Shown here one piece after another: positions 1 through 61,023 of a stretch of 61,023 nucleotides of DNA. Position numbers and translations under genes: made by a program. The notes beneath the pieces were generated by a model that saw nothing but the letters and a program-made list of their open reading frames with translations, did no database searches and was not told the DNA's origin. Every line of letters starts with the position of its first letter. Positions within the stretch are counted from its first letter, which is position 1. Source of the DNA: a virus (lineage: Duplodnaviria > Caudoviricetes); the IMG/VR virus record IMGVR_UViG_3300042554_000484, positions 1 to 61,023 of that record; one strand, 5' to 3'.

Positions 1-99
1 CTGAACGTGATGCTTGAGGCGTCAGCACCTAGCGTCTGCGAGGCGATGGGCTCATACGTCCTAGGCATGATCGCCCCCCGTCTGTAATTGTGTCGTTAG
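1..99. repeat. 99-bp exact repeat of 59779-59877 (circularisation overlap / assembly branch point)
   Basis: Direct base-by-base identity from ctgaacgtga to tgtcgttag; the copies diverge at 100 versus 59878. Confidence 0.97.
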
Positions 100-104
100 T
101 GTCA

Positions 105-707
105 TCACGGGGCCTTGATTCCGTAGAGGGCAGCCGTCGTGTGCTGCGCCCAGTTGCCACCCGAATATGTAGTAATCACGATTGAGGTGACAGCACTTGT
201 TGACATGAACAGACCGGAAGTTAGCGAGACGACGCCGCTGCCGTTTCCGTCCCATCCACCAAATGAGCGCATAGTCTTGTTTTTTGTGGTGGATGCGTAA
301 TCTAGAACATCAGCGATGATGCCGCCCCATACAGATGCAGTCTGGCTACTTGTTGTAAATACACGCGAGCCAGCAACCATGATGCTTGAATCTGTAAACG
401 CCTGCACTGCGGTCACTGCTCCGGTGCCGAACAGAGTGTGCGCCGCATACGATGATCCGCTAACGCCGTTGAATCTAAGTCGACAATCCGTGTTCGTGTC
501 AGCCTCCGTGCTGCGCCCGATCATGCGGATCTGCAAATGCTGATACGTCCCCGGTATGTCGCTGAACGTGATTGACGACGCCCCGCCGCTGCCCACCGTC
601 ACCGTGGCGATGGAGTCCATCTCAGACCAGCCCCACCCATAGCCACCAATCATCGACGAGCCCTTACGGCCCGTCAGATCAGCAGTAGAGAAACGCCTAA
701 TCGCCAC
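105..707 (-). CDS. Fibre/receptor-binding-like virion protein, type A paralog (cassette 2)
   Basis: Likely GTG start at 707 (MAIRRFSTADL); motif SIATVTVGSGG..ITF..IP.TYQHLQIR...ALYGIK shared with 2991-3611 and 59880-60419. Confidence 0.7.
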   Translation of the reverse strand: MAIRRFSTADLTGRKGSSMIGGYGWGWSEMDSIATVTVGSGGASSITFSDIPGTYQHLQIRMIGRSTEADTNTDCRLRFNGVSGSSYAAHTLFGTGAVTAVQAFTDSSIMVAGSRVFTTSSQTASVWGGIIADVLDYASTTKNKTMRSFGGWDGNGSGVVSLTSGLFMSTSAVTSIVITTYSGGNWAQHTTAALYGIKAP

Positions 708-1050
708 GGAACACCTCAACCCACGACCCCGTGTCCTCATCCCACGAGATCGACAGGTGATCCTCAGTCCACTCCGGCATCGGCACCGGCGGCTTCCAGT
801 CGTGGTTCTCGTCAAGGATCCACGACGCTGCGGGCTGAGGGGCCACGAACACATCAGCCGCCGCATCGTAGGTGAAGCCAGGGCCGGGGTACTGCTTACG
901 GATCCGCCCGTTGTACGAGCATTGGACCCATGTGCCGCCGAGGGTGAGGTCGTTGGCGAGGTAGTCCTGGCCCCGGTGTTCCTGCTCGTCGGGCACCACA
1001 AGAACACGGATGACCACGTTGTCCGGTCCAACCTCGGCATAGTGCGCCAC
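697..1050 (-). CDS. Conserved phage protein, possible fibre assembly/chaperone
   Basis: GTG start after AGGAG; MAHYAEV...WVQCSYNGRIRKQYPGPGFTYD...WKPPVPMP; follows a Gly-rich fibre gene. Confidence 0.65.
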   Translation of the reverse strand: MAHYAEVGPDNVVIRVLVVPDEQEHRGQDYLANDLTLGGTWVQCSYNGRIRKQYPGPGFTYDAAADVFVAPQPAASWILDENHDWKPPVPMPEWTEDHLSISWDEDTGSWVEVFRGD

Positions 1051-1103
1051 GATCACTCCTAACTGGGGTTGCACCCTTGTTGGGTGCACACGCCTATTCT
1101 TCC

Positions 1104-2483
1104 TTACCTGTAGGGATACCGAACGATTACGATCCCCGAACCACCGGCACCACCGGGGTAAGTGATGTTTGACTGGCGACCGCCACCACCGCCACCGCCA
1201 CCGGTATTCGCAGTTCCAGACGTACCGACAGTCGCTCCGTTCTGACCATCGCCGCCACCCCCGAGCCCACCCGTGCCTCGCGTGTAGCCGTCCTGCGTAC
1301 TACCCGATCCGCCACCGCCACCCGCAAAGTAGTACAGGCCACCCGACAACTGCCCAGCGTTCACGGCTTGCCCCCAAGATGAGAAGCCAGCGGTGCCGAT
1401 GCCGCCGTTGCCCGCGATGGAGGAGCCACCGTTACCGCCGACAGCGCCAGCACCACCGCCGCCACCCGCACCCGGATTCGTACTGTTTCCGCCATTGTTG
1501 CCCTGACCTGCCGTACCGGCACCACCTACGCCACCCGCGTGCGCCCCACCGCCCCCGGACCCGCCCACGCCTGCGGCGCTCGTACCGCCGAAGCCAGCGT
1601 GCCCGCCCCCGAAAGCCTCACGATTAGCCACGACAGACGAGGCGTTCCCCGATCCGGGCCTACCCCCATAGTTCACACCGCCCGCGCCGCCCGCACCGAC
1701 CGCAACCGTGACAGGGCCGGAAGCCAAATATGACGAGTAGGCCAGCACGCCGCCCGCTCCACCACCGCCGCCCCACTCCGCACCACCGCCACCGCCAGCG
1801 ACAGTCAGAACCTCAGCCCACCCCGGCGTGTTCACCTGCAACACACCCGACGAACGGAACGTGTGGTACTTGTACCCGCCCGAGATCGACACATCCCCGC
1901 CCGACGCATCCATAAACACACCCGGATCGGCAGACGCTCGGCGGATGCCATACAGATAGAAAGTAGACCCGGCAGCGAAGCCGTTACTCAACGAGTAGTA
2001 CAGGCTGAACGTGACCGAGGTGACCGGAGACGTATTGCCCGTTTGCCCCGCAGTGGTAGTAATCACGGCGAGAGACGCATTATTCTCTCCGGCCCCCTCA
2101 CCGGAAGTAACCCTCGGCCCAGCGACGGCGTAGTTCGGTATGTAGAACCAGCCATTACCGAACGTGCTAGAAGTAGAAGACGCTCCCGATGTAGCACCAA
2201 CGATCAGGCGACTGCCCGCCGTCCCCCCATTATTGTTACTGAGTCCATCTCCCGAAACCGTTGCATTACCGCCCAGGCCGTAGAATCGACGCGACGTGTA
2301 GCCGGATTGAATCCCATTCAGATACGCAGTCACAAGATCATCTTGTGTCGCTCCGCCCTGAGCGCGAGTCGACATAACGAAATACAGATCAGTAAAGGTT
2401 TGTGGGATGTTAGAGAAGGTGACCTCAGCAGCCGCCGTTCCCAAGGTCTGCCGCGCTATGTACTCGTAGGTTGCCGACATCAC
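1104..2483 (-). CDS. Type C paralog with C-terminal glycine-rich domain (fibre-like virion protein)
   Basis: N-terminal IARQTL..FSNIPQTFTDL domain, then YKYHTF.SSG and GGGG repeats ending GGSGIVIVRY; paralog of 58043-59317. Confidence 0.75.
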   Translation of the reverse strand: MMSATYEYIARQTLGTAAAEVTFSNIPQTFTDLYFVMSTRAQGGATQDDLVTAYLNGIQSGYTSRRFYGLGGNATVSGDGLSNNNGGTAGSRLIVGATSGASSTSSTFGNGWFYIPNYAVAGPRVTSGEGAGENNASLAVITTTAGQTGNTSPVTSVTFSLYYSLSNGFAAGSTFYLYGIRRASADPGVFMDASGGDVSISGGYKYHTFRSSGVLQVNTPGWAEVLTVAGGGGGAEWGGGGGAGGVLAYSSYLASGPVTVAVGAGGAGGVNYGGRPGSGNASSVVANREAFGGGHAGFGGTSAAGVGGSGGGGAHAGGVGGAGTAGQGNNGGNSTNPGAGGGGGAGAVGGNGGSSIAGNGGIGTAGFSSWGQAVNAGQLSGGLYYFAGGGGGSGSTQDGYTRGTGGLGGGGDGQNGATVGTSGTANTGGGGGGGGRQSNITYPGGAGGSGIVIVRYPYR

Positions 2484-2986
2484 GCACCTCGCAGACCGTA
2501 GAGATCAGCCACGAACCCTGCGGCTAAGTTGGCGCTCTGCGCCGACGACAGAGTTATGGACGTAATCGCAGTAGTAGACCGCCACAGATTGACGGTACGA
2601 CTAATCGGATACTGATTAGCCAAGCCGCCACTCTGACTGAGCATTGTCTTGAAGGTATTACTGTTCGAGTAGGATCCGATGTTGGCGATTAGGCAAGACG
2701 GATGCGTATTACTTGAACCGGAATGGTTGAACACATCTTCGCCGGATGTTGAGTTGCTGACTCGTATCGAAATGGAAGGATGCAGAAGATACGTTCTACT
2801 GTAGTTAGTGCCCGAATCTCCGTTGAACCTGAAGCGCAGCCCCTCGAAGTTGTCTGTTGTCCAACTGGTGCGCCCCGCCACTACAAGGAGCAGATCGGTG
2901 TAGTTCTGGGGGATGCCGGAGAACGTCACAGAAGAAGCAGCCGATACGAGTGTGATCGACGCGATCGGGTCACCAGTCAGAGCCAT
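2480..2986 (-). CDS. Type B paralog fibre-like virion protein
   Basis: IASITL..SVTFSGIPQNYTDL...RFNGDSGTNYS...LWRSTTAITSI; paralog of 59355-59846. Confidence 0.72.
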   Translation of the reverse strand: MALTGDPIASITLVSAASSVTFSGIPQNYTDLLLVVAGRTSWTTDNFEGLRFRFNGDSGTNYSRTYLLHPSISIRVSNSTSGEDVFNHSGSSNTHPSCLIANIGSYSNSNTFKTMLSQSGGLANQYPISRTVNLWRSTTAITSITLSSAQSANLAAGFVADLYGLRGA

Positions 2987-2990
2987 GAGA

Positions 2991-3611
2991 TCACCTCGCT
3001 ACCACGCCGTACAAGTGCGCCACCGTATGCTGCGCGTGGTTGAAGCCGCCCAAGACGGTCAGGGCAATCGAAGACACCGCCGCCGTGTTGAACCACGCCC
3101 CTGAGGTCACGCCAGGAAACCCAGCATTGAAGCCGGAGCCCGCGTTGTTTTCGTAGCCCTGGAAGATCCGCATAGTCTTATTCTTAGACGTGCTCGCGTA
3201 ATCAAGAATGTCGATGATGTTGTATGCGAAGACGTTGGAGGTCGATAGGGCGTTAGCGCCGTAGACGGCTGGGCTGGTGGCGGAAACAGCACCCCCGGCG
3301 TACACGGTTCCGCCGTCACCCTGTAGATAGTGCAGAGAGTAGTTTGCGCCGCTGTCGCCATTGAGTCGCAGAAGAATGTTGCTGTATGCGGACCCGCTAC
3401 TCTGCGTGGTGCGAGATAGAAGACGCAGGTGAAGATGCTGGAATCGGTTGGGGATACTACTGAAGTCGATACTTGCTGTGCCACCCGCTCCGACCGTAAC
3501 AGTCTGAATGGAGTCAAGCACGCCAAGCGACGGCACATAGTTACCTAGTGCAGTCGTGTACTTCTCAAGTCCTTCCCGCAGAGAGGACTGAGACAGGCGA
3601 GTGACAGCCAT
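2991..3611 (-). CDS. Type A paralog fibre-like virion protein
   Basis: SIQTVTVGAGG..IDFSSIP..FQHL...DILDYASTSKNKTMR. Confidence 0.72.
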   Translation of the reverse strand: MAVTRLSQSSLREGLEKYTTALGNYVPSLGVLDSIQTVTVGAGGTASIDFSSIPNRFQHLHLRLLSRTTQSSGSAYSNILLRLNGDSGANYSLHYLQGDGGTVYAGGAVSATSPAVYGANALSTSNVFAYNIIDILDYASTSKNKTMRIFQGYENNAGSGFNAGFPGVTSGAWFNTAAVSSIALTVLGGFNHAQHTVAHLYGVVAR

Positions 3612-3617
3612 GACCTA

Positions 3618-3983
3618 TCAGGTGTTCTCCGCGCCGAACGCCGCGAACGACATCGAAGTCGATGAGGCGTTGATCGTGATGATATCCGTCGCCGCAAGCG
3701 TCAACCCCAGGGTCAGGGCCGTGGAATCGTTCGCCTGGATCGGCACATCGAACGCCACCCAATGAGCCGCCGCAATCGACGCACCCGCCGGGCGGATCGC
3801 GATCCGGTACGTCTGCTGCGAGGTGGTCTGGTTACACACCGTGACCGTGGACACCACCGTCGAAGTAGCAGACGGCACCGTGTACAGGTTGTAGTTCGTG
3901 TTGATCGCGGCAAGGGCCTGTGCCCCGTTCCCCGTATGACCAGCGGAACCCGTCATAGCGAGAACCTTGTAAGTAGTAGGCAT
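3618..3983 (-). CDS. Small virion protein, paralog of 5610-5939
   Basis: Shared pattern YKVL...LYT.PS...VVS.I/V..CN...T(Y/F)RIA.RP. Confidence 0.65.
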   Translation of the reverse strand: MPTTYKVLAMTGSAGHTGNGAQALAAINTNYNLYTVPSATSTVVSTVTVCNQTTSQQTYRIAIRPAGASIAAAHWVAFDVPIQANDSTALTLGLTLAATDIITINASSTSMSFAAFGAENT

Positions 3984-3987
3984 GTGC

Positions 3988-4332
3988 TTATGCTCCCATC
4001 AGAAGGAAAACGGAATCAAGGCCGATCGTGCCTCCGCCAGCAGAAACAGTTGTCCACGCCACCTTGTTCACACCAGTTCCGGCGGCGTTCACGGTGAGTA
4101 CCTGTCCGTCCGTGCCGAGCGGCAAACGGTCCACCTGATTGTCGGACTGGCCCACAAGCAGATCGCCAGCGGCGTTCACCAGTGTCACATCCACATAGTT
4201 GTGGACATGGCTAGACGCCGACTTAGTTCCTAGTGCCGTCTCAACATCGGTGGCAAGGTATTCAATGTCACGCGGCACATTAGGCGTGTCAGTGGACGCC
4301 GGATACCGCAACCCGCCAGGTGTAGTAGGCAT
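3988..4332 (-). CDS. Minor virion/fibre adaptor protein
   Basis: MPTTPGGLRYP...; AAGDLLVG...RLPLGTDGQVLT motif; ends FLLMGA. Confidence 0.6.
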   Translation of the reverse strand: MPTTPGGLRYPASTDTPNVPRDIEYLATDVETALGTKSASSHVHNYVDVTLVNAAGDLLVGQSDNQVDRLPLGTDGQVLTVNAAGTGVNKVAWTTVSAGGGTIGLDSVFLLMGA

Positions 4333-4342
4333 GTACCTCTCC

Positions 4343-5170
4343 TTACCAACTCAATGTGATGTAGCCGTTACTGCCATTGACGCCTTCAACGGTCGCCGCC
4401 GGAACCACAGCAGCGGTCGTGAAAGAGGAACCCGCACCACCGGCACCGTTACCACGGTTGTCGTCTGAAGAGTAACCACCACCACCACCGAAGTATCCGC
4501 TACCACCACCCGCACCCGGATACGAGAAAGAGGGATTCACATACGAGTTATTGTCTCCCTCACCACCCTGCAACGCCGAACCGGCAGACGCCGTATTGTT
4601 GGGTTCCCCTGAACCGCCGCGAGCGCCACCCGCGCTGACCGTGCCCGCAGCGCCGTTGAATGATCCCGGCCCACCCAAGTTAGAAGAACCACCGCCGCCC
4701 CCCGCAACAACGATCGCATTACCCTGTGTCAGAGAGCCCGCCGAGAAGATCCCCGAATAGCCGCCGCCCGCACCGCCCTGCACGAACGCGCTAGGGTAGT
4801 AGTTCCACGTCGGCGAACCCGCGTTACCGCCACCGGGCCATCCGCCAAGATTCTGAACATTGACGGGATCAGGAAGCGACGCGAACCCACCCTCGCCGGC
4901 TTGCCCAGCCGCAAGATGCAAAGTCGCGCCCGGTGTCGTCGTCATACGGCCCGTGACGATGGAGCCTCCACCGCCGCCACCGCGTACCTCGTTACTGCCA
5001 CCGCCGCCACCGGCTCCCACGACCTCAACCGTGATCGTGGTGACGTTCGCCGGCACCGTGAACGTCTGAAAAGCGTTCGACACATACACGAAAGACCTGC
5101 GGGCACGCTGCGGCCCGTCCATAGCAAGGCTACGAGCGGAACCAGCGCCACGAGTCGCAAGCAGAGGCAT
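4343..5170 (-). CDS. Glycine-rich virion protein
   Basis: ATG at 5170 (MPLLATRGAGS); FTVPANVT.ITVEVVGAGGGG followed by a Gly-rich body. Confidence 0.65.
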   Translation of the reverse strand: MPLLATRGAGSARSLAMDGPQRARRSFVYVSNAFQTFTVPANVTTITVEVVGAGGGGGSNEVRGGGGGGSIVTGRMTTTPGATLHLAAGQAGEGGFASLPDPVNVQNLGGWPGGGNAGSPTWNYYPSAFVQGGAGGGYSGIFSAGSLTQGNAIVVAGGGGGSSNLGGPGSFNGAAGTVSAGGARGGSGEPNNTASAGSALQGGEGDNNSYVNPSFSYPGAGGGSGYFGGGGGYSSDDNRGNGAGGAGSSFTTAAVVPAATVEGVNGSNGYITLSW

Positions 5171-5610
5171 TAGGCGAACCGCCCCACAGACGCCAACACA
5201 AGATAGGTCGGGGTAGCAGCGGTCTTGACGATAGTGAAGGAGTACACGTCGATGGAGGATGCGGATCCTGCGGTGGGGGCGAACCCGCCGAGCCACTTTG
5301 GGGTCACGGCGCTACCGTCGACCTGTGTCGCCGCCTGGTAGTACGGGGTGGATCCGTTTGTTACCAGAAACGAAACAGTGAATGACTGGCCCACGGGAAG
5401 CAGCGACGACAGTGTGGTAGAAGCGTTGCCGCGCAAGTTCAGGGTCCAGTTAGCGCCCGCGTTCGCCGTGTAATAGACGACGGCCTGATCGGACACGTCG
5501 AAGTTGATCGTGCCCGTGGCGGATGTAGCCGAGACGGTGACCTTTTCCTTCGGCCCGATGAACAGCGGATTGACAAACTCCGCCACCTCACGCGAACGGT
5601 AGATCGCCAT
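5170..5610 (-). CDS. Minor virion protein
   Basis: Beta-rich; PKWLGGFAPTAG...IDVYSFTIVKT; lies in the structural operon. Confidence 0.6.
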   Translation of the reverse strand: MAIYRSREVAEFVNPLFIGPKEKVTVSATSATGTINFDVSDQAVVYYTANAGANWTLNLRGNASTTLSSLLPVGQSFTVSFLVTNGSTPYYQAATQVDGSAVTPKWLGGFAPTAGSASSIDVYSFTIVKTAATPTYLVLASVGRFA

Positions 5611-5939
5611 CAGGTGATCTCACTTCCGAACAGGGTGAAGGAAAGGTCAGTGGTGGACGCATACACGACGACAAGATCAGCGGCGTCAATAGTGAGGCCG
5701 ATGCTGACGGAAATGGTTTCGTTACCCAGGATGGGGGAGTCGTAGAAGACGTAATGCTGATTCGCGAGGGAAGCCGCGTTAGGGCGGACAGCAATGCGGA
5801 ACGTCGCGGCAGCAGTTCCACGATTGCAGATCACAATAGATGACGACACAACCTGGGTTACGGAAGGGCATGTGTAGAGAGTGGTGTTCGTGGTGGCTGC
5901 CGGGGCCGACTGGCCGAGCACCTTGTATGCGATGGGCAC
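5610..5939 (-). CDS. Small virion protein
   Basis: YKVLGQSAPAATTNTTLYT; paralog of 3618-3983. Confidence 0.65.
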   Translation of the reverse strand: MPIAYKVLGQSAPAATTNTTLYTCPSVTQVVSSSIVICNRGTAAATFRIAVRPNAASLANQHYVFYDSPILGNETISVSIGLTIDAADLVVVYASTTDLSFTLFGSEIT

Positions 5940-5986
5940 TACCTTCTCCTAACCCCGGTTACTGAATGTGGAAGTCTCATGCAAGT

Positions 5987-6676
5987 CTACCGCCGAACAC
6001 CGAGCGACCCAGTGAACACAAATGGATGCGGGAACAGTTCCTCCGCCTGCTCAATAGCCTGATCTGCCCAACCCTCAGCCTCAGCCGCCAACGCAACCGC
6101 CTCAGCCTCGTAAGGCACTATGCCTGCGTATTGCACAATAAACGGGCCCGCAGTCACAGCAGCGTAAGTGGCAGGCCCCGAAGCCAGAGCCGAGTACGTC
6201 AGATAGGCCAGCATCAAGCCGCCATAATCGACAGGCACCTTGATACCGGCAGGCGAGTAACTAATCTTCGCCTCTTCCTCAGTGACCACGCCCTCCTCAA
6301 GGACATAGGCCTGATAAGAAGCCAACTCGCTGAAAGCCTCGCCCGTGTAGGCCGGAACCAAGGAAGTCATCTTCACAGTGGTAGTGGCCTCGGGCAGTGC
6401 CGCCTGCCAAGTGCGGCCACCAGCGAAAGCCTCAGTGATGGTGTACACGAAAGACTCATTGAACTGAGGATCATCACTAGCCGGCAGCACAATCGAGAAC
6501 TGGCCGAACGCATTGAGTGTCGCAGCGAATGAAGAAGGCACCATGATCTGATCGGCCAACTCGTTCCGCAGCGTCTTCGGCAGAGTGAAAGTCACTTGAC
6601 CTGCGACTGGGTCGCCCCGATAGTCGACATACTCACCCGTCACAGTCACCAGCGTGATGTTGCCAGCGATAGTCAA
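5987..6676 (-). CDS. Minor structural protein, paralog of 6678-7223
   Basis: Probable TTG start at 6676; G.YVD..G.P.AGQV.FT...LPA.DD...F.Y..(T/E)EAF.GGR in both; both end near (H/N)PFVF. Confidence 0.65.
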   Translation of the reverse strand: MTIAGNITLVTVTGEYVDYRGDPVAGQVTFTLPKTLRNELADQIMVPSSFAATLNAFGQFSIVLPASDDPQFNESFVYTITEAFAGGRTWQAALPEATTTVKMTSLVPAYTGEAFSELASYQAYVLEEGVVTEEEAKISYSPAGIKVPVDYGGLMLAYLTYSALASGPATYAAVTAGPFIVQYAGIVPYEAEAVALAAEAEGWADQAIEQAEELFPHPFVFTGSLGVRR

Positions 6677-6677
6677 A

Positions 6678-7223
6678 TCACACCCCCAGGAACACGAAGG
6701 GGTTGAGCACCTTAGCCTCGGCAGCCTCAGCCGCCGCCTGCGCCGCCGCTGTCTGAGCGGTCGCAGTGTTGATAGACGTAATGAGAGACGAAACCGTATC
6801 AGTAACGTTCTCGATCGTGTCCACCCGAACCACCAGAGCGTTGAACACACTCAGCAACACATAAAGCGACACCTCATCGCCAGTGGACAACACCACTGGA
6901 ACCTTGTCCGCAAGATTCTGATTAGCCGGCGACGCAGCCAACTGAATGTCATACACCCGGCCACCGGAGAACGCCTCCTCCACCCGATAAGTGAAGTTCA
7001 CCGGAGACAAAGACGCGTCATTCGTGGCCGGGAGCACCGCAGTGAACGTACCCGTCGCATCCAAGTCCACCGTGATCGTGTTCGGAATCACGATCTGGTT
7101 AGCCACACCATCGACCAGCACGGCACGAGGCGTGAACTTCACCTGCCCCGCAATAGGGTTACCCGCAACGTCAACATACTGACCACCCAACGTCACCGTC
7201 GACAGGTTCGGGGTAAGCGGCAC
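6678..7223 (-). CDS. Minor structural protein
   Basis: GTG start after AGGAGG; N-terminal beta domain plus short coiled coil. Confidence 0.65.
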   Translation of the reverse strand: MPLTPNLSTVTLGGQYVDVAGNPIAGQVKFTPRAVLVDGVANQIVIPNTITVDLDATGTFTAVLPATNDASLSPVNFTYRVEEAFSGGRVYDIQLAASPANQNLADKVPVVLSTGDEVSLYVLLSVFNALVVRVDTIENVTDTVSSLITSINTATAQTAAAQAAAEAAEAKVLNPFVFLGV

Positions 7224-7244
7224 AACACCCTCCTACATAAACCT

Positions 7245-7286
7245 AGCGGCGGGGCCAGCAGGGATCACCCGCTGAACCCCGCCGCT
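7245..7286 (-). terminator. GC-rich hairpin after the capsid genes
   Basis: agcggcgggg ... ccccgccgct inverted repeat with an inner stem. Confidence 0.6.
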
Positions 7287-7306
7287 CAGGCTGAACTATC
7301 TACCTA

Positions 7307-7729
7307 TCAGGTCAGGTCAACCCACAGGTAACGGAACGTAGCCGCCGCCTCGTTGATCGCAGAAGCAGTGGCGTTCACCGCGTACACCGTGACCGTGTTC
7401 GTAGCCGTGACCGCAGCCCCAGCGAACACAAGACCCGTTGTCAGCGCGGGAGGATTGACAACCACCACGTCACCGGCGGCAGCGCCCGTGACCGTGATCG
7501 TTCCCGATCCCGTCTCGCCGGCAGCGATCTCGGCGAAGTCCACCGAACCCGTGCCAGTAGCGATCTTCTTGATGACGGATCCCGAAGATCCGACAGCGAG
7601 CGTGCCCGCTGTCAGATCACCGGTCACCGTGGCGTCGTCACCGACCGTGAGGTCATCGGTAGCGACCACGTCATCGTCAGCGTGTAGCCGGCCGACAAGG
7701 GCCTCTCCCTGAGTGAGACGGTTAGACAT
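7307..7729 (-). CDS. Capsid decoration / head fibre-like protein
   Basis: Directly downstream of the major capsid gene; Thr/Ala/Val-rich beta protein. Confidence 0.55.
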   Translation of the reverse strand: MSNRLTQGEALVGRLHADDDVVATDDLTVGDDATVTGDLTAGTLAVGSSGSVIKKIATGTGSVDFAEIAAGETGSGTITVTGAAAGDVVVVNPPALTTGLVFAGAAVTATNTVTVYAVNATASAINEAAATFRYLWVDLT

Positions 7730-8706
7730 CAGGCCACCGCTGTGTTGAAGTAGACACCGAGGTCGCTGGACACGACCTTGTTGTCGAACGCAACCTCAGC
7801 CTCGACACGATCCGCCTTGAGGGCGTCCATGCGAATCTGAGAGGTGCCGACCGTCTGGCCGAGGCCACCCGACACACCAGTCCACGAGAAGATGTAGCCG
7901 GCGGACGGGGTGAGCAGGCCGGGGTTCGGGGCGACGTGGCCGAGCCACGCAACCTTGCCCACGTTGAACGAGTAAGCGCCAGTGGCACCCTCGTTGTTCG
8001 TGGCCCGGATCGACTTGGCGACGAGCACGCGGTCCACCTCGAACATGCGGGCGAGCATGTCGCTCGTCACCACAGAAGAAGAGGTGTACTTGATGCGGTC
8101 GACGATGTCGGGGTGATGACGCAACTTGCGGAACGTCTCGTACCCGAGGACGAGGGTGTTGGCCTCGAAGCCCGTGGTCGAGAGGATCTGCGCCTTGCCG
8201 GTCTCAACATTCTCAATCGGATCGGAGTTGGCGTAGTCGCTCCACTGCTTGAACTCGTCCGTGGAGGGAGCGCCGGCAACACCGGTGTAGTCCTTGCCCC
8301 AGACCGAAGTGGTCATGTAGTCGGACACGAACTGGACCTCGCGACGGAGCAGGAGACGCTGCGTCACGAACTCGGCAGCCTCACGAAGCGGGTTCAGCGG
8401 GCTGTCCGCGTTCGCCTTCGTCTGATCGCCGACATCCTTGTGGAACGCCCACACGTCAGCCGAGTACGTCGCGGTGCTCAGGTTGTAGCCCGAGCCAGCC
8501 GACTCGGTTGCGTCGGCGCGGCGCTGGGCCTCGTCGCGGAACCAGTCGTTCTTCGTGTAGACGAAATACTTGTCCGACTTCTTGTCCACCGGGACAACCG
8601 GGAAGACCTTGTCGGCGATGAAGTTCTCCGACTTCTGCATGTACGCGACCGAGATGTTGGTCAGGATCGCGTCGATGTGAACATTGTTCACGTTCGGCTG
8701 TGCCAT
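7729..8706 (-). CDS. Major capsid protein
   Basis: 325 aa after scaffold and cement genes; HIDAILTNISVAY...FIADKVFPVVPV...WSDY..SDPI pattern of lambda gpE-like capsid proteins. Confidence 0.88.
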   Translation of the reverse strand: MAQPNVNNVHIDAILTNISVAYMQKSENFIADKVFPVVPVDKKSDKYFVYTKNDWFRDEAQRRADATESAGSGYNLSTATYSADVWAFHKDVGDQTKANADSPLNPLREAAEFVTQRLLLRREVQFVSDYMTTSVWGKDYTGVAGAPSTDEFKQWSDYANSDPIENVETGKAQILSTTGFEANTLVLGYETFRKLRHHPDIVDRIKYTSSSVVTSDMLARMFEVDRVLVAKSIRATNNEGATGAYSFNVGKVAWLGHVAPNPGLLTPSAGYIFSWTGVSGGLGQTVGTSQIRMDALKADRVEAEVAFDNKVVSSDLGVYFNTAVA

Positions 8707-8735
8707 CGTTACTGCTCCTTATCTCTCTCGGCCCG

Positions 8736-9131
8736 TCACGCAGCCCGCGAGGGCGCGGCGCAGTTGACGACGGCGGTTGCGATTTCGTTGTCGGCTCCGA
8801 CTGCGAGGATCACGGTGCCGACGACGTACTCAGTCGTGTCGGTGCCGGGGACCTTGGCATCAGCCTTGCCTGCGTTGTTGGTTCCGATGAGGGTGCCAAC
8901 GGTCAGAGCGGCAGAGGCGACGATCTTCGTGCCGCCGGCCACAACGATCTCGGCTTCCTCGCCCTGAAGGGGCGCGTTCTGAAGCACGCCGATCGGCCGG
9001 TCAGTGGCGCCGTTGCACAAGGTCACGACACCGCCCGTTCCGATCTCGACGAACTTGTACTGATGGGTGCTGAGGTCCGCCCCCGCGACGAGGGTGATCT
9101 TCAGCGAGTAGTTGTTGATCTCGTATGCCAC
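8736..9131 (-). CDS. Capsid cement/decoration protein (DUF2190-like)
   Basis: AGADLS..YKFV...PIGVLQN.P..GE.AEI...G..K pattern; sits between scaffold and capsid. Confidence 0.7.
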   Translation of the reverse strand: MAYEINNYSLKITLVAGADLSTHQYKFVEIGTGGVVTLCNGATDRPIGVLQNAPLQGEEAEIVVAGGTKIVASAALTVGTLIGTNNAGKADAKVPGTDTTEYVVGTVILAVGADNEIATAVVNCAAPSRAA

Positions 9132-9136
9132 GGCGA

Positions 9137-9949
9137 TCAGCCCTTCTTCTCGGCGAGGTACTCGGTGTAGAGAGCCGGGTCGCTGACGAACACGTCAGAG
9201 AGAGCCTGCTCGAAAGTGGCTGAGGTGCCGTCAGCGACAGCGGCCTTAGCCAGCGACTCCGCCTTGTGGAAAGCGGAGCCAGTATGAACGGGCGTTGAGC
9301 CGATCTCGCTGAAGATGTCAGCGGACTCGACCTTCGCGTTGGCCGCAAGCAGCGTGCTCTCGACCGACTTCGCCAGGGCCTCATCGACCTCGGCAAGGCG
9401 ACGCAGCGCCGGGCCGACCTGATCGGCGTCAAGACCGAGAGCCCCGTAGGTCTCGCGGGCCTTCACGACCGCGTCAGCGTCAGCACGCTCTGCACGCTCC
9501 TTGAGAAGCGTGGCCTCGGCAGCCTCGGCCTTAGCCATGGCCTCCTGCGCCTGCTTCTCCATGACCTCGAACGCCTTACGAACAGACTCAGGCGCAGCCT
9601 TCATCATGTCCTCGTCGTCCTCGGGCTCTTCCTCATCCGAATCGCCACGGGAGGCCATCTCCTTCTCCATATCGGCGATCCGCGACTCGGCAGCGGCGAG
9701 GGCCTTCAGGGCCTCGTCGAGCCGATCCTCGGTGCTCTTCTCCATGTGGCCCTCCTGGGCGTCGGTGGACGGCACCTCCTCTTCGGAGGTGTCAGGTTCC
9801 TCGGTGATCTGCTCCATCGCTGCCACAACAGCGTCAGGGTCGGCCGCCTTCATGACGAGCCACCCCTCGGCAAGGTGAGCAGGATGATCGACGCCGGATG
9901 TCTCTTCGATAGCAAGATTGACCATCTTGCGCGTACGGCGACGCTCCAC
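9137..9949 (-). CDS. Capsid scaffolding protein
   Basis: GTG start after AGGAGG; N-terminal EETSGVDHPAH, acidic Ala-rich coiled coil, ends PALYTEY. Confidence 0.75.
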   Translation of the reverse strand: MERRRTRKMVNLAIEETSGVDHPAHLAEGWLVMKAADPDAVVAAMEQITEEPDTSEEEVPSTDAQEGHMEKSTEDRLDEALKALAAAESRIADMEKEMASRGDSDEEEPEDDEDMMKAAPESVRKAFEVMEKQAQEAMAKAEAAEATLLKERAERADADAVVKARETYGALGLDADQVGPALRRLAEVDEALAKSVESTLLAANAKVESADIFSEIGSTPVHTGSAFHKAESLAKAAVADGTSATFEQALSDVFVSDPALYTEYLAEKKG

Positions 9950-10155
9950 AGATCCTCCTAAACCAGACACGGGCCGCCAACCCCTAAGTAGGGGCGACGA
10001 CCCGCAGGTCTCGATGAGGCTAGGTTAGCACGATCCCTGTCCCCCGAGAGGGTTGCGAAACGGGTTGTGCGGATGCTAAGGCAAGGCCGACAGCCCAGCC
10101 GGCGATGAAGCCGCAGCCGAGCCACGCCGCCACTGCGACGACAGCGACCCCCGTC

Positions 10156-10377
10156 TCAGGGGTCCACGAGTTCCGTAGGTCCACCGTTGAACACCACTAC
10201 GGGCTTGCTGCGGACTCGTCCACGGGAAGCGGACAGGCGAATGTCGACCTGCTCGGCGGGGAACGCCCGCATGGCGAGGAGGAACTCGGGGGAAAGCAAC
10301 TGTGCACACCACGCCGCCACAACAGGGGGTATGTCGGGTGAGTCGAGGGCAGCCTTGACCACGTCCCGCTGCATCAT
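10156..10377 (-). CDS. Hypothetical protein
   Basis: 73-aa ORF between protease and scaffold. Confidence 0.5.
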   Translation of the reverse strand: MMQRDVVKAALDSPDIPPVVAAWCAQLLSPEFLLAMRAFPAEQVDIRLSASRGRVRSKPVVVFNGGPTELVDP

Positions 10378-10417
10378 CCGAGTGACTCCCGCAGCATCCG
10401 CTCTTCTCCGGGCAGAC

Positions 10418-11083
10418 TCACTCGGTCTCCTCCAAGTCGACGAACAGTCTCTCGGCGCGTCCCCCAATAGAGTAGCCCCTGATCTTGCCGCCCTTGACTA
10501 ACTCCCACGCCCACGGCTTCCACTTCACGCCGAGGAACACGGTGTTAGCGGGGAACGACACCGGTTCATGTGTGTCCTCACCGGTCGCGGCCTTCTTCAT
10601 CATCGGCACCTGCACCTCGTAAGGCCACGTCATCACCTCGACCCACTCCCCAGCGACCTCATCCCGGTCATGCTGAAGACGGATCCGGCGGTCGCCGCCC
10701 TTGACGTAATCCCACACGGCCTTCTGCAACTCTTGCGCGTCGGTCCACTCAGAGTGGGCGTCGAGACGGTCGGGGATGTACATGGGGCCGAGGGTGAACA
10801 TCTCCTCAGAGACGGCCTTGGACACCTCGAAGTCGCCGACACTCTTCGCCACCTCGGGAGTGAAGGCGTCAACAGCGAACAGGCGGGCCTGCTCCTCGGT
10901 GATCTCTTCGAGGCGCGGGTCACCGTCCACGATGTACAGGGCGAGACGTGGGTAGTCGACCCACTGCTTCTCGACGATGTCCCATAGGTAGGTGTCAAGG
11001 GTCTGGGCTTCGTCGTCTTGCTCCATGCGGAACAGGGCGTAGATGCCTTGCTCGTCGACCTTACCGAACAGTCTGGTAGCCAT
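10418..11083 (-). CDS. XkdF-like (S78-related) prohead serine protease with an N-terminal immunity-like domain
   Basis: C-terminal part: G..Y.PD..DAH.EW...I.LQH...W..VK.G.I.GYSIGG. First ~80 aa: ALFR...W...IVDGD...EEITEEQA. Confidence 0.78.
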   Translation of the reverse strand: MATRLFGKVDEQGIYALFRMEQDDEAQTLDTYLWDIVEKQWVDYPRLALYIVDGDPRLEEITEEQARLFAVDAFTPEVAKSVGDFEVSKAVSEEMFTLGPMYIPDRLDAHSEWTDAQELQKAVWDYVKGGDRRIRLQHDRDEVAGEWVEVMTWPYEVQVPMMKKAATGEDTHEPVSFPANTVFLGVKWKPWAWELVKGGKIRGYSIGGRAERLFVDLEETE

Positions 11084-11104
11084 AACTCTCCTTCTACCCC
11101 CAGT

Positions 11105-13717
11105 TTAGACTAGGCCGGCGTCTTGAGCCGTCTGGAACCCCTGGAACAGGGTCGTGCCGATCGACAGCACCGAACCGGACGGCACCGCAATGCTCCGTGC
11201 CATGCGGGTCATGCGGTTGTACGTCTTCCAGCGGGTCCGATTGTCGCGAGACTCACGATATGTCTCGTACTCGGCGTGGATCGGCTCCTTCGCCTTGAGG
11301 GATCCGGGCGTGTGGAACTGCAACTCGAACTTCTGCCCATTCGGGTGAACGGCAGCGACGTTGATCCCCTGGTAGGGGTCGCCTTCCTGCCAGTAGTTCT
11401 TGACTCGCATCTGGTAGCCCTTGGCTTCGAGGTCGCTGATCGTGGCGGACACGCCATCGGTGTAGCCGTCTTCCTCGAAGGTCATGGTGTAGCGCACCAC
11501 GTCGGACATCTTGTCGGCAGTGACCTCGGCGTCGCCGCCGTTCTCGACCTTCTCGTCGTCGATCTTCCGAGCGAGGGACTTCTCCGCCTTCATCCGGTAG
11601 TCGAGACCCTCCATGGTGCCGCCGTTAGCGTTCGCCGTGTCGATCATGTCTTTCGTGATCTCGGGCTCGGCCTCGGCTGCCTTGTCACGAACCCGCTTGG
11701 CCGCTGCGACCACGTTGTCGGGTCGACCGGTGGCCGAGGGGTTGTCGACCGGGTTCAACTTGTAGCCGCCATAAGACGCGCCACCCTCGGGCGCCACCGA
11801 GTCCCCTCCGCCGGCCGAGGATCCACCACCCTTACGGGGGGCATGGCTCGACTGGTCATGTGACCCGTGCTTCTCGACAGGCCAGTTGAGGGTCACCACG
11901 GCACCACCCGGCAGGGAGAACGTGGTCAGGCTGTTGGGCAGGTAGTCGTAGTACAGGGTGTGGCCGTCGAGTGACTTCGAGGTGCGGTTGCGCTTGTCAC
12001 CCGGCCACATGCCGGTGACCTCACGGTGCCGGATCGCGCAGTAGCCCTTGGCCTGCTCGCTGGTCATGTACTTCCCGACCGCAGCCACACAGGCAGTGAA
12101 GTCGCCGCCGGCGCCCCACGAAATCTTGCCCTTGCCACCGCCACGCCAGTAGTCCCGCAGCGCCTCGGGGTTGCCGCGCTTCTCCATCTCGTCCGCGAGG
12201 TAGGCGTAGGAACCGAAGTCGGACAGGTCGTCGTCGTCCATGGTGGACAGCAACTCTTCCTCGTCGACCTCGTCATCGGTCAGTGGCCCGCCCGTGAGCC
12301 ACGCCGAGCAGGATCGTGCCGCAGCGCACTTGAACTGGAACAACTCGCAGTAGCCCAGACCCGCCGCCTCGGCGACATCTTCACCCTCGTCGCTGATGTT
12401 GCCGGCGATGGCATCGACGATCTCTTCCTTCACGTTGAAGGCGGCACAGTTGCCGCAGCGGGTCGTAGACGCCTCATCCGCCGGCACGCCCCACACCTCA
12501 CCGAGACGCTCCCAGTAGTCGCCGGGCTCGTCCGGGTTCATCGGCCCATACAGGTACTCGTCGATGGCGTGCTGCCGGTTCTCAAGGTTGACGTGGATGT
12601 CAGTGATCGCCTCGGGGACGGCACGCTTCTCCACGTCACCGAGCACGGAACGCACCCATGACCGGCCGGGGTCTCCGCCCCACGCATCCCACGCCACACG
12701 CCACGGCGTCGGCTCCCCGTCGTCGAGTTGGGCGTGGTCGCCGCGCTGCTTGCCGTGCCGGGCGAAGTAGGCCCGCATCTTCACCAGCGTGTCCTGGCCG
12801 ACCGTGCCGCCCTCGGCGAGTTGCCTAGCCCGGTTGCGGCCCACTGAGGTGAACCCGTCGCCGGCCTTGCCGTCCTCAATCCACGCCACGGCTCGACGGG
12901 CAGCGGAGCGGACAGCGTCGGGCACCTTGTACGAGTCGGCCTTCTCAAGGGCCCCAATGGACTTCAGGGACGACGCCCGATGCCCCACGACCGTGTCCGT
13001 GGGCCGGAAGCCCTGAGAGGTGAGCCGGTACACGCGGATCAGCACCGCTGGATCCTCTTCCGAGGCGTTCAGGGTGAAAGTGGAGTCGGGCACGTTGACC
13101 TTGCCCTCGGTGACGATCCGCTCGATGCGGCCCCTGGCGGGTCCACCGGATGAGCCCCAGGTGACGAAGTCGTCGACTCGCCATTCCTTCGCCTTAGCGA
13201 ACCGTTCGATCTGGTCGAGACGGGCCTGCGCTTCCTCGCGAGTGTCGTAGGTGCCGAACTCCCGATCCGTGTCCTCGGCCATGACGACGTACTTGCCGTC
13301 CCGCTCGACGATGCGCTTGAGCATGGCTTTCGGCTTCTCGGCGCCCATGATGGAGTCGACGTGGACCGTGTTCACGTTGGGTGACGCCTTGAGGACGTAG
13401 CCGTCGACTGTGAGGAGCACCTGCACGACGCCGCCGGCTTCGAGGGCCTTGGCGAGGGGCTCGGACAGGTCGCCGGGGAAGTCGATGTCGTCGACCGACG
13501 CCACCTCGGCCTCATCGACCACGATCACTGACCGGGACCATTGGTCATCCTCGTGTCCGTGGTCGAGGCCCCGCTTCAGCATCTCCTGCGACACCAGATG
13601 GTGGGCCTGCACCGCAGCCGGGTCATCCACGGCAGAGGCGTCTAGGCGGGTGTGCAGTGCGACTAGGTCGTCGGTGGGGAGAGCGGCCAGCCTGACGGCG
13701 GGGTCGGTCACTGTCAT
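11105..13717 (-). CDS. Multidomain head-associated polyprotein with C-terminal RelA/SpoT-like (Apk/Tas1-type) nucleotidyltransferase toxin domain
   Basis: C-terminal motifs RMKAEKSLARKI, DVVRYT, KNYW, YQGIN, FELQFHT, H..YE..R; internal AW.AWGGD.G, Cys-rich and Tudor/SH3-like modules. Confidence 0.8.
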   Translation of the reverse strand: MTVTDPAVRLAALPTDDLVALHTRLDASAVDDPAAVQAHHLVSQEMLKRGLDHGHEDDQWSRSVIVVDEAEVASVDDIDFPGDLSEPLAKALEAGGVVQVLLTVDGYVLKASPNVNTVHVDSIMGAEKPKAMLKRIVERDGKYVVMAEDTDREFGTYDTREEAQARLDQIERFAKAKEWRVDDFVTWGSSGGPARGRIERIVTEGKVNVPDSTFTLNASEEDPAVLIRVYRLTSQGFRPTDTVVGHRASSLKSIGALEKADSYKVPDAVRSAARRAVAWIEDGKAGDGFTSVGRNRARQLAEGGTVGQDTLVKMRAYFARHGKQRGDHAQLDDGEPTPWRVAWDAWGGDPGRSWVRSVLGDVEKRAVPEAITDIHVNLENRQHAIDEYLYGPMNPDEPGDYWERLGEVWGVPADEASTTRCGNCAAFNVKEEIVDAIAGNISDEGEDVAEAAGLGYCELFQFKCAAARSCSAWLTGGPLTDDEVDEEELLSTMDDDDLSDFGSYAYLADEMEKRGNPEALRDYWRGGGKGKISWGAGGDFTACVAAVGKYMTSEQAKGYCAIRHREVTGMWPGDKRNRTSKSLDGHTLYYDYLPNSLTTFSLPGGAVVTLNWPVEKHGSHDQSSHAPRKGGGSSAGGGDSVAPEGGASYGGYKLNPVDNPSATGRPDNVVAAAKRVRDKAAEAEPEITKDMIDTANANGGTMEGLDYRMKAEKSLARKIDDEKVENGGDAEVTADKMSDVVRYTMTFEEDGYTDGVSATISDLEAKGYQMRVKNYWQEGDPYQGINVAAVHPNGQKFELQFHTPGSLKAKEPIHAEYETYRESRDNRTRWKTYNRMTRMARSIAVPSGSVLSIGTTLFQGFQTAQDAGLV

Positions 13718-13744
13718 TAGTCCTCCGGGCTCGATCCTCCTAGG

Positions 13745-13957
13745 TTACCGCTCGACAGGCTCCTGGCCGGGGCTTGGCAGTAGCGCATATGCCATAACGT
13801 CGATGAGGATCTCGCCGTAGATGTCAGTGGCGTCTTCGAGTTTCTGCCCGGCCTTCACTTCGCGCTCCATCACGTCCCAGAACTCGGGGGGTGCCTGATC
13901 GTAGGCGACGGCCTTGAGGGCGGCGATGACTTCGAGGTCTTTCTCCTGCTCGGTCAC
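13745..13957 (-). CDS. Small acidic protein (candidate immunity)
   Basis: 70 aa, Asp/Glu-rich, coupled to the upstream ORF by GTGA overlap. Confidence 0.5.
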   Translation of the reverse strand: MTEQEKDLEVIAALKAVAYDQAPPEFWDVMEREVKAGQKLEDATDIYGEILIDVMAYALLPSPGQEPVER

Positions 13958-14151
13958 TTGACTCTCCGGTAGTACGGGGACTGGAAGACGGCCTCTTGCT
14001 CCTCCGGCGTCATCTTGTCGAACTCGTCGGCGAAGGCGTACATCTCGGGTAGGGCTTCGCGCATGGCCTGCTCATACTCGGTGTCGCTGGCGGTCTCGGG
14101 CAGGGCGTCATAGACCTTCTCCGAGGCTGCGAGGATCTTATCTACGTTCAT
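13954..14151 (-). CDS. Small acidic protein (candidate immunity)
   Basis: ATG at 14151 after GGAGG; own extended -10-like element just upstream. Confidence 0.55.
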   Translation of the reverse strand: MNVDKILAASEKVYDALPETASDTEYEQAMREALPEMYAFADEFDKMTPEEQEAVFQSPYYRRVK

Positions 14152-14195
14152 GGTCTTCCCTCCTTCCATACTCTAACCCCCGTTATGATACCACG

Positions 14196-17100
14196 TTAGT
14201 CGAACAGGGTTTGCTGCCCAGGAATCTGCGGCTCAGACGGAGCCCCAGCAGCCGCCTCAGTCTCCGTAGTCGACCGCCTCGGCCCGGAGGGGCTCAACTC
14301 CTTGATCCCATACCAATCCGTGCCCAGCAACGCCTCCTTGCCCGGCCAGGTAGCGGCACCATCGACGAAGCCCCACGACGCCACCTCGCGGGGGCTCGGA
14401 TAGTCAGGATCCGATGTCGGTAGATCGAGCCGCGCCCGCAGGCTCCTACCCGACCGCTCAACCGAGCCTGGAAGCGCACCGCTATCGAGCACCTCATCGA
14501 ACTGGTACTTGACTGAACTGGTCGCCCCACCGGTACGCGCCCAGTCGAAGCCCTGCCTCGCCCACGCGAACCCACCCACGTCGAGGGCGGCGTGGACATG
14601 CACGTCGGTGATGCCGTGTGAGATGTAGTAGTCCTCTGCCCGCTTATTGAAGACCTTGGCGAACCCGGTGCCCTGGTACTCCTCGTCGATTCGGAGGAGT
14701 TCGTGGCTTACAGCCACTCTGCCGTTGTCGTCAACGAAGAAGCGTCGCTGGAACTCGCCGGCCCAGTCTCCGTTCTCGGTGTAGATCGTGCCGGTGACAT
14801 CGACGTGGTTCTCGCCCCAGTAACGCTCGACAGTCACATCCCCGACCTCGGCTTGTAGCCGGACGACTCGGCCATCGGGTGTCATGCCCTCGTGGCCTAT
14901 CCCGTAGACCTCGTTGAAAGCGTCGGTGTCTAACCCCTCTAGATCGGATTGCCGCATCTCGTCACCGTAGTCAGCGACGTAGAGGTCCAAGTCGCTTTCC
15001 ATGCGTGCTTCGAGGCGCTCGTCGAACTCTTGCTGGTAGGTGTTGCCCATGAGGGGCTCTTCATAGTCTGGGTCGTCACTGCGATCTACCCAGCCCTCGT
15101 CTGCCATCTCCTCGGCGACTGCATCGCGTGCGCCTTCCTCAATAACATCGGCATATTCGTCGCGGACTCGCTCACGCAACGCATCATCATCCATGCCGCC
15201 AGCGGCACCGACCTCCAACACGTCACGGCCCGGCCCCACGTTAGCCATCGCGTCGATGTCTTTCTGCCGAGCGCCCCAACCCGACGACGCCCCACCGCCA
15301 CCACGACCATGCGACTTCTGATCATGCGCCCCGCCGAGATGCTTCCGCAGAGACTTATCCATCCACGACGGCCTGCCGTACTTCTCGTAGTAAGACTCCC
15401 GCAGGCTACGAGCCTCATCGTCAGTGAAGCCCCAACGCTTCTTCCGCTTGATCCCCACCCGTTCCGCAACCCGAGTGATACGCCGCTCCACACGTCCCAT
15501 CGCCGAACCGAGGCGCCGCGCCAAAGGCGATTCCGGCAAGTTGAGATCCGAATAGTCACCTGTCACAAGGGCCTGAGCGATAGCCTCACGCTGATCTTCG
15601 TATTCTTCCTGCCACGTCTTACCGCCGCCGCGCCTGGAACTAGGTTCATCCGTGTCGAAGTTACTGGTGAACGTGCCACCACCTGACGGCGTGTACCGGC
15701 CCGGCACGCCACGCAACTCGTCAGCCGCAGACGACCCGCCACCACGACGGCCATGTGACGACTGATCGTGTGAGCCGTGCTTTAGGACTGGTCGGAGGCC
15801 GGGCTCGAAGGCGACGACGATTCCTCGCCCGCGAACTTCGCCCACAGAGTCTTTGCGTACTCGTCGATCTCCGCGTCCGTCATCTTCGACAGGTCCGGCA
15901 GTTTCACTACCTGCAACGGCCTTTCCGACTGCTCCTGTGCCACCGGTATCTATCTCCTCGAAGTTGGCTACGTCCCAAATGCTGATCTGGTCCCGCTTAC
16001 GTCCCGCGTCGATAGCGGTGTCACGGTCCATGATGTTCTCGGACACGTCGAGATACACCTTGCCGTCCGCCTGATTGTGCCACAACCCCAGATAGGAGCC
16101 CTCGGACAACTCGCGGTTGGACTTCATGAAAGAGCCCAACGCCTCGGGGCCGCGCTCCGGGTCGTAGAACTCGTCGGCGTCCATGATGGCGCCCTTGCTG
16201 CCGCCCATGGCGACCATGAAGCCCTTAGTGGGTTCGGATCCGTCGACCATGTTGACGGAGAGGCCGCCGTTAGCGCGGACCCTTTCGACGATGGATTGTG
16301 CGACGGTGCCGTCGAGTTTCAGGCTTGATCCTCCGCCGCCTCGGCGACCGTGTGAGGACTGGTCGTGGCTGCCGTGCTTCAGTACGGGGCGCAGCCCAGG
16401 CTCGAACGCCACGAGCACCGACTTCGCTATCGGCTTCACCGCAGTAGGCGGGACAGCGGGATCGAAAGTGTCGAGGATGATGACACGCTCGAACTCGTCA
16501 TCGCCGGCTGCCTTTGTCACGCCCGTTCCCCAGTTGTATCTCCCAGCGAAGTATGTCGACGCCGGGTTCGTGGTGGATCCACCAGTCAGGGACCATTCTG
16601 CCCAAGACTCGGCCAAATGCTCGTAATCATTGAATCTACCGTAGGTACTAAGCGCGTCCATGCCGCCGTTGTCCCGTAGCGCATAGTAGTCGTCGCCGAT
16701 CTGACGGTTGCTGCGCTTGTCGGTGACGTGGCCGTACTCGTGCGTGACAACATACTTCACTTGGCTTACCGTCTGCGCGGAAGGCATCGAATAGCCTTCT
16801 TCGCGGTTGATCAACTTGGCGCCTTGCGCGTATTCCGGGCGCATGTTTATCTGCTTCTCGCCTCGTAGTACGAACGCTTTAGTTGAGTCCTGCACGATGT
16901 CAGCGTTATCGCGGAAGGGCGCGTTACTGAACACTACCGTCAAGCCGCTGACGGGAACCTGCGACTGGCAAGTGTTGAGCGCCTCCATGGTGTCGCGCAT
17001 GGCTGCCGCGTCGGGCTCGCCACCGCCGAGCAACTCGACTCGCACTCGTGAGCCGTTAGGTCCGGTGTATTCGGTTGTCCTATCAGTGAAGTCGTCGGCT

Positions 17101-17279
17101 AGGTCTCCGGCCCGCTGCGGATCGTTGGGGTACTGCCCACTGAACCGGGCTAGGTAGTCGGCGCGGATGTCATCGCGGCTACGCTGCGCCCAGCCCTCGG
17201 GAAGATCAGATGTCCCGCCCTTGTGCGGGTTATGCGACGCCTGATTATGAGACCCATGCTTGACAACCGTGTCCATCAC
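14196..17279 (-). CDS. 1027-aa tagged polyprotein: HExxH metallopeptidase, unknown/possible SAM-lyase-like, unknown, and GNAT domains
   Basis: Four KH(G/LGG)xHxQxSH motifs; HEYGH...STYG...EHLAE; YLGLW...VYLDVS; EEYQGTGFA...GGFAWARQGF. Confidence 0.75.
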   Translation of the reverse strand: MMDTVVKHGSHNQASHNPHKGGTSDLPEGWAQRSRDDIRADYLARFSGQYPNDPQRAGDLADDFTDRTTEYTGPNGSRVRVELLGGGEPDAAAMRDTMEALNTCQSQVPVSGLTVVFSNAPFRDNADIVQDSTKAFVLRGEKQINMRPEYAQGAKLINREEGYSMPSAQTVSQVKYVVTHEYGHVTDKRSNRQIGDDYYALRDNGGMDALSTYGRFNDYEHLAESWAEWSLTGGSTTNPASTYFAGRYNWGTGVTKAAGDDEFERVIILDTFDPAVPPTAVKPIAKSVLVAFEPGLRPVLKHGSHDQSSHGRRGGGGSSLKLDGTVAQSIVERVRANGGLSVNMVDGSEPTKGFMVAMGGSKGAIMDADEFYDPERGPEALGSFMKSNRELSEGSYLGLWHNQADGKVYLDVSENIMDRDTAIDAGRKRDQISIWDVANFEEIDTGGTGAVGKAVAGSETAGPVEDDGRGDRRVRKDSVGEVRGRGIVVAFEPGLRPVLKHGSHDQSSHGRRGGGSSAADELRGVPGRYTPSGGGTFTSNFDTDEPSSRRGGGKTWQEEYEDQREAIAQALVTGDYSDLNLPESPLARRLGSAMGRVERRITRVAERVGIKRKKRWGFTDDEARSLRESYYEKYGRPSWMDKSLRKHLGGAHDQKSHGRGGGGASSGWGARQKDIDAMANVGPGRDVLEVGAAGGMDDDALRERVRDEYADVIEEGARDAVAEEMADEGWVDRSDDPDYEEPLMGNTYQQEFDERLEARMESDLDLYVADYGDEMRQSDLEGLDTDAFNEVYGIGHEGMTPDGRVVRLQAEVGDVTVERYWGENHVDVTGTIYTENGDWAGEFQRRFFVDDNGRVAVSHELLRIDEEYQGTGFAKVFNKRAEDYYISHGITDVHVHAALDVGGFAWARQGFDWARTGGATSSVKYQFDEVLDSGALPGSVERSGRSLRARLDLPTSDPDYPSPREVASWGFVDGAATWPGKEALLGTDWYGIKELSPSGPRRSTTETEAAAGAPSEPQIPGQQTLFD

Positions 17280-18373
17280 ACAGCCTCATCCATCAGACGC
17301 AACTCCGCAAGCCACCTATCCATGTCCTGCGACGGCAAACCAGTAAGCCCGCGAGACGGCGGAATCAACACAGCCGTACACCGACAATGCGGATGCGCCG
17401 GCGGCATCGTATGACCAGTCGGGAACGCAGCGTTCCACTGCACTCGCTTCCCACTCAACGACGAACACACGTCACACGGCTTCCCACGCCGAGACGCCGA
17501 AGGAGCCACAAGCCACTCCTTCTGCGACGACCCATCCAACAGGCCCGTCTTGTACGACGCATCCCACGAAGTCTGTCGCGCCATGTTCTGCGCCAACTGC
17601 AACTCCGTGCGGGCAATCATCTCCGCCCTACGCCGAATCAGCCTGTCCCGGTACGTCTTGGTCATCACGTCGGCCTTGGCCCGCGCCGCCTCCGGTGTCA
17701 TGCCAGCCCTCACGAGTTGCCGGATCGTCGTCGAATCGTAGTTGTCGACAGCCCTAGCCCAGCGGGTATGCAGGCCCACGGTCTGCCGCAACATGCGGGC
17801 CGTGTCATACGGGGAACGGCCCTGCGCGAGAGAGTCACGAATGACGTACCGAATCGCCGTCCGGTTCGCCCTGTCAATGTCCGTCACCAGCATGGCAGCG
17901 CGAGTGTCGGCGTAATACACGGCCCTCGGATCCACGAAGTCGACGATCACGTTACGGATCGGGTTGATCGCGAACTCGTCGACACCGCCACCATCCGGCA
18001 GGGCGAGGCTCGACGGGACAATGATCCCCGAAGGCAACCGGACACCCGGATCTTGCAGGATCGGCACACCCGGCCGGGCATCATTCCGCACCAGTCGAAC
18101 GAACTCTTCCTGAGCCCGACGAAGGTACGCCTTCTTGAGTTTCTCGGCGAGGCGTGCTTCAAGATAAGCGACCGTTATGTCGTTGATGAACTCTTCCACG
18201 GCACTCGGGTCCAGCGAAGAGATCGCGTTGACGAGCCACTCGACATCGGCCACCAGCCGCGTCTCCCGCAACATGCGGGCGATCTGGTCGGCGATTGCCT
18301 GCTCCGCCGGCGTGAAGGGGTTGCTCGGGCCGTAGCCGCCGGGGCGCCGCTTGCCGCCACGGATGATCGCCAC
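17276..18373 (-). CDS. MuF-like (Mu gpF / SPP1 gp7) minor head protein, with no C-terminal toxin
   Basis: RA..IARTE, KEW, C..C, PPAHPHCRC; directly after portal. Confidence 0.85.
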   Translation of the reverse strand: MAIIRGGKRRPGGYGPSNPFTPAEQAIADQIARMLRETRLVADVEWLVNAISSLDPSAVEEFINDITVAYLEARLAEKLKKAYLRRAQEEFVRLVRNDARPGVPILQDPGVRLPSGIIVPSSLALPDGGGVDEFAINPIRNVIVDFVDPRAVYYADTRAAMLVTDIDRANRTAIRYVIRDSLAQGRSPYDTARMLRQTVGLHTRWARAVDNYDSTTIRQLVRAGMTPEAARAKADVMTKTYRDRLIRRRAEMIARTELQLAQNMARQTSWDASYKTGLLDGSSQKEWLVAPSASRRGKPCDVCSSLSGKRVQWNAAFPTGHTMPPAHPHCRCTAVLIPPSRGLTGLPSQDMDRWLAELRLMDEAV

Positions 18374-18376
18374 GGG

Positions 18377-19861
18377 TTACGCCTCTTCGTCGTCGGGCTC
18401 AGGCTCCTCGTCAGCCTTCTTACCCCCACCGAACGGTGCCGCACCACCTGGGAACGCCGGCGCGTCCGGCACAATCCCGGTGCGCTCGGCCAACTGGCGT
18501 TGCGCGTTCGGCAGAGCCAGGAGAGCCTTCTGGTCCTCTTCGCTCATGTCGGATCCGCCGGCGTCCTCGGTGTTGTGGGCAGCCGGGGGCAGGCCCGCAA
18601 GGTCGCGCAGGTGATCTTCGAGGGTGGGGTCGGGCACGAGGATGCCAGCGGCGGTCATCTTGGAGACGAAGTCGCTGATCTCGGTGAGGTCGACATGTGC
18701 CACCTCGGAGTACACGAGGTTGGGGCAGCGGGTCGTGTCCATGCCGTTGAGGCGCATGAGGCGCGGGATGGCGTGGGCGTTGATCGTGTCAGCGATCGTC
18801 TTGCACAGGCTATCCACAGCCATCGTCCACAGGTCCATCTTCGTCGCGCCGAGGGCAAACGAACCAACCCGGTCATGGCCGAGGAGGATGAAGTCGCTGA
18901 GGACCGACATGGCGATGCGCTGGTCATACCGCTGGATAATCTTGTCCGTGTCGAACTGACGTGACCCGCCCGACGACAGCAACGTCAACTCGAAGAGTTT
19001 ATGGCCCGCCTCGTCGTAGATGACGGGGAAGATGACGCCCTCGTTCTCGTTCCGCTTGATCGAGGTGACGATCTCCTTGACAGCGTTCAACACACCGATC
19101 TGCTCCGGGGTTGCTGTCGAGGACAGGTACTCCGGGGGCACATGGGCGACGGGAAGGCCGGCGAGGTCACGCTCGATACCGATCGCTTCGATCTCTTCGA
19201 TGCGGCGCTTGAAGTACCAGGGGCGGTAGGCGTTGCGGAGCAGTGAACGGCCCTCGGGGTTATTCTTCTGCGTCGTCGTGCGGAACAGCAGCGACTTGTC
19301 GATCGGGATGGTGTGCATCCCGCCACCGGACGGGTCGTACTGTGTGTACGCCTGGATTCCGCCGTCCTCGTCGAACTCCCACTTCATCCACGTCTCTTGG
19401 GCGCGGATCGGCCACTTGCGCCAGCCAATCTTGCCGTCATTGAACTTGGACCGCTTCTTCGGATCCTTCTGATCGGGGCCGAGGCGACGCTTGTACACGA
19501 TCTCGTGCCAGGACCAGCCGAACACAACGAAAGACAGGATCGAGGCGAGCGCGGAGTCCCACGAGTCGCTCATGTCATTGAGGCACTCTTCAACGAAACG
19601 GGCCGCCTCAACATCGTCCTCGGCGGGCTCGTCGGTGGCGCCGATCTCATTGAACGGGTCGATGCGCCATTCGAGGCGGGTGATGATCTTCTCGACGGCG
19701 AACAGGAATGAGCCGATGACCGGATCGTTGTCCGACATCTCCCGGTAGGTGCGGGTGCCGAGGCGGCCCCGCAACTGTGTGAGGAACTCCTCGTACACAT
19801 AGCCCGAGGAGCGGCGTAGACCGGTTGAGCCTATCTCGGTGAGATCGGGCCTCGGTGCCAT
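18377..19861 (-). CDS. Portal protein (DUF935 / Mu gp29-like)
   Basis: 494 aa; NPEGRSLLRNAY.PW.FK..I...EAIGIERDLAG.P; GSFALG. Confidence 0.88.
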   Translation of the reverse strand: MAPRPDLTEIGSTGLRRSSGYVYEEFLTQLRGRLGTRTYREMSDNDPVIGSFLFAVEKIITRLEWRIDPFNEIGATDEPAEDDVEAARFVEECLNDMSDSWDSALASILSFVVFGWSWHEIVYKRRLGPDQKDPKKRSKFNDGKIGWRKWPIRAQETWMKWEFDEDGGIQAYTQYDPSGGGMHTIPIDKSLLFRTTTQKNNPEGRSLLRNAYRPWYFKRRIEEIEAIGIERDLAGLPVAHVPPEYLSSTATPEQIGVLNAVKEIVTSIKRNENEGVIFPVIYDEAGHKLFELTLLSSGGSRQFDTDKIIQRYDQRIAMSVLSDFILLGHDRVGSFALGATKMDLWTMAVDSLCKTIADTINAHAIPRLMRLNGMDTTRCPNLVYSEVAHVDLTEISDFVSKMTAAGILVPDPTLEDHLRDLAGLPPAAHNTEDAGGSDMSEEDQKALLALPNAQRQLAERTGIVPDAPAFPGGAAPFGGGKKADEEPEPDDEEA

Positions 19862-19924
19862 GTCTCTCCCGGCTGCTCGATGGTCATGGGCGTGCTACCC
19901 CTCGGGCTAGTGTACCGGCGTGCG

Positions 19925-20095
19925 TCACTGGGGGGTGGTTACGAGTCCGGCTTCGATGAGCGCGGCGGCGGTGCGCCCGTAGTGGCCTTGCAACGTCCAT
20001 GCCATTCCGTTGTCGACGAGTGACTGGAAGAAGGCGATGGTGTCGTCTTCGCTCAACTCGCCCTGCTCGTATTTGATGAGTGTGTCGATGTTCAT
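19925..20095 (-). CDS. Small conserved phage protein
   Basis: 56 aa [14 protein letters not shown]...[21 protein letters not shown]; AAGGGAG RBS. Confidence 0.65.
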
Positions 20096-20128
20096 GGTGC
20101 TCTCCCTTCTGCCCCGCTGATACGGGGG

Positions 20129-20716
20129 TTAGTTCTTCTTGGGTGGTGTGGTCTTGCAGGGGTACAGGGCGAGGCCCTGACGGAACGGGGCCATGATCCA
20201 GTTCTCGTGATGCCAACTCGACCAGCCGCCGTACTGTGTGGCGTCGAGGGTGCCGTGCCGGGTCAGTCCCCAGGGCTGCCAGTTGCGGCCCTTGTCGCTC
20301 CACCGGTACACGATCTTCGACTGGCGGTAGGGGTCCATCATCGCGGCCATCGACCACCACGGCTTACCCGAGTGCGCGGAGGCTTGGATCTGCCAGACCC
20401 CATACGCTCCACTAAACCACGGCGAGTCAGCCCCGAGGTTCTGGTGCTTAGACTCGCGCCAGGTGATGGCCCAGGCTTGCTGGTGTGCCCTGCCGGTGAA
20501 GCCGGCCCGGTACAGGATCTTCGCCATGCGGTTCTTGCATGTCCATTCGGGCTTCGGCTTCTTGTCTAGTGCGGCCCGTGCTTCTTGCATAGATTGCTGT
20601 ACAGGTGGCGGGGGTGCCGCTTCGGCGTCGAGGGACGCAGCGAAAGCGAGCGGGATGGTGATGAGGGTCGCGAGGGTGATGTCGCGGATGTTGCGGCCTC
20701 GTGCGGTGAGTCGCAT
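20129..20716 (-). CDS. Secreted lytic transglycosylase (SLT-like)
   Basis: N-terminal hydrophobic signal; AI..RES, GVWQI and W.PW lysozyme-fold motifs. Confidence 0.7.
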   Translation of the reverse strand: MRLTARGRNIRDITLATLITIPLAFAASLDAEAAPPPPVQQSMQEARAALDKKPKPEWTCKNRMAKILYRAGFTGRAHQQAWAITWRESKHQNLGADSPWFSGAYGVWQIQASAHSGKPWWSMAAMMDPYRQSKIVYRWSDKGRNWQPWGLTRHGTLDATQYGGWSSWHHENWIMAPFRQGLALYPCKTTPPKKN

Positions 20717-20920
20717 AGAGGTTCCTTTCGTCAGCGTGACTCCCGTGCGAGGAGCCAGACGGCGAGGGCGATGAAGGTCCATCCGGCGAGGATGGACAGG
20801 GCGACTGTCATCCGGTCACCTCCTCGAAGATCACGACGGCGAGGCCGTAGGCGATGGCGGCGAGTGCGAGTGCGGCAGCCAACATGGTTCTCCCTTCCGC
20901 CGGGAGTCCCCCTCCCGGTC

Positions 20921-20946
20921 AACCCCAGTGTAGCACAACGGGGGTT
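20921..20946 (-). promoter_or_regulatory. Phage promoter/operator: extended -10 TGCTACACT flanked by AACCCC/GGGGTT
   Basis: aacccccgttgTGCTACACTggggtt; repeated many times in the genome. Confidence 0.7.
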
Positions 20947-21111
20947 TCAGGCGGCGTAGGTGTGGCAGACACACTCATAACGCTCGCCACGCTCCATGAA
21001 GCCGTGACGGCAGCCCATCACCGTGTCATGCTCCGCTGCCAGATGGCGGCACTCGGCACACTTAGTGTCGATGTCAGCGATCATCATCATCGTCTAGTCA
21101 CCTCCTCTCGC

Positions 21112-21534
21112 CTAGAACGGCGGGATGTCATCCTGAACGGGAGTGGCCCACGGGTCGTCCAGCGGCTTCACAGCCACGCCGGCGCTCTCAGCCTTCCGAT
21201 ACACGCCGCGCTTCAAGTCAGGGCCGATCGAGTAGGCGTTCACCTTGAGGGACTGCCGCTCGGACCCATCCTTCGCCGTGTAGGTATCCATGTACTGCCG
21301 GCCCACGACGATGACCTGATCGCCCTTCCGCAGCGACTCGACAGCGTTCTCCCCGAGGCCCTCCCACGCCTCGACCCGATACCACGTCGTCTCCGACTCG
21401 ACCCAGGAACCGTCCGGCTGCTTAGTCGACTTCGACGTGACCATACTGAAAGAGGCAACGGACTTGCCGGCCTGAGTGAAACGGATCTCCGGGTCGCCGC
21501 CGAGACGGCCAATCAGTGTGACGTTAGTAGACAT
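21112..21534 (-). CDS. ssb: Single-stranded DNA-binding protein
   Basis: VTLIGRLGGDPEIRFT..G..VA.F...; C-terminal DDIPPF. Confidence 0.93.
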   Translation of the reverse strand: MSTNVTLIGRLGGDPEIRFTQAGKSVASFSMVTSKSTKQPDGSWVESETTWYRVEAWEGLGENAVESLRKGDQVIVVGRQYMDTYTAKDGSERQSLKVNAYSIGPDLKRGVYRKAESAGVAVKPLDDPWATPVQDDIPPF

Positions 21535-21544
21535 GCTTCTCCCT

Positions 21545-21814
21545 TCAAGAGGCTTTCATAACGGGGATTGGAATAATGTTGCGCTGCCGGCGGAGCAGGC
21601 GACGCTGATGCTCAGTCGTGCCGCCCCAGATCCCGACGACGTTGACGTGGAGGGCGTACTCCAAGCAGGCGTCCTGCATCGGGCAAACATCGCACAGAGC
21701 CTTGACTTCGCGGATGTCCCGATAGACGATGCTGTTATCGGGGGTAAAGAACAGGTCGGTTCCCACCTGTGCACAAGGCTCGGAACCGGTAAAGGCTGGG
21801 TACTTCATGCACAT
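21545..21814 (-). CDS. whiB: WhiB family transcription factor
   Basis: C...DLFF...KALCDVCP....CLEYAL...GIWGGTT...RR. Confidence 0.9.
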   Translation of the reverse strand: MCMKYPAFTGSEPCAQVGTDLFFTPDNSIVYRDIREVKALCDVCPMQDACLEYALHVNVVGIWGGTTEHQRRLLRRQRNIIPIPVMKAS

Positions 21815-22074
21815 TCTCCCTTTCGTTGTTTCAGACGGTCTTCACGAGTTGAGTTGTCGGGCCGGACACGGTAACCGTTCCGCCATACCACCCCGCCCGC
21901 GACGCCGTCGAAGTTGCTCTTCGAGGGGCGAACCGTAGTGATGCACTGCTCGACGATGGTGCACCGCTGGCAGTAATAGAGAGCGAGGCTGGCTTCGGGA
22001 AACTGGTAGTGATCGAACACTGAAGGCTCGACCCCAATACATGCGGCATCGGATAGATCCGCAATCACGCTCAC
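21805..22074 (-). CDS. Divergent WhiB-like protein
   Basis: AAC.G....FD...C..C....C...GVAGG. Confidence 0.65.
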   Translation of the reverse strand: MSVIADLSDAACIGVEPSVFDHYQFPEASLALYYCQRCTIVEQCITTVRPSKSNFDGVAGGVVWRNGYRVRPDNSTREDRLKQRKGECA

Positions 22075-22133
22075 CTCCGGTTGAGAGCCTGGGGTTCAGG
22101 CTACCCCACCTGGGGTGAATGGGCAATCACCGG

Positions 22134-22394
22134 TCAGTCGTCGTCTATCTCTTCGTCGTCGTATTCCTCGACATCGAGCATTTCGCCGGCTGCACCGAGG
22201 AGGCCGTTGATGCGCCACTGCGGGTCATCGGACGCCCACGCGGCGACACTGGCGGCCCCAGTTTCGTCAAGATATTCGCAGACAACTATCCATGTGGTGA
22301 TCATGACGGGGCCGCCTTCATCGGCAGCGAGGATGGCCTGGACGGCGTCGGGCAACACCCGGTGCGGTTCGGGCTTCTCGGGGTCCGTGGTCAC
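22134..22394 (-). CDS. Hypothetical protein
   Basis: GTG start; acidic C-terminus. Confidence 0.5.
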   Translation of the reverse strand: MTTDPEKPEPHRVLPDAVQAILAADEGGPVMITTWIVVCEYLDETGAASVAAWASDDPQWRINGLLGAAGEMLDVEEYDDEEIDDD

Positions 22395-22943
22395 GTTCCA
22401 AGGGTAGAGCCTTGGCGGGCTTTCAGTAGGGCGCAGGTGGGGCATCCGGTCGTGTCGAGACGGGCTTCAGTGGTCCATGCTCCGCAGGAGGGGCAGCGGG
22501 TGATTGCGGGGTGACTCATGGGTGGGCCTTTCGGGCGTTTCGGCGACAGAGGGCACAGTAGCGGGGGCCTTTCGGTTCGTCGTGTGGGCAGGTGTCGGGG
22601 AGGTTGTCGAGGGGGTCGGGGCGTGTGCGGGCTCGGGCTCGGAAGGCCGCAGCGGTCCATTCAGGGTTGGGGATTGGGATGGGGTGTCCTGACATGGTGG
22701 CGGGGCTGTGGGGCTCGCAGTAGGCGCCTGAGGGGTACAGGAGGGCGTCCTGGCCGCAGGTGGTGCTGGTGTCGGGGAACCAGTGCCCGCAGGTGTGTTT
22801 CCTACTCACGAGTAACCTTCCAGTGGGGGCAGGTTCGGGGCGCAGGTCTACCTCTCCACTTCCCGGCCTAGTAGGCACACCGTAGAAGCGGGTCATGAGC
22901 AGCCTTCACGTCATGAACACCGTGTTTACGCCCCGAACCCTAG

Positions 22944-23411
22944 TCAGGGGAGGAAGCGGCTGATGTCGATTCCGGCTTCCGATTCGAGGATCCTGAGTCC
23001 CTGCTCATACTTCCCGGTCAGTCGTGCTCGGATTGCAGGGTCGGGGATCCCGTCTATGCGCTGGTAGTTGTCGATCATGTCGGATGTCTTCACCCATGCG
23101 GCGATCGGGTTGCGGGCGAGTCGACTGACGTGGTCACCGTAGGGCTCATGCTTGTCGGTGCGCGTGAGCAGCCCCACGGCTTCGATCACGTCGGGGTGTG
23201 CGCCGAGGGCTCGCAGGTCGTCGAGGGTGTGCGGCGTGTCCTCGACAACGTCGTGGAGGAGGCCGGTGATGACGTAGGTGTCACCGAACTCGTGCAGTCG
23301 AGCGCCCACTCGCAGCGGGTGCAGGATGTAGGGGGATCCTTGCTTGTCGACCTGCCCGTCGTGGGCGCGGGTGGCGAACTCGATGGCGCCCTCGACGGTA
23401 ATCAGCATCAC
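22944..23411 (-). CDS. HD-domain small alarmone hydrolase (Mesh1/Aph1-like)
   Basis: A..AH.GQ.DK.G.PYI.HPLRV, LLHDVVED, VK.SD..DN. Confidence 0.88.
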   Translation of the reverse strand: MMLITVEGAIEFATRAHDGQVDKQGSPYILHPLRVGARLHEFGDTYVITGLLHDVVEDTPHTLDDLRALGAHPDVIEAVGLLTRTDKHEPYGDHVSRLARNPIAAWVKTSDMIDNYQRIDGIPDPAIRARLTGKYEQGLRILESEAGIDISRFLP

Positions 23412-25823
23412 GGCTCATTCTCCTCGGGCTCGGGGATTGTGGACAGGGTGAAACCGGTGCGGCACACCTCGGCGGCCCACATGAGATCGTCGATCTGTCG
23501 TTCACGCTCGGCGGCGAGCAAGTCGGCGTGGGGCACGTTGAACTTATGCCAGTAGGCGGGGTCGCTCATGGGTTCGAGCATCATGCAGGCTTGGGCGATC
23601 AGGTAGAGGGCGTTCTCGTAGTGCTTCTTGCCGTTGTGGCGGTTCTCGGCCATGTGGTCGAGGTAGCGGCCGACAAGGAAGTCGCGACCGTCGAGGTCTT
23701 TCGCTTCGATGCCGATGCCGGCGCAACGGCGCAGGATCATGCGCTCCTCGTCGTCGAGGTAGGTCAGTGCGTAGGTCTGCATGTCAGTTCCCCTTCGCTT
23801 CGGCGAGGAACGCATCAACCCAGGCCCGCATCTGCGGGACGGTCTCCCACGCCCCGTATCGCTCGGGCATTGTGAATGTAGTGGTATTCCAGTCGGCTCC
23901 GGGGCGACGCGCCCCGAACAGCATCCCGGCGCCCTTGAGGCCGATGGCCTGGATCTCGGTGCCGGCCTCGGTGGTCCATTCGGCGGCGATGCCGGTGCCG
24001 GTGGCGAGCGGGTAGATGTTGACGGTAGTCATGGCTAGTCCTCCTCGATGATGAAGGAGCCGACGCGGTTGCCGTTCTCGTCGCGGACGTAAACCTCGAT
24101 GAGGGCTGCGGCGCGGGGGGCGCGGTCGGCTACCTTGCTCGCGACCTCGACGAGCATGGCGGCGACTCTGTCGTAGCGCAGAGCGTCGTCGTCGTCGCGG
24201 AACGCGGCATTGTCGGTGCTGAATGTGAGTGTGAATGTGCTCATGGGTGGTCTCCTAGAACGGTGGTGTGGGGTCGGGTGTGGGGAAGAAGCCGGTCGCC
24301 TTGGCTCGGGCGATCATGCACGGCTTGCACGGTGTGTTCGTGAAGTAGCCGAGCGCATCGTCGTGCCCGCAGGTCGCGAGTAGCCCGGTCATCGGGGCTC
24401 CTCGAAGTCGGGCTCGGGCTGCGGGTCGAGGTAGCCGGTGTTCTGGTCGTATTCGCGGGTCTCGGTGGTGCGGTAGTTCTTGATGTTGGCGGCCCACTCC
24501 TCGTAGGGGATCTCGGTGCGGTCGAGCAACTCGATCATGCGGGTGCCGTCTGCGGACCAGAAGGCCCGGCGGTATGGGGTTCGGTACATGATGTTCTCCC
24601 TTCGTTCAACCCCAGTGTAGCACACGGGGGTTATGCGTCTGGTGAGCACCCCGCCGTCCAATGACAGACGGTGATGTCATGCTGAAGTCGCGTCTCACAC
24701 GCCCAACGCGGCTCCTCGCAGCAGTCCGTCATCGTCAGGCAGACCTCCCCGCACTGATTCGGGCAGCCCTCCTCGATCATCTTCAGGACGTGGGCGTAGG
24801 CGTCGCTCTTGCCGCGCTTGTGGGCACGCTCCTCGGGCGTCCACATGGCTAACCCTCGTCCGAGGCGTCGAGGATCTCGAAGTCGCCGAACGCCTTGCCC
24901 GTCATGGCGCAGGCGTTGACGTAGTCGAGAGCGGCCTCACGGTCGCCGTAGGTGGCGATGAGGTTATTCAGGTAGTACACGCGGTACGGGGCTCGGTTCA
25001 TGCGGCGGCTCCCTTCGGGAAGTCGTAGGAACGGAAAGCGTGAGCCTCCCAGACGCGCTCGCTGATCTCGTCCATGTACACGTCGGTCAACTCGCCCTTC
25101 GGGAACTTCTTGCCGGCGCGATTGAACACGCGGCGCACGGTGTAGGTGTCGCGGCCCTCGACGTAGTCGACCTCGACGGTGTAGCCGGCCCCTACGGGGA
25201 GCACGAGGGTGCCGTCGATGAGGCGCTGGCGGCCTCCTGAGACGGCCATGACGGTGATGCCGCCGATCTGGGCGAGCAGTGTGTTGGCCTGGTAGATGTC
25301 CATGTGGGCTCCTTAGAAGTCGGTCGGTTGGGTGTAGGTCTGGCCGTTCAGGGCCATGAGGACGACTCGAACGTCGCCGCCCTTGACCTTCTTGCGGGTC
25401 TTCGCCTGGAAGACGGGGATGGCGGCCAGTTGGGCGCCGTAGAGCGTGTCGGCTTCGACGGTCATCTCTTGGCCGTTCCAGAAAGCACCGTAGGTGTTCA
25501 TGCTGTCTCCTTATTGAGTCCGGCGGGCTTGTCCTCCGACTCGCAGGCGAGGCAGAAGTCTGCGTCGCTACCGAAGTAGGCGAATCCGTACTCGTCGACT
25601 GCGAGGGGCTTGACGATCTGTGTGCGCCCGCACGCCTTGTGGATGATGGTCATGGTGCCGTCGAGAGCGACGGTGTAAGTGGCGTTCTTCACGATGCCTC
25701 CTTGTGATCGGTGGCGCCGCAGTCACCGCAGAACGCGGTCCCCTCGGCGACGCGGGTGTAGGTCTCGCGGCCAGACCAATCGCAGTAGACGGTCTTGCCG
25801 AACTCTTGGCGGATGATTCTCAT
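23408..25823 (-). other. Run of about 11 small, tightly coupled hypothetical accessory genes (e.g. 23784-24032, 24035-24244, 24631-24846, 24998-25303, 25313-25501, 25498-25692)
   Basis: Overlapping stop/start junctions and AAGGGAG/GGAG RBSs; no recognisable families. Confidence 0.6.
24608..24632 (-). promoter_or_regulatory. Repeated promoter/operator
   Basis: aacccccgtgTGCTACACTggggtt. Confidence 0.7.
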
Positions 25824-25843
25824 GGGGTCTCCCTTCCCTGTCT

Positions 25844-25869
25844 AACCCCCAGTTTAGCACACCCTGGTT
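25844..25869 (-). promoter_or_regulatory. Repeated promoter/operator
   Basis: aaccagggtgTGCTAAACTgggggtt. Confidence 0.65.
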
Positions 25870-26414
25870 TAGTCCTCGGGCAGGGGGGTATCGACAATCT
25901 GCCGCACCCGCTCCCGAGTCAGCCCGAGCACCGTAGCGATCGACTGAAGCGTTACCCCCTCAGCCCGCAGCCCACGCAACTTGCGAATCAGGGCGTGCGC
26001 CGCCCTCGTCTCCCAGCGGCCACGGTAACCGGCGACGGCCTTCACGCTGTCGCTCTCGTACTGAATCCACGCCACCTCCTCCTGGGTCAGGGGGCGGTGC
26101 TTTCGAGGCTTCACGGCCCTCCTAGAGGGCCTGGTGACCGTTCGGCGGGGCACGGCCAGCATCCCCTGGCGGCGGGCCGTGAGAATCTGCTGATTCACCG
26201 AACCCTCCGGCCAGTCGATCGCCCGAGCCATCGCCGACGCCGACACCCCGTCGAGATACAGCCACGCGGCGACACGCCGGAACTCGGCATTGTTCGCCCG
26301 GCGCTCCTCAGTCCATGGCGGAGTCGACGCGAACATGGCGGCGGTCACCCGCAGCCACTCAGCCTCCAACTCGGTGAGCGGGCGACCCTCCACGGCCTTC
26401 ACTGTCTTGCTCAT
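25869..26414 (-). CDS. HTH DNA-binding protein (sigma70 region 4-like, two HTH repeats)
   Basis: GVSASAMARAI and GVTLQSIATVLGLTRERVRQI. Confidence 0.7.
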   Translation of the reverse strand: MSKTVKAVEGRPLTELEAEWLRVTAAMFASTPPWTEERRANNAEFRRVAAWLYLDGVSASAMARAIDWPEGSVNQQILTARRQGMLAVPRRTVTRPSRRAVKPRKHRPLTQEEVAWIQYESDSVKAVAGYRGRWETRAAHALIRKLRGLRAEGVTLQSIATVLGLTRERVRQIVDTPLPED

Positions 26415-27280
26415 GAGCGCCTCCTCTTGGCGTACTTGGCTTCCAACTCGGCCCGCTTCTCCTCCACGGTCACGCCGTGCTTCCCGGCCAGGGCCTCCTC
26501 GATCAGGGCCATGCGCTCCCGCAACCGGGCCTTGCCGGCCTCGTCGCTCGTGAAGCCGAGGTAGTCGACGGCGCCGTACCACTCGGACACGGCAGTGCGC
26601 TCGGTCTTGATCTCCTCCATCCACTCCCGCCCGTACCGGTTCGGCAGCATCAGCGGCTCGCCGGAGGCAGTCGGGGCGGCGGCCCTGCGCTTCGCGTCAC
26701 GCTCGGCCTTCTTCGCCTCGCGCTCGGCGCGTGCGGCCTCCTTCGCCACCTTCTCCTCATTCACGATGGTCGAGGGACGGTTCAGCACCTCAGCCGGGGC
26801 GGACGGGTAGCACACGGTGCAAGCCATCTCGCCTGCGGCCTCGACGATCTCGGTCTCGGTGGCGCCGGAGAACTCGGTCAGCCATGCGAACTCGGTCGAC
26901 TCGAAGCACGTCGAGCAGGAGCGGCTCTTGTGGACGTGGCCGTTGGCGTTCTTCACGAGGAAGGCCCGGTTCCACTTCTCTTCGAGGTAGACGGCGTGCA
27001 TCTCGCGGTACTCGGTGGTGACCTGAGCGTGGTTAGCGATGGCCTTGTCGCGGGCGGCCTTGGCGTATGCCTGCTTGTCGGCCATGTAGGCGGGCACCTC
27101 AGCGGCGAGGGCCTCTTCGAGGGTGCCGTCCCACTGCTTCTCGCGCCAGTCGAATCGCTGGCCGGCGTTGCGGCGGATGGCGTCTTCGGCGTGGCCGATG
27201 TCCATGGCGAGGACGTACTCGGCCCATCCGAGGTCGGCGAGGCGCTCGTCGACTGTGCGTGCGAGGTCTCTGATGCTCAT
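26411..27280 (-). CDS. Conserved actinophage-type Cys/His-containing protein
   Basis: W.RAFLV...NGHVH....CSTC...W...SG...AGE.ACTVCYP.AP. Confidence 0.65.
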   Translation of the reverse strand: MSIRDLARTVDERLADLGWAEYVLAMDIGHAEDAIRRNAGQRFDWREKQWDGTLEEALAAEVPAYMADKQAYAKAARDKAIANHAQVTTEYREMHAVYLEEKWNRAFLVKNANGHVHKSRSCSTCFESTEFAWLTEFSGATETEIVEAAGEMACTVCYPSAPAEVLNRPSTIVNEEKVAKEAARAEREAKKAERDAKRRAAAPTASGEPLMLPNRYGREWMEEIKTERTAVSEWYGAVDYLGFTSDEAGKARLRERMALIEEALAGKHGVTVEEKRAELEAKYAKRRRS

Positions 27281-27298
27281 GCTTTCTCCCTTCGTCAT

Positions 27299-27325
27299 AA
27301 CCCCAGTGTAGCATACCCCCGGTTT
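27299..27325 (-). promoter_or_regulatory. Repeated promoter/operator
   Basis: aaaccgggggtaTGCTACACTggggtt. Confidence 0.7.
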
Positions 27326-27600
27326 AGGCCCCGGAGGTGGGGTGCTAATCCCACCCCCGACAGCCGCAGTAGAACCTGTCGAACTCGGACGGGGCACGCT
27401 CCTCGAAGTCGTGATCCGTAATCCCAGCCCGCCCCGTCAGCGGATTCCACTTCAGGTGCGCGATGCGGGAGTAGCCGCAACGGCAGTGGTCGACCGCCCA
27501 CCCTGAGCCCGGACCCCGATACTCGACGAAAGCGGCGAGCGGATTCGTCGACTCGGTTTCGGCGCCGCAGTGGCAGCGGGCTCGCCGGCCTTCGAGCCTG

Positions 27601-28170
27601 TCATCCGAGGGCGTCATGGAGCACCTCCATGTCACCGTTCAGCCACTCCTTGAACGCCTCGACATCGGCCTCTTGGACATAGACGGTGATGGCGGTCGAG
27701 AACACGTTGCTCGTCGGATCAGCGGTCACGGCCACGTTCACGGGCGGAGCCTCATCCTTCAGGCCCTCGACCCACTCATTGAACGGGCGCTTACGGGCAC
27801 CGGTCGAGTCGCCCCAGTCGCCAGTGGTCCAGCCTTCGAGGCCCACCTCGGCCCAGCCGGCGATCTTCGTGGTGTGGTAGCCGCGCCACCCGTCCGTGCG
27901 GGTGTAGGTGCGGCTGACCTCCATGTCAGGCTCATCGCCGTACTTGCTCATGGAGAACTTGTCGGTGACGTAGATCCGGTCGGGGCCGTCACTGTCGCCG
28001 GTGTAGTCGGGGCCGTAGAGCAGGATGGTCGAGGCGTACTGCGACTCGGACTCGTAGCAGGACTCGCACAGCCACTCTTCGGCGATGTTGGCCCACTGCA
28101 TGTAGTCGGTGTCGAGGTCGAACGTCTCTTCGCAGGTTCCGCACTTGGCGGAGCGGTCTTCGGTACTCAT
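27601..28170 (-). CDS. Hypothetical protein with N-terminal CxxC..CxxC
   Basis: CGTC...CESC; TDGWRGY motif. Confidence 0.6.
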   Translation of the reverse strand: MSTEDRSAKCGTCEETFDLDTDYMQWANIAEEWLCESCYESESQYASTILLYGPDYTGDSDGPDRIYVTDKFSMSKYGDEPDMEVSRTYTRTDGWRGYHTTKIAGWAEVGLEGWTTGDWGDSTGARKRPFNEWVEGLKDEAPPVNVAVTADPTSNVFSTAITVYVQEADVEAFKEWLNGDMEVLHDALG

Positions 28171-28424
28171 GCTGCACTTCCCTTCTTGGTTGCGGCGTTC
28201 CAGCCCTTCGTCCATCCGCGCTGCCACTCAGCCATGTCGGAGGCGACCAGCAGGTTCATCGCCCAGCCGCGCTCCTCCTCGGAGGCGCCTCGGGCTCGGA
28301 GCAGTTCGCCGATGAGGTGGTAGGCGCGGCGCGACTCGATCGTGCCGGTCTGGGTTGGGTACTCGGCGAGGAACTTGTCGATGCGCTCTTCCATGGCGGT
28401 CATGTCGAATGTCGTGGTGTTCAT
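28167..28424 (-). CDS. Hypothetical protein
   Basis: ORF with AAGGGA RBS, coupled to the next gene. Confidence 0.55.
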   Translation of the reverse strand: MNTTTFDMTAMEERIDKFLAEYPTQTGTIESRRAYHLIGELLRARGASEEERGWAMNLLVASDMAEWQRGWTKGWNAATKKGSAA

Positions 28425-28437
28425 GTGTGTGTCCCTT

Positions 28438-28653
28438 CTACTGAGGTGGTCTCGGTGTGCCGTCTGCGCGGTAGCCCCACGGGGCTTCGCCTTGGGCGTA
28501 TTCGATGAGTGAGGTGATCTCGGCGCAGGCGCCCATGGCGTCGAGTGCTTGGGCGAGTGCCTCGTCGGTGTCGTTGGCCTTGAGTGCGGCTTCGAGGTCG
28601 CGGAGGTCTTCGCGGATGCGCTTGGCGTAGGCGCGGATCTGTGTCTTCTGCAT
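28438..28653 (-). CDS. Hypothetical helical protein
   Basis: ORF directly after the promoter at 28674-28700, AAGGGAG RBS. Confidence 0.6.
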   Translation of the reverse strand: MQKTQIRAYAKRIREDLRDLEAALKANDTDEALAQALDAMGACAEITSLIEYAQGEAPWGYRADGTPRPPQ

Positions 28654-28673
28654 GGGGTCTCCCTTCCCTGTCT

Positions 28674-28700
28674 AACCCGAGTTTAGCATACCCCCGGTTG
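28674..28700 (-). promoter_or_regulatory. Repeated promoter/operator
   Basis: caaccgggggtaTGCTAAACTcgggtt. Confidence 0.7.
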
Positions 28701-28717
28701 AGGGCTGACACGGGGGG

Positions 28718-29491
28718 TCACCGTGCCGCCACCATCTTCGGCTCGCGAGGCAGTGCAACCTGCTCGAAGAAGTTGCACCGCTCGCAGCGCACCGACCACA
28801 CCACCGTCGTGCGCGTGGTCCGGTCCTCCCACACCGACGCGGTGCCTTCACAGTCGCAGTCAGTGGCGAACATCGGGCGCCACCTCGAACCGCCCTCAAG
28901 CGGCCCCTCGGCGATTGCGGCGCGAGCCATGGCCCGAGCCCGAGCCCGCTTATCGGCGGCCTTCGCCCGGTAGCCAAGGATCCGGTCGATCTCGGCCTGA
29001 GCCTTCTCGGGAGCAGCGCCGGGTGCACGGACCCTGCCGACTCGCCCGTTGCGATGCACCTTGATCCCGAGGGCGGAGTACAGGTGGCGCAGCGCCTTCT
29101 CAGCCTCAGCGCCCTGGGCGATGCGGACAACGTCGAGCAGTGCGGCAGCGAAGCCGGCGCCGTGGCCGTCGTGCTTGCCGTACACCTGCGGGTGGCGGTA
29201 CTCGACGAAGTGGGCGATCTCGTGAAGCATGACGGCTTCGGATCGGTTCGAGCCGAGCGTGATGCAGTGGCCCTTCGAGTGATGGCCGGAGAGGTAGGCG
29301 TAGGAGCCGCCCCCGCTGGACTTCACGAGCGGGACGCCCCAGCCGCCGTGGTAGCGGGGGAAGGCGGCGGCGAATCGCTTGCCGCTGGTGATGCGCTTGT
29401 AGCGGCGCTGTAGCGCCTTGAAGTCGGTCGAGGTTTCCTTGGCGTAGGACTGCACAAGGCCGTCAACGTCGTAGATCGTGACTCTTGTCAA
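28718..29491 (-). CDS. HExxH zinc metallopeptidase-like protein (SprT-like)
   Basis: VMLHEIAHF...HGAGF; C-terminal Cys pairs. Confidence 0.65.
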   Translation of the reverse strand: MTRVTIYDVDGLVQSYAKETSTDFKALQRRYKRITSGKRFAAAFPRYHGGWGVPLVKSSGGGSYAYLSGHHSKGHCITLGSNRSEAVMLHEIAHFVEYRHPQVYGKHDGHGAGFAAALLDVVRIAQGAEAEKALRHLYSALGIKVHRNGRVGRVRAPGAAPEKAQAEIDRILGYRAKAADKRARARAMARAAIAEGPLEGGSRWRPMFATDCDCEGTASVWEDRTTRTTVVWSVRCERCNFFEQVALPREPKMVAAR

Positions 29492-29514
29492 GGTGGTCTC
29501 CCTTCCACGTTGTG

Positions 29515-29705
29515 TACCCCCAGTTTACCATACCCCCATTTAGGCTCTATCATCGGGGTCATGATCGAACGATGGCTCTGGCGCTGCACCCTCTGCGGGA
29601 AGACCGGCATCTCGAAGGACGCGAGTCGAGGCTTCACCGAGCACTACATGACGACGCACTCGGACCCCCCCCTGTCAGGGACATAACCCCCGTATGGTAT
29701 CTTAG
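29515..29705. promoter_or_regulatory. Divergent promoter pair at the strand switch
   Basis: Minus strand TGGTAAACTggggg near 29517-29530; plus strand aacccccgtaTGGTATCTT at 29685-29703. Confidence 0.6.
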
Positions 29706-30625
29706 TGGTGTTGGCCGGGGGGACCGGCCAGGGAAGGGAGCCCCGGATGACCACCTACGCCATCGCCTGCAACGAGCAGACGACTTTCTACGAGGTTCAC
29801 AAGCCCGGCTGCGCCCACCTGAACCGGACGGACAAGTACCTGTACTCGACGCCCGCCCAGGCCGAGTCGGCGCAGGCCGCTGCTGCCAACTTCGAGGCCG
29901 CCAACGAAGGGTGTTTCACGAAGATTTCACCGTGTGCGAAGGGAGCCGCATGAAGATTGACTGCTCGAACTGCATGACCACCATCACGGTCGACCCCGAT
30001 GCGGGCACGGCCACCTACACCCGTCCCGGCCAGGGACGCGGCTCCAAGCGCATCCCCACCGAGACCTTCAGCAAGCCCGCATGGTTCGAGTACGACGGCG
30101 GCCTGCTGGTCTGGGAGGCGCCCTGCTGCCCCGACTACGTCGACTCTTTCGAGGAGGGCCTATGAGCATCAGCACACCGATTCGCCTCCGCCGAGGCACC
30201 TGCCACGGCCTGCCCGGCGTGTACTGGGCCTGGAAGGTCGACGGCTACTACGACCTGCACCACGCCCCCGAGGGCGTCGCACCTGACGGCTCCGATGTCG
30301 TCACCGAGTTTCTGCCCACCCTCGCCGCAGCCCGTCAGTGGGCCCGCGAGATGACCGACCTCGAAAGGAAGGGACTGCGATGAAGTCGCCACTCACCCCG
30401 AAGGCGCAGGCTGCGCTTGAGCAGATCGAAGCCGGGCAAGGCACCGCCGGCCTCACCCGTCAGATGATCGACCGACTCTTCGGTGAGCGACTCATTGACT
30501 GGGATCTCGACGAGCACCGCTGGGCGATCACATTGTCCGGTCGCGCTGAACTGTCGCACGCGAACATCGTGGCGCGACTGAAGGCCGAGAAGGCTGCGGC
30601 ACGCTGACCCCCGGTGTCAGACCCT

Positions 30626-30646
30626 AAACGGGGGTATGCTAAACTC
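30626..30646 (+). promoter_or_regulatory. Repeated promoter, plus orientation
   Basis: aaacgggggtaTGCTAAACTc. Confidence 0.7.
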
Positions 30647-31080
30647 TAGGTGTGGGCAGGGGGACTGCCCCAAGAAGGGAGGCGCCATGAGCGCAACGAA
30701 GTACGCGGCCCTCGCGAAGAAGGCCGACAAGGCCGGGCTCGCCGCAGCCGCCGCGAAGACCCCGACCCCCATGATCGTCGGCACGGCCAAGGGCTTGTTC
30801 GACGACACCATCGACTACACGAAGCCGACGTACTACGTCCCGAGCGGGATCTGCGGCTTCGCCTGGGTTGCCATCAAGGGCAACACCGGCTTCGGGCGCT
30901 GGGCCAAGAAGGCCGGCATCGCCTCGGCGGGCTACCCGTCCGGGCTGAACATTCGCGCCACGACGGGCGGCCAGTCCTACGAGGTCAAGATGGCCTACGC
31001 GCAGGCTTACGCCGCCGTGCTGCAAGAGGCCGGGATCACGGCCTACGCCGAAGGTCGCTTGGACTAGCGGCCCCTCGATC

Positions 31081-31127
31081 TCCGGTGGGGGACATGCGAC
31101 ACCCCCCGACTCGCTTCCCCCACCGGA
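31081..31127 (+). terminator. Hairpin with 12-bp perfect outer stem
   Basis: tccggtggggga ... tcccccaccgga after the 30687-31067 stop. Confidence 0.55.
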
Positions 31128-31145
31128 CCCCCCCACCGTGCCCAT

Positions 31146-31171
31146 AACCCCCGTGCAGTACAATCGGGGTT
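31146..31171 (+). promoter_or_regulatory. Repeated promoter/operator
   Basis: aacccccgtgcagTACAATcggggtt. Confidence 0.65.
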
Positions 31172-31852
31172 GAGAGAAGGGAGCACCACATGACCAAGAA
31201 GTGCCGAGACTGCTTCAACCGAGTGGGCGCCGACGGCTGGCGCTGCGACAACTGCGCCGCCCGCTGGAAGAAGTACACCGACGACTACATAGCAGCCCGA
31301 GCCGCATCCGGCGGCAAAGGATGGGAGCACGCCAACTGCGACCACGCCTACGGGTACTGCGCCGCAACCCCGAGCAACGCCTACGAAGGGATCACGAAAT
31401 GAGCAACATGGACATCACCCCCGAGCAGTACCTCGAACTCGGCATGACCCGCAAGGGCCTGATCCTCGACCTCGTCAACGGCATCGACAGCGACCTGCTG
31501 ATGCTCGCCAAGGACGAGTCGGCCCAGAACGCCGGAGCCACGACGGTCGCCGACCGAGCCACACGCCGGCTGATGAACCTCGTCGCCCTCATCGAGCCCG
31601 ACCTCATCAACATCAACCCCGAGGAGAACGCATGACCGAACACGCGCCCTCCATCACACACATGAGCCTCAAGGCACGGCAACGCGCCGCACGGCAGTGG
31701 GCCGCATGGCGCAACGCCGGCGAACCCGAGGTCATCACCTGCAAGCGGGCCTACGAACTCACCGGCATCGACTGGTACGGTCAGCGCGACTCGCGAGTGC
31801 CCGTCCGGCTCACCGCCGTCGCAATCAACTACGTCAAGAAGGGAGGACGCCT

Positions 31853-32740
31853 ATGACCACGACCATTGTCCATAGCCCGTTCTACTCACAATGGGTGTTC
31901 GACCCCGAGCACCCGACACAAGGCCGCCGCTTCGACAAGGGCTTCGACGCGGTCACCATGGCCCTCGAAGAGGAGGGCCGCCGCTATCAGGTCATCGAGC
32001 CTGAGCCGGTCGAGCGTGACGACCTGTTGCGTGTCCACACTGGCGGTTACGTCTCGAAGGTGGAAGCCGGTTTCAGTGACGAGTGGTCCGGTGAGCGCCG
32101 CGACCTCGGATCCCTGGCCGGACTGTTCGTCGGCGGCACACTCACGGCCCTCGACAGCCTCGAAGGTAGCGGCGGGCTCGCCGTCAATCTGCCTGGTGCG
32201 AAGCATCACGCCATGGCCGACTATTCGAGCGGTTTCTGTGTGTTCGCTGACCTAGCGATCGCAGCGGACATCGCCACCGAGCGGGGACACCGTGTCGCGA
32301 TCCTCGACATCGACGCGCACCACGGCGACGGCACCGAGGCGCTCACCCGCAGCAACCCGAACGTGCTCACGTTCAGCGTGCACGAGGGCGGCATCTTCCC
32401 CGGCACCGGGCTCACGGACGACAAGCAGCACAACGTGTACAACGACGCCCTGCCCCACTCATCCGGTGGGTCAAGCCTGCTGAACGCCGTCGACCGGTTC
32501 ATCGAAGTTGGTGACCCGTTCGATCCGACCGTGCTGTTCATCGCCGGTGGCGCTGACGGGCATTGGCGTGACCCGCTGTCGAGCCTGCTGTACTCCCTCG
32601 AAGATTACGAGGAGGCAATGTGGCGGGTTCGCACGTCATTCACGTCGCTGCCGATCCTGTTCGGTGGCGCCGGCGGATATCAGCCTGACGGTGGCACGCC
32701 CCTGTCGTGGGCGGCCATGATCCGGGGACTAGCCCGCTAG
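31853..32740 (+). CDS. Zn-dependent histone deacetylase family (AcuC/HDAC-like) protein
   Basis: HP, GAKHHA, GFCVFAD, DIDAHHGDG, FPGTG, GADGH..DPL and GG.GGY motifs; ATG at 31853 after GGGAGG. Confidence 0.9.
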   Translation: MTTTIVHSPFYSQWVFDPEHPTQGRRFDKGFDAVTMALEEEGRRYQVIEPEPVERDDLLRVHTGGYVSKVEAGFSDEWSGERRDLGSLAGLFVGGTLTALDSLEGSGGLAVNLPGAKHHAMADYSSGFCVFADLAIAADIATERGHRVAILDIDAHHGDGTEALTRSNPNVLTFSVHEGGIFPGTGLTDDKQHNVYNDALPHSSGGSSLLNAVDRFIEVGDPFDPTVLFIAGGADGHWRDPLSSLLYSLEDYEEAMWRVRTSFTSLPILFGGAGGYQPDGGTPLSWAAMIRGLAR

Positions 32741-34362
32741 AGCGCACCCCACGAGTTGACCTGCCCGATGCCGATCGGCTTCACGTTCGGCACGATCTTC
32801 CCTGGCGGTTCATAGATCGCGAGCAGGATCGCCTCGGCACGGTCAGGGCTCGACACGCCGCGCCGCTTCATCTCGGCTTTCGTTTCGATTTGGATGCGGC
32901 CGGCGGAGTCTGCCTTGAACGTGGGGCCGGCTAACTGGGTCATCACTTTCCGGTCCACTTCGAGGCACAGATCGGTGGGGCCATCGGCCCTGGGTTGCAT
33001 CATGAGGCGCCCGTTCCACCACAACTCGGAACGAATGTTGCGGAACTTCTGCGGGTCTTTCGCCCGCTCGGCCACGTTGACCGGCACGATCGTGGACTTG
33101 TGTCGGCCTTCCTGCCCCCACGTCTGCAACATGGACACGACACCCCAGCCGACGCCGATGGTGTCAATCTTCACCCTGACGGGGGTTGTGATGTCGCGTT
33201 CCGTGTGGACGGCTTCGGCCTCGTGGATAGCGGCGAGCGCGATACCGGCCACGTCGACCGCGTTCTGGTTCGTTTGTCCGCTGGACCGGTGCACGATGTC
33301 GACATAGCCGCCGTCTGCCCTGGCGATGACGTATTCGTCGCCGCCGTCTGCTGCCACGTCGATGCCGAGCCGGATCTCACCACGAGGGATCGCATCCTCG
33401 TTGTCGGCGGACCTTTCGCACCACGAGTACGGGATGACCTTGTTCGCTGTGGAGCGTGGGAAGCGTGCGAAGACACGGGCCTCCACGAATGGTGAGTCTT
33501 CCCCGAACTCGCTGATCACATCTTCGACCCATTTCCGGTCGACGAGGTGGTCGGTGATGTAGTGGTCCCCCACCTGGGGTGGGCACGTCTTGCATAGGCC
33601 GACTTCTTCGCCCGTGAAGTTGGGGGTGTCGTAGGCGCCGATGGTGATGGGGTTGTACAAGGGCGAGTTGAAGCATCGCTCGAACCACGAATCCTCTTCA
33701 TCGGTGGGTGGGTTGCCGAGGAGGAGGAGGCGGGTGTTGCCGCCAGTCATCAGTGCTTCGAGGGCCTGACCGACGACCTCTCCGATACCGCCGGCCTCGT
33801 CGACCACGATAAGCAGGTTCGGGGAGTGGATGCCCTGCGTGGCGGCCTCATCGTACGGGGACGGGGAGAAGCCGTAGGCGGCTACATCTCCACTGACCTT
33901 CCACATCGACGTGAGTACCTCGCCGGGTAACTTGCCGATGTAGTGGCAGCGGCGAATGTGCGGCCAGATGATGTTGCGGACCTGCCGGTGCGTGGGGGCG
34001 ATCGTAATCGCGAGGCTCGTGCCCGGTGCGTGAGACGCAACCCACCACGACACGATACGGGCCGACAGCCACGACTTACCGGGGGCGTGACAGGCGGCGA
34101 CAGCGGTGCGCTGATTCTCGATCACCGAGTTGATGATCTCCCGCTGCTTCGACCACACCGTTTCGCCGAGGGCTTCGGTGATGAACTTCAGGGGCTCTTC
34201 CTCATATTGCGCCCACGGGTTGCCTTCCTCAGCGGCCAGCAACCGGTCGAGGTGAACTTTCTCGTCAGGGGTCAACGTGGTGTAGATGCGGAGCCGCTGC
34301 TCGGGTTCTGCCGTGAGTACCCGGTCGACCAGTCTCACTGTGCCTCCCAGAATCTCGCCCAC
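32737..34362 (-). CDS. terL: Terminase large subunit
   Basis: Walker A ACHAPGKS, Walker B IVVDEAGG, GNP, nuclease GIDVA..G.D and SPDRAEA. Confidence 0.92.
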   Translation of the reverse strand: MGEILGGTVRLVDRVLTAEPEQRLRIYTTLTPDEKVHLDRLLAAEEGNPWAQYEEEPLKFITEALGETVWSKQREIINSVIENQRTAVAACHAPGKSWLSARIVSWWVASHAPGTSLAITIAPTHRQVRNIIWPHIRRCHYIGKLPGEVLTSMWKVSGDVAAYGFSPSPYDEAATQGIHSPNLLIVVDEAGGIGEVVGQALEALMTGGNTRLLLLGNPPTDEEDSWFERCFNSPLYNPITIGAYDTPNFTGEEVGLCKTCPPQVGDHYITDHLVDRKWVEDVISEFGEDSPFVEARVFARFPRSTANKVIPYSWCERSADNEDAIPRGEIRLGIDVAADGGDEYVIARADGGYVDIVHRSSGQTNQNAVDVAGIALAAIHEAEAVHTERDITTPVRVKIDTIGVGWGVVSMLQTWGQEGRHKSTIVPVNVAERAKDPQKFRNIRSELWWNGRLMMQPRADGPTDLCLEVDRKVMTQLAGPTFKADSAGRIQIETKAEMKRRGVSSPDRAEAILLAIYEPPGKIVPNVKPIGIGQVNSWGAL

Positions 34363-34592
34363 TGTTCAATGTCACTGGTCACGTCTTCTATTCCGTCCCG
34401 GTAGGCGTGAGCCTCGGCGATGGTGTGGTCGAGGCGCACTGGTCGGGCTTGCGCTTTCGGTAGGAGCCGGTCGCGGATCCACTCGTCGACCGCTTCACAT
34501 GCGAGAGCGGCGACGGCTTGCACTTGGCTGGGAGTCCATGTCTCGTACAGGATGCCCCCGAGGCGGTGCGCGACGTAGTCCTCCCGTGTCAC
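34335..34592 (-). CDS. Hypothetical protein
   Basis: ORF coupled to terL. Confidence 0.5.
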   Translation of the reverse strand: MTREDYVAHRLGGILYETWTPSQVQAVAALACEAVDEWIRDRLLPKAQARPVRLDHTIAEAHAYRDGIEDVTSDIEQWARFWEAQ

Positions 34593-34933
34593 GGCTTGTA
34601 GCCTGCCTCTTCGAGGAGCCGTAGGAGGGTGGCGAACTTGACGGCGGCGGGCCAGTCGTCGATGCGGGCAGGGCCGTAGCCGTCTGGGCGGATGATCGTG
34701 ACGGGCAGGATCCCGTCCGCTACCCGCTCGGTCTGCTGGTTGAGGGCGCCGGTGAGGTCGAGGCCCCGGCGGGCTTTCACTTCCACGTCGACCCCGAGGA
34801 CACCGAGGATGTCGGTGCCTTGCCGGCCCGCCCCGGTCGGCTCGGCGTAGATCCAGCCCGCTTCACGGAACCGTTCAGCGACGATGCGCTGCGAGGCGTA
34901 GCCCCGATGCTTCCTGTGCTGTGACGGCATCAC
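34589..34933 (-). CDS. PD-(D/E)xK Holliday-junction resolvase-like nuclease
   Basis: RKHRGY..Q..VA, GTD, EVKAR. Confidence 0.72.
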   Translation of the reverse strand: MMPSQHRKHRGYASQRIVAERFREAGWIYAEPTGAGRQGTDILGVLGVDVEVKARRGLDLTGALNQQTERVADGILPVTIIRPDGYGPARIDDWPAAVKFATLLRLLEEAGYKP

Positions 34934-35147
34934 GCCTCCGAGAGGTGGGGGTTGCCGGCCCGCTCGTCGAGGCGGCCACGCTCATACCCGTTGCTGTACG
35001 CCTTGAATGTCTGCTCCCGAACAATCTTCGACACCCGTATGAGGGAGTCCTGATCGGTTCGCACTCTGGCAATCAGGTCGCAATACCCACAGCCCTTCTT
35101 GGTGGGGTAGCGAGCAGAGTGTGCGCGAGGGCACAGGGGGTCGTGCA

Positions 35148-35615
35148 CTACTCACCTCGGGTTTCGAGGATGCGCTGCACCTTCCGTTCCAGATCCTCCG
35201 TGGACACGTCAAGCCTGACCGGTCCACCCTCAGCGCCGGTGACCTCGGAACGGTCGAAGCGGCCCCACTGGCGGGGGAACTTGCGTTCGAGGATCCAGGC
35301 GGCGGCTTGCCAGGTGCCGTTTCTGGCGTGGTTGGCGATTTCGCCGAGGAGGTCGACGGCTGCCTCTGACTGGGCTCTTTCTACTGAGTGCAAGAACTGC
35401 ACGAAGGGTGCCTCGTCGGGGTCGGGTGCTAAACCGGCGTTGATGCGGTCGCGTTCGGTGCGTCCGCGTTCCATCCACCCGTGGTAGGTGCGTGTGGAGA
35501 TGCCTGCGGCTTGGGCGGCGTGGTCGATGTAGGCGCCGTTGCGGAGCGCGTTGGTGATCGCTTCGAGGCGGTCGTCGTCGAGGAGTGTGGGGCGTCCCGG
35601 TTTCTTCCCTGCCAT
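35148..35615 (-). CDS. terS: Terminase small subunit
   Basis: GRPT...I..ALRNG.....AA..AGIS..TY..W...WQAAAWILER; upstream of terL. Confidence 0.78.
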   Translation of the reverse strand: MAGKKPGRPTLLDDDRLEAITNALRNGAYIDHAAQAAGISTRTYHGWMERGRTERDRINAGLAPDPDEAPFVQFLHSVERAQSEAAVDLLGEIANHARNGTWQAAAWILERKFPRQWGRFDRSEVTGAEGGPVRLDVSTEDLERKVQRILETRGE

Positions 35616-35844
35616 GCCGGTTATGTTACATGGGGTTCAGGGTTATGGGGGTTGGGCTCGCTGCGGGTTAGTCTTCCCACTCGCCGTAGAGGCGTGTCCA
35701 GATGTCGTCTTCCATGGGCACGATTGTACCGGTATGAGTTGTCATGCCTGGAAGTCATACTCGAAGTATGAGAAGCCGGGTATGGATTCGTATTTGATCG
35801 GTATGAACGTACCGGTGTTAGCGCATCCGCTCACACACGGGGGT

Positions 35845-36198
35845 TTATGTGTATTGGCCTACGGCCTCGGCGTTGAACTGGGTCTTGTGCGCTGAGGCGA
35901 GGGAACGTCCGACCTCGATTTGTACGCCGAGGGTGCGGATCCGTTCCTTGCAGGCGCGGACTTTCTGCTGCGCGATCTCATAGAGGAGGTTCTCGTCGCG
36001 GGTTTCGTAGATGGCGATTTGTTTCCGCAGGTCCATTGAACCCTGGTTGTCGAGGAAGGCGCGTGCGTAGGCGACCTCGTAGGCCGACTTCGCTCGGACG
36101 GCTTCCTCGTCGAGGACAGCGATCTCCGAGGTGGCCGCGTCGAGGAGGCGAGACAACTCGGCGAGGCGTTCGAGGGACTGCATCTGTGTGGGGATCAC
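35845..36198 (-). CDS. Coiled-coil hypothetical protein
   Basis: Helical ORF, GTG start. Confidence 0.55.
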   Translation of the reverse strand: MIPTQMQSLERLAELSRLLDAATSEIAVLDEEAVRAKSAYEVAYARAFLDNQGSMDLRKQIAIYETRDENLLYEIAQQKVRACKERIRTLGVQIEVGRSLASAHKTQFNAEAVGQYT

Positions 36199-36731
36199 GG
36201 GACGGTTTCCCACAAGCCCGGCGTATTAGGTTCCCCTTCGGACCATCCGAGATTCAAGTGGAAGATGGTTTCTTGATTGCCGAGGTTCTCGAACGTCATG
36301 AGGTATTTCGTGTCGGCCTTCAAGATGAAGATGCGGTCTTGACTGGCGCTGCCTCCGGCTTTCCCTGCGTTTCCGACGAGTTCGCTTGCCATCTTGGTTC
36401 CGCCCGTGTGTGTGGTGGCAGTCCAGAAGGTGACGCTGTGGGTGTCGGTGACGTTGCGGTTGAGGTTTCTGCCGACGATGGCTGAGGACACGGGGGTGAG
36501 GGTGGGTGCTTCGATGAGGGTGGCCTTCACGGGGTGGGCTGTGGAGGAGAGGTCGTAGAACTGGATCTCGATCTGTTTACCGACTGTGGATAACCCGAAT
36601 CGGGTTGTGGACAGAGAGGTGAGCGTGAAGAACTCACTGACCAGATAGATGTAGCCACGCTTCGCGAGCCCGTCCGGCTCGGTCGACAACTCTGAATATT
36701 GGCGCTTGGACCAGAAGTTCGACACGGTCAC
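36195..36731 (-). CDS. Hypothetical beta-rich protein
   Basis: GTG after GAGGA; N.NRN...ILK..TKYL..F.N...W.E. Confidence 0.55.
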   Translation of the reverse strand: MTVSNFWSKRQYSELSTEPDGLAKRGYIYLVSEFFTLTSLSTTRFGLSTVGKQIEIQFYDLSSTAHPVKATLIEAPTLTPVSSAIVGRNLNRNVTDTHSVTFWTATTHTGGTKMASELVGNAGKAGGSASQDRIFILKADTKYLMTFENLGNQETIFHLNLGWSEGEPNTPGLWETVP

Positions 36732-37163
36732 TCCTCGATTTCGTGCACGGGTGCCTTTTTCAGGCTGTAGTGCCGGTGGCAGGCAGGGCAGAGACGCCAG
36801 TCGCAGTGCGTGCAGTGACGGGTGGCTCGGTCTACGAACATGGGAAGGTTGCAGTACGGGCACCTGACGGCATCCACGACGACTCCTTCCTCTTCAGTCA
36901 AGGGTAGTCGCTTTCCATCCTCGGCAGGGGCATGGAACGAGGAGGCGGTAGAAGTCCAGGCGTGCCGGGTCGACTCGTGCGTTGCACGCTGCGACAGCCC
37001 GATCACCGTGGGTGGTTTCGCGGTGCCCGCACTCACACATCATCGTCGTCGTCACCCCACACGTCTTCCATGTCGCCGAGGTGGCTGATGGCGATAACGA
37101 TGTTGGCGATGAGCACACCACAGGTTGCCCCTACGGCGGCGATGGCTGCGATGGCCCACGGGT

Positions 37164-37355
37164 TCACGGCCAGTGCCCTTCGTTCTGCGGAGGGGAGCGA
37201 CGTTCGGTGCTGTGTAGATGGTTGAGGGATTCGAGGTATCTCCGGGCTTGCTTCTCTTCGTGTCGTTGCCCGGCGAGGAAACTCATGTTCAAGGCGAGCA
37301 CGATTGCCACTGATCCAAGAATCAAGAACGCGAACCAGAGGACAATCTCGGTCAT
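37164..37355 (-). CDS. Small membrane protein
   Basis: N-terminal transmembrane stretch. Confidence 0.5.
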   Translation of the reverse strand: MTEIVLWFAFLILGSVAIVLALNMSFLAGQRHEEKQARRYLESLNHLHSTERRSPPQNEGHWP

Positions 37356-37600
37356 GTCGCGTTAGCGGCGTTCTGCTGCGCGATGTACTCGCGGAGGATC
37401 TTGTACACGTTCTGCTCCGTGGTGCCCATGGCTTCGGCGATCTCACGGTAGGTGACTTTGCTGTCGCGGAGACGCTGAATGATGGAGCGGCGCGAGTGTG
37501 AGAGTTCTTCGATGTCACGCTGACGCTGCCGGATCTGCATGGTGAGTTCCTTGACGGACTCAAGATCATTCTTTGATGCGGTGTCGACTGCGATAGTCAC
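37352..37600 (-). CDS. HTH DNA-binding protein (also in frame with the upstream HNH)
   Basis: VTYREIAEAMGTTEQNVYKIL; GTG at 37600 after AAGGGA. Confidence 0.7.
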   Translation of the reverse strand: MTIAVDTASKNDLESVKELTMQIRQRQRDIEELSHSRRSIIQRLRDSKVTYREIAEAMGTTEQNVYKILREYIAQQNAANAT

Positions 37601-37999
37601 TTGGTTTCCCTTCCGTTTCAGGTCATCTGATCCTACCCCACTTTCAGCACGGGGGTTAGATGCGTGTTTGGTTCCGTCGTTGCCGAGAGTCCACCAGTTT
37701 CCGTGACCGTCCTTGAACGGGTGTTCGACGGGGATGTCACGGTCGTACAGGATGATGCCGTCGTCGAGTGATTGCCGGCGATGCGACTCGACCCATCCGT
37801 GGCAGCCGGTGGTGCCGGATCCGCAGAGCAGGAGCAGGTTCGCGGGTTCGTTGCTGTCGCTGCGCCGTGTCCCTCCCATGCGGCGGGGCCGGCGGTGGTG
37901 CACGCTGGCTCGCCCGTGGACGGGGGTGTAGCAGCGTTCGCACTGGTAGTGCGCCCGCAGGGCCACGGTCTCTCTCGTGGCGGGTGTGGGGCCGCTCAC
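37601..37999 (-). CDS. HNH endonuclease (no stop codon before the HTH ORF)
   Basis: CERC...HHRRPR.MGG...NLLLLCGSGTTGCHGWVE. Confidence 0.8.
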
Positions 38000-38178
38000 G
38001 ATGCGGCCTCGACTCGCCGAGGGTGGACCTTGTGGCCGAGGGTGAGGACAAGGCCCATGGTGGTGCACGCCTTGCCGGCAGGGGCCTTGCACCAGGGGCA
38101 GCGCACGCGCATGGCCTTCCGGTAGACCGTCCAGTCCCGAGGGCCTAGAGCGGCGTATGCGGCCTCGACGGGGGTCAC
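37996..38178 (-). CDS. Small zinc-finger protein
   Basis: RCPWCKA..G..C...H..R. Confidence 0.55.
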   Translation of the reverse strand: MTPVEAAYAALGPRDWTVYRKAMRVRCPWCKAPAGKACTTMGLVLTLGHKVHPRRVEAAS

Positions 38179-38609
38179 TCGACTCTCCGGGCCAGGTTGT
38201 CGTATTCGATGGCCCTGTGGGCCTGTGGGAGGCTCTGACGGGCAACCCCGAGGACGTGGTCGGCCACCTTCTCCGCCTCGTCCTCCGTGAGACCGTCCCC
38301 AACTCCGCGATACCAGGCTTGCTGCCACTGCTGATAGGAAGCCGTATCACTCGGGTCAATGGGGGGTACAGGTGCGATGCGATCACCGATGCGGACCTTC
38401 CGCACCGCCATCACCTTCGAGCGCACGTCCGCCGGCGTGATCGAGTGCGGCGACTCCCGATAGTGGGCGATGACGGCTTCACGGCAGTCGTCGAAACGCA
38501 GGTCACCGATGACGGCGTGCCACGCCTTCGCGTCGATGTCGCCGTACATGCGGCGCGTGTCGAGGGCAGTGATCATCGCCAGCACTGCGGCTGTCTCACG
38601 CATGTCCAC
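38175..38609 (-). CDS. Helicase loader/inhibitor-like protein
   Basis: D.R...AW...I.D....DC..AV..HY......I.PAD; follows the initiator gene. Confidence 0.6.
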   Translation of the reverse strand: MDMRETAAVLAMITALDTRRMYGDIDAKAWHAVIGDLRFDDCREAVIAHYRESPHSITPADVRSKVMAVRKVRIGDRIAPVPPIDPSDTASYQQWQQAWYRGVGDGLTEDEAEKVADHVLGVARQSLPQAHRAIEYDNLARRVE

Positions 38610-39339
38610 TGTCGCTCCCTACGAGGAGATGGGTCAGTCCACTGAGGCGCTGGTCGGCAGTGCTCGCCCCACCCCTCATTGTAGTCGGGGGGTTGAGGAT
38701 CATGTTGAGTTCCGAGGCAAGCGTTGACGGATGCAAGCCCTTGGCGCTGACCGATCGGAGGGCTTCGAGGATCTTGTCTGCGGGGAACCCTTGGTCAACG
38801 AGCAACCTGACCTCTCGGGCTGTCTGCCCAACCACGCGATCCGGTGGACGCACCCGCAGGCCGTCGATCCAGGCGGTGACGATGGTGCCTGAGTTCGCGA
38901 CGGCAGTCGCGGGAACTAGGTCTTGGTTGTTATTAGACGGTTGTAAAGACGGTTGCTTAGGGGTGGAGTTGGGGAGTGACCGGTCAGAGTTGGGGAGTTG
39001 CCCGTCAGAGTTGGGGAGTGAGTCCCCAACATTCTTGGGGGGTTCGGGGCGCACAATCTCCCCATCTTCGTTGAGGACGAACGGCAGTAGCCGGTACTCC
39101 GTGGCCCTGCCCTTGCTGTTGCCTTTCCGTTCGATCGCCAAGGTGCCGTCCTCGACCATGCGGAGCACGCACTGGCGGACGTACTCCACGGAGCAGCGGG
39201 CCTTGCGGGCGAGAGAGTTCTGGCCGGCGTAGAACCAGCCCTCGTCATTTGCATGATCGGCCATAGCGAGATGTAGAAGCAGGCGTGCCCCGTCATAGGG
39301 AGAGTCGGACCAGATACGGTCCATCCACTTGATGCTCAC
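38596..39339 (-). CDS. Replication initiator (N-terminal winged HTH)
   Basis: W...V/IW..S...LLL.LA.AD.AND.G......LA.K; internal iterons. Confidence 0.72.
   Translation of the reverse strand: MSIKWMDRIWSDSPYDGARLLLHLAMADHANDEGWFYAGQNSLARKARCSVEYVRQCVLRMVEDGTLAIERKGNSKGRATEYRLLPFVLNEDGEIVRPEPPKNVGDSLPNSDGQLPNSDRSLPNSTPKQPSLQPSNNNQDLVPATAVANSGTIVTAWIDGLRVRPPDRVVGQTAREVRLLVDQGFPADKILEALRSVSAKGLHPSTLASELNMILNPPTTMRGGASTADQRLSGLTHLLVGSDSGHA
38966..39019. repeat. Three gagttggggagt iterons at 21-bp period (candidate replication origin)
   Basis: Copies at 38966, 38987 and 39008 inside the initiator gene. Confidence 0.7.
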
Positions 39340-39740
39340 GGCGACTCCACATGGCCGCAGTTGGAGCACGGCTTGACCTTGCGTCCGTGGGCCTCGACCT
39401 CACGTTCGTCGACGTAGTACAGGTGGACGTACACCTTGCACCGGTCACGGGTCTCGGTCAGCCGAGCGATCTTGGCGTCCTTGTGGAGCACCGACAGGGC
39501 GCCGGAGGCGGTGCCGTGATGCCAGCCCATCTCGTCGCCGAGTTCCTTCCACGTCATGCCCTCGGGGCCAGCCTGAAACAGGGCGAAGAGGGCAGCGGAC
39601 TGGCGGTAGGAGGTTTCGCCAGAGGCGTCCGCCGTGACAGCGCGAGCCCGTGACGTGCTGGACCCTGACCATCCCGACGTGCCGGCGTAGGGGAGTGAGA
39701 CACCGTCATCCCCGATGAGTGTCAACTCCTCTACGCCCAT
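39336..39740 (-). CDS. Winged-HTH protein
   Basis: G.TWKEL....GWHHG.ASG.LS.LH....I.RL. Confidence 0.6.
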   Translation of the reverse strand: MGVEELTLIGDDGVSLPYAGTSGWSGSSTSRARAVTADASGETSYRQSAALFALFQAGPEGMTWKELGDEMGWHHGTASGALSVLHKDAKIARLTETRDRCKVYVHLYYVDEREVEAHGRKVKPCSNCGHVESP

Positions 39741-40342
39741 GAGGCCCTCTTCTCCTGGGCAGCCTCGCCGATGGCAGCGGCCTGCTGTTCGGTCATGGTC
39801 ATGCCCTGTGCGTAGGTGAGGATCTTGCCGAGGGCAGGCTCATCTGCGGTCATCTGGATGGCGTGCAGGGCACGGTCGAGGATGTCCGGGGTCATCGACT
39901 CCTGTGCTGGCGCCCGCTCGTAGGAGTGCGAGTCGGGGTCGGGCTCGTCCGTGGGCAGGCTGAGGGCCTGTAGGAGGGCCGTACGGAAGGCAACGGACAT
40001 GGCCTTGGCTGTGGCCTTGTCCCCGGAATCCATGGCCTCTCCGGGGACGGTAGCGGTGATGGCGCCGCCGCCGACGTGGTGGAACGTGTAGGTCACGACG
40101 ACCCGGACGTGCCCCATGGGTGTCCGATTCTTCCCAATCTCGACAGTGTTGTAGTCGACGGTCTCGACCTTGGGCGTGACGATGATGCCGTGCGCCCGAA
40201 GGGCAGGGGACACGGCGTTGACGACGGCGTCGATGCCTCGGAAGGAGAAGTTCTGGGACGTGTTGCGGTCCCCCTTCTTGACGGCCCCGACCTCGGCCAT
40301 GACGGCCGCCATCGCAGAGTAGACATTGTCATGAGTGCTCAC
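39731..40342 (-). CDS. erf: ERF family single-strand annealing protein
   Basis: V.K..RN..QNF.FRGID.V.NA..PAL..HGI; GEAMDSGDKAT.KAMSVA. Confidence 0.85.
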   Translation of the reverse strand: MSTHDNVYSAMAAVMAEVGAVKKGDRNTSQNFSFRGIDAVVNAVSPALRAHGIIVTPKVETVDYNTVEIGKNRTPMGHVRVVVTYTFHHVGGGAITATVPGEAMDSGDKATAKAMSVAFRTALLQALSLPTDEPDPDSHSYERAPAQESMTPDILDRALHAIQMTADEPALGKILTYAQGMTMTEQQAAAIGEAAQEKRASWA

Positions 40343-40869
40343 TTCGACACCTCCACGGTGAAGTTGACGGTGGGGGGCTCGACGTTGAGCCCAGGGATGA
40401 TCTCACCGCTCGCCGGGTCAGCGGAGTCGGTGAGGGAAGCGTCGCGCAGGGCGCTCAAGGAAACGTCCTCCTTGACGACGAGCCAGTCAGGGTGGTTGAC
40501 CTTAGCCCACTCGATGAACTCGGCCTTGTCGGAGAACACGAAGCGGGTCTGTCCGATACGGGACTTGATCGCACCGTAGGGGGTGGACACGGTCTTGCGG
40601 CCCTCGGCACGCTGCTTCATGGCGTACTCGATGAGGATGCCCTCGAAGTAGTCGAGGTCGCGCATCGGTACACGGGACTCGTGTTCGGCCCAGTCTTGGA
40701 TGCGGGCGATCTCCGCCTCGGCGATGGTCTTGATCTCGTCGAGCCGGCCTCGGGCGATGGCGGCTTTCCGCATGGCCCAGGTAGCCTGCGAGTCGTTCTC
40801 GATCTTGAATCGTTCCCGGTCATGGCCGGGGTCGTGGCTATCCCAGTCGATAGCGTCGGTGCTGCTCAT
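40339..40869 (-). CDS. Mu Gam-like host-nuclease inhibitor
   Basis: F.I.....A.WAMRK...AE..I.RI..W...KT...PYG.I.SR. Confidence 0.78.
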   Translation of the reverse strand: MSSTDAIDWDSHDPGHDRERFKIENDSQATWAMRKAAIARGRLDEIKTIAEAEIARIQDWAEHESRVPMRDLDYFEGILIEYAMKQRAEGRKTVSTPYGAIKSRIGQTRFVFSDKAEFIEWAKVNHPDWLVVKEDVSLSALRDASLTDSADPASGEIIPGLNVEPPTVNFTVEVSK

Positions 40870-40891
40870 GGAATCTCCCTTCCTAGAAACT

Positions 40892-40915
40892 AACCCGAGT
40901 GTACTACATGGGGTT
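40892..40915 (-). promoter_or_regulatory. Repeated promoter/operator driving the replication operon
   Basis: aaccccatgtagTACACTcgggtt. Confidence 0.65.
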
Positions 40916-40971
40916 GGGGAGTCCTAATGGGGGTACACTAAACCCGCCCGGAACTCCCTTCCTGGGCGGTA

Positions 40972-41010
40972 GAGCGGCCCACCTAGTCCCCCGAAGTAGG
41001 TGGGCCGCTC
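40972..41010 (-). terminator. 14-bp perfect hairpin after the endolysin
   Basis: gagcggcccaccta / taggtgggccgctc. Confidence 0.65.
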
Positions 41011-41052
41011 CCATTCCCGCCCTCATAGTCACAGACCAGACAGGTCCAGCAA

Positions 41053-41985
41053 CTAAGGCTTGACAACCCCGAACATGCGCTTCTGCGTAGACGGCGAGAA
41101 CTTACCGTGAGGGTTATGCCACCCCTGCGCCTTCTGGAAACGCACGACCGCCGACTCCGGGTACTTCTGCACACCACGATCCAACGGGCGCGTCTCCTTG
41201 AAGCCCATGTCGAACAGGCGGCAGGCCACACGCCACACCGCCACGTTCGCCTCACGCGCATCCTGGGCGCGGCGCACAGCCGCCATCGAAGGCACCGTGC
41301 CATCCCACGTCTGCGGCGACTGCATCCACCCCTTCGCCTGCTCCCGCCACCACGGAGCGTTGTACGGCTCGGGGTTCGACTCACCCGGCCACGCACCCCA
41401 CGGCCCGTCGATCGTGTCGTTCTTCCGGCCCACGCACGGAGATGGACCCTTCGGGTTCCAGCCATGACAGCCATCGGTGTAGCACTTGTGCGTACCGACA
41501 GCCTCATCCACATTCCACGCACACAGTTCCGCCAGCGCAGCAAGGGCTCGACCGGTGTTCTCAATCTGGTACGGAGTCAGGCTCGAAGCCGTCTTGCCGG
41601 CGTCATCCAACTCGAAACCGAACAGGCGGGTCTGCCCGAGGAAGCCACGAGACGGGATACCCAGCGCCGGCACAGGTCCGCCATCGCCACAGTGATAGGC
41701 CGAACCCGCCGAAAGCAAGTAAGAATCGCCCGGCCCACGGCCCACGATCATGTTGCACACGGGCTTGTCATATGCGGTGACCGCCCAGTACAGGGACGGG
41801 CAACCCGACGCCCCCACGGCGGCAGCCGTAGCCGTGTGATGAACCACAGCGCCAGTCAGGCCAGGGCTACCGTCCGGCCCCTGCCACGGACGACCAATCG
41901 TGTCCCAACCCTTGTACGTCTTGACATCGACACCATGGTCCATGAACGCCGCAAGGATCTGCGAGGGTGTGGGATTGGCGCTCAC
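41053..41985 (-). CDS. Endolysin: N-acetylmuramoyl-L-alanine amidase plus peptidoglycan-binding domain
   Basis: VVHHTA, A.H.G.G, G.E, H K...K.D; C-terminal AV.RFQ.AQG. Confidence 0.85.
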   Translation of the reverse strand: MSANPTPSQILAAFMDHGVDVKTYKGWDTIGRPWQGPDGSPGLTGAVVHHTATAAAVGASGCPSLYWAVTAYDKPVCNMIVGRGPGDSYLLSAGSAYHCGDGGPVPALGIPSRGFLGQTRLFGFELDDAGKTASSLTPYQIENTGRALAALAELCAWNVDEAVGTHKCYTDGCHGWNPKGPSPCVGRKNDTIDGPWGAWPGESNPEPYNAPWWREQAKGWMQSPQTWDGTVPSMAAVRRAQDAREANVAVWRVACRLFDMGFKETRPLDRGVQKYPESAVVRFQKAQGWHNPHGKFSPSTQKRMFGVVKP

Positions 41986-42114
41986 GAATCTGCCTCCTCG
42001 TCAAGGTCAACGACATCAGCCGGATCTGGCAGGGAGTCGATTACGTCAGCGGACCAGCCCGCAGGCGGCTGAGTTACCTCGATGTCGGCGAGGTCGAGGC
42101 TACCGTCGTGTCCT

Positions 42115-42369
42115 TCACTCATCATCTTCAACGGTGGTCATCACTGCCTCGTCCGCCAGTGAAGGACCGTAGTAGGAACCGACATTGTTAGACGCGACGG
42201 ACGTGAGGACCGACAGGAGGGCAGCCGTGCCAGCGATGGCGAGGGACTGCATCCAGTCGATGTCGAGGATGGTGATGCCCGCAGCGAACACGGCCACGAG
42301 AGCCTGCGCGAAAGTCTTGATGGCCCGCTCGCCGGACGCCTGGATGAACTCGATACTGAAGATATTCAC
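42115..42369 (-). CDS. Holin (r1t-like)
   Basis: ERAIKTFAQAL.A...DW...A..AA.LS.LTS.AS; two TM helices. Confidence 0.85.
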   Translation of the reverse strand: MNIFSIEFIQASGERAIKTFAQALVAVFAAGITILDIDWMQSLAIAGTAALLSVLTSVASNNVGSYYGPSLADEAVMTTVEDDE

Positions 42370-42725
42370 TTGGTCATCGCCTCCCAAGTACGGACATCGA
42401 CCTCACCGGTCGGCCTGATACCCCTGTCACCCTGGAAGCGGCGCACGGCCTTCGCCATCAGCGTGCCGTAGCGGCCGTCCTGATCGCCCTCCCAGAAACC
42501 CTGAGCGGCGAGCACGCGCTGCACCTCAGCCACCACGGGGCCATGGTCGCCCTGCGAGAGGCGGCGCTTGAACATGAGGGTCGTCGTGACCTTCTCCGTC
42601 GACTTCGGAGCCGGTGCGGGAGCGGGCGTCGGCTCGGCGACGGGCGCCTCAGTGGCGACCTCGACGACGGGCTCAGGCTTCGGCGCCGGGCGGCGGGTGT
42701 TACGCGGCTTGCTGCTGTCAGTCAT
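42366..42725 (-). CDS. Peptidoglycan-binding domain protein with Pro/Glu-rich N-terminus
   Basis: L..GD.G..V..VQ..L...G...DG.YG...AV.RFQ...G....G.VD..TW. Confidence 0.75.
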   Translation of the reverse strand: MTDSSKPRNTRRPAPKPEPVVEVATEAPVAEPTPAPAPAPKSTEKVTTTLMFKRRLSQGDHGPVVAEVQRVLAAQGFWEGDQDGRYGTLMAKAVRRFQGDRGIRPTGEVDVRTWEAMTK

Positions 42726-42776
42726 CGAGGTTCTCCATTCGACCGGAATGACCCCAGTCTAATGCGCCAACCCCAG

Positions 42777-43142
42777 TTAGTTCCGAGACTCGATGCTTTC
42801 CAGGCGCGAGGCGATCTCGATCTGCCGGACCTCGATCTCGCCGACCCGGCTCGACAGGTCGAACGCCAACTCGTGGGTGTCGCACACCTTGTCTTTCAGC
42901 GACTCGCCACCGTTGCGATGCAACTGTCCGTCGATGTTATTTAGCCGTTCCATCACACCCGGCACCCTTGTCCGCCCCGGCTCTTCGATCTCCCCGTCCC
43001 AGTCGCGCTGAAACTTGCGCCACCACAACATCATGTCGCTGACCTCACGCCACATGGGATACAGCACATAGCGCACAACGCCAGCAACACTCAAGACACC
43101 AGCAGCCAACCAAAACACGGTCTCAAGCGAAGGCATAGTCAT
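42777..43142 (-). CDS. Membrane protein of the lysis cassette
   Basis: N-terminal TM helix; PGVMERL...NGGESLKD. Confidence 0.65.
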   Translation of the reverse strand: MTMPSLETVFWLAAGVLSVAGVVRYVLYPMWREVSDMMLWWRKFQRDWDGEIEEPGRTRVPGVMERLNNIDGQLHRNGGESLKDKVCDTHELAFDLSSRVGEIEVRQIEIASRLESIESRN

Positions 43143-43176
43143 TATTGTGAATCATCTAACTCAATGTGCGTGGGGT

Positions 43177-43830
43177 TTATTCGGCAGGTCCGACATATTG
43201 AACACGAAAGACGGGCGTGACATCGAGATTTCCGCCCGAGGTTTGCTCCACCGTCAACTCAACATAGTTGCCCGCAGCAAGACTTACCGGGCCAGTCACC
43301 ACTGTCAAGTCCGTGGTGCCAGCCGAACTCGTGGACACCCGCTGCATCGCCTGAGCCGTCGTACCTTGACTTCGTACCTTCACCCCACGAATACCGGTCG
43401 TGTTCGCGGCAAATGAGACCCATCCGGTGAACGTGTACCAGCCGTCCAGCGGTGCCGTAATCCGAGTCGGGTTAGGCGAGGCAGCCCACAGCACCCACGG
43501 ATCCGTTCCCACCTCAGTCGTGAAAGTGATAGCCGTCTCCGTGCTGTTCGGAATCGACTGCACCGCAGAACGACCCACCTGAAGAGCCGGCACACCCCGA
43601 GGCGCCAGATGTCCGATAGCGAAGATGTCCGAACCGTCACTGATCAGCCACACCTGGGCACCCACTCGCGGCGCATAAGACCCCAAATACTTGACCCCCG
43701 TGATCTGTGACGTGGAGCCAGCAATCTTCAACGTCAAGCCATAAGACGACACCGCAACCACTTCTCCCTGCCGCACCCGCAACGCAGGAGACGCAGCCAC
43801 TTGCCCAGCAAGAGCCTGAATCGCGTCCAC
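43177..43830 (-). CDS. Minor tail protein
   Basis: OB-like N-terminus (YLGSYAP.VG..VW) and C1q-like beta C-terminus. Confidence 0.65.
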   Translation of the reverse strand: MDAIQALAGQVAASPALRVRQGEVVAVSSYGLTLKIAGSTSQITGVKYLGSYAPRVGAQVWLISDGSDIFAIGHLAPRGVPALQVGRSAVQSIPNSTETAITFTTEVGTDPWVLWAASPNPTRITAPLDGWYTFTGWVSFAANTTGIRGVKVRSQGTTAQAMQRVSTSSAGTTDLTVVTGPVSLAAGNYVELTVEQTSGGNLDVTPVFRVQYVGPAE

Positions 43831-44942
43831 TACTCCACCACCCTCACCGTACGGGCTTGCGCCGACAGAGCAGCCGAAGGAGACAGGGGGATGGTCACCT
43901 GATCCACAATGAGCACACGCTCCGTCTTCGTGCCACTGTTGCGTAGCAACACGACATCGTTCACGTCGAGTGCCGGATCCACAATCGACTCCCACGTCAC
44001 GTTCTGCGCCAAGCCAAGACCCTTAGCCAAGAGAGCGGCGGCTGCCGTCGTCGCCGCGTTACTGTCCGTGATCGCCGACTGAGACACGATCTTCGGAACC
44101 TCTCCGAAGGCGCCGTAACGGTAGGTCGGCGAGTTGGGATCCAAGTCCCACACCTCCACCCGGTAAGGGACCAGCAGCCAGGACGACTCGACAATGTACA
44201 CGACACCGTTGTAAGTGTCTTCAGTGGTGTCTTGCCGGCGCACCTTCACCAGCACATCCTCGTCGGTGTAAGTGGCGACCACGCTTGCCGAGTCCGGCGA
44301 CGGGAAAGGCTGCAACACGCACACCCCGTTAGCGTCGAAGAACAGATCGTAACCTGCCATCTCCGCCAGGTACACGGCGTCTTTCCACGGGTCGTTACCA
44401 GCGTCCTGCCCGAGCACTTGCTGCTGCACATTTACTGCCAGCGTCGGGAAAGACAGTTCGATGGCCGGCCACCGGTTCTGCAACAGGTTAGTGAGCGCCG
44501 TCGTGAGCGGGCCGGCTGGCACCTGATATGGCTCAAGCCACACGTTCCCCGACACACGCAAGGAACGGTCAACGCCAGACACAGTCACCTTGACCTGATC
44601 TGGCCCCTGATCCATCTCGACGCTAGTGATCACGAAGACACCGAGCGGCACCATCTCCCGGCTACCGTCAGCGAACTGCACCCCCCGATACAAGCGGATC
44701 TCATTACCGAAGGGAGTGATCGCGTCGAAGGGCGTCGAGGGAATCAGATCGTTGTCGCTTGCGCTCACCGAAAACCCGACCGTGCACGTCCGCCGCGTCG
44801 ACTGATTTACGCTCACCGACACTGAACCATCGCTGATGTCGAGGTCTAGAATCTTCTGCAAACCACGCCACACCTCAGCCGTGCTCACCGCAGTGTGCGA
44901 CTGCCGAACGGCCTGACGGAAAGCGTCCGACGTGGGATACAT
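43830..44942 (-). CDS. Minor tail/hub protein (DUF5047-like)
   Basis: MYP.S..F..AV..SH; GSV.V...RR.C; E.VPLGVF. Confidence 0.75.
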   Translation of the reverse strand: MYPTSDAFRQAVRQSHTAVSTAEVWRGLQKILDLDISDGSVSVSVNQSTRRTCTVGFSVSASDNDLIPSTPFDAITPFGNEIRLYRGVQFADGSREMVPLGVFVITSVEMDQGPDQVKVTVSGVDRSLRVSGNVWLEPYQVPAGPLTTALTNLLQNRWPAIELSFPTLAVNVQQQVLGQDAGNDPWKDAVYLAEMAGYDLFFDANGVCVLQPFPSPDSASVVATYTDEDVLVKVRRQDTTEDTYNGVVYIVESSWLLVPYRVEVWDLDPNSPTYRYGAFGEVPKIVSQSAITDSNAATTAAAALLAKGLGLAQNVTWESIVDPALDVNDVVLLRNSGTKTERVLIVDQVTIPLSPSAALSAQARTVRVVE

Positions 44943-46468
44943 CAGCCCTCAACCTCGACGAAGTCGAAGGACACCTCACGCACGATACGCCCAGCCGAGT
45001 ACGCCTCATTCCACGACCGGTTCACCACGCGAATGTACTTCTGGCGGCCAGTCGGATCCTGCACAAGCAGCACGCCCTGATGAATCATGATCGCCTCAAC
45101 CGCAGACCACTGCGCCTGATTCATCGTCATGATCCGATACGAGCCATCCTCGCCACCGATCAACCCCGACACCACGATGGGCAGATTCTTGCCGAGCGGC
45201 TTGAACGTCGTGTAGGGCTCCTGCACCGTGACCGATAGCGGCCCGGTCACGTTCAAGGAACCAACATTCAACGTGGGTGCGGCCACGGCCTTCAGCCACC
45301 ACGTCCCATCGTTAGTCACGAGCACCTGCGGAATGACCGAGGACCACGCGGAAGGAATCCGCTCCTCGCCAGCCACCCCAACAGACCGTGCACGGTATCG
45401 AACCGTGAGCCCGCGAGGCGCCTCATAGTCGACCACTGTGGCCGTGTTACTACCCGACACGGTAATCTCAGTGCCCGAGCGGATGTAATCCCACGACACG
45501 CCAGAGTTATCCGACCTCTGCACTTGGAAGTATTGCGACGAGTAGGACAGCCCCGGAGCGCCGCCCGTCAGAGTCAGAGTGGCCTTACCCTCGCTAGAAC
45601 TCCACGCCGCCTCGATGGCGACAGTCGGAGGAGGCGTCACGCTGATCGTGAACGGCTCGAAGTCCCAGGTCGACCAGAACGGCTCACCGTTGATTGACTT
45701 CGCGACACGCACATAGGCCCGGTACGTTCCAGACAGCAAGCCGTCACCAATGAAAGCGCCGGGCTCACTCGACTGAACCGAGCCCGACTCCCACGTCGCA
45801 GGAGACGTAGCCGGATCGAATCCACCGATCCCGAACTGGGCAGCAGTGAAGACGCGCACCTCGTAGAAAGCCTGCGGATCCGCAGCATCAGGATCCGTGT
45901 ACGTCCACTGAACCTCAGGAGTGGCAGTCGTCGTCACCGTTCCCGTAGGAGCAGTCACGACCACAGTAGGCTGCGCGGCCTTATCCACGTCGATGTACAA
46001 CTCGTACACATAGCCGATGTCGGCGGAATCCATGTACTCGATGTACTGGGCACGCAAAGCGTCAATACGAGTCTGATCCCAAGAAGCACCATCAGGGCTC
46101 GACGTAAACCACGCACCCGTAACAGCCACAGGCGTCGACACACCGACAGCACCACGCACCGGGTAACCCGTGTAGAAGTACGTCAAGCCACTCACTCGCG
46201 TGCCGAGCATCAGATCCATCTTGCCGTTCGCGTTGTCCGTCTCCACGCGAGCCCGCAACCGCACACGCTTCACGCGCTCCGCCGCAGTAATCGTGTTCGT
46301 CCCGAACGTAAGCGAAAGAGTCGCCGTACCAGCCACCGCAGACGACTTACGCACGAAACTCGCATCCGAGTTGTCATTCGTGGCAGCCGCAGCATTAGCG
46401 GCACCCGTCACCGTGAAAGCAGACGCGCCCGTACCCACCCCGTCAGGACGCAACGTCACAACAGCCAT
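44942..46468 (-). CDS. Minor tail (distal tail-like) protein with FN3/Ig-like domains
   Basis: DYEAP.G....YRA; WWLK; ends F.EV; directly after the tape measure gene. Confidence 0.7.
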   Translation of the reverse strand: MAVVTLRPDGVGTGASAFTVTGAANAAAATNDNSDASFVRKSSAVAGTATLSLTFGTNTITAAERVKRVRLRARVETDNANGKMDLMLGTRVSGLTYFYTGYPVRGAVGVSTPVAVTGAWFTSSPDGASWDQTRIDALRAQYIEYMDSADIGYVYELYIDVDKAAQPTVVVTAPTGTVTTTATPEVQWTYTDPDAADPQAFYEVRVFTAAQFGIGGFDPATSPATWESGSVQSSEPGAFIGDGLLSGTYRAYVRVAKSINGEPFWSTWDFEPFTISVTPPPTVAIEAAWSSSEGKATLTLTGGAPGLSYSSQYFQVQRSDNSGVSWDYIRSGTEITVSGSNTATVVDYEAPRGLTVRYRARSVGVAGEERIPSAWSSVIPQVLVTNDGTWWLKAVAAPTLNVGSLNVTGPLSVTVQEPYTTFKPLGKNLPIVVSGLIGGEDGSYRIMTMNQAQWSAVEAIMIHQGVLLVQDPTGRQKYIRVVNRSWNEAYSAGRIVREVSFDFVEVEG

Positions 46469-46470
46469 GC

Positions 46471-49400
46471 CTACCTCCGCGCCGTCTGGGCCTGCTGCGC
46501 GACCTGCGCCAGGGCCTCCATGACCGCCAACTTCACGGTCGAGGATACGGCCGCAGCGTTAGCGCCGTCACCCACCGAAACCTGCACCTGCACCCCACCG
46601 CTCGCCACCGTGATCGGCGCCCCGGTAGCCCCGACAGATGGAACGTAGGTGGTAGTAGCCGATCGGCCCGTGCGATTACCACCGCCGTTGCCGCCTCGAT
46701 TGCCGCCGCCGCCTCCGCCGCCGCCGGTGGCCGGAGGGGTCAGGGCTGCCTGCCAAGCCCTCGCGATCTCCTCGCCGATGGCCTTGATCGCCTCAAGTAC
46801 CACAGTCTTCTCCGCCTCAAGGCCAGCAAGGGTCTGCGCGAGAAGATCCCTACCCGCCGCATACCCAACGTCCAGAAGGGGAGCAATAGCAGTCTGAATC
46901 CCCGCGACCGTTTCGTCGATCTGCTTGACGACACCGTCATACTCACTCTCAAGGCCATCCCGCAGTTTCTTCGCCGCCGTGACACCCGCGTCATACATGA
47001 TGCCGGCCTGAGTATCACCGAACTTGGCCGCCGTCTCCTCATTCTTCGCCGTCAACGAGTTGATGTAGGCGACCTGCTCCGCACTAGCACCCGCCAACAC
47101 CGCAGCGAAAGAACCACCCTGATCCGGTCCAGCCTCAAGGATCTGCTGGATGACGCTCTCCGAAACACCCTTCTTACGCAGCGCCTCGATATTCTTGATG
47201 TACGTCGCCGTCGCGGCGGCACGCTGCTCAAGACCCTTGATGAACTCCTCAGTCGACGACACGTTGCCGCTGATCTTCGAGAAGTTACGAATCGAATCAG
47301 CAAACTTCTTCTCAGCGTCCTCCCGTACGCGGGTCGCTTCAGCGAACTTAGCCTCGGCATCCGCGAGTTGCTTCGCCAGCCCTTCACGCTTGTTGATGAG
47401 ATCGACAAGAGCCTGAGTCTGCGCCCGCAGATACTCGACAGTCGGATCAGCAACTCCATCCTCATAACCATCGAGGCGAGCGCGAACCATCTCCTCGAAC
47501 TTGTCGAACAGTTGAATCGCCTGATCGACACTAATCGAAGCCGAGTTGTACGCCTTCTCGAACTCGCTCGACTGGCCGAAACGACGCTCCATGAAAGCAG
47601 CGAGACTCTTGCGAGCATCTTCGCGAGCCGCCATTCGATCCTGAATAGCCTCGATTTCAGCGTTGATCTCATTGAGACGGCCAGTCAACTTCTCAAGGTC
47701 GCGAAGTTGGGTCTCGAACCGCTCACTGACATTACCCATGACACTGTCGGCGTAAGCCTGAGCAGCCTCACGAGTCATACCAGCCTTACGGGCACGATCG
47801 TAAAGACGCTGAGACATCGCATCCCATGCCGCGTCGATACCCTGCCCACCTGCCAGGTCTGCCATGAGTTGAGTACGAATATCCCCAAGTCGCTCACGCG
47901 GCATCGTCGCAAGTTTCCTAGCCGCAGCCACATTCTTCAGAGCAACCTTGTACGCCTTGGCAGCGTCCGTAGAATCCCGAAGCGCCATCGCGAGAGCACG
48001 CTCCGCAGCAGCCACCTCGCGAGCCGAAGCCTCACCCTTGCTGCGCTCCGCACGAACATCCTTCAACGCCTGACGCGCATCAGCAACACGATCGTTCGCG
48101 TCCTTCATCGCGAACCAGGCATCCTGCACCGTGCGGCCAACATCGCGAACGAAGTCCTGAGCGCCCCGCAGCCACCCCATCTTCAGACCCGCGATAAGAT
48201 CATCACCGATCTCCATAAACACACGAGACGGAGACTTGATCTCACCGGCAGCCTTGGCCGCAGCAATTGCAGCCCGGACTACCTCGCGAGCCGCCGCCGC
48301 GACCGGGCCTTGCCCGTTATTCAGACTTACAATCATGCCCTGAATCAAGGCGTTCGCGATCACGTTGCCCGTGTTGCGGACCTGCCCGGAAGTCTGCACA
48401 AGGCCCTGCACCAAGCCGACACCGACCATGCGGCCAGCCTCAATAGCGAACGTCGAAGGCGACGACACACCCGCGCCGGCGTTCATGCCGTCGATGAGCG
48501 TCTCGCCACCTACCAGGCCAGCCGCGTTGATGGCCGACTCCTGCTCCGACATGCCCGCAGTGATGCCCTGCGCGATCGCGTTGCTCACGTCAAGGCCCGC
48601 AGTCTCAGCCGCAGTAACAGCGTCGCCCATGTTCTCGACTGCCTGCTTCGATGCGTCGATCGACCCCTTGATGCTGTTGTACAGATCCGACTCAGTAGGC
48701 TTGATGCCCTGACCCTTCAGGCCAGCCTTGACCTCAGCCTCCAAGTCCAACAGCGCCGCCAACTCTTGCTGCGGATCCTGAAGAGACTTCGCGTAAGCCA
48801 TCTGCGCTTCCGCGTAACTCAACACCGAGTCACGGTTAGCGGTAGCGGCCTCGTTGTTCTTGTCGATACCGGCCGTGTTCTCGGCCAACTGCTCCTTCAT
48901 TTCGCGCAGAGCAGCCGTCGCCCGATCCGCTGCGCGTGCACCCGTGATGATGTCATTCAACTCAGAGTAGGTGTTCTTCAACGCCATCACGGCACGTTCA
49001 GTAGCGCGAGTGACCTCGGTGATAAGCCCTTGGTTCTGCTGCACCTGATAAGCCATGTGCGAGTGCGTTGTCGCCGTTTCCGCAAGCGACGACCGGATCG
49101 AGGTATCGGCCGCACGCGCCTCTACCGCAGCCTCTCGATACCCTCTACTTCTCTCGCGATTAGCCGCCTGCGAGGCCAGAGCGGACTGGTACTCCGCGTA
49201 TGCCTGATCGGCTGCCGCGTCGGCCACCTGCTGCGCCGCCTCTGTCGCCGCATCGGCCGCGCCCTGAAAGTTCTTCTCGAAGGTGAGCAACATGCCGGCA
49301 GTTTCATTAGGCAACAGGCCAGTCGCCATCGTTTCCTGAGCCGCGTCGATCTTCGCCTGAAACTCAGCCGCCGCCTCGCCGCCCTTGGAAATAGCAAGAG

Positions 49401-51018
49401 CCGCGTCATTGACGCTGATGCCCAAAGCCTGAAGAGTCGCTACGTCCTCACGGCTCAGATCCATGCGGAACTGCTCAGTGAGAGCCGCCTGCGTCATCTC
49501 GGTAAACGCACCCGTTGTCTCGTCGACAGTGTCCTTGAGTTTCGCGACAAGCGCCTCGGCCTGCGCCGATCGTCCGCTGAACACCTCGAACGCGACAGAC
49601 ACACCGATCAACGCCCAGCCAATAGGCCCCAGCGATGTGAGCAAGCCTCTCGCCGCAGTAGCCATGGTGCGGAAGGCGCCCACAACGGCAGTCGCCGTAG
49701 TCCTGGCAGTCAGCGCAAGTATCTGTAGCCCAGCGCGAACATTAGTGACGCTCACGAGCACGCCACCCGCAGCCAACTGTGCTCCCGTCCGCATCGTCGC
49801 GAACGATGCAGTGACACGCTTATTGGCGTTTTCCCAGCCGACTTGGTAACGCCGAGACAACAGAATCATCGTGCCCATGACGCCGATGAAGACTTGGATC
49901 GGACCAGGCAGCGCCTCGAACATACTCAGTACGGAGCCCAGGGCATTAGCGATAGCCACGATCGGACCAGCCAACGCGGAAATAATGTCGGCCATCCCAG
50001 TGAAAGCACCAACAATGTCGAAGATCGGTGGGATAAGGGCTGATGCGATAGGCACCAACTCCGTCATCAACTCCGCACCCTGAATGAGCGCGGGGCCGAG
50101 TTGCTGCGCGAAGCCTTCAGCCATCGTCTCGACCGCAGGCATTACGCCCATCAGGGCATTAGAAAGCATCGGCATCGACGGCATGAGACCGTCGATCAGG
50201 GCATTGTTTACCGTGTCAGAGAACGTCGACATGACGCCGGCAAGGGTCTTCGATTGCCGTTCCATAGCCCCAGCGGCACCGGGGAACTCCTGCATCGCCT
50301 TGATGATCGCTTGGATCGCGGTCTCGGAATCGAGAGCCCCCGACTCCATGGCCTTAGACATCGCTTGCATGTCACCAGAGAACAGTTGCTCCGCGATCGC
50401 GACCTTCGCATTGAAGCCAGGAAGAGCATTACCGATCTGCATAAGATCCTGAGACAGCACACGACCGGCAGACTTCATCTGACCGAACGCATAAACCACC
50501 GCCGAAATCGAAGACGCCGGCTGGCCCAGAGCCGAAACGATGTCACCGATCGCCGGAAGCAGATTGTCTTTCACTTCGTCGGCGGCGTAACCGATCGACA
50601 GCAGTCTCTTGACCGCATCCAATGTCTGCGGCAACTCGAACGGGGTGGTCGCGGCGAAGTCACGCAAATCACCCAGATACTCTTTCGTCTCAGACGTGGC
50701 CTGCTCAACCGTCTTACCCATCCCCACGAAGATGCCCTCGATGGAGATAACGGTCTGCTCGTAATCCTTAGCAGCCTGGATGCCCTGCATCGCGAACTGC
50801 TTGACCATACCCGTCGCACGGGTAAGCGCCTGAGCACCCAACGTACCCAGAGCAGCACCGAACGCAATGGTCGATGTCTTGACCTCGCCGATGGACTTAT
50901 CCATCTGCGGCAACTGGTCAGCGAACGCCTGCGTAGCACGCTGCGCGTCACGCACAGCACGCACATACGCGGACGTGTCAGCGGTGTACCGGGCGTCGAC
51001 ATGAGCGACTGTTGCCAC
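46471..51018 (-). CDS. Tape measure protein
   Basis: 1515 aa, Ala-rich; FAATTPFEL tape-measure N-terminal domain; SPS motifs. Confidence 0.93.
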   Translation of the reverse strand: MATVAHVDARYTADTSAYVRAVRDAQRATQAFADQLPQMDKSIGEVKTSTIAFGAALGTLGAQALTRATGMVKQFAMQGIQAAKDYEQTVISIEGIFVGMGKTVEQATSETKEYLGDLRDFAATTPFELPQTLDAVKRLLSIGYAADEVKDNLLPAIGDIVSALGQPASSISAVVYAFGQMKSAGRVLSQDLMQIGNALPGFNAKVAIAEQLFSGDMQAMSKAMESGALDSETAIQAIIKAMQEFPGAAGAMERQSKTLAGVMSTFSDTVNNALIDGLMPSMPMLSNALMGVMPAVETMAEGFAQQLGPALIQGAELMTELVPIASALIPPIFDIVGAFTGMADIISALAGPIVAIANALGSVLSMFEALPGPIQVFIGVMGTMILLSRRYQVGWENANKRVTASFATMRTGAQLAAGGVLVSVTNVRAGLQILALTARTTATAVVGAFRTMATAARGLLTSLGPIGWALIGVSVAFEVFSGRSAQAEALVAKLKDTVDETTGAFTEMTQAALTEQFRMDLSREDVATLQALGISVNDAALAISKGGEAAAEFQAKIDAAQETMATGLLPNETAGMLLTFEKNFQGAADAATEAAQQVADAAADQAYAEYQSALASQAANRERSRGYREAAVEARAADTSIRSSLAETATTHSHMAYQVQQNQGLITEVTRATERAVMALKNTYSELNDIITGARAADRATAALREMKEQLAENTAGIDKNNEAATANRDSVLSYAEAQMAYAKSLQDPQQELAALLDLEAEVKAGLKGQGIKPTESDLYNSIKGSIDASKQAVENMGDAVTAAETAGLDVSNAIAQGITAGMSEQESAINAAGLVGGETLIDGMNAGAGVSSPSTFAIEAGRMVGVGLVQGLVQTSGQVRNTGNVIANALIQGMIVSLNNGQGPVAAAAREVVRAAIAAAKAAGEIKSPSRVFMEIGDDLIAGLKMGWLRGAQDFVRDVGRTVQDAWFAMKDANDRVADARQALKDVRAERSKGEASAREVAAAERALAMALRDSTDAAKAYKVALKNVAAARKLATMPRERLGDIRTQLMADLAGGQGIDAAWDAMSQRLYDRARKAGMTREAAQAYADSVMGNVSERFETQLRDLEKLTGRLNEINAEIEAIQDRMAAREDARKSLAAFMERRFGQSSEFEKAYNSASISVDQAIQLFDKFEEMVRARLDGYEDGVADPTVEYLRAQTQALVDLINKREGLAKQLADAEAKFAEATRVREDAEKKFADSIRNFSKISGNVSSTEEFIKGLEQRAAATATYIKNIEALRKKGVSESVIQQILEAGPDQGGSFAAVLAGASAEQVAYINSLTAKNEETAAKFGDTQAGIMYDAGVTAAKKLRDGLESEYDGVVKQIDETVAGIQTAIAPLLDVGYAAGRDLLAQTLAGLEAEKTVVLEAIKAIGEEIARAWQAALTPPATGGGGGGGGNRGGNGGGNRTGRSATTTYVPSVGATGAPITVASGGVQVQVSVGDGANAAAVSSTVKLAVMEALAQVAQQAQTARR

Positions 51019-51032
51019 GGACCCGCCTCCTT

Positions 51033-51218
51033 CTAACTCTTACGCTTCATGGCCTGCTCGTGCTCCCAGTTGCGGAGTTGCCACAAGGCCATCCATTCAG
51101 TGAGTTCCTGGCTCGTAACAGGACGGTGGGCCGGGGAGCCATGAAGCAACTCCCCGACCGTCCGCCCAAGTTTCTCTGCCAACTCGAACAGGAAGCGTCT
51201 TTCAGGATTCTTCAGGAA
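51033..51218 (-). CDS. Tail assembly chaperone, frameshifted C-terminal part
   Basis: F.F.LA..LG.TV.EL...E..EW.A; lies in the +1 frame relative to the upstream chaperone. Confidence 0.7.
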   Translation of the reverse strand, partial: FLKNPERRFLFELAEKLGRTVGELLHGSPAHRPVTSQELTEWMALWQLRNWEHEQAMKRKS

Positions 51219-51564
51219 ATCGCTTCCCGGCAGCATCCGTTGACTGCTCACCCTCCATGCCGGAGAGGCGAAGCCCAACCTTCGCGAGACGGTCAATCGC
51301 CTGCGCCGACTTCTGCATCAGCGCCGCAACATCACCATCCTCGAAGATGTGAGCGCCAGTCGCGGGGTCGTATGCCGTGGCGATGACGGTCTCGGCGTAC
51401 AACATGCTCGCCTTGACCTCACCACCATCAGCAACGGCCTCGAAGATGCGTGCACGGTCAGCGCCGGACATGCCACGCACCTCGACAGTGACATCCCACT
51501 CGGGGATCTCCACCATCTCGGACGCGATGTCAGTTGCCTGAAGGATCTGGTCGCGCAAGGACAC
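51202..51564 (-). CDS. Tail assembly chaperone
   Basis: LRD.IL...D...E.V.IPEW.V.VEVRGM; between tail tube and tape measure genes. Confidence 0.82.
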   Translation of the reverse strand: MSLRDQILQATDIASEMVEIPEWDVTVEVRGMSGADRARIFEAVADGGEVKASMLYAETVIATAYDPATGAHIFEDGDVAALMQKSAQAIDRLAKVGLRLSGMEGEQSTDAAGKRFPEES

Positions 51565-51619
51565 TAGGGTCACTTCCTTTCGAGGGGCCACTAGGGCACG
51601 TTGTGGGGTTATTCAGTTA

Positions 51620-52048
51620 TCAGGAGGTGGCGCGGGTGATGGCGCCGGTGCACTGGAACGAAGCGGAGAACGTGCTCACGTCGCCGACGCTACCGGAAAC
51701 CTCGTAGGAGGTGAGGTAGCACTCGCCCGTGTACTTCGGGTTGCTTGAGCCAGCCGAACCGCCACCGGGCGTGTAGGCGAAAGTGACCGAAGCCTCCTGG
51801 CCGAGGATGCCGGAGAGAACCGCATCGACAGTGGAAGCGCCAGCCGCATCGAACTTGCCCGACACGCTGATCGTGGCGTCGGACAGGCCGATGATGTACT
51901 CCTTGGCGTTGTCGCCGAAGGTCGTGGTCTCTGCCGTCTCGATGTCGCGGCTGATCGAAACCTCGTCGCAGAACGCAGAGATGTCGACTGGGGTGCCGGC
52001 GGCATTGTCAATCTCGAACTTGCTCTTCTTGCCATGTGTGAAAGCCAC
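51620..52048 (-). CDS. Major tail (tube) protein
   Basis: HGK...ETAETTTFG...YI.GL.D.T.S.SG.FD...Y.G....TSYE.S..VGDV. Confidence 0.82.
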   Translation of the reverse strand: MAFTHGKKSKFEIDNAAGTPVDISAFCDEVSISRDIETAETTTFGDNAKEYIIGLSDATISVSGKFDAAGASTVDAVLSGILGQEASVTFAYTPGGGSAGSSNPKYTGECYLTSYEVSGSVGDVSTFSASFQCTGAITRATS

Positions 52049-52060
52049 TGTATGACTCCT

Positions 52061-52780
52061 TTACTTCCGGGCGAACGCCATTGTGTAGGTGACCGACCCG
52101 GAGGAGCCTCCGGGGGCGTGAGAGGCACGGAGGTAGCGATTCACCGTGCCCGTTACCGCGATGCGCTCGGCGGTCGCGGTAGTCGAGGAGACACTCGCGA
52201 AGGTCACGAGGTCAGCGAATGTGACGTTGTCCGACGAGTGCTGCACCTTGAACGTGCTCGACCCGTCGCGGGTGTTAGCGGTGACATGCAGGTAGCCGGC
52301 GCCACCATTAGCGGAAGATGCCGCGTTGTCCTGCGCTGTACCCGTGGCAGCGGTGGTGGCTGCCGTGTTCGCTCCAAGGAGCACACCACGGTCGATGCCG
52401 CCGTCCGCCTGAATCGACAGGCTCGTCGACACGACATCACCGACAGGGCTGCTGATCTCGTAGGAGGTCTTGCGGGCAGCGCACGAGTAGGACGCCTTAC
52501 CGACCGCCAGACCCTCGGGGGCGATAGTTGCGACGCTGGCAGCGTCAACACCCAGGGCCGCTTCGATCTGCTTGTCGACTGCGCTCTCGTCACCATCGAA
52601 CATGCCCGAAACGGACATGGTGCCGTCCTTCAGACCGATGATGTACGACTTAGCCGAAGAGCCGAACGTCGTCGTCTCCGCAGTCTCCACGTCCTGAGAT
52701 GCCGAAGCCTCATTGAAGAACGTCGACAGGTTCCCTGCACCGACGAGAACGCCGCTGCTCTTGCCATGGACGAAGGCCAT
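52061..52780 (-). CDS. Tail tube paralog with C-terminal extra domain
   Basis: N-terminal ~135 aa homologous to 51620-52048. Confidence 0.75.
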   Translation of the reverse strand: MAFVHGKSSGVLVGAGNLSTFFNEASASQDVETAETTTFGSSAKSYIIGLKDGTMSVSGMFDGDESAVDKQIEAALGVDAASVATIAPEGLAVGKASYSCAARKTSYEISSPVGDVVSTSLSIQADGGIDRGVLLGANTAATTAATGTAQDNAASSANGGAGYLHVTANTRDGSSTFKVQHSSDNVTFADLVTFASVSSTTATAERIAVTGTVNRYLRASHAPGGSSGSVTYTMAFARK

Positions 52781-52974
52781 TAGTCCTCATCTCCCTCGGG
52801 CTCGGGGGCGGGAGCCGGCTTCCCCGGCTTGGATGCTGCACCGGCGGGCTCGATGAGTCCCTGCTCGGTCAGCCACTTGATGCTCTTCGCGGGCAGGTCT
52901 TCGACCACATCTCCCGGCTCTGCACGACGGTCGGGCGGGTAGTCAAGCCCGACGAGAACCCTGTAAGCGGGCAC
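52780..52974 (-). CDS. Small conserved tail-region protein
   Basis: YRVL.GLDYPP..RAE.GDVV.DLP..SIKWL. Confidence 0.6.
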   Translation of the reverse strand: MPAYRVLVGLDYPPDRRAEPGDVVEDLPAKSIKWLTEQGLIEPAGAASKPGKPAPAPEPEGDED

Positions 52975-53104
52975 CCGGTCCACCTCCATGACGGCGCGTG
53001 TGGACCCCGCACCGCCTAGGCCACACGGGGCACGTCCAAGCGACGGACAGGGGCCACTATGGGCACGAATGTTGCTACCCCTCAGTCTAGGGGCACACAA
53101 GCAG

Positions 53105-53139
53105 GATCCCCGACTTCCGGGGGGATGAAGTCGGGGATC
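53105..53139 (-). terminator. 13-bp perfect hairpin
   Basis: gatccccgacttc / gaagtcggggatc downstream of a small inserted operon. Confidence 0.65.
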
Positions 53140-53178
53140 GTTTCTCACTCGGGCCAGGGGGAGTAGCCCGAGGGAGGT

Positions 53179-53328
53179 CTAATAGCAGGCGTTAGCGGTG
53201 CAGTGGCCGGCCTTGCGGTGGCCCATGGCCTGCCCGTTGTAGAGGCAGTTGTGGTGCGGGGGCACGGGCCGCTGACCTGCGGCTTGGGCGGCGTCGCACT
53301 CGGGACAGTCGGTGACGTAGTCGCTCAT
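53179..53328 (-). CDS. Small Cys/His-rich protein
   Basis: 49 aa, CPEC...HH.C...HCT..AC; AAGGGAG RBS. Confidence 0.55.
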   Translation of the reverse strand: MSDYVTDCPECDAAQAAGQRPVPPHHNCLYNGQAMGHRKAGHCTANACY

Positions 53329-53456
53329 GAGGTCTCCCTTCCAGGGTGCTTGGCCTTGCGCTTGTAGGTCTTGCCTGAGGGGATCGGGGAGGCCGCTGAA
53401 GAGCGGCGGCGCTCCAACACGACCCGCTGGTGGTCCGGGCTGCGGCGGGGTCTCAT
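53325..53456 (-). CDS. Small basic protein, ArfA-like tail motif
   Basis: RRSSAA.P...KTYKRKAKH. Confidence 0.5.
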   Translation of the reverse strand: MRPRRSPDHQRVVLERRRSSAASPIPSGKTYKRKAKHPGRETS

Positions 53457-54013
53457 GCCGCCACCTTGGGGGCAGGGAACTCGCTCATGACGTAGAGGGC
53501 TGCGGAGCAACCGGCCGGCAGGATGCGTGAGGTGAGCAGGCAGGTCTCCTGGGCCTCGACGAACTCGCCGCTGCTGGTCTGCACGGCCAGGTAGTCAGCG
53601 GGCACGAAGAAGGACTCGCCATCGGCGGTCTCGACCTTGGCCCGGAAGAACGTGGCCCGACGATCACTACGGAACTTGTCCTCGCCGTACCAAGTCACCG
53701 TGCCGGTCTTGCCCTTGTACTTGCGGCCACCGGTCACGAGGACCGTGGAGCCGGCCTTGACGAGGGTCTGCTCGTAGGCGGCCTGCACGGCGAGGGCTGC
53801 GGCCTTCTTGGTCTCGTAGAAGTCGGCGTAGCGGGCGAGCACGTCGGGGGTGGCGTCGACCTGAGCGATGAAGCCTCCACCGACAGCGGTGGATCCGGTG
53901 GTGACCCAGGTGAAGGTGCCCTTGTCGGTCTCGATGAGTGCGAGGAAGTCGCTGTCGTAGGCGCCGTTATTCTCGCGGGTGGCGATGACCTTGCCGGTGT
54001 AGTTCTTGTTCAT
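53453..54013 (-). CDS. KOW/SH3-like domain protein
   Basis: G..V.V..GRK.KGK.G.V.W. Confidence 0.55.
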   Translation of the reverse strand: MNKNYTGKVIATRENNGAYDSDFLALIETDKGTFTWVTTGSTAVGGGFIAQVDATPDVLARYADFYETKKAAALAVQAAYEQTLVKAGSTVLVTGGRKYKGKTGTVTWYGEDKFRSDRRATFFRAKVETADGESFFVPADYLAVQTSSGEFVEAQETCLLTSRILPAGCSAALYVMSEFPAPKVAA

Positions 54014-54048
54014 GGGATCCCCCTCCCGGCGGGGCCTTTCCCCGCTCA

Positions 54049-54076
54049 CAACCCAAGTGTAGCATAACCGGGGTTG
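54049..54076 (-). promoter_or_regulatory. Repeated promoter/operator
   Basis: caaccccggttaTGCTACACTtgggttg. Confidence 0.7.
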
Positions 54077-54087
54077 TGGACCTAATC

Positions 54088-54321
54088 CTAGAACGGCACC
54101 GAGTCGCGGATCTGCCTCACCCGAATGTGCAACTGGCAGGCATACGCGATCAGATCCTCGATCTCCTCAAGGGCATCCTGCACGATGGCCTCCATAGGGC
54201 GCTTCTCGAACCGCTGAAGCCCCGAACCGTCGTCGTACTGCAACATTCCAGGCCCCATAATCCGGTCGCCCAGGCGCTCCACAATGGTCGCGACCTCGGT
54301 CGCGTACTCCTCAGAAGTCAT
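54088..54321 (-). CDS. Small all-alpha protein, possible MazG/dUTPase-like NTP pyrophosphatase
   Basis: G..QY...ALEE..D.I.Y pattern. Confidence 0.45.
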   Translation of the reverse strand: MTSEEYATEVATIVERLGDRIMGPGMLQYDDGSGLQRFEKRPMEAIVQDALEEIEDLIAYACQLHIRVRQIRDSVPF

Positions 54322-54352
54322 GGCCCCACCCTAGAGGTTACCGGCCAGTAAC

Positions 54353-55537
54353 TTACTGAACCGCTAGGTCACCCCAACCACCATCGCCCACGACCAGCGA
54401 CACCATCCCAGCCGGAGCATCCTGCCCCGTCTTATGCCGCCACCATGTCGAGCCCCCATCGAGCGCAGGAATCTGCATAAACGTCTTCGCTCCCGACTGC
54501 TCCACCCGCAGGTGATGCAGATGAGCCGCCAGCAGCAGGGTCGCCGACCCGATCGGCTGCATCCCATGCGCCTGCCCAGCCCACCACTTGATCGGATCCC
54601 GCCCGAACTGATGCCCGTGCGCGAACCCCACCGGCGTCCCCTCGATGTCGAGGGTGATAGTCAACTCGTCACGGCCCGGAAACACGAAGTGCACATGCTC
54701 ATACCCCCCCGCCAGGTTTAGGGCGTCAGCGACCGCCACAGCCCCCTCGACGGCCCAGGAATCGTCGTACCGCCGCACCACCTTGCCGGCCCGCTCGACC
54801 TCGTCATGGTTCCCAGGGACAACCGGCACCACGACCTTCTCCGCCAGCCCAGCGAACTGTTGAATCTGGTGCATCATCAGCCGCCGGTAGATCCGCAACT
54901 GCTCCGAGACCGTCAGGTCCAGCCGGCCAGCCTGCGCCAGAGACCCCCCCTGAGACACATTGCCCTCGATGCAATCACCCAACCAGCCCAGGGTGATCGA
55001 GTCGATCTTCCGGCCCGCCTTACGCAACTCCTTCAGCCGGCGCACCGTCCCGTCAGTCTTGGTCAGGAACCGCTCGACCGTCCCCTCAGTACCGTCCCCG
55101 TCCGGCTTACCCAACTGAAGGTCACCGGCCAGCACCACATAGGAAAGGCCCCCGCCCTCAGCCACCGGCGGGGCCGGGCGCTTCTTCCCCACCGCCGCGA
55201 GCAACTCGTCCAGGCTCGACTGCCCGACCCTGCGGCGCCGCACATTGGCCCGGTAGTAGAACATGCGCTGCACATTGCCCTCGCCCAGGCCAGCGTCCCA
55301 GGCCCGGTACTGCACCGGCTCGACAACCTCATACTCGGCAGGGTCGAGATCCCACACCGCCAGCAACTCCGCCCAGTCCCGAGGCGGTGTCTCCATTGGC
55401 TGCGTCGTCAACGTCCCCGAGTTTCCATCCCACGCCACCCCCGGCTCCCACCCAGACGGGTGCCGCACCGTAGGCGCCTGATAGGTAGACGTATCACCGG
55501 CATTAGCCAATGCCTCAAGGTCAGATTCAAGGCTCAT
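54353..55537 (-). CDS. Calcineurin-like metallophosphoesterase
   Basis: GDLQLGK, LGDCIE, PGNHD, AHGH, AHLHH. Confidence 0.85.
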   Translation of the reverse strand: MSLESDLEALANAGDTSTYQAPTVRHPSGWEPGVAWDGNSGTLTTQPMETPPRDWAELLAVWDLDPAEYEVVEPVQYRAWDAGLGEGNVQRMFYYRANVRRRRVGQSSLDELLAAVGKKRPAPPVAEGGGLSYVVLAGDLQLGKPDGDGTEGTVERFLTKTDGTVRRLKELRKAGRKIDSITLGWLGDCIEGNVSQGGSLAQAGRLDLTVSEQLRIYRRLMMHQIQQFAGLAEKVVVPVVPGNHDEVERAGKVVRRYDDSWAVEGAVAVADALNLAGGYEHVHFVFPGRDELTITLDIEGTPVGFAHGHQFGRDPIKWWAGQAHGMQPIGSATLLLAAHLHHLRVEQSGAKTFMQIPALDGGSTWWRHKTGQDAPAGMVSLVVGDGGWGDLAVQ

Positions 55538-55796
55538 TGCGCTCGCCCCTCGCAACCGTTTCCTGAGCCTCCATCGCCGTGACGATGAGACTGTCGGCTA
55601 TCTGCCGAATCGTGTCGTGAATAGCCGTCAAGCCCGCATAGGTGATCGCGTCCTCAGACTTCAACGCCCCCGCCGCAGCGTCAATGCCACGCCGCTCCAC
55701 CATGCGGAGATACTCAACGAAAGCCGTACATTCGATCCACACCCGATGATTACCGGGCTCCACCATCATCGTGATCGCTTTCGTGTCTAGGGACAC
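55527..55796 (-). CDS. Hypothetical protein
   Basis: Coupled ORF, GTG start. Confidence 0.5.
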   Translation of the reverse strand: MSLDTKAITMMVEPGNHRVWIECTAFVEYLRMVERRGIDAAAGALKSEDAITYAGLTAIHDTIRQIADSLIVTAMEAQETVARGERNEP

Positions 55797-56050
55797 AAGC
55801 ACCCCGCGCCACGAGTACGACGACGGTGCCGCTGCACAGAGTGATACGCGATGTCGTATCCCCACTTCCGCAACGTCTCGGCAACCCGCCCGGACGGCAC
55901 CCGGCAATCCTCCTCAAGGAGAACACCAAGCCACTCACGCTGCTCATCGGTGACCTGCTCAAGCACCAGGCTCACCGCGCACCGCTTCTGATGAGGAACC
56001 TCAGTGCGCTCATCCAACAGCGCCTTCAAGTCCTCGACAAGATCACTCAT
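55787..56050 (-). CDS. Small HTH-like protein with Cys/His
   Basis: C.V....L...G..I...SV.RHRR....C.C. Confidence 0.55.
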   Translation of the reverse strand: MSDLVEDLKALLDERTEVPHQKRCAVSLVLEQVTDEQREWLGVLLEEDCRVPSGRVAETLRKWGYDIAYHSVQRHRRRTRGAGCLCP

Positions 56051-56179
56051 GCCTATTCTCCGCCTTACATCTTGAGCAGCGGATAGCCCACGGTCGCGTC
56101 ACCAGCAACGCGATGATCCGGTTACAGCGCCAACACCGAGGCACCTCATCCGTGATCGCCGACCGGCCATACGGATCCG

Positions 56180-56581
56180 TCACGGACGCACCACACACGA
56201 GAAGTTCATGCTGATCATCGGCCGGCCATTCTGGTCCTCACCCATCGGCAAGAAAGACCCATCCGCCGCCACCCGCATGATGTAGATACCGGAGATCGAG
56301 GTCTCCGTGATCCCCGCCATCAGCAACCGGACAGCCCTCGCCTTATCACGAGCAGCCGGGTAGTCACCACGAGTAGACCGAACAATGACCTGCAACCCCG
56401 GTTGCTCGACAGCGAACGCCGCAGCGCCCATAGTTAGCATTGGGGCATACCCCTGTGTCTCGTAAACACAGACACAAGAATCCGGGGACTCCGGCATTGT
56501 CGCCAGAAACAGATTCGTGCCCAGAGTGCCTTCACCCTGAGCCTGCAAATAGTCACCGACTGCTTCAAGAATGGTGCTCAT
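56180..56581 (-). CDS. Tail terminator / minor capsid-like protein
   Basis: G..G..LF...MP..PD...P..QV.VR...G.D.N.R...S.NF. Confidence 0.72.
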   Translation of the reverse strand: MSTILEAVGDYLQAQGEGTLGTNLFLATMPESPDSCVCVYETQGYAPMLTMGAAAFAVEQPGLQVIVRSTRGDYPAARDKARAVRLLMAGITETSISGIYIMRVAADGSFLPMGEDQNGRPMISMNFSCVVRP

Positions 56582-56988
56582 TAGATGACGAACCTCCGGT
56601 TGATCATGTCAAGCACCCGGACCCTCATCCTGTCGGCCATGCCCTTAGCGTAGAGTTTCACGGGCCGTTCTAGGTACTTCCACTGCGTCGGCGAGGCGTG
56701 TGTCGCCCTTCCTGGGGGCAGTTCGTGGACATAAATGGCGTAGTTCGCTGCCGCCCCGCCATACCGGATCCAGGCATGAGCCAGGTTCCCGGTGCGGTAC
56801 TGAGTGACATTCCCCGAGGACCGCAGCACACCCGTGTCGACCGGGACGACCTGCTGAGACAGGCGGAAAGCCTCCTGGGCCTCCTCGAACAGGGCTTGCT
56901 GCCCGTAGATCGGGGCATCCTTGCCGGCGAGACGGAACGCCTCATTCAAGGGGTCAAGCCCGCGAGCCCTCACATAGGCGCCAGCCAT
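56581..56988 (-). CDS. HK97 gp10-like neck protein
   Basis: VPVDTG.LR.SG...YA.YVHE...KYLE.P. Confidence 0.8.
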   Translation of the reverse strand: MAGAYVRARGLDPLNEAFRLAGKDAPIYGQQALFEEAQEAFRLSQQVVPVDTGVLRSSGNVTQYRTGNLAHAWIRYGGAAANYAIYVHELPPGRATHASPTQWKYLERPVKLYAKGMADRMRVRVLDMINRRFVI

Positions 56989-56994
56989 GAGCCA

Positions 56995-57327
56995 TCACGC
57001 CCCGAACCCGATAACCGTGTGGTGGGCGCCCGACTCGTCCCTCAACTGCGACACAGACGTGATCAGGGGGGTGCGGCCATCCGGCAACGCGATCCTGTCA
57101 TTCACATCCACCGTCGCAACGCCGTACACGACCGCCCGACCCGCCTCAAGGATCTCCCGCCCGTCCTGCGTGCGGATCATGCGCGAGTCCCAGATCAGCC
57201 GGCACTGATACGACGTACCCGACCCAGAGTGCGACTGCTTGCCGTACTTGTCAAGCGTTGACGAGCCATACACGATGACCGCGTGAGGCATCATCACCGC
57301 GAAATCTTTGGCGATAGCCACAGTCAC
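56995..57327 (-). CDS. Head-tail joining (stopper) protein
   Basis: DKYG...D.I.LPDG; position in the neck module. Confidence 0.7.
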   Translation of the reverse strand: MTVAIAKDFAVMMPHAVIVYGSSTLDKYGKQSHSGSGTSYQCRLIWDSRMIRTQDGREILEAGRAVVYGVATVDVNDRIALPDGRTPLITSVSQLRDESGAHHTVIGFGA

Positions 57328-57737
57328 GCCCCAGGGTTGTCATGCAGACCGGTGTGGAACTCATGTCCCTGCATACCCAACTCGCTTCGCTCATTCGCGG
57401 TCTGAAAGTTCTTCGGCGACGCCCACGGAGTAGGCACATCACGGCGAGAAGCCAGAGCCATTAGCCGATCAGCCAGCGCATAGAACGACTGCGACCGGTC
57501 CTGATACGACAGAGACAGGTCACCGACCGACTTCGACGTAGCCATCCTCGCGAACTTCGACGCAATCACATGGCAGGCATCATGAGCAGACTGATAGATC
57601 GAGTCGCCAGACTCCGTAAACAACCAGTCGATCTCAGCATCGTTGAGCAACTGGTCATTCGTGTCCGTGTCCCCGATCAGGAACCGGACACGGTCACGGT
57701 CGGAGTGAGCCGGGTCGCCGGTGTAAGTCCAAGCCAC
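57324..57737 (-). CDS. Head-tail adaptor protein
   Basis: W.Y.GDP....D.VRFLIGDTD....L.D.EI...VGDLSLSY. Confidence 0.8.
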   Translation of the reverse strand: MAWTYTGDPAHSDRDRVRFLIGDTDTNDQLLNDAEIDWLFTESGDSIYQSAHDACHVIASKFARMATSKSVGDLSLSYQDRSQSFYALADRLMALASRRDVPTPWASPKNFQTANERSELGMQGHEFHTGLHDNPGA

Positions 57738-57769
57738 AAGCCACTCCTACCCTCGGTTAGGTTCCTATT

Positions 57770-58027
57770 CTACTGGCGGGAAGCCATAATCGCGTCGACT
57801 GCGCCCTCAGAAAGGCCCATGTCCAGCAACTCCTGGCGAGCCGACGCCAGGGCCGCAGCCGCAGCCTCAGCCGCCGCCACACGCTCCGCCTCGGCAGCCT
57901 CCGCCGCCAGACGATCCACCTCACGCTGCTCCAACTCAGCCACCGTCATCGGCCTCATCGTCTGCTCACCCGTGGCGCAGTTCACTTCCAGCACCATCGG
58001 AACCTCGTCCGTGACCATCTCACTCAT
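57770..58027 (-). CDS. Small fibre-associated protein
   Basis: E.NC.TGE...R.MT..E...SA...L...GL... Confidence 0.6.
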   Translation of the reverse strand: MSEMVTDEVPMVLEVNCATGEQTMRPMTVAELEQREVDRLAAEAAEAERVAAAEAAAAALASARQELLDMGLSEGAVDAIMASRQ

Positions 58028-58042
58028 TGTGTTTCTCCTTAG

Positions 58043-59317
58043 TTAGTTACCGATATGGGGGTATCGAATGATGACGATGCCGGAGCCGCCAGCACCGGCA
58101 GTAACACCGACGCCCTCGCGGATGCCGCCGCCGCCGCCGCCTGTATTGGCGCGTCCGGCAACCGCTCCCACGGTGTAGTTTGCGCCGCTGCCTCCACCGC
58201 CGACGCCGCCGCTACCCGGTGTCGTGGTTGCTCCGCCGCCACCGCCTCCCGCGTAGTGCGACGACACCCAGAACACTCCCGCACCACCGTTGCCCCCCGT
58301 GTTCGTGGAGGCCGATCCGCCAGCGGCTACCGCGCCGCCACCGCCGCCTCCCGCTTGCGAAGCGCCAGTACCTCCCGCGCTACCCTGACCCGACGTGCCA
58401 GCACCTCCCGCCGCGCCGGAACCGCCCCCGCCGCCGCCGGATCCACCTGCCGCGCCGACCACATTGGAGAAGCGCCCGCCTCGACCGCCTCCCACGGCGG
58501 TAAGGCTGAAGACGGATGAGTCGGTGCCGTTAGAGCCTCCGTCTGTACCGCCTGCCGCCGCTGCCCCTCCGCCGCCCACGGTCACCGTTTGATTACCGGG
58601 GCCGAGGCCGAGACGACCTTGCAGCAAGCCTCCGGCTCCGCCGCCACCGCCTTCGTACTGCCCGCCGCCCGAACCGCCGCCACCGACAACCAGATACTCC
58701 ACCACCCCGCCCTCGATCACCCGCAACGAAGACGTAGACGTAAACGTGTGAACCTTGTAACCCCCCGAGATCGTCTCCACGCCACCCACAATCACAGGCA
58801 CCTGAGTAATCGCATACAAGTAGAACGTGGACCCCGCGACGAAGTTCGTGCCGAACCACGGAATCAAGGTGATCGACGTGACCGCAGCCGTGGAGTTCCA
58901 CAGATTAGCGTTCATACCCACGATCGCTTGGGTGCCGTTATTCTCCGCGACCCCGGTAGACAAGACGGACTTAGCGGCGCTGCCCGTGTAGTTGGGGATA
59001 TGCACCTCTGCGCTGCCGAATGTGTTAGCGGTCGCGCTAGCCGCCGTGAGGGTGGAGGTGTGCTTCATGCCTGTCTGCGAAGCACCGTTCTCGTTACCGA
59101 TAGTGGAGTTGTATTGGTAGACCATGCGGAATGAGTAGTTCGCCCCGCTGTCCCCATTGAACCGTATGTTCGTGGTGTCCTCGAAGGCTGCCCGATCAGA
59201 TCGTGCCGAGTAGACGAGCAGCAGGTCGGTGTAAGTCTGCGGGATGTTGGACATGACGACAGACGTAGCGGACGCAAGGAGTGTCCGCTTGGCGATGAGG
59301 CGTTTCACACCGGGCAT
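58043..59317 (-). CDS. Type C paralog with glycine-rich domain
   Basis: SNIPQTYTDL...GSTFYLY; YKVHTFTS; ends GGSGIVIIRY. Confidence 0.75.
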   Translation of the reverse strand: MPGVKRLIAKRTLLASATSVVMSNIPQTYTDLLLVYSARSDRAAFEDTTNIRFNGDSGANYSFRMVYQYNSTIGNENGASQTGMKHTSTLTAASATANTFGSAEVHIPNYTGSAAKSVLSTGVAENNGTQAIVGMNANLWNSTAAVTSITLIPWFGTNFVAGSTFYLYAITQVPVIVGGVETISGGYKVHTFTSTSSLRVIEGGVVEYLVVGGGGSGGGQYEGGGGGAGGLLQGRLGLGPGNQTVTVGGGGAAAAGGTDGGSNGTDSSVFSLTAVGGGRGGRFSNVVGAAGGSGGGGGGSGAAGGAGTSGQGSAGGTGASQAGGGGGGAVAAGGSASTNTGGNGGAGVFWVSSHYAGGGGGGATTTPGSGGVGGGGSGANYTVGAVAGRANTGGGGGGIREGVGVTAGAGGSGIVIIRYPHIGN

Positions 59318-59354
59318 CAGCGGCCCCCCGTCCTGAACTCATGGGTTAACGTCA

Positions 59355-59846
59355 TCACGCCGCCTTGATTCCGTAGAGGCTGAACGTGGAACCAGTTTTC
59401 CAATTAGTTGCGTCATAGGGCAGAAGCGTGATGCTGGTGATTGCGGCAGTTGAGCGCCACAGGTTGACAGCCCTATCCAGATACAGTCCGCTGGCAGCGC
59501 CACCCGCAACGAGGGCTGTCTTGAATACTGAGGTATTGGCGTAGGACATGATTTGTATCGTCGACATTCGGTCCACCGCAGCCCCGTAGGACCCCGCAAA
59601 GGCTACCGTGGCAGAAGAAATGCGGTACGAGGCTGCCGTGCTGCCGTCCCCATACAACTGAGTAGCGGAGTAGTTGCTGCCGGTGTCCCCGTTGTATCGA
59701 ATGTAATCGTTGATACCTGTGAGTCCAGCACGGGCGTGCTTTACGATAAAGAGGTCCGTGAAGGTCTGGGGGATGCTGCTGAACGTGATGCTTGAGGCGT
59801 CAGCACCTAGCGTCTGCGAGGCGATGGGCTCATACGTCCTAGGCAT
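59355..59846 (-). CDS. Type B paralog fibre-like protein
   Basis: TYEPIASQTL...ITFSSIPQTFTDL...LWRSTAAITSI. Confidence 0.75.
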   Translation of the reverse strand: MPRTYEPIASQTLGADASSITFSSIPQTFTDLFIVKHARAGLTGINDYIRYNGDTGSNYSATQLYGDGSTAASYRISSATVAFAGSYGAAVDRMSTIQIMSYANTSVFKTALVAGGAASGLYLDRAVNLWRSTAAITSITLLPYDATNWKTGSTFSLYGIKAA

Positions 59847-59877
59847 GATCGCCCCCCGTCTGTAATTGTGTCGTTAG
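59779..59877. repeat. Second copy of the 99-bp repeat
   Basis: Identical to 1-99. Confidence 0.97.
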
Positions 59878-59879
59878 AG

Positions 59880-60419
59880 TCATGGGGCTTTCACCCCGTA
59901 CAGGGCGGCGGTGGAGTATTGAACAAACTTGTAAAGAGTGTCCGGCTCAAGCAAGGCGATTGAGGTAATGGCCGAGGTTGTCTGCTCCAGCGCGGAAGGC
60001 ATCTCTACAAATCCTGCGCCGTTGCGATCCCCACCACTGAACGCCCTGACAACCTTGTTCTTGGTAGTGGATGTGTAGTCAAGGATGTCCACGACTATCG
60101 CACTAAACATTGACGCACTAGCGCTGCCACCCGTGGAGTGCGAAATATTGCCGCTCGTCCCTGTGTATGCGCTGGGAGATGCTCCGTCCCCGTAGAGCGA
60201 ATGGTTGCGATCAATGCTGGTGCCATTGATCCTCATTGCTAGTGCTGGTTGCACAGACGGGTAGTTGCTGCGGACCAAGGCACGAATCTGCAAATGCTGG
60301 TAGGTGCTTGGAATGGATGTGAACTCAATCGTATTTGCCCCGCCGCTGCCGACCGTGACCGTGGCGATGGACTCGAAATCCCCACCACCGGCATAAATGA
60401 ACGGATTGATAAAGAACAT
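59880..60419 (-). CDS. Alternative type A allele
   Basis: ESIATVTVGSGG...TYQHLQIR...AALYGVKAP; homolog of 105-707 with a different N-terminus. Confidence 0.72.
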   Translation of the reverse strand: MFFINPFIYAGGGDFESIATVTVGSGGANTIEFTSIPSTYQHLQIRALVRSNYPSVQPALAMRINGTSIDRNHSLYGDGASPSAYTGTSGNISHSTGGSASASMFSAIVVDILDYTSTTKNKVVRAFSGGDRNGAGFVEMPSALEQTTSAITSIALLEPDTLYKFVQYSTAALYGVKAP

Positions 60420-61023
60420 CAGGCGCGCCGCCCGATGAGGTAAACCTTGGCGCCCTTAGCGCCGGTGCCTGCTACGTCGATGTCTATGGTGATCTCGGCA
60501 TCATCGGCGAGTGCGCTGTCGCTAATCACGGCAGCCGTGGCAGCCGTCGTGCTGGTCTTCTCGTTAGCGTCGATCGTGAGTTTCGTAGACAGGATCGTCG
60601 TCCCGCCCTCGTTGATGTCGAACGTAGGCAGGCCAGAGGTCGAGGCCGTGGACAGGGACGCCCGTACCGCCGTGAGCGTCATGGCGAACGGCATGCGGAA
60701 GGTGACCTTGGCGTTGCCCGTGGTGATGGCGGTTTCCTCGTCCGACACCGCGATCCCGATGACCTCGGCAGGACCCTGCCAGATGAGGCCCGTGGTCTCG
60801 CCAGAGGCAGCCGTGAGGATGAAGTCATTAGTGCCCACCGCCAGACGGGCGGGGGTGTTATCAGCCGTCGCCGTGACCAGATCGCCCTTGGCGTCAACTA
60901 GGGCTTTAGTGACATACTGCGTATGAACGTCCGTAGAGTTGTCATTAACGTGTGAGTTCGTCTCATCGAAATCACGAGCTGACACACCATGCCGGAACAC
61001 AGCACCAGCATTGTGAGACACAG
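60419..61023 (-). CDS. Partial fibre/adaptor protein (5' end truncated at the window edge)
   Basis: AKGDL...RLAVGT motif, then SDE.TA.TTG..K.TFRMP domain. Confidence 0.6.
   Translation of the reverse strand, partial: VSHNAGAVFRHGVSARDFDETNSHVNDNSTDVHTQYVTKALVDAKGDLVTATADNTPARLAVGTNDFILTAASGETTGLIWQGPAEVIGIAVSDEETAITTGNAKVTFRMPFAMTLTAVRASLSTASTSGLPTFDINEGGTTILSTKLTIDANEKTSTTAATAAVISDSALADDAEITIDIDVAGTGAKGAKVYLIGRRA

Follow-up and report, generated by a model that had tools for sequence, protein, structure and literature searches.

The first 78 residues of an XkdF-type prohead protease, encoded in the window of 61,023 nt analyzed here (the whole stretch of viral DNA, an IMG/VR record), probably form a divergent structural immunity domain of the IapK/Tis1 type that targets the Apk-type (p)ppApp-synthetase domain encoded just upstream. 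An earlier note on this DNA had proposed such an antitoxin, fused to the protease that follows the toxin. The proposal is supported by five computational lines, namely IapK profile similarity, two-way adjacency of module and toxin, at least four joint Apk/Zeta swaps, a free copy of the module at a related locus (L107) and a modelled toxin-module complex, although there is no Pfam Tis1_ImmP match and the fold match to Tis1 is weak. The accessible parts of the papers on MuF and Apk2 toxins leave open whether the capsid carries these toxins, by what means the producer survives them and what purpose they serve (PMC10083569; PMC5576092). An antidote half inside an essential head-maturation protease would be a concrete, testable link, and suggests that toxin neutralization and capsid assembly are coupled. 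The arrangement is widespread. For annotation, the Apk/Zeta swaps indicate that an "N-terminal extension" of a phage protease can represent an immunity domain. A full-text literature search, with supplementary files and subscription journals outside its coverage, returned no paper on a fusion of an immunity domain with an XkdF protease.

Architecture of the Protease Gene

The protease gene (10,418–11,083, minus strand, as are all features below) encodes a protein of 221 aa (MATRLFGKVDEQGIYALFRM...LWDIVEKQW...YIVDGDPRLEEITEEQARLF...TPEVAKSVG) that comprises an N-terminal module (aa 1–78; 10,850–11,083), a linker (aa 79–93, AKSVGDFEVSKAVSE; 10,805–10,849) and an XkdF-type (Peptidase_S78_2) prohead protease domain (aa 86–212; 10,448–10,828; Pfam PF14550, E 6.6e-11). 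The module was predicted by AF2 with a pLDDT of ∼92–95 whether modelled alone or inside the full protein, and pLDDT fell below 50 over aa 80–93 of the linker; in the models, the module is a separately folding 78-residue unit tethered to XkdF by a disordered linker. Pfam assigned no significant domain to aa 1–85. Head maturation protease families in PHROG were also matched, and the gene lies between portal/MuF genes and scaffold/capsid genes, the order expected of the XkdF class; the match of the XkdF domain to the herpesvirus-protease fold was weak (Foldseek probability 0.84, E 0.054).

The earlier description of about 80 extra N-terminal residues ahead of XkdF, joined at VAK/S, was confirmed by the Pfam boundaries and by BLASTP comparison with a relative whose upstream toxin is of the Zeta type (L012), the two proteases sharing 76% identity over aa 77–219 and having unrelated N-termini. 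Homology to the proteases of Zeta-type relatives thus resumes at E77, slightly upstream of the linker. The window contains a single copy of the module, and megablast of the window record against 50,697 phage records found no close relative. The two-part build of module plus XkdF is present in 108 of the 120 best homologues, and relatives are encoded in 234 IMG/VR stretches. In a search of 1.8 billion representatives, six of the 11 matches were free-standing proteins of 73–79 aa, all of which stop at the domain edge.

The Upstream Toxin Domain and a Distant Hydrolase Gene

The toxin domain is carried by an 870-aa multi-domain head-module protein (11,105–13,717; ORF, Pfam and PHROG evidence), whose C-terminal aa 661–870 (11,108–11,737) form an Apk-type RelA/SpoT-like synthetase domain that matches SaSAS (PDB 8vx3, E 3.7e-18). 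Just before this domain, a linker motif, KHGSHDQSSH (aa 616–625; 11,843–11,872), is followed by a G-rich stretch and forms the left boundary of the swapped cassette described below; the motif recurs at module borders. The domain has RYT at syn2, G-x-N at syn3 and F-H at syn4, and RYT, GxN and an aromatic residue followed by H are given as Apk signatures in the available portion of PMC12226406; judged on sequence, the domain thus bears the Apk signature. It matched 128 phage records (Streptococcus 35, Pasteurella 3, Mannheimia 2, and others), and among the matches listed, head proteins from phages of Streptococcus, Pasteurella and other hosts have ends that are ∼31–37% identical to it. MuF-Apk2 toxins have been reported in prophages of S. 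pneumoniae, P. multocida and M. haemolytica. Pfam found no Phage_Mu_F domain in the 870-aa protein, which is not a strict Apk2 because the MuF domain sits in another gene, a 365-aa head-module gene at 17,276–18,373 (Phage_Mu_F, E 2e-10; PHROG head morphogenesis families).

A candidate second, enzymatic immunity gene lies at 22,944–23,411, in the early region and ∼12 kb from the toxin cassette. Tblastn with the Aph1-position genes of three phage records reached it with E 5.7e-16 (37% identity), 4.1e-15 and 1.1e-11, and Pfam HD_4 scored 31.9 bits against a cut-off of 27.2, so that by homology its product is assigned to the Aph1 class of HD small alarmone hydrolases.

Similarity of the Module to IapK and Tis1

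[quoted passage not shown] Aligned by hhalign, the profile of 118 module sequences matched that of five IapK-position genes with a probability of 78% and E 1.7e-5 over 58 columns (query 3–70, template 4–63). None of 200 column shuffles reached the real score of 29.0 (shuffle maximum 15.4), the reversed template scored 9.4, and with the Zeta-linked N-termini as negative controls the score was 9.4 for the module and 9.5 for IapK. The end motif that the earlier note had given for immunity proteins was recovered in IapK-position genes: that of a Streptococcus pneumoniae phage reads DFEEISENDA, and that of a Pasteurella phage reads DFEQISEEMA.

Relationship to Tis1 was less clear. Pfam PF24154 (Tis1_ImmP) had no match in the window at E ≤ 10 and none among seven module sequences, a search of low power since the five IapK-position phage genes were not matched either. 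Single pairwise BLASTP comparisons of module and IapK fell short of significance (E 0.022 and 0.097), no significant match emerged when PDB sequences were searched with profiles of the module or of IapK, and Foldseek with the module gave no match at E ≤ 0.001. Tis1 (6ox6_B) ranked 8 of 48,161 chains by VIA-align, with 62 of 76 residues aligned at an rmsd of 3.9 Å, and its Z of 3.6 falls within the noise band of that search, where the top Z was 4.2. The anticipated homology of aa 1–80 to immunity proteins was therefore found for IapK at the profile level, whereas in structure comparison Foldseek found no match and the resemblance to the Tis1 fold was weak.

Pairing of Module and Toxin Among Relatives

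Where at least 750 nt of upstream sequence was available, an Apk domain ends 9–132 nt upstream of the module in all 82 copies; conversely, each of the 85 Apk domains is closely followed by the module. These counts include many close relatives and some contigs entered twice. Of the XkdF sequences whose upstream toxin is known, 56 are distinct; among these, the module follows Apk in 51 of 51 and another N-terminus follows Zeta in 5 of 5, with no discordant case. The extension is hence not universal in XkdF proteins and tracks the Apk toxin, the point on which the earlier note had proposed to judge its reading. The XkdF tree requires at least four changes between Apk and Zeta, on well-supported branches; its five Zeta rows fall in four clusters, L016 standing beside L012, and Zeta was confirmed by Pfam at all four loci tested (L012, L096, L099 and L106). 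The 870-aa protein of the window aligns with the 903-aa protein of L012 over aa 4–613, the proteases align from aa 77, and what lies between is unrelated. As judged from these alignments, the end of the toxin protein and the start of the protease behave like a single exchangeable toxin-immunity cassette that straddles the gene boundary, with the caveat that adjacent segments can co-vary through physical linkage alone. The swaps further single out unannotated candidates for a Zeta antidote on this protease.

Three exceptional arrangements bear on what the module follows. At L107, the module stands alone as an ORF of 75 aa that overlaps the Apk stop, and XkdF is encoded in a different gene ∼1.6 kb downstream; therefore, the module follows Apk and not XkdF. 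At P0129, one ORF holds Apk, module and XkdF. The module heads an ADP-ribosyltransferase protein at P0128 and an HExxH protein at P0130, so that a general role as an N-terminal leader keeps a small probability. Such a role belongs to an explanation in which the module has nothing to do with immunity and is, for example, a protease pro-domain or a leader targeting capsid or scaffold, the IapK match being due to chance and the co-variation with the toxin to physical linkage in one recombination cassette. The absent Tis1_ImmP match, the weak fold matches, and the unrelated N-terminal domains on other XkdF proteins, such as the 2H phosphoesterase of phages Kovu and ValentiniPuff, are in line with it. 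We nevertheless consider it very improbable, given the hhalign score that no shuffle or negative control approached, the module behind every one of the 85 Apk domains, the coupled ORF of L107, which speaks against a protease leader, and the complex scores given below.

Modelled Complex of Toxin Domain and Module

The structure prediction that the earlier note had suggested for toxin and module yielded a complex that passed its controls, with ipSAE of 0.90, 0.90 and 0.89 versus 0.37 for the best control; 58 of 80 solved complexes reach the mark used for this score, compared with 2 of 110 mismatched pairs, and the predictor could pass it by memory of the solved Tas1-Tis1 complex. A self-made alignment of seven rows served as input, and the toxin chain was supplied without an alignment. 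The runs had at least 84% of contacts in common, with a partner pLDDT of at least 88. The predicted interface lies over YQGINV, the E of ELQFHT, and HAEYETY, which places the module over the catalytic motifs (syn3, syn4 and syn5-like).

A complex model supports binding only and not inhibition, and the module might bind the Apk domain as an adaptor or escort, bringing the protein that carries the toxin to the protease so that it is cleaved at the linker motif or so that both enter the procapsid together. The prevalence of the protease fusion among the nearest homologues would suit this role, as would the KHGSHDQSSH motif ahead of the toxin domain and the single polypeptide of P0129, which would need processing. 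However, the module resembles IapK, an inhibitor that occludes the active site according to the accessible text of the papers cited, the modelled interface lies over catalytic motifs, and the module of L107 stands free of any protease. We regard an adaptor in place of an inhibitor as improbable; the two roles could also coexist.

Proposed Mechanism

With the immunity reading preferred, the following sequence of events can be proposed. The toxin domain would act as an Apk-type RelA/SpoT synthetase, as its similarity and signature residues indicate. The module would bind across the catalytic cleft of the toxin and, in the manner of IapK and Tis1, block it inside the producer, a step drawn from homology, context, co-variation and the modelled complex. 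The Aph1-like hydrolase of the early region might add a second, enzymatic protection, to go by its homology. More speculatively, since the module is tethered to the protease by the disordered linker, the antidote would be made together with the maturation protease and travel with it; at head maturation it might be clipped away or degraded, and the capsid would then bring an armed toxin to the next host.

A broader version holds that the 5' end of the protease gene is a general immunity slot, in which an antidote to whichever toxin lies upstream, Apk or Zeta, is built onto the maturation protease, so that the toxin is silenced in the producer and during procapsid assembly, the protease then removes the antidote at maturation, and each virion brings the next host a toxin that is armed and free of antidote. 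We put this forward tentatively and think it rather unlikely. If true, the maturation protease would double as a timer that arms a phage-delivered toxin, and the Zeta-linked N-termini would be new antitoxin domains.

Comparison With Known Systems

The arrangement in the window is best read as a variant of the Apk2-IapK-Aph1 system. As in that system, an RSH-type (p)ppApp-synthetase domain ends a head-module protein, an IapK-like element of ∼70–80 residues with the end motif (D/E)EI(S/T)E..A begins right behind the toxin stop, and an Aph1-type HD hydrolase is encoded in the same genome. Unlike that system, the toxin carrier of the window is without MuF, which has a gene of its own two genes upstream, the immunity element makes up the N-terminus of the XkdF protease rather than a free ORF, and the aph1-like gene is ∼12 kb off instead of adjoining. 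The Tas1-Tis1 (Apk1) effector-immunity pair of the type VI system of Pseudomonas aeruginosa (PDB 6OX6) relies, according to the accessible portion of PMC10083569, on a small immunity protein that occludes the active site of the synthetase. The module recalls this pair through the position of Tis1 chain B in the top 8 of the fold comparisons, with a Z of only 3.6, and differs in that neither detectable sequence similarity nor a Tis1_ImmP match connects them and in that Tas1 is delivered by PAAR/T6SS, compared with a phage head here.

The MuF polymorphic cassettes, in which variable C-terminal toxin domains swap together with a downstream immunity element (Jamet et al., 2017; PMC5576092), and the polyvalent proteins, multi-domain head-packaged proteins with shuffled modules (Iyer et al., 2017; PMC5512222), are comparable as far as the accessible text of both papers describes them, but the cassette of the window extends past the end of one gene into the next, which encodes an essential morphogenetic enzyme. 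An immunity-protease fusion is not mentioned in the available text of either paper, and XkdF has 0 occurrences in that of PMC5512222. Gp20 of Arthrobacter phage Kovu and gp7 of Microbacterium phage ValentiniPuff share a C-terminal XkdF (48–51% identical) in the same place of the head module; they carry a 2H-phosphoesterase domain of ∼220–250 aa and have no upstream Apk, whereas the window has the 78-aa IapK-like module.

A Repeated 12-mer at the Toxin Stop Codon

The toxin stop TAA at 11,107–11,105 forms the first three bases of a 12-mer, TAAACTGGGGGT (11,096–11,107), which contains a −10-like hexamer, TAAACT, and is identical to copies at 25,856–25,845 and 29,527–29,516. The window holds three exact copies and nine sites with at most two mismatches, all on the minus strand, against a shuffle mean of 1.72, and 0 of 100 shuffles reached nine. 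The other sites share a conserved upstream GT(G/A)TGC, mostly with a second TAAACC(G)GGGGT-like copy before it; the copy at 11,107 is without GT(G/A)TGC (a TGC extended −10) and without the upstream half-site. Of the promoter that the earlier note had placed over the toxin stop, the exact, enriched and overlapping 12-mer holds, and the upstream half seen at other sites is missing.

It is plausible, although we lean somewhat against it, that TAAACTGGGGGT is an active −10-type promoter that raises the high-copy head genes (protease, scaffold-like, decoration and major capsid) and does not specifically supply antidote before toxin. Besides the identity of three sites and the excess of near matches, each site lies 15–40 nt ahead of a Shine-Dalgarno-like sequence and a start codon, here GAAGGAG at 11,088–11,094, 4 nt before the ATG at 11,083; abundant head proteins are encoded downstream of 11,083, and the site at 20,932 precedes the portal-MuF block. 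The incomplete upstream region of the 11,107 copy weighs on the other side, as does a sigma-70 consensus scan of 9,900–14,400, which gave 0 sites. Moreover, at 16 of 21 distinct junctions in relatives, with start codons picked by a heuristic, toxin stop and module start overlap or are separated by at most 10 nt, which suggests translational coupling rather than a promoter.

Identity of the fused domain and its toxin

Residues 1-78 of the 221-aa protein (minus strand, 10418-11083) are probably a divergent IapK/Tis1-like immunity domain for the Apk-type toxin encoded upstream, fused to an XkdF prohead protease. An earlier note had proposed this from the DNA itself, and the sequence details that it described were all found at their coordinates. 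Its claim of an immunity domain is favored by a profile match to IapK, adjacency to Apk domains, a swap of toxins among relatives and a model of the complex, from which we infer that the module would bind and neutralise the Apk-type toxin domain; removal of the module at head maturation would be a further, speculative step. The window differs from the known Apk2-IapK-Aph1 system in that its antidote belongs to an enzyme essential for morphogenesis and its cassette reaches across a gene border; in relatives the same protease slot carries other domains where the toxin is Zeta. Full-text searches of main articles found no report of an immunity-XkdF fusion, and the passages that term searches retrieved from PMC5512222 and PMC5576092 mention no immunity-protease fusion.

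The C-terminal ~210 residues of the 870-aa protein encoded directly before (11105-13717) match a small alarmone synthetase of known structure (8vx3, E 3.7e-18) and have matches in 128 phage records, Streptococcus, Pasteurella and Mannheimia phages among them, with about 31-37% identity to phage proteins among the matches listed. Passages of PMC12226406 give RYT (syn2), GxN (syn3) and YH (syn4) as Apk-type signatures, and the toxin domain has RYT, G-I-N and F-H at places matching syn2, syn3 and syn4, by our own assignment of the motifs. Pfam detected no MuF domain in the 870-aa carrier, which is thus Apk-type rather than strictly Apk2. In addition, an Aph1-like HD hydrolase is encoded at 22944-23411 (minus), as recovered by tblastn with three phage Aph1-position genes (E 5.7e-16 to 1.1e-11) and with a Pfam HD_4 score above the cut-off, so that the two-antidote logic of Apk2 systems is present in the window. 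Its gene belongs to the early region, some 12 kb away from the toxin gene, whereas in the Streptococcus and Pasteurella phage records the equivalent gene directly follows the iapK-position ORF.

The module is a separate folding unit

In the 221-aa protein, Pfam detected Peptidase_S78_2 (XkdF) at aa 86-212 (E 6.6e-11) and no significant match for aa 1-85. AlphaFold2 predicted aa 1-78 with pLDDT ~92-95, alone or within the whole protein, as four strands, a helix, a strand and a helix, and aa 80-93 fell below 50. A full HMMER scan with aa 1-86 returned 11 matches at E <= 0.001 among 1.84 billion representatives; six are free proteins of 73-79 aa, all stopping a few residues from the domain end. 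Among the other matches the module recurs in different company: a metagenomic protein (P0129) holds Apk domain, module and XkdF within a single ORF, P0051 has the module, then XkdF and an additional C-terminal domain, and in two metagenomic proteins an N-terminal module and a linker precede an ADP-ribosyltransferase domain (P0128) or an HExxH protein (P0130). In these last two the joining linker is of the form KH..HDQ..H. A 4145-aa match (P0124) was rejected as a repeat or low-complexity artefact after inspection of its sequence. Viral and metagenome scans for the genomic surroundings of P0128, P0130 and the free 77-aa P0121 yielded only ART-domain relatives (L088, L089) with neither module nor Apk, a 1.1-kb fragment (L091), or no match. 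For the whole 221-aa protein, Foldseek found nothing at E <= 0.001, only a weak herpesvirus-protease resemblance, and phmmer found no match among PDB sequences.

Relationship to IapK and Tis1

We took as IapK set the small ORFs after Apk2-type genes in five phage records; those translated have lengths of 69 and 72 aa, with a DFEEISExxA-like sequence at the end. Pairwise BLASTP linked the module to these ORFs weakly (E 0.022 and 0.097). When a profile of 118 module sequences was compared with a profile of the five IapK-position genes, the probability was 78% and E 1.7e-5 over 58 columns, nearly the full length of both. The score of 29.0 was reached by none of 200 column-shuffled templates (maximum 15.4, mean 9.0); the reversed IapK template scored 9.4, and the Zeta-linked protease N-termini, used as a control, reached 9.4 with the module and 9.5 with IapK.

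Pfam PF24154 (Tis1_ImmP) did not match the module, a test that is powerless here because the five IapK-position genes fail it too. Foldseek with the module model returned nothing at E <= 0.001. A structural scan ranked Tis1 (6ox6_B) 8th of 48,161 representatives with 62 of 76 residues aligned, at a Z of only 3.6 against a top Z of 4.2. The ESM Atlas returned clusters of hypothetical proteins, with a Tis1_ImmP-bearing cluster at rank 25 (score 0.84) that serves as a lead only. The module alone gave three chance-level tblastn matches in phage records (E 6), and nothing usable emerged from PDB sequences with the module profile (best E 0.053, UPF0297) or the IapK profile (best E 0.23).

The module follows the toxin among relatives

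The module occurs in 108 of the best 120 homologues of the 221-aa protein and unrelated N-termini in the other 12, in a list biased to full-length similarity. We examined 100 loci, the window and 99 IMG/VR loci around XkdF relatives; one locus was removed because its XkdF match was short, L088-L091 were excluded because they do not centre on XkdF, and collapsing identical XkdF sequences left 62 distinct ones. The earlier note had asked whether the extension occurs only with an Apk domain upstream: 51 of the 62 combine the module with an Apk domain directly upstream, five combine another N-terminus with an upstream Zeta toxin, and no discordant pairing was found. In five more the upstream sequence is too short to tell, and the last is L107. 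Zeta_toxin was confirmed by Pfam at each of four Zeta-type loci checked (L012, L096, L099 and L106; E 3.5e-24 to 5.9e-19).

On the maximum-likelihood tree of the XkdF domain the Apk/Zeta label changes at least four times, as forced by well-supported branches. Between the window and the Zeta-type locus L012, homology covers aa 4-613 of the 870-aa protein (52% identity) and the protease from aa 77 on (76% identity); the stretch in between, from the linker motif through the toxin domain and the intergenic gap to the N-terminus of the protease, is swapped. Such co-variation is no proof of function, because adjacent segments can co-vary by linkage alone. L107 breaks this tie: its Apk domain runs to 2222 and overlaps at the stop with a free 75-aa module ORF that begins at 2219, and XkdF lies in a separate 496-aa gene ~1.6 kb downstream, so the module goes with the toxin and not with the protease. 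Over the whole set of loci, an Apk domain precedes 82 of 82 module copies for which enough sequence lies upstream, and 85 of 85 Apk domains have the module next, counts that include many close relatives and some contigs twice.

The Zeta-linked protease N-termini (L012:5812-6432, L096:3953-4882, L099:3875-4744, L106:3827-5020) differ in sequence from one another and had no Pfam match; they are candidates for new Zeta-antidote domains.

Model of the toxin-module complex

Modelling the toxin domain (aa 661-870) with the module gave ipSAE values of 0.90, 0.90 and 0.89 against 0.37 for the best of three controls, scores that may partly reflect predictor memory because the Tas1-Tis1 complex is already solved. 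In calibration, 58 of 80 solved complexes attained the mark, as did 2 of 110 mismatched pairs. The runs share at least 84% of contacts, with partner pLDDT of at least 88, and the confident interface lies over the catalytic cleft, at YQGINV, the glutamate of ELQFHT and HAEYETY. The predicted interface fits the active-site occlusion described in published work on IapK and Tis1 (including PMC10083569), and the model supports binding of the toxin by the module.

The toxin-protease junction and a promoter-like element

The toxin and module-protease ORFs share a reading frame, with a single TAA and seven sense codons between them (11083-11107, minus). Read-through is not conserved, because relatives mostly use other frames, with overlaps such as ATGA.

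The earlier note had also placed a promoter at the toxin stop. The 12-mer it described is exact (11107-11096, minus) and enriched: TAAACTGGGGGT has three exact sites in the window and, with up to two mismatches, nine against 1.72 expected, a number that none of 100 shuffles reached; every site lies upstream of a Shine-Dalgarno-like sequence and a start codon. Against an active promoter, the copy at 11107 lacks the GT(G/A)TGC and the upstream half-site of the other sites, and a sigma-70 consensus scan of 9900-14400 gave no site. Moreover, in 16 of 21 distinct junctions in relatives, with module start codons picked heuristically, the module starts within 10 nt of the toxin stop or overlaps it, which looks like translational coupling and also counts against a promoter. 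We thus regard an active promoter at 11107 as possible but somewhat doubtful; if there is one, boosting the abundant downstream head genes would be at least as likely a purpose as antidote-first expression.

Promoter-like elements lie on the minus strand at 20921-20932, 24608-24619, 25845-25856, 27299-27326, 28674-28701 and 29516-29527. Usually two TAAAC(C/T)GGGGGT-like copies stand in tandem at a distance of 16 nt, and the other form is a C-run variant with GTGTGC and TACACTGGGGTT after it; each element stands upstream of GAAGGGAGA and a start codon.

Head gene module, linkers and cargo

The record is complete (61,023 bases; G+C 62.6%), with most genes on the minus strand. In transcription order, the head module begins with the portal (18377-19861) and a MuF-like gene (17276-18373), followed by a 1027-aa multi-domain protein (14196-17279), two small ORFs, the 870-aa toxin carrier, the 221-aa gene, a 277-aa scaffold-like protein, a 131-aa protein and the major capsid protein (7729-8706). 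No phage record matched 9000-14200 by megablast. The 1027-aa gene begins with a GTG that overlaps the MuF stop (17276-17279, minus), its product has a linker motif already at aa 7-16, and the two genes look like a split MuF polyvalent protein.

This motif, KH(G)SH(D/N)Q..H with a G-rich stretch, occurs in five copies at module borders of the 1027-aa and 870-aa proteins (11843-11872, 15309-15344, 15753-15782, 16350-16379 and 17232-17261, minus), one forming the left edge of the swapped toxin cassette. It is also present in L107, P0128 and P0130, and the L012 lineage has a different repeated linker, DRSAAGRKAA.ARWGNRG. The recurring linkers may be protease cleavage sites or recombination joints.

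Head-module proteins of relatives (L012:689-1822, L012:1810-2973, L106:1361-3772) carry varied cargo, including a eukaryotic-type topoisomerase I core (PF01028) and DUF3626; the Zeta-bearing L106 protein has a ferritin-like domain. Kovu gp20 (L001:6380-7513) and ValentiniPuff gp7 (L002:6227-7399) are fusions of a 2H-phosphoesterase with the XkdF protease, annotated as 'RNA ligase' or 'capsid maturation protease'; several related Arthrobacter phage records call such proteins 'aldolase class I'. Descent of the module from a Kovu-type 2H domain was dropped, as the BLASTP extension over aa 46-85 holds few identities and the module folds as its own unit. Just upstream of gp20, Kovu has a 65-aa ORF with a sub-threshold match to RMF (ribosome modulation factor).

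Follow-up and report, generated by a model that had tools for sequence, protein, structure and literature searches.

The window, which is the whole stretch of 61,023 nucleotides analysed here (IMG/VR record IMGVR_UViG_3300042554_000484), is derived from an uncultivated actinobacterial phage. Its two WhiB genes and a major capsid protein (MCP) that is 58–60% identical to the MCPs of Arthrobacter phages agree with the actinobacterial origin proposed in a first-pass annotation of the sequence. A megablast search against GenBank phages gave no match. The phage is apparently non-lysogenic, as no integrase or repressor family was found in a Pfam scan of 101 ORFs, nor among the ORFs also scanned with PHROGs; missing family matches are no proof of a lytic lifestyle. 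The head module is ordered as portal, MuF, a 1027-aa protein, two small ORFs, an 870-aa protein, an XkdF-type protein, scaffold and MCP. By the Pfam and PHROGs scans, the 870-aa gene, which encodes the alarmone synthetase domain described below, is placed between the portal/MuF and the protease/scaffold/MCP genes, the late or head context anticipated in the first-pass annotation. The features are as follows:

22944..23411, minus strand: Aph1-like HD_4 hydrolase of 155 aa, candidate (p)ppApp hydrolase (Pfam HD_4, E 1.3e-7)
18377..19861, minus strand: portal protein (Portal_Mu, E 1.6e-36), genomic context
17276..18373, minus strand: stand-alone MuF protein of 365 aa (Pfam PF04233, E 2e-10), with the portal gene immediately before it
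14196..17279, minus strand: neighbouring polyvalent protein of 1027 aa, carrying HDQ delimiters at four sites
17232–17249, 16350–16367, 15753–15770 and 15309–15326, minus strand: HDQ delimiters of the 1027-aa protein (motif search)
11105..13717, minus strand: 870-aa multidomain head-module protein (P0001), with N-terminal carrier, HDQ delimiter and C-terminal alarmone synthetase
13034..13171, minus strand: Hva1_TUDOR domain, carrier aa 183–228 (Pfam PF11160, E 1.2e-6)
12257..12655, minus strand: Cys-rich carrier domain, aa ~355–487 (tblastn against phages)
11981..12193, minus strand: phrog_6439 domain, carrier aa 509–579, common to Gordonia and Microbacterium phages
11822..11872, minus strand: HDQ delimiter and Gly-rich linker, KHGSHDQSSHAPRKGGG, aa 616–632, at the 5' junction of the swapped cassette
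11105..11800, minus strand: RSH SYNTH domain, aa 640–870 (~230 aa), from sequence, profile and fold
10907..11822: tract of 916 bp divergent from sister phage L008, covering the synthetase domain and codons 1–59 of the gene downstream of it
10844..11083, minus strand: IapK-like candidate immunity domain, aa 1–80 of a 221-aa ORF (homologue position, hhalign, complex model)
10418..10843, minus strand: XkdF-type (Peptidase_S78_2) putative prohead protease behind the IapK-like domain (PF14550, E 6.6e-11, aa 86–212)
7729..8706, minus strand: major capsid protein (phrog_1005, E 9e-99), genomic context

The 870-aa protein matches phrog_2859 (E 1.6e-89) and has close relatives with 79–95% identity; none of 166 records of annotated phages covers at least 80% of it. 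Its carrier part consists of segments that recur in the head-morphogenesis proteins of other phages. The Cys-rich domain is widespread among phage head-region genes and is annotated elsewhere as 'high potential iron-sulfur protein'; 76 IMG/VR loci match the 870-aa protein solely across this region, whose genomic context was also examined in DSL-LC01. Neither Phage_Mu_F (PF04233) nor a PAAR domain was matched by Pfam in the protein, which stands in a phage head module. A MuF profile aligned to aa 1–639 reached an hhalign probability of 0.15%, and the carrier was therefore rejected as a divergent MuF. This upholds the earlier statement that the synthetase is not fused to MuF, which is encoded by a separate gene whose stop overlaps the start of the following one (TGATG). 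The 870-aa protein combines Hva1_TUDOR, Cys-rich, phrog_6439 and synthetase domains, and its gene lies between those of MuF and the protease; it thus has the composition of a polyvalent protein.

The C-terminal domain had been called an Apk/Tas1-like alarmone synthetase toxin domain on the basis of motifs, and RMKAEKSLARKI, MSDVVRYT, KNYW, YQGIN, FELQFHT and IHAEYETYR all lie within the last ~200 aa of the 870-aa ORF. Sequence, profile and fold matches, together with conserved catalytic residues, substantiate that call. The similarity greatly exceeds chance level: a single-sequence phmmer search of the PDB retrieved SaEAS (8VX3) at E 3.7e-18, and the family profile matched 8VX3 (E 3.9e-36) and Tas1 (6OX6; E 1.5e-6), with no RelQ, RelP, Rel or CapRel chain matched at E≤1. 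The characterised Apk2 proteins of S. pneumoniae and M. haemolytica phages match the ORF by phmmer (E 2e-25 and 6e-25), with 31–37% identity in tblastn, and an exhaustive search yielded matches to 3604 representative clusters at E≤1e-3. Pfam RelA_SpoT matched neither the protein nor its C-terminal fragments, even at E≤10; routine annotation would therefore miss the domain, and an ordinary domain scan could not have yielded the call made from the motifs. The part alignable to solved structures comprises aa ~663–848 (window ~11174–11731). The interval 11105–11715 given in the first-pass annotation covers aa 668–870 plus the stop codon.

The AlphaFold (AF2) model of the domain (pLDDT 96.3, pTM 0.90) shows the SYNTH fold, a central antiparallel sheet with flanking helices. 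All significant Foldseek matches are RSH synthetases, among them 8VX3 (TM 0.70–0.85) and Tas1 (E 3e-5), so that the predicted RelA/SpoT fold was indeed recovered. Conserved residues are K710, K718, D739, R742, K773, N786, E798, Q800, H802 and Y817, of which D739, R742, K773, N786, E798 and Q800 are equivalent to the SaEAS residues D121, R124, K154, N169, E182 and Q184, reported as its active site (PMC12691689). In a 34-sequence alignment, no variation is seen at D, R, N, E and Q of this set, and hardly any at the K. The domain is very probably an active synthetase of the Apk/EAS clade.

The same genome encodes an Aph1-like hydrolase, which matches phrog_990 (E 9e-37). Its best PDB match is 7SMG, '(p)ppApp hydrolase' (E 2.7e-19), with Rel hydrolases at ~1e-12, and the Aph1 proteins of Apk2 loci match it at E 2.6e-18 and 1.9e-14. 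At the site of Aph1 D24 it has GQVDK, in which the Asp is kept; Rel hydrolases have an R there (PMC10083569). The gene is located ~11 kb upstream of the synthetase domain on the same strand and is 86% conserved in L008. An Aph1-like gene occurs in 3 of 16 larger contigs from relatives and within 10 kb in 4 of 81 loci; the hydrolase was accordingly rejected as a general partner of the synthetase.

These matches bear on the product, which we consider on balance likely to be mainly (p)ppApp. The somewhat unlikely alternative would be an enzyme that makes (p)ppGpp, or promiscuously both G and A products, and forces a stringent-like shutdown. It draws support from SaEAS, which makes both, and from VpEAS and AaEAS of the same broad family, which make only (p)ppGpp (PMC12691689), so that the window domain may not be confined to (p)ppApp. 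The RYT / G.N / FH signatures are also present in SaEAS, according to the alignment, and converting those motifs is reported not to switch the specificity of Apk2 (PMC12226406). By contrast, the phage hydrolase best matches the (p)ppApp-specific Aph1 and has an Asp at the D24 position, the family profile matches Tas1 and no (p)ppGpp SAS at E≤1, and the characterised phage-borne Apk2 relatives are described as making (p)ppApp exclusively (PMC12226406). That the domain pyrophosphorylates tRNA instead of free nucleotides, like FaRel2, CapRel and PhRel2, is very improbable. The fold superfamily is the same and Foldseek ranks CapRel 24th (E 6.6e-4), but no toxSAS tRNA pyrophosphokinase chain was matched by the sequence profile at E≤1, the domain is far more similar to SaEAS, Tas1 and Apk2, and the genome encodes an Aph1-type alarmone hydrolase.

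The synthetase domain is preceded by the sequence KHGSHDQSSH (aa 616–625), which had been described as a tag. It is present as stated, and sequence comparison shows that it is no isolated tag: it recurs as a delimiter of modules and marks a recombination junction. Its conserved form is KH-G-HDQ--H-G in a Gly-rich setting. Five copies are found in the window, spread over two neighbouring proteins, with none elsewhere in the six frames. Among the relatives, 57 of 185 carry the delimiter just upstream of the synthetase domain, the distance from the motif to ELQ being 145–185 aa in 55 of these 57; 82 delimiter motifs were counted in the relatives, versus 0.3 in shuffles. One relative is a MuF protein of 1697 aa with five delimiters. 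Searches of the full-text literature, whose coverage excludes subscription journals, returned only an unrelated plant paper for the HDQ motif strings. Polymorphic toxins have comparable pre-toxin demarcation motifs, such as VENN in CdiA and DPxGL in Rhs. We know of no cleavage chemistry for the HDQ motif, and any function that it might have in cleavage or targeting would be conjectural.

Comparison with L008 shows the delimiter at the border of exchanged DNA. The portal, MuF, scaffold and MCP are 98.6–100% identical between the two phages, and the flanks of the 916-bp tract are 93–96% identical (blastn blocks). All three divergent tracts begin 18–62 nt past a copy of the motif. The 1027-aa neighbour is a mosaic, module by module, against L008; it has no Pfam match and no PDB sequence match. 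By eye, a HEYGH motif (zincin-like) is seen in its first module and YQGTGFAK (GNAT-like) in its last. A phylogeny with Tas1, Apk2 and toxSAS families had been proposed as a check; the tree that was built contains phage relatives including two Apk2 toxins, and it separates the synthetase domains of the window phage and L008 into distinct, well-supported clades, with the window domain also outside the clade of the two Apk2 toxins. Since the tree is midpoint-rooted and omits Tas1, SaEAS and the toxSAS families, it informs only on carrier shuffling among the phage relatives.

The swap of the synthetase domain extends into the XkdF gene over its initial ~80 codons, and from aa 81 onwards the protein is 100% identical to that of L008; this co-swap was observed in a single phage pair, from blastn blocks and a per-40-aa identity profile. 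The gene has its own GAAGGAG Shine-Dalgarno sequence and ATG. In loci with a related synthetase, gathered from a 7-sequence alignment, IapK-like homologues lie directly downstream of the synthetase ORF in 47 of 81 cases. Dereplication left 52 viral clusters; in 33 of them (31 of the 42 with a C-terminal synthetase domain) a homologue adjoins the synthetase gene, and in 9 it is fused to a prohead protease. Direct similarity to IapK is weak: hhalign of the IapK-like family against IapK gives a probability of 41–59%, which is sub-significant alone, and neither phmmer of IapK against the window nor jackhmmer of IapK against the 81 loci found anything. A Mantel correlation of r 0.75 was obtained in the inhibitor-family analysis and is not independent of shared ancestry. 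In the modelled complex of the synthetase and the IapK-like domain, the latter is placed over the catalytic cleft with an ipSAE of 0.89 (best control, 0.00), a partner pLDDT of at least 86 and at least 80% of contacts common to the runs; the interface includes K134, Y143, G145, N147, E159, H175 and Y178 (fragment numbering). Among solved complexes, 116 of 157 attain this ipSAE mark, as do 2 of 215 mismatched pairs. The score expresses the model's own confidence, and the pass may reflect likeness only, because the Tas1–Tis1 complex (6OX6) is already solved and the alignments were custom-made.

Based on these observations and the model, the IapK-like domain quite likely acts as an inhibitor of the synthetase. 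Alternatively, aa 1–80 might be a mere variable extension of the protease that was covered by the same recombination tract and has no immunity role. The co-swap in one phage pair and the weak IapK similarity would fit such an extension, as would the other N-terminal fusions borne by XkdF domains elsewhere (phrog_14859 'RNA ligase', phrog_1530 'methyltransferase' and LiSara gp18). We regard it as improbable, because the domain also occurs as a stand-alone ORF of 73–113 aa immediately behind synthetase genes without an XkdF neighbour, including those of MuF-in-cis carriers, and because it is modelled on the catalytic cleft, in contrast to the controls. Moreover, 79 control loci comprising 9752 ORFs contain no match to the family at E<1e-3, and their best two sub-threshold matches are the two known IapK ORFs (HMM E 0.43 and 0.55). 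Hydrolase immunity is reported to be interchangeable and binding immunity to be partner-specific (PMC12226406); a co-swapped candidate binding domain and an unlinked, conserved hydrolase match this published behaviour.

The reading we favour, with a probability of about 0.68, is that of a head-module cargo with an alarmone-synthetase cassette, an IapK-like inhibitor and an Aph1-like hydrolase, with MuF in trans. The 870-aa protein would be a late 'polyvalent' cargo of the head module, whose synthetase moves pyrophosphate from ATP onto the 3'-OH of a purine nucleotide, with (p)ppApp as the most likely product and possibly (p)ppGpp too. The delimiter would mark the start of each exchangeable module and serve as the upstream recombination junction in a system resembling polymorphic toxins. 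The toxin domain would travel with its cognate IapK-like inhibitor, encoded just downstream and fused N-terminally to the XkdF protease; this inhibitor would cover the acceptor site and the catalytic cleft and so silence the enzyme in the producing cell. The separate hydrolase would give protection at the level of the product. MuF would be supplied in trans, and the toxin protein may be packaged into the capsid and injected.

We give virion delivery of the synthetase protein an even chance. It is rather unlikely that the protein is neither packaged nor injected and acts late in the producing cell, on nucleotide pools or in the exclusion of competitors, with an accidental position among the head genes. 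The inhibitor and hydrolase could equally be timing controls within the same cell, and the hydrolase gene is upstream on the same strand. Nevertheless, the gene is positioned between MuF and the prohead protease, as in Apk2 loci, parts of its carrier are also seen in the head-morphogenesis proteins of other phages, several clusters have the inhibitor joined to the prohead protease, and the relatives include MuF-in-cis fusions as well as the 1697-aa MuF protein with its five delimiters. A more elaborate version of the cargo reading, in which the HDQ delimiter serves a whole class of effectors packaged in actinophage heads both as a crossover site and as a capsid-targeting or cleavage tag, and in which the inhibitor–protease fusion couples disarming to assembly, appears doubtful. 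Crossover at the delimiter would then swap toxin-plus-immunity cassettes among otherwise identical phages, and the toxin would be inhibited until maturation removes the protease–inhibitor fusion, so that virions would hold an armed synthetase. This would be injected with the DNA, and early expression of the Aph1-like hydrolase would then clear the product. A capsid-targeting or protease-cleavage function would account for the many proteins that begin with the delimiter.

Until now, the (p)ppApp synthetases of phages have been viewed as fusions to MuF that belong to temperate phages and to a three-gene cluster in which toxin and immunity genes are adjacent. In this locus and its metagenomic relatives, the same toxin domain is mostly found on non-MuF carriers (40 of 52 dereplicated clusters), with MuF-in-cis fusions occurring among the relatives too. 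Here it resides in an apparently non-lysogenic actinophage, with a candidate binding inhibitor fused to a prohead protease and an unlinked hydrolase. The delimiter and the cassette swap between near-identical phages offer a testable model for the diversification of packaged effectors, and the window phage and L008 provide natural allele pairs for cross-immunity experiments. The benefit of MuF-linked toxins to the phage, a question raised in PMC10083569, could be addressed in such a simpler, putatively lytic system, provided that a cultured relative is found.

Apk2 proteins are described as adenosine 3'-pyrophosphokinase toxins that are fused to MuF and encoded by prophages of S. pneumoniae, M. 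haemolytica, P. multocida and B. caccae (PMC12226406), with immunity conferred by an IapK/Tis1-like protein and Aph1 in a three-gene cluster (PMC10083569, PMC12226406). The window locus resembles them in its homologous toxin domain, which bears the common RYT / GxN / aromatic-H signatures (PMC12226406), in the position of the gene, which follows the portal within the head module and precedes the prohead protease, with MuF on its other side, and in having a small candidate inhibitor directly downstream and an Aph1-type hydrolase in the genome. It differs in lacking MuF in cis and having a 640-aa multidomain carrier instead, in the HDQ delimiter, which neither of the two Apk2 proteins examined contains, in the fusion of the candidate inhibitor to the XkdF protease, and in the clade of its synthetase domain. 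The aph1 gene of Apk2 loci is adjacent, unlike the distant hydrolase gene of the window, in which no lysogeny genes were found.

SaEAS, an exported alarmone synthetase of Streptomyces albidoflavus, is the closest solved structure by both sequence and fold and has the same active-site residues. It is reported to stand alone as an enzyme exported through Sec, with no immunity gene (PMC12691689), whereas the window domain forms the C-terminal part of a larger phage protein from the head module and has a candidate inhibitor. Relatives of this architecture may be among the 1,369 EAS sequences in the supplementary lists of PMC12691689. Tas1/Apk1, a PAAR-linked T6SS (p)ppApp synthetase solved with Tis1 (6OX6), belongs to the same synthetase clade, and the candidate inhibitor of the window is modelled over the cleft, where Tis1/IapK is reported to sit (PMC12226406). 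The 870-aa protein has no PAAR domain and no T6SS context, and Tas1 is far more distant in sequence than SaEAS and Apk2.

Similarity to the polyvalent proteins of phages and conjugative elements extends to large size, multiple domains, a location beside packaging and head genes and mixed effector domains (PMC5512222). RelA/SpoT domains, MuF fusions and processing by zincin-like peptidases are on record for these proteins (PMC5512222), and the HEYGH motif of the 1027-aa neighbour is a further likeness; the HDQ motif, Hva1-TUDOR and XkdF do not appear in the passages of that source consulted. The carrier architecture had been called new in the first-pass annotation, a claim that needs qualification in that carriers without MuF in cis are common and RelA/SpoT in phage polyvalent proteins was noted in 2017; the acquisitions reported there concern Spirochaete and epsilon-proteobacterial (pro)phages, not actinophages (PMC5512222). 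With CdiA VENN and Rhs DPxGL the locus shares a short conserved motif upstream of a variable C-terminal toxin and the joint exchange of toxin and immunity, while the HDQ sequence is distinct, has several copies per protein and is also found at N-termini. Going by these comparisons, the locus is a putative Apk2-type toxin-immunity variant in a polyvalent carrier with MuF in trans, and its layout, a swappable cassette with an apparent inhibitor and a breakdown enzyme, is apparently previously undescribed.

The window is the complete 61,023-bp IMG/VR virus record, and the 870-aa ORF runs on its minus strand from 13717 to 11105. Translation places the six motifs quoted in the first-pass annotation within the last ~200 residues of this ORF and the KHGSHDQSSH tag at residues 616–625. 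A Pfam scan of the protein returned only Hva1_TUDOR (residues 183–228, E 1.2e-6) and a weak DUF2188 match; RelA_SpoT was absent, also when the C-terminal fragment was scanned at E ≤ 10. Residues 640–870, compared with PDB sequences using phmmer, matched 8VX3 (E 3.7e-18), described as the exported alarmone synthetase SaEAS of Streptomyces albidoflavus (PMC12691689). A profile built from 34 family members retrieved the same PDB entry at 3.9e-36 and Tas1/Apk1 (6OX6) at 1.5e-6, with no RelQ, RelP, Rel or CapRel chain at E ≤ 1. Among GenBank phages (tblastn), matches of 31–37% identity fall at the C-terminal ends of proteins annotated 'minor head / head morphogenesis' in Streptococcus, Pasteurella and Mannheimia phages. 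Two of these proteins (loci L004 and L005) belong to the characterised Apk2 type of MuF fusion, and they match the 870-aa ORF at E 2e-25 and 6e-25. The proposed resemblance to Tas1 and to MuF-fused Apk2 is thus borne out.

An AlphaFold2 model of the synthetase domain, computed from the 34-sequence alignment, has a mean pLDDT of 96.3 and a pTM of 0.90. Every significant Foldseek match to this model is an RSH synthetase, with SaEAS first (TM 0.70–0.85), followed by Tas1, RelP, RelQ, Rel and CapRel; the RelA/SpoT fold sought by structure search is therefore present in the model. The active-site residues given for SaEAS by Ahmad et al. (D121, R124, K154, N169, E182 and Q184; PMC12691689) have as counterparts D739, R742, K773, N786, E798 and Q800, all of which are invariant or nearly so in the 34-sequence alignment. 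The family comprises 3604 representative clusters at E ≤ 1e-3, 2595 at ≤ 1e-10 and 194 at ≤ 1e-30, and its proteins are 178 to 3815 aa long. Some of the giant relatives (P0056, P0064, P0092 and P0144, up to 2774 aa) contain three to six separate synthetase-domain matches per protein. The C-terminal tail (11105..11170, minus strand) ends in a conserved peptide, F-[QE]-T-A-x-[DEQ]-A-G-L, which is common to several otherwise divergent relatives in our alignment A1 and could be a docking or cleavage signal.

The 870-aa gene lies in a head module with the following components, in transcription order:

18377..19861, minus strand: portal (Portal_Mu), first in the order
17276..18373, minus strand: stand-alone MuF protein of 365 aa (PF04233, E 2e-10)
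14196..17279, minus strand: 1027-aa protein
13954..14169 and 13745..13957, minus strand: two small ORFs of 71 and 70 aa
11105..13717, minus strand: 870-aa protein
10418..11083, minus strand: 221-aa XkdF-type protein (PF14550)
9137..9970 and 8736..9131: scaffold-like proteins
7729..8706, minus strand: major capsid protein (MCP)

A MuF profile (the window MuF plus 12 relatives) showed no similarity to residues 1–639 of the 870-aa protein (hhalign probability 0.15%), and MuF is a separate gene; the description of the toxin domain as not fused to MuF is therefore correct, and MuF is supplied in trans. The carrier part is a mosaic. Residues 134–403 are similar to the N-terminal region of a 'major capsid protein' fusion of 816 aa in Roseobacter phage CRP-811, whose gene comes after the portal gene, and residues 509–579 match phrog_6439 as well as hypothetical proteins from Gordonia and Microbacterium phages. 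Residues ~355–487 form a Cys-rich domain that recurs very often in phage head regions, where it is labelled 'high potential iron-sulfur protein' (HiPIP), MCP or 'capsid maturation protease', and it is probably a metal-binding head-module domain. This domain (12257..12655, minus strand) is extremely widespread across IMG/VR phage contigs, being the sole matching part in 76 of the 79 IMG/VR loci kept (L009–L084, 37–43% identity). The full architecture was found in no GenBank phage, none of 166 records covering at least 80% of the protein. Metagenomic proteins of 754–872 aa are 79–89% identical within the synthetase domain, and three IMG/VR loci match the 870-aa protein at 81–95% identity.

An actinobacterial siphovirus, in line with the host group first assigned, is indicated by two WhiB genes, a G+C content of ~62% and an MCP 58–60% identical to those of Arthrobacter phages of ~60 kb (Laroyevirus and others). 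Pfam scans of 101 ORFs, and PHROGs scans of most of them, gave no match to an integrase or repressor family, which suggests, but does not prove, a lytic lifestyle. An unusual item of phage cargo, a 347-aa histone-deacetylase-family protein (31697..32740, plus strand; PF00850, E 3e-49), is encoded on the opposite strand adjoining the large terminase gene.

The KHGSHDQSSH tag is one copy of a recurrent motif. Scanning all six frames of the window for H[DN]Q..H gave exactly five sites: four in the 1027-aa protein, one of them at its extreme N-terminus, and the fifth in the 870-aa protein, 20–40 residues ahead of the synthetase domain. The start codon of the 1027-aa protein overlaps the stop of MuF (TGATG), so its sequence begins MDTVVKHGSHNQ. 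The strict motif occurs in 57 of 185 relatives, with 82 occurrences against 0.3 in shuffled sequence and two to four copies in 21 proteins, these counts being lower bounds because the strict pattern misses variants; in 55 of the 57 measured cases it lies 145–185 aa upstream of ELQxHT, abutting the synthetase domain. The 81 viral loci carry it additionally in two MuF ORFs and in 44 other ORFs, mostly large same-strand head-region proteins with the motif often near the N-terminus; a 1697-aa MuF protein has five copies. Only 3 of 76 control phage loci contain the motif, and it is absent from Arthrobacter phage LiSara. A text search of open-access literature found no description of it, with 0 occurrences of 'hdq' in the available text of PMC5512222.

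The 1027-aa neighbour consists of four modules, and it has neither a Pfam match nor a PDB sequence match. By eye, module 1 contains a zincin-like HEYGH motif and the last module a GNAT-like one, YQGTGFAK; phrog_27103 and phrog_25452 are matched by the last module, and an exact 28-aa repeat (VVAFEPGLRPVLKHGSHDQSSHGRRGGG) stands on either side of module 2. The two small ORFs immediately behind the protein are acidic and occupy the place expected of an immunity gene for its last module; in the sister phage L008, identity of the second falls to 70%, with conserved flanking genes.

The divergence between the window and L008, a 59-kb contig, is modular. Portal (99.4%), MuF (98.6%), scaffold (100%) and MCP (99.7%) are nearly identical, against 74% for the 1027-aa protein, 81% for the 870-aa protein and 78% for the XkdF protein. 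The 870-aa protein is 82–100% identical up to residue 640 and 17–52% thereafter, the XkdF protein is 30–52% identical over residues 1–80 and 100% from there on, and the 1027-aa protein is divergent in modules 1 and 3 and conserved in modules 2 and 4. At the DNA level, three divergent tracts (16428–17170, 15404–15735 and 10907–11822) each begin 18–62 nt past a motif copy; the first two stop 61 and 78 nt short of the next copy and the third at codon 59 of the XkdF gene, all boundaries being approximate since they are blastn alignment ends. A midpoint-rooted maximum-likelihood tree built from 55 synthetase domains, without outgroups, places the window domain with that of L006 (support 100/99) and the L008 domain with those of L138, L119 and L126 (support 100/99), in different well-supported groups. 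Carrier labels on this midpoint-rooted tree require at least 14 changes, its supported branches force MuF-in-cis into at least four places, and the two characterised Apk2 domains cluster away from the window domain.

The N-terminal part of the XkdF protein is a candidate inhibitor. Homologues of its residues 1–80 were found by jackhmmer among six-frame ORFs in 47 of the 81 synthetase loci, all but two on the same strand, with starts −4 to 111 nt from the end of the synthetase ORF, either as stand-alone ORFs of 73–113 aa (stop-to-stop lengths) or as N-terminal fusions to XkdF. Dereplication at 90% identity left 52 clusters; the domain adjoins the synthetase gene in 33 of these (32 directly downstream on the same strand, one abutting on the opposite strand), comprising 31 of 42 with a C-terminal and 2 of 10 with an internal synthetase, and several negative loci end at a contig edge. 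Of the 52 clusters, 12 have MuF in cis and 16 in trans, and in the other 24 it was not seen; the HDQ delimiter is present in all nine XkdF-fusion clusters.

The family is not represented in Pfam, and PDB sequences gave no match to it. Its apparent similarity to the immunity protein IapK is remote, with hhalign probabilities of 41% against Streptococcus pneumoniae IapK (E 2.8e-4) and 59% against a two-sequence IapK alignment (E 9.3e-5). Across 79 control loci (9752 ORFs in about 1.0 Mb) the family HMM had no match at E < 1e-3, and its two best sub-threshold matches there were the two IapK ORFs (E 0.43 and 0.55); the odds of both ranking top by chance are about 2e-8. Pairwise identities of synthetase and candidate correlate across loci (Mantel r 0.75, reached by 0 of 2000 permutations), a correlation that shared ancestry alone could produce. 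Complex prediction, run as one job from our alignments A1 and A3, returned ipSAE values of 0.89, 0.85 and 0.89 (median 0.89), with 0.00 for the best control; of 157 solved complexes, 116 attain that mark, as do 2 of 215 mismatched pairs. The partner has a pLDDT of at least 86, and at least 80% of contacts agree between runs. The modelled interface involves K134, Y143, G145, N147, E159, H175 and Y178 (fragment numbering), that is, the acceptor and catalytic cleft, the same mode as is reported for IapK and Tis1 (PMC12226406); it extends over fragment residues 132–149, 159 and 174–197. Because the Tas1–Tis1 complex is already solved, the pass may reflect likeness; the model supports, but does not show, binding of the candidate to the synthetase.

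The XkdF-type domain (10418..10843 in the window) is elsewhere the C-terminal part of proteins labelled 'RNA ligase' (phrog_14859) or 'DNA methyltransferase' (phrog_1530), as at 7590–8711 in LiSara (L163). This suggests that XkdF proteases often bear N-terminal passenger domains, from which those annotations were transferred.

A candidate hydrolase is encoded elsewhere in the window:

22944..23411, minus strand: 155-aa HD_4 ORF (Pfam HD_4, E 1.3e-7; phrog_990, E 9e-37)

Its best PDB match is the '(p)ppApp hydrolase' Aph1 (7SMG, E 2.7e-19), and Rel and SpoT hydrolase domains match at about 1e-12; the Aph1 proteins of two Apk2 loci match at E 2.6e-18 and 1.9e-14. In the alignment the ORF reads GQVDK, Aph1 GQIDK and a Rel enzyme GQFRK; D24 of Aph1 is reported as one of two residues that determine specificity (PMC10083569). 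In L008 the gene is conserved at 86%. Its distribution speaks against a general partnership with the synthetase: it was found in 3 of 16 larger contigs of relatives (two of the four that are at least 90% complete) and within 10 kb in 4 of 81 loci.

Judged from sequence and models, the locus represents the Apk2-type toxin–immunity scheme of phages on another chassis. In this reading the toxin domain would be one exchangeable cassette ending a polyvalent head-module protein, with the putative binding inhibitor fused to the prohead protease and the candidate hydrolase moved elsewhere in the genome. Hydrolase immunity is described as universal and binding immunity as partner-specific (PMC12226406), and the locus data fit this rule: the putative binder was exchanged together with the toxin, the candidate hydrolase was not. 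Iyer et al. 2017 (PMC5512222) had already recorded MuF fusions as well as polyvalent phage proteins with RelA/SpoT domains, and Ahmad et al. 2025 (PMC12691689) list Sec, WXG/LXG, XopAD, MuF, DUF4157 and Rhs/PAAR among the carriers; the locus is therefore a variant on a known theme. It differs from Apk2 in that MuF is supplied in trans, the prohead protease carries the inhibitor candidate and the candidate hydrolase is unlinked.

What the first reader, a model, noticed from the sequence alone, without database searches (positions are those of the whole stretch)
11105..17279. Candidate new system: peptide-tagged effector polyproteins in the head module
SEEN: two giant ORFs between MuF and the prohead protease carry five copies of a K-H-G-S-H-(D/N)-Q-x-S-H-type motif followed by a Gly-rich linker, at 17232-17261, 16350-16379, 15753-15782, 15309-15344 (KHLGGAHDQKSH variant) and 11843-11872. 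Each copy comes ahead of a different domain: HExxH peptidase, unknown/SAM-lyase-like, unknown, GNAT and RelA/SpoT-like. Copies 2 and 3 share the identical peptide VAFEPGLRPVLKHGSHDQSSHGRRGGG but differ at many synonymous positions, which points to selection on the peptide. KNOWN: MuF proteins can carry C-terminal toxins, and prohead proteases process internal head proteins. Here MuF is bare and the cargo is in separate genes. INFERENCE: the motif is a portable capsid-loading and/or cleavage tag, so tagged effectors are packaged, cut apart and injected with the DNA.
Basis: partly seen in the sequence, partly recalled or inferred. Interest (0 to 1): 0.92.

Follow-up and report, generated by a model that had tools for sequence, protein, structure and literature searches.

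The report
Peptide tag on phage head cargo
A short, histidine-rich peptide sits in front of almost every enzyme domain encoded between the MuF and scaffold genes of a large group of uncultured phages, which most likely marks those enzymes as capsid cargo, though no experiment has yet tested this.

Summary
All five K-H-(x)-H-(D/N)-Q-x-S-H copies are at the stated coordinates, and copies 2 and 3 share 27 identical residues although 18 of 27 codons differ.

The motif recurs widely:
- A DNA pattern for it finds at least 119 stretches in IMG/VR, against 9 (about 4 real) in 185,579 species genomes.
- A profile finds 1,104 protein clusters.
- In 107 of 119 loci with a recognisable head gene, all 304 motif ORFs lie between portal/MuF and scaffold/capsid.
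- 175 of 233 complete ORFs start with the motif and only 3 end with it.
- Copies are about 209 residues apart.
- In AlphaFold models every window copy lies in a low-confidence linker between folded domains.

The domains behind the tags are an M34-like zincin, an unknown domain, a weakly folded helical one, a GNAT and a small-alarmone-synthetase/Apk-like domain. Relatives carry ADP-ribosyltransferases, NUDIX and others.

Best reading: a portable N-terminal address and/or processing tag for effectors packed into the head. It is a new variant of known ideas (polyvalent proteins, MuF toxins, the T4 capsid-targeting sequence). Loading, cleavage and injection remain inferred. No cultured phage examined carries the tag, and no paper in the library holds the motif strings I searched for.

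The parts
18377..19861 (-). Portal protein (Mu-type)
   Evidence: Pfam Portal_Mu, E 1.6e-36. 59% identical to the portal of Arthrobacter phage Kovu.
17276..18373 (-). MuF minor head protein, 365 aa, with no C-terminal cargo. Its stop overlaps the start of ORF A.
   Evidence: Pfam Phage_Mu_F, E 2e-10, residues 236-334. Invariant C300, C303, H327, C330, C332 across 36 homologues.
14196..17279 (-). ORF A, a 1027-aa four-unit polyprotein (tag-zincin, tag-unknown, tag-helical, tag-GNAT)
   Evidence: ORF. AlphaFold2 model. Full-length homologues.
17232..17261 (-). Tag copy 1 (KHGSHNQASH), residues 7-16 of ORF A
   Evidence: Lies in the pLDDT<50 segment 1-24.
16431..17207 (-). ORF A domain 1, residues about 25-283: zincin metallopeptidase with HEYGH
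   Evidence: pLDDT about 90. VIA matches: anthrax lethal factor catalytic domain Z 9.9; PPEP-3 Z 9.7, rmsd 3.8, 170 aligned; PPEP-2 Z 9.0. Relatives carry Pfam ATLF or SprT-like.
16332..16412 (-). Tag copy 2 with leader (VAFEPGLRPVLKHGSHDQSSHGRRGGG); core at 16350-16379
   Evidence: Lies in the pLDDT<50 segment 284-324.
15930..16307 (-). ORF A domain 2, residues about 325-450: alpha/beta domain of unknown function, the commonest cargo domain among relatives
   Evidence: pLDDT about 70-84. About 155-230 local hits among the fetched loci and proteins. phrog_17808, unknown function. Atlas hits are only unnamed viral clusters.
15735..15815 (-). Tag copy 3 with leader, identical in peptide to copy 2; core at 15753-15782
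   Evidence: Lies in the low-confidence stretch 451-553.
15375..15617 (-). ORF A domain 3, residues about 555-635: helical and weakly predicted
   Evidence: pLDDT about 50-60, three helices. About 20-30 homologous hits.
15309..15344 (-). Tag copy 4, the long-loop variant KHLGGAHDQKSH
   Evidence: Lies in the pLDDT<50 segment 641-665. The same KH-x4-HDQ variant is common in relatives.
14247..15278 (-). ORF A domain 4, residues about 668-1011: helical region followed by a GNAT acetyltransferase fold
   Evidence: pLDDT about 90. Foldseek top rows are all GNATs, prob 1.00. VIA matches: NatD Z 9.1, TacT2 Z 7.6, AtaT Z 7.3. Relatives are named GNAT by JGI.
13954..14169 (-). Small acidic ORF, 71 aa, pI 4.3, untagged
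   Evidence: No Pfam family. Homologues only in L012 and L118.
13745..13957 (-). Small acidic ORF, 70 aa, pI 4.1, untagged
11105..13717 (-). ORF B, 870 aa: untagged N-terminal module, Tudor-like insert, a domain that is fused to proteases in other phages, a poorly conserved middle part, one tag, and an Apk/SAS-like domain
12629..12940 (-). ORF B residues about 260-363: helical domain that is fused directly upstream of XkdF in other phages
   Evidence: pLDDT 80-92. In L119, L069, L019 and L021 the segments homologous to it lie in or overlap the XkdF-bearing ORFs. BFVD holds a 105-120-aa match at 28-47% identity in proteins named prohead protease or XkdF.
13034..13171 (-). Hva1_TUDOR-like domain, ORF B residues 183-228
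   Evidence: Pfam PF11160, E 1.2e-6. In other loci it is a separate ORF of about 198 aa between XkdF and scaffold, with the tag after it.
11843..11872 (-). Tag copy 5 (KHGSHDQSSH), ORF B residues 617-626
   Evidence: Lies in the pLDDT<50 segment 561-646.
11108..11770 (-). ORF B residues about 650-870: small-alarmone-synthetase / adenosine 3'-pyrophosphokinase-like (RelA/SpoT superfamily) domain
   Evidence: PDB 8vx3: E 2.8e-17; Foldseek E 8.5e-10, TMt 0.80; VIA Z 20.3, rmsd 2.7, 191 aligned. Tas1 Z 12.6. tblastn hits the C-termini of MuF proteins of S. pneumoniae, Pasteurella and Mannheimia prophages.
10418..11083 (-). XkdF-type prohead serine protease
   Evidence: Pfam Peptidase_S78_2, E 6.6e-11. 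D108, H110, H138 and S205 (in GYSIGG) are invariant in 29 homologues.
9137..9970 (-). Scaffolding protein; never tagged in any locus
   Evidence: phrog_13547, E 2.2e-56. Homologues found in 41 loci. Gene order.
8736..9131 (-). Small head protein, annotated 'head fiber' in Arthrobacter phages
   Evidence: phrog_673. Annotation seen.
7729..8706 (-). Major capsid protein
   Evidence: Weak Pfam Phage_cap_E hit. Position and homology to annotated capsid genes.

Best explanation
What it is. The element is a portable peptide module of about 35-40 residues. It has a 15-30-residue leader, often phi-phi-x-F-x-P-G-L-(K/R)-P-V-phi. The core is K-H-(1-5 x)-H-(D/N)-Q-x-(S/T)-H-G. The tail is flexible: Gly-rich in this phage and N-W-A-x-G in most relatives. 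The module is attached to the N-terminal side of each cargo unit encoded between MuF and the scaffold gene. It occurs in a large clade of uncultured phages with a Mu-type portal, MuF, an XkdF protease and a separate scaffold. The hosts are probably mostly actinobacterial.

Shown here:
- the motif, its strong purifying selection and its restriction to this genomic slot;
- its N-terminal polarity, with one tag per domain-sized unit;
- its place in predicted disordered linkers;
- the enzymatic, toxin-like nature of the domains behind it;
- free fusion and fission of tagged units between phages.

Inferred:
- The tag is the signal by which each unit is taken into the assembling procapsid, by binding a conserved assembly component (scaffold, capsid interior, portal/MuF or the protease).
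- It is also the place where polyproteins are cut into separate enzymes. The most likely cutter is the co-encoded XkdF prohead protease. Where a zincin is present it may cut as well.
- The freed enzymes then leave the head with the DNA and act in the newly infected cell. This parallels the N-terminal capsid-targeting sequence of T4 internal proteins.

I put about 0.5 on 'per-unit head-cargo tag used for loading and/or processing'. Within that I put roughly 0.45 on cleavage at or near the tag and 0.5 on the tag itself mediating loading. The two are not exclusive.
For: Selection on the peptide. Copies 2 and 3 are identical over 27 aa with 18 of 27 codons changed. The chance that 20 random substitutions are all silent is about 5e-12.

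Recurrence. The profile finds 1,104 clusters at E<=1e-3, 320 at <=1e-10 and 33 at <=1e-30 among 1.84 billion representatives.

Genomic slot. 107 of 119 loci hold a recognisable head gene. In those, 304 of 304 motif ORFs lie after portal/MuF and before scaffold/dec/capsid on the same strand. 49 of 55 ORFs between MuF and XkdF carry the motif (16 loci). 30 of 33 loci have a further tagged ORF between XkdF and scaffold.

Polarity. 175 of 233 complete non-identical ORFs have the first motif within 60 aa of the earliest start, and only 3 have the last motif within 60 aa of the stop. 200 of 258 database proteins have it within 45 aa of the called N-terminus.

One tag per unit. Median spacing is 209 aa (n=215) and the median tail is 231 aa (n=343). 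P0123 has nine H[DN]Q..H motifs and nine Pfam ADPrib_exo_Tox stretches in 2201 aa.

Linker position. All five window copies lie in pLDDT<50 segments between domains with pLDDT 70-95.

Cargo looks like effectors. In the window there is an M34-like zincin, a GNAT close in fold to tRNA-acetylating toxins, and an SAS/Apk domain like Tas1 and the Apk2 MuF toxins. Relatives add ART, DRAT and NUDIX.

Who carries it. Structural head genes (portal, scaffold, dec, capsid) never carry the tag in the loci listed. The two small acidic ORFs that could be immunity proteins or chaperones are untagged.

Protease. An apparently active serine protease is conserved in the module, with invariant His and Ser.
Against: No experiment or proteome bears on it. 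None of 8 deposited phage regions examined has the tag, so no virion mass spectrometry can be consulted.

ORF B has no N-terminal tag, only an internal one. Head-module proteins can therefore do without a leading tag. B may enter through its own N-terminal module.

In the ORFs of about 198 aa between XkdF and scaffold, the tag follows a Tudor-like domain and precedes only an acidic tail of about 70 aa. 'Tag precedes a catalytic domain' is therefore not universal.

The closest cultured relatives, the Arthrobacter phages with a 59%-identical portal, also have enzymes between MuF and scaffold. They have no tag. This head type does not need it.

About eight invariant polar residues (K, three H, D, Q, S/T, G) with a variable-length loop look more like a metal site or docking motif than a typical protease site.

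Pfam did not detect XkdF (E<=0.01) in the ORF directly upstream of the scaffold in L030, L032, L075 and L112. Those contigs are incomplete.

A plain HExxH occurs in only 9 of 16 complete arrays, so the zincin cannot be the general processing enzyme.
Confidence: 0.5

Rival explanations
1. Processing junction only. The motif is just the recognition site at which the XkdF protease (or the zincin) cuts polyproteins and trims leaders. Loading into the head is achieved by other means, such as the N-terminal module of ORF B, fusion to MuF or bulk entrapment.
For: The copies lie in linkers between domains. A conserved, apparently active protease is in the same module. MuF-tag-cargo and XkdF-tag-cargo fusions exist in which a tag would not be needed for loading. 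ORF B carries only an internal tag.
Against: 175 of 233 complete ORFs start with the tag and only 3 end with it. A pure junction should be left on either side when genes split. Single-domain proteins would have no need for a cleavage site 20-30 residues from their start, unless the leader has a function of its own. The number of invariant residues is far greater than at known prohead-protease sites (the comparison is recalled; the motif data are).
Confidence: 0.2
2. Metal-binding or ejection-related element. The three His and the Asp bind Zn/Ni or a similar ion. This could keep each unit tethered, unfolded or inactive inside the producer cell or capsid. It could also serve as the leading end for threading through portal and tail. 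No role in loading or cleavage is implied.
For: K, H, H, D, Q and H are invariant and S/T nearly so. The KH-to-HDQ loop varies from 1 to 5 residues, as in small metal knuckles. N-terminal polarity would suit a leading end for ejection.
Against: There is no structural or sequence match to any known metal site (Pfam: no family is shared by more than one of the 68 tag copies scanned, each at E>=0.013). AlphaFold gives the segment no fold. One inhibitory or tethering peptide for many unrelated enzyme folds is hard to picture.
Confidence: 0.15
3. Function after injection. The tag acts in the host cell, for instance as an activation or turnover signal read by a host protease, or as a localisation signal. 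Its link to the head module only reflects where effector genes sit.
For: All tagged domains are of kinds that act in the cytoplasm. No evidence here excludes a host-side role.
Against: The tag is essentially absent from bacterial genomes and prophages. The scan found 9 stretches in 185,579 species genomes, about 4 of them real and all on MAG contigs. It is confined to one head-module type. This points to a partner encoded by the phage, not the host. XkdF itself is sometimes a tagged unit.
Confidence: 0.07

Closest known systems
Polyvalent proteins of phages and conjugative elements (Iyer, Burroughs, Anand, de Souza, Aravind 2017, PMC5512222; abstract and passages read)
   Same: Both have several effector domains in one polypeptide, encoded next to virion genes and MuF. 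The domains include a zincin-like metallopeptidase, GNAT, ART and RelA/SpoT. In both cases the proteins are proposed to be packed in the head, processed and injected.
   Different: That work proposes the zincin as the processing enzyme. In the passages found it describes no recurrent inter-domain peptide ('linker', 'glycine', 'disordered', 'low-complexity' and 'boundaries' each occur 0 times). Here a conserved tag precedes each unit. It also heads single-domain proteins. A zincin is missing from many arrays (any HExxH in 9 of 16).
MuF polymorphic toxins, including Apk2 (Jamet et al. 2017, PMC5576092, passages read; Paulet et al. 2025, PMC12226406, abstract and discussion read)
   Same: The genomic slot is the same, directly after portal and MuF. 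The toxin domain class is the same. The C-terminus of ORF B matches the C-termini of MuF proteins of S. pneumoniae, Pasteurella and Mannheimia prophages and the SAS/Tas1 fold.
   Different: In the window MuF is a separate 365-aa protein and the Apk-like domain sits at the end of another gene. The phage record has no tyrosine or serine integrase, and the tag is almost absent from bacterial genomes. MuF toxins, by contrast, are described as a feature of temperate phages. No tag motif is mentioned in that paper ('motif', 'linker' and 'cleavage' each occur 0 times).
Capsid-targeting sequence (CTS) of phage T4 internal proteins and Alt, removed by the prohead protease gp21 (recalled from the literature; the reviews listed were seen only as a search listing)
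   Same: Both are short N-terminal peptides that mark otherwise unrelated proteins for the head interior. In T4 the peptide is coupled to cleavage by the prohead protease, and the cargo is ejected with the DNA.
   Different: There is no sequence likeness. The protease family differs (XkdF/S78_2 here). The tag here is longer and far more conserved. It is also repeated inside polyproteins, in front of every domain.
Ejection-protein sets of giant phages (phiKZ, SPN3US), matured by the prohead protease (abstract openings seen in the listing)
   Same: Many head-internal proteins are cut by the prohead protease at a short consensus site and delivered to the host.
   Different: Those are separate genes with short cleavage consensus sites. 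No portable conserved tag heading each domain is described there. These are small siphovirus-sized genomes (61 kb).
Encapsulin cargo-loading peptides (recalled; no call)
   Same: A short conserved peptide joined by a flexible Gly-rich linker directs diverse enzymes into an HK97-fold shell.
   Different: Those peptides are usually C-terminal. Their binding to the shell is demonstrated. They are not cleaved, and they are not found in infectious phages.

Membership tests
Polyvalent proteins (Iyer et al. 2017) | Two or more distinct effector-type domains in one polypeptide of a phage or conjugative element | tested here: met
   ORF A has four folded units: a zincin, an unknown domain, a helical domain and a GNAT. 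The record is a virus record.
Polyvalent proteins (Iyer et al. 2017) | Zincin-like metallopeptidase domain often present | tested here: met
   HEYGH is present. VIA matches PPEP-3 (Z 9.7, rmsd 3.8, 170 aligned) and lethal factor (Z 9.9).
Polyvalent proteins (Iyer et al. 2017) | Encoded among virion genes or next to MuF (phage type) | tested here: met
   Gene order is portal-MuF-A-B-XkdF-scaffold-capsid.
MuF polymorphic toxins (Jamet et al. 2017) | N-terminal MuF domain fused to a C-terminal toxin domain in one protein | tested here: not met
   The window's MuF is 365 aa and ends just after the Phage_Mu_F domain. The cargo is in separate ORFs. Fused forms do exist in relatives L013, L111, L119 and P0125.
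MuF polymorphic toxins (Jamet et al. 2017) | Toxin domain shared with other polymorphic toxin families | tested here: met
   The ORF B C-terminus matches MuF-toxin C-termini, Tas1 and the XopAD C-terminal region.
MuF polymorphic toxins (Jamet et al. 2017) | [quoted passage not shown] | tested here: inconclusive
   XkdF follows ORF B directly. Two small acidic ORFs follow ORF A, but they have no family and occur only in close relatives.
MuF polymorphic toxins (Jamet et al. 2017) | Association with temperate phages or prophages | tested here: not met
   There is no Phage_integrase or Resolvase match in the complete 61-kb record. The tag pattern found only 9 stretches, about 4 real and all on MAG contigs, in 185,579 species genomes.
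RelA/SpoT superfamily, small alarmone synthetase / Apk | SAS nucleotidyltransferase fold | tested here: met
   8vx3: Z 20.3, rmsd 2.7, 191 of 203 aligned. RelP Z 12.6 and Tas1 Z 12.6. phmmer E 2.8e-17.
RelA/SpoT superfamily, small alarmone synthetase / Apk | Catalytic residues and product ((p)ppApp versus (p)ppGpp) | not tested
   I did not inspect active-site columns. The product cannot be told from sequence with these tools.
XkdF prohead protease (Pfam Peptidase_S78_2) | Score above Pfam's gathering cut-off and conserved Ser/His | tested here: met
   42.7 bits against a cut-off of 24. D108, H110, H138 and S205 are invariant in 29 sequences.
T4-type capsid-targeting sequence | N-terminal peptide on otherwise unrelated head-internal proteins | tested here: met
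   175 of 233 complete ORFs carry the tag within 60 aa of the start. The downstream domains are diverse.
T4-type capsid-targeting sequence | Sufficient to load a foreign protein, and removed by the prohead protease | not testable with these tools
   This needs packaging and cleavage assays.
Encapsulin-type cargo-loading peptide | Peptide binds the inner face of the HK97-fold shell | not testable with these tools
   The capsid protein was not part of the one complex job, and that job gave no verdict in any case.

The most novel reading that the evidence does not exclude
The K-H-x-H-D-Q-x-S/T-H-G module is a general, transplantable cargo-loading peptide for a real phage capsid. It would be the phage counterpart of encapsulin loading peptides and of the T4 CTS. 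One tag would be read per domain by a conserved head component and then clipped by the XkdF protease. Phages of this clade could then shuffle, fuse and split any enzyme gene into the slot and have it packed and injected. This would explain strings of up to nine or ten tagged toxin domains. It would also give a ready-made handle for loading chosen proteins into phage heads.
Probability: 0.3. Interest if true: 0.9.

Novelty: new variant of a known kind. Interest (0 to 1): 0.78.

Why it matters
Phages are known or suspected to inject proteins with their DNA. Outside T4 and a few giant phages, how cargo is chosen for the head is an open question. For MuF toxins and polyvalent proteins, delivery has only been hypothesised.

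This finding offers a sequence signature that is easy to search for. It marks more than a thousand protein clusters and is confined to one genomic slot. It therefore defines the likely cargo set of a whole clade of uncultured phages. That set includes many ADP-ribosyltransferases, acetyltransferases, peptidases and alarmone-type synthetases.

It also turns the loading question into simple tests: tag-reporter packaging, protease cleavage and partner pull-down. If the tag proves sufficient for loading, it would also be a tool for packing proteins into phage particles.

Tried and rejected
Nearby genomes and earlier notes
- Megablast of the region against deposited phages found no match.
- tblastn with the 27-aa peptide found no match even at E 10. 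My estimate is that a motif this short cannot reach BLAST significance in that database, so this says nothing about absence.

Cultured carriers
- I looked for cultured carriers through the five nearest phages by portal: Arthrobacter Kovu, Laroye and Ottawa, Microbacterium ValentiniPuff, and MT835491.
- I also looked through three phages with ART homologues: Streptomyces Marky, Gordonia Gray, and MW202455.
- 0 of these 8 regions hold the tag. The deposited collection as a whole could not be scanned for a pattern.

Literature
- Six motif strings matched anywhere in 0 papers.
- XkdF with protease, scaffold and cleavage together matched 0 papers.
- A search on freshwater actinophage ADP-ribosylating toxins returned one irrelevant paper.
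The polyvalent-protein and MuF-toxin papers keep their architectures in supplements that I could not see.

Complex prediction
- The job with XkdF, scaffold, MuF and the 40-aa tag gave 'no answer', score 0.00. It is neither for nor against binding.
- The capsid protein and the portal were not included.

Family and structure searches
- Pfam on the tags themselves found no family shared among the 68 copies.
- Pfam and NCBIfam on ORF A found nothing. PDB by sequence found nothing for ORF A.
- For domain 2 of ORF A, the Atlas gives only unnamed viral clusters. No structural row covers the domain on its own.
- For the N-terminal module of ORF B, VIA gives only short helical look-alikes at Z about 5.5.

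Ideas considered and set aside
- The zincin as the universal processing enzyme: it is not present in all arrays.
- A self-cleaving motif: there is no folded domain around it.

Other
- cluster look-up of two NCBI-sourced proteins gave no organism names.
- One script ended with an indexing error after printing the motif contexts. Its head-gene part was not repeated.

Full report
**1. The observation**

The window is a complete 61,023-base IMG/VR virus record (CheckV 100%). The minus strand carries a head module in this order:
- portal (Pfam Portal_Mu)
- MuF (Phage_Mu_F)
- ORF A, 1027 aa
- two small ORFs
- ORF B, 870 aa
- an XkdF-type protease (Peptidase_S78_2)
- scaffold
- a small head protein
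- the capsid protein

Translating the five stated ranges gives KHGSHNQASH, KHGSHDQSSH (three times) and KHLGGAHDQKSH. A six-frame scan of the window for H[DN]Q..H finds only these five plus one unrelated hit.

Copies 2 and 3 share a 27-residue peptide. 18 of its 27 codons differ and every difference is silent. Only 66 of 243 single substitutions in that stretch are silent. Twenty silent changes by chance are therefore of the order of 5e-12.

**2. How widespread the motif is**

My own estimate for a uniform sequence of that size is about 0.03.
- A slightly looser pattern found 9 stretches in the 596-Gb collection of 185,579 species genomes. Four of these look real, all on MAG contigs and three labelled Actinomycetota. 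Five look like chance His-rich or out-of-frame matches.
- I built a 38-position profile from 68 copies. It finds 1,074 proteins among 8,000 scored candidates in the 5.8-billion-protein set. It finds 1,104 cluster representatives at E<=1e-3 among 1.84 billion, with 320 at <=1e-10 and 33 at <=1e-30.
- No Pfam family matches the tag (68 copies scanned).
- None of six motif strings occurs in the paper library.

The broad consensus from 222 distinct contexts is V-x-K-H-G-[ST]-H-D-Q-[KS]-[TS]-H-G-[NS]-W-A-x-G. Its features are:
- K, both flanking H, Q and the last H are invariant.
- D and G are nearly invariant, and S/T accounts for 97% at its position.
- The loop between KH and HDQ varies from 1 to 5 residues.
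- A subset has an upstream phi-phi-R-F-x-P-G-L-K-P-V-phi leader, the same as in window copies 2 and 3.
- The window's Gly-rich tail (HGRRGGG) is the minority flavour.

**3. Where the motif sits**

I ran iterated searches from the window's own head proteins over the 119 loci, many of which are short fragments. They find portal in 60, MuF in 71, XkdF in 44, scaffold in 41, the small head protein in 34 and capsid in 29.

The order never varies: portal, MuF, one to seven tagged ORFs, XkdF, usually one more small tagged ORF, scaffold, small head protein, capsid. The counts are:
- 107 of 119 loci have at least one recognised head gene. In them, 304 of 304 motif ORFs lie downstream of portal/MuF and upstream of scaffold/capsid on the same strand.
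- In the 16 loci holding both MuF and XkdF, 49 of 55 ORFs of 80 aa or more in between carry the motif.
- In 30 of 33 loci holding XkdF and scaffold, a tagged ORF lies between them.

Portal, scaffold, the small head protein and the capsid protein never carry the tag in these loci.

The 12 loci without a recognised head gene are mostly short. Pfam finds MuF in two of them.

**4. Polarity and unit size**

- Of 233 complete, non-identical motif ORFs, 175 have their first motif within 60 residues of the earliest possible start. Only 3 have their last motif within 60 residues of the stop.
- Using the gene callers' own starts, 200 of 258 database proteins have the motif within 45 residues of the N-terminus.
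- The leader up to the HDQ is typically 19-29 residues. Successive motifs are a median of 209 residues apart (n=215). The last motif is followed by a median of 231 residues (n=343).

So there is one tag per domain-sized unit, always on its N-terminal side. When homologous units are fused in one phage and split in another, the tag stays with the downstream piece.

Extreme cases:
- P0123 has nine motifs and nine Pfam ADP-ribosyltransferase stretches in 2201 aa.
- P0126 has eight motifs with six ART stretches and a GNAT.
- P0122 has ten motifs with NUDIX and DUF3626.
- A 7059-aa protein has 20 profile matches, four of them strict.

**5. Structure of the window proteins**

AlphaFold2 on ORF A (62-row alignment, mean pLDDT 71) gives these folded units:
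- residues 25-283, pLDDT about 90
- residues 325-450, pLDDT about 70-84
- residues 555-635, pLDDT about 50-60
- residues 668-1011, pLDDT about 90

The low-confidence segments are 1-24, 284-324, 451-553 (broken only at residue 528) and 641-665. Together they contain tags 1 to 4.

ORF B (50 rows, mean pLDDT 63) has these folded parts:
- residues 5-115
- residues 134-172
- residues 260-363
- residues 650-870

Tag 5 (residues 617-626) lies inside the low-confidence stretch 561-646.

Fold matches:
- Domain 1 of ORF A resembles M34-type zincins. The matches are anthrax lethal factor catalytic domain (Z 9.9, rmsd 7.3, 193 aligned), PPEP-3 (Z 9.7, rmsd 3.8, 170 aligned) and PPEP-2 (Z 9.0). It carries HEYGH. 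Relatives score Pfam ATLF or SprT-like.
- Domain 4 is a GNAT. All top Foldseek rows are GNATs. VIA gives NatD Z 9.1 and the tRNA-acetylating toxins TacT2 Z 7.6 and AtaT Z 7.3.
- The ORF B C-terminus is a small-alarmone-synthetase fold. 8vx3 gives Z 20.3, rmsd 2.7, 191 aligned. RelP and the (p)ppApp-making T6SS effector Tas1 both give Z 12.6. By sequence it matches 8vx3 at E 2.8e-17.
- The same C-terminus matches by tblastn the C-termini of MuF proteins of S. pneumoniae, Pasteurella and Mannheimia prophages. That is the group characterised as Apk2 toxins (PMC12226406, abstract and discussion read).
- Domain 2 is the commonest cargo domain among relatives but has no named relative. Domain 3 is unknown.

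**6. Variations that bear on mechanism**

- MuF itself can be part of a tagged polyprotein, with a tag about 35 residues after the MuF domain. Examples are L013, L111, L119 and P0125. The window looks like the same arrangement split by a stop codon, because ORF A starts with the tag at residue 7 and its start overlaps the MuF stop.
- XkdF can also be a tagged unit, or be followed by a tag about ten residues after its last conserved block.
- ORF B has no leading tag.
- The upstream neighbour of XkdF has the ORF B N-terminal module in 25 of 44 XkdF loci. It has the Apk-like domain in 30 of 44.
- In L119, L069, L019 and L021 the segments homologous to ORF B residues 260-363 lie in or overlap the XkdF-bearing ORF.
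- In BFVD, a domain of 105-120 residues at 28-47% identity sits in proteins named prohead protease, XkdF, portal, ParB, Dps or HAD. ORF B may therefore enter the head by its own module, with tag 5 serving only to free the Apk domain.
- In many relatives the Tudor-like domain of ORF B is a separate ORF of about 198 aa after XkdF. In that ORF the tag follows the domain and precedes only an acidic tail.
- A plain HExxH is present in only 9 of 16 complete arrays, so the zincin is not a general processing enzyme.
- The protease family keeps D108, H110, H138 and S205 invariant.

**7. Interpretation**

The data fit best a per-unit N-terminal tag that marks proteins as head cargo. The restriction to one assembly-gene slot, the absence from structural proteins and from bacterial genomes, and the polarity all argue for a phage-encoded reader during head assembly. 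The presence of the tag inside polyproteins in front of every domain, in disordered linkers, next to a conserved protease, argues that it is also where units are separated. I hold the combined reading at about 0.5. Loading, cleavage and injection are all inferred.

The rivals are:
- a pure processing junction (0.2), weakened by the 175-versus-3 polarity;
- a metal-binding or ejection-related element (0.15), favoured by the invariant His/Asp pattern;
- a host-side function (0.07).

One complex prediction with XkdF, scaffold, MuF and the tag gave no verdict, so I do not count it either way.

**8. Comparison with what is known**

The polyproteins meet the defining features of polyvalent proteins (PMC5512222). 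The slot and the Apk-like domain tie them to MuF polymorphic toxins (PMC5576092, PMC12226406).

The window fails two MuF-toxin features. MuF is not fused to the toxin. There is also no sign of temperate life: no integrase match in the record and near-absence of the tag from bacterial genomes.

In working principle, the nearest precedents are the T4 capsid-targeting sequence and encapsulin loading peptides. Both comparisons are recalled; the T4 reviews were seen only as a listing. Neither resembles the tag in sequence.

In the passages and terms I searched, neither the polyvalent-protein paper nor the MuF-toxin paper mentions a recurrent linker motif. Their supplements were not visible to me.

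The nearest cultured relatives are Arthrobacter phages with a 59%-identical portal. Neither they nor the seven other deposited phages examined carry the tag. The whole deposited collection could not be pattern-scanned.

**9. Verdict**

The feature is real and strongly selected. It is a widespread sequence element that appears to be undescribed. I rate it a new variant of a known kind (packaged phage effectors with a targeting or processing signal). Interest is 0.78. The distribution is striking and makes the cargo-selection question directly testable, but the function is not yet shown.

Noticed in passing
window 13954-14169 and 13745-13957 (minus strand): Two small, very acidic, untagged ORFs (71 and 70 aa, pI 4.3 and 4.1) lie between the GNAT end of ORF A and ORF B. 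They have no family and have homologues only in the near-identical loci L012 and L118. They could be immunity proteins or chaperones for the neighbouring toxin-like domains.
   Followed up: partly
window 9950-10417: About 470 bases between XkdF and the scaffold gene hold no tagged ORF, whereas 30 of 33 related loci have one there. A possible 73-aa untagged ORF runs from 10374 down to 10156. The Tudor-like domain that fills this slot in relatives is embedded in ORF B here (tblastn matches between about 12929 and 13327).
   Followed up: partly
window 12629-12940 (ORF B residues 260-363); L119, L069, L019, L021: A helical domain of about 105 residues in ORF B is fused directly upstream of the XkdF protease in divergent loci. 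In BFVD it occurs in proteins named prohead protease, portal, ParB, Dps and HAD. It may be a second, domain-sized head-association module.
   Followed up: partly
P0123, P0126, P0122, P0121 (database proteins): Very large tagged arrays exist. P0123 has nine motifs and nine ADP-ribosyltransferase stretches in 2201 aa. P0126 has eight motifs with six ART stretches and a GNAT. P0122 has ten motifs with NUDIX and DUF3626. A 7059-aa protein has 20 profile matches, only four of which fit the strict core.
   Followed up: partly
L134 (MAG contig), minus strand around 173-221: Two tags sit in tandem only 14 residues apart (KHAQHDQSSHGRKGSAKHGTHDQSSHGNWA), with no domain between them.
   Followed up: no
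L120 and L123 (Arthrobacter phages Kovu and Ottawa), genes annotated 'RNA ligase': The window's XkdF protease matches the C-terminal part (profile positions 224-367 of 373) of PHROG 14859, which is labelled RNA ligase. The 'RNA ligase' genes after MuF in these phages therefore probably carry the prohead protease domain. Meanwhile the gene next to the portal is annotated 'capsid maturation protease' in Kovu, and it sits where MuF lies in the window (not tested).
   Followed up: partly
window 21545-21814 and 21805-22074 (minus strand): Two small Cys-rich ORFs look like WhiB-type regulators. I judged this by eye from the translations, and the label is recalled, not tested. It would fit an actinobacterial host.
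   Followed up: no
L138 (Streptomyces phage Marky), gene 10: A 1112-aa protein annotated 'ADP-ribosyltransferase' lies between the protease and scaffold genes of a cultured phage. It occupies the same slot and looks like a polyvalent protein, but it lacks this tag.
   Followed up: partly
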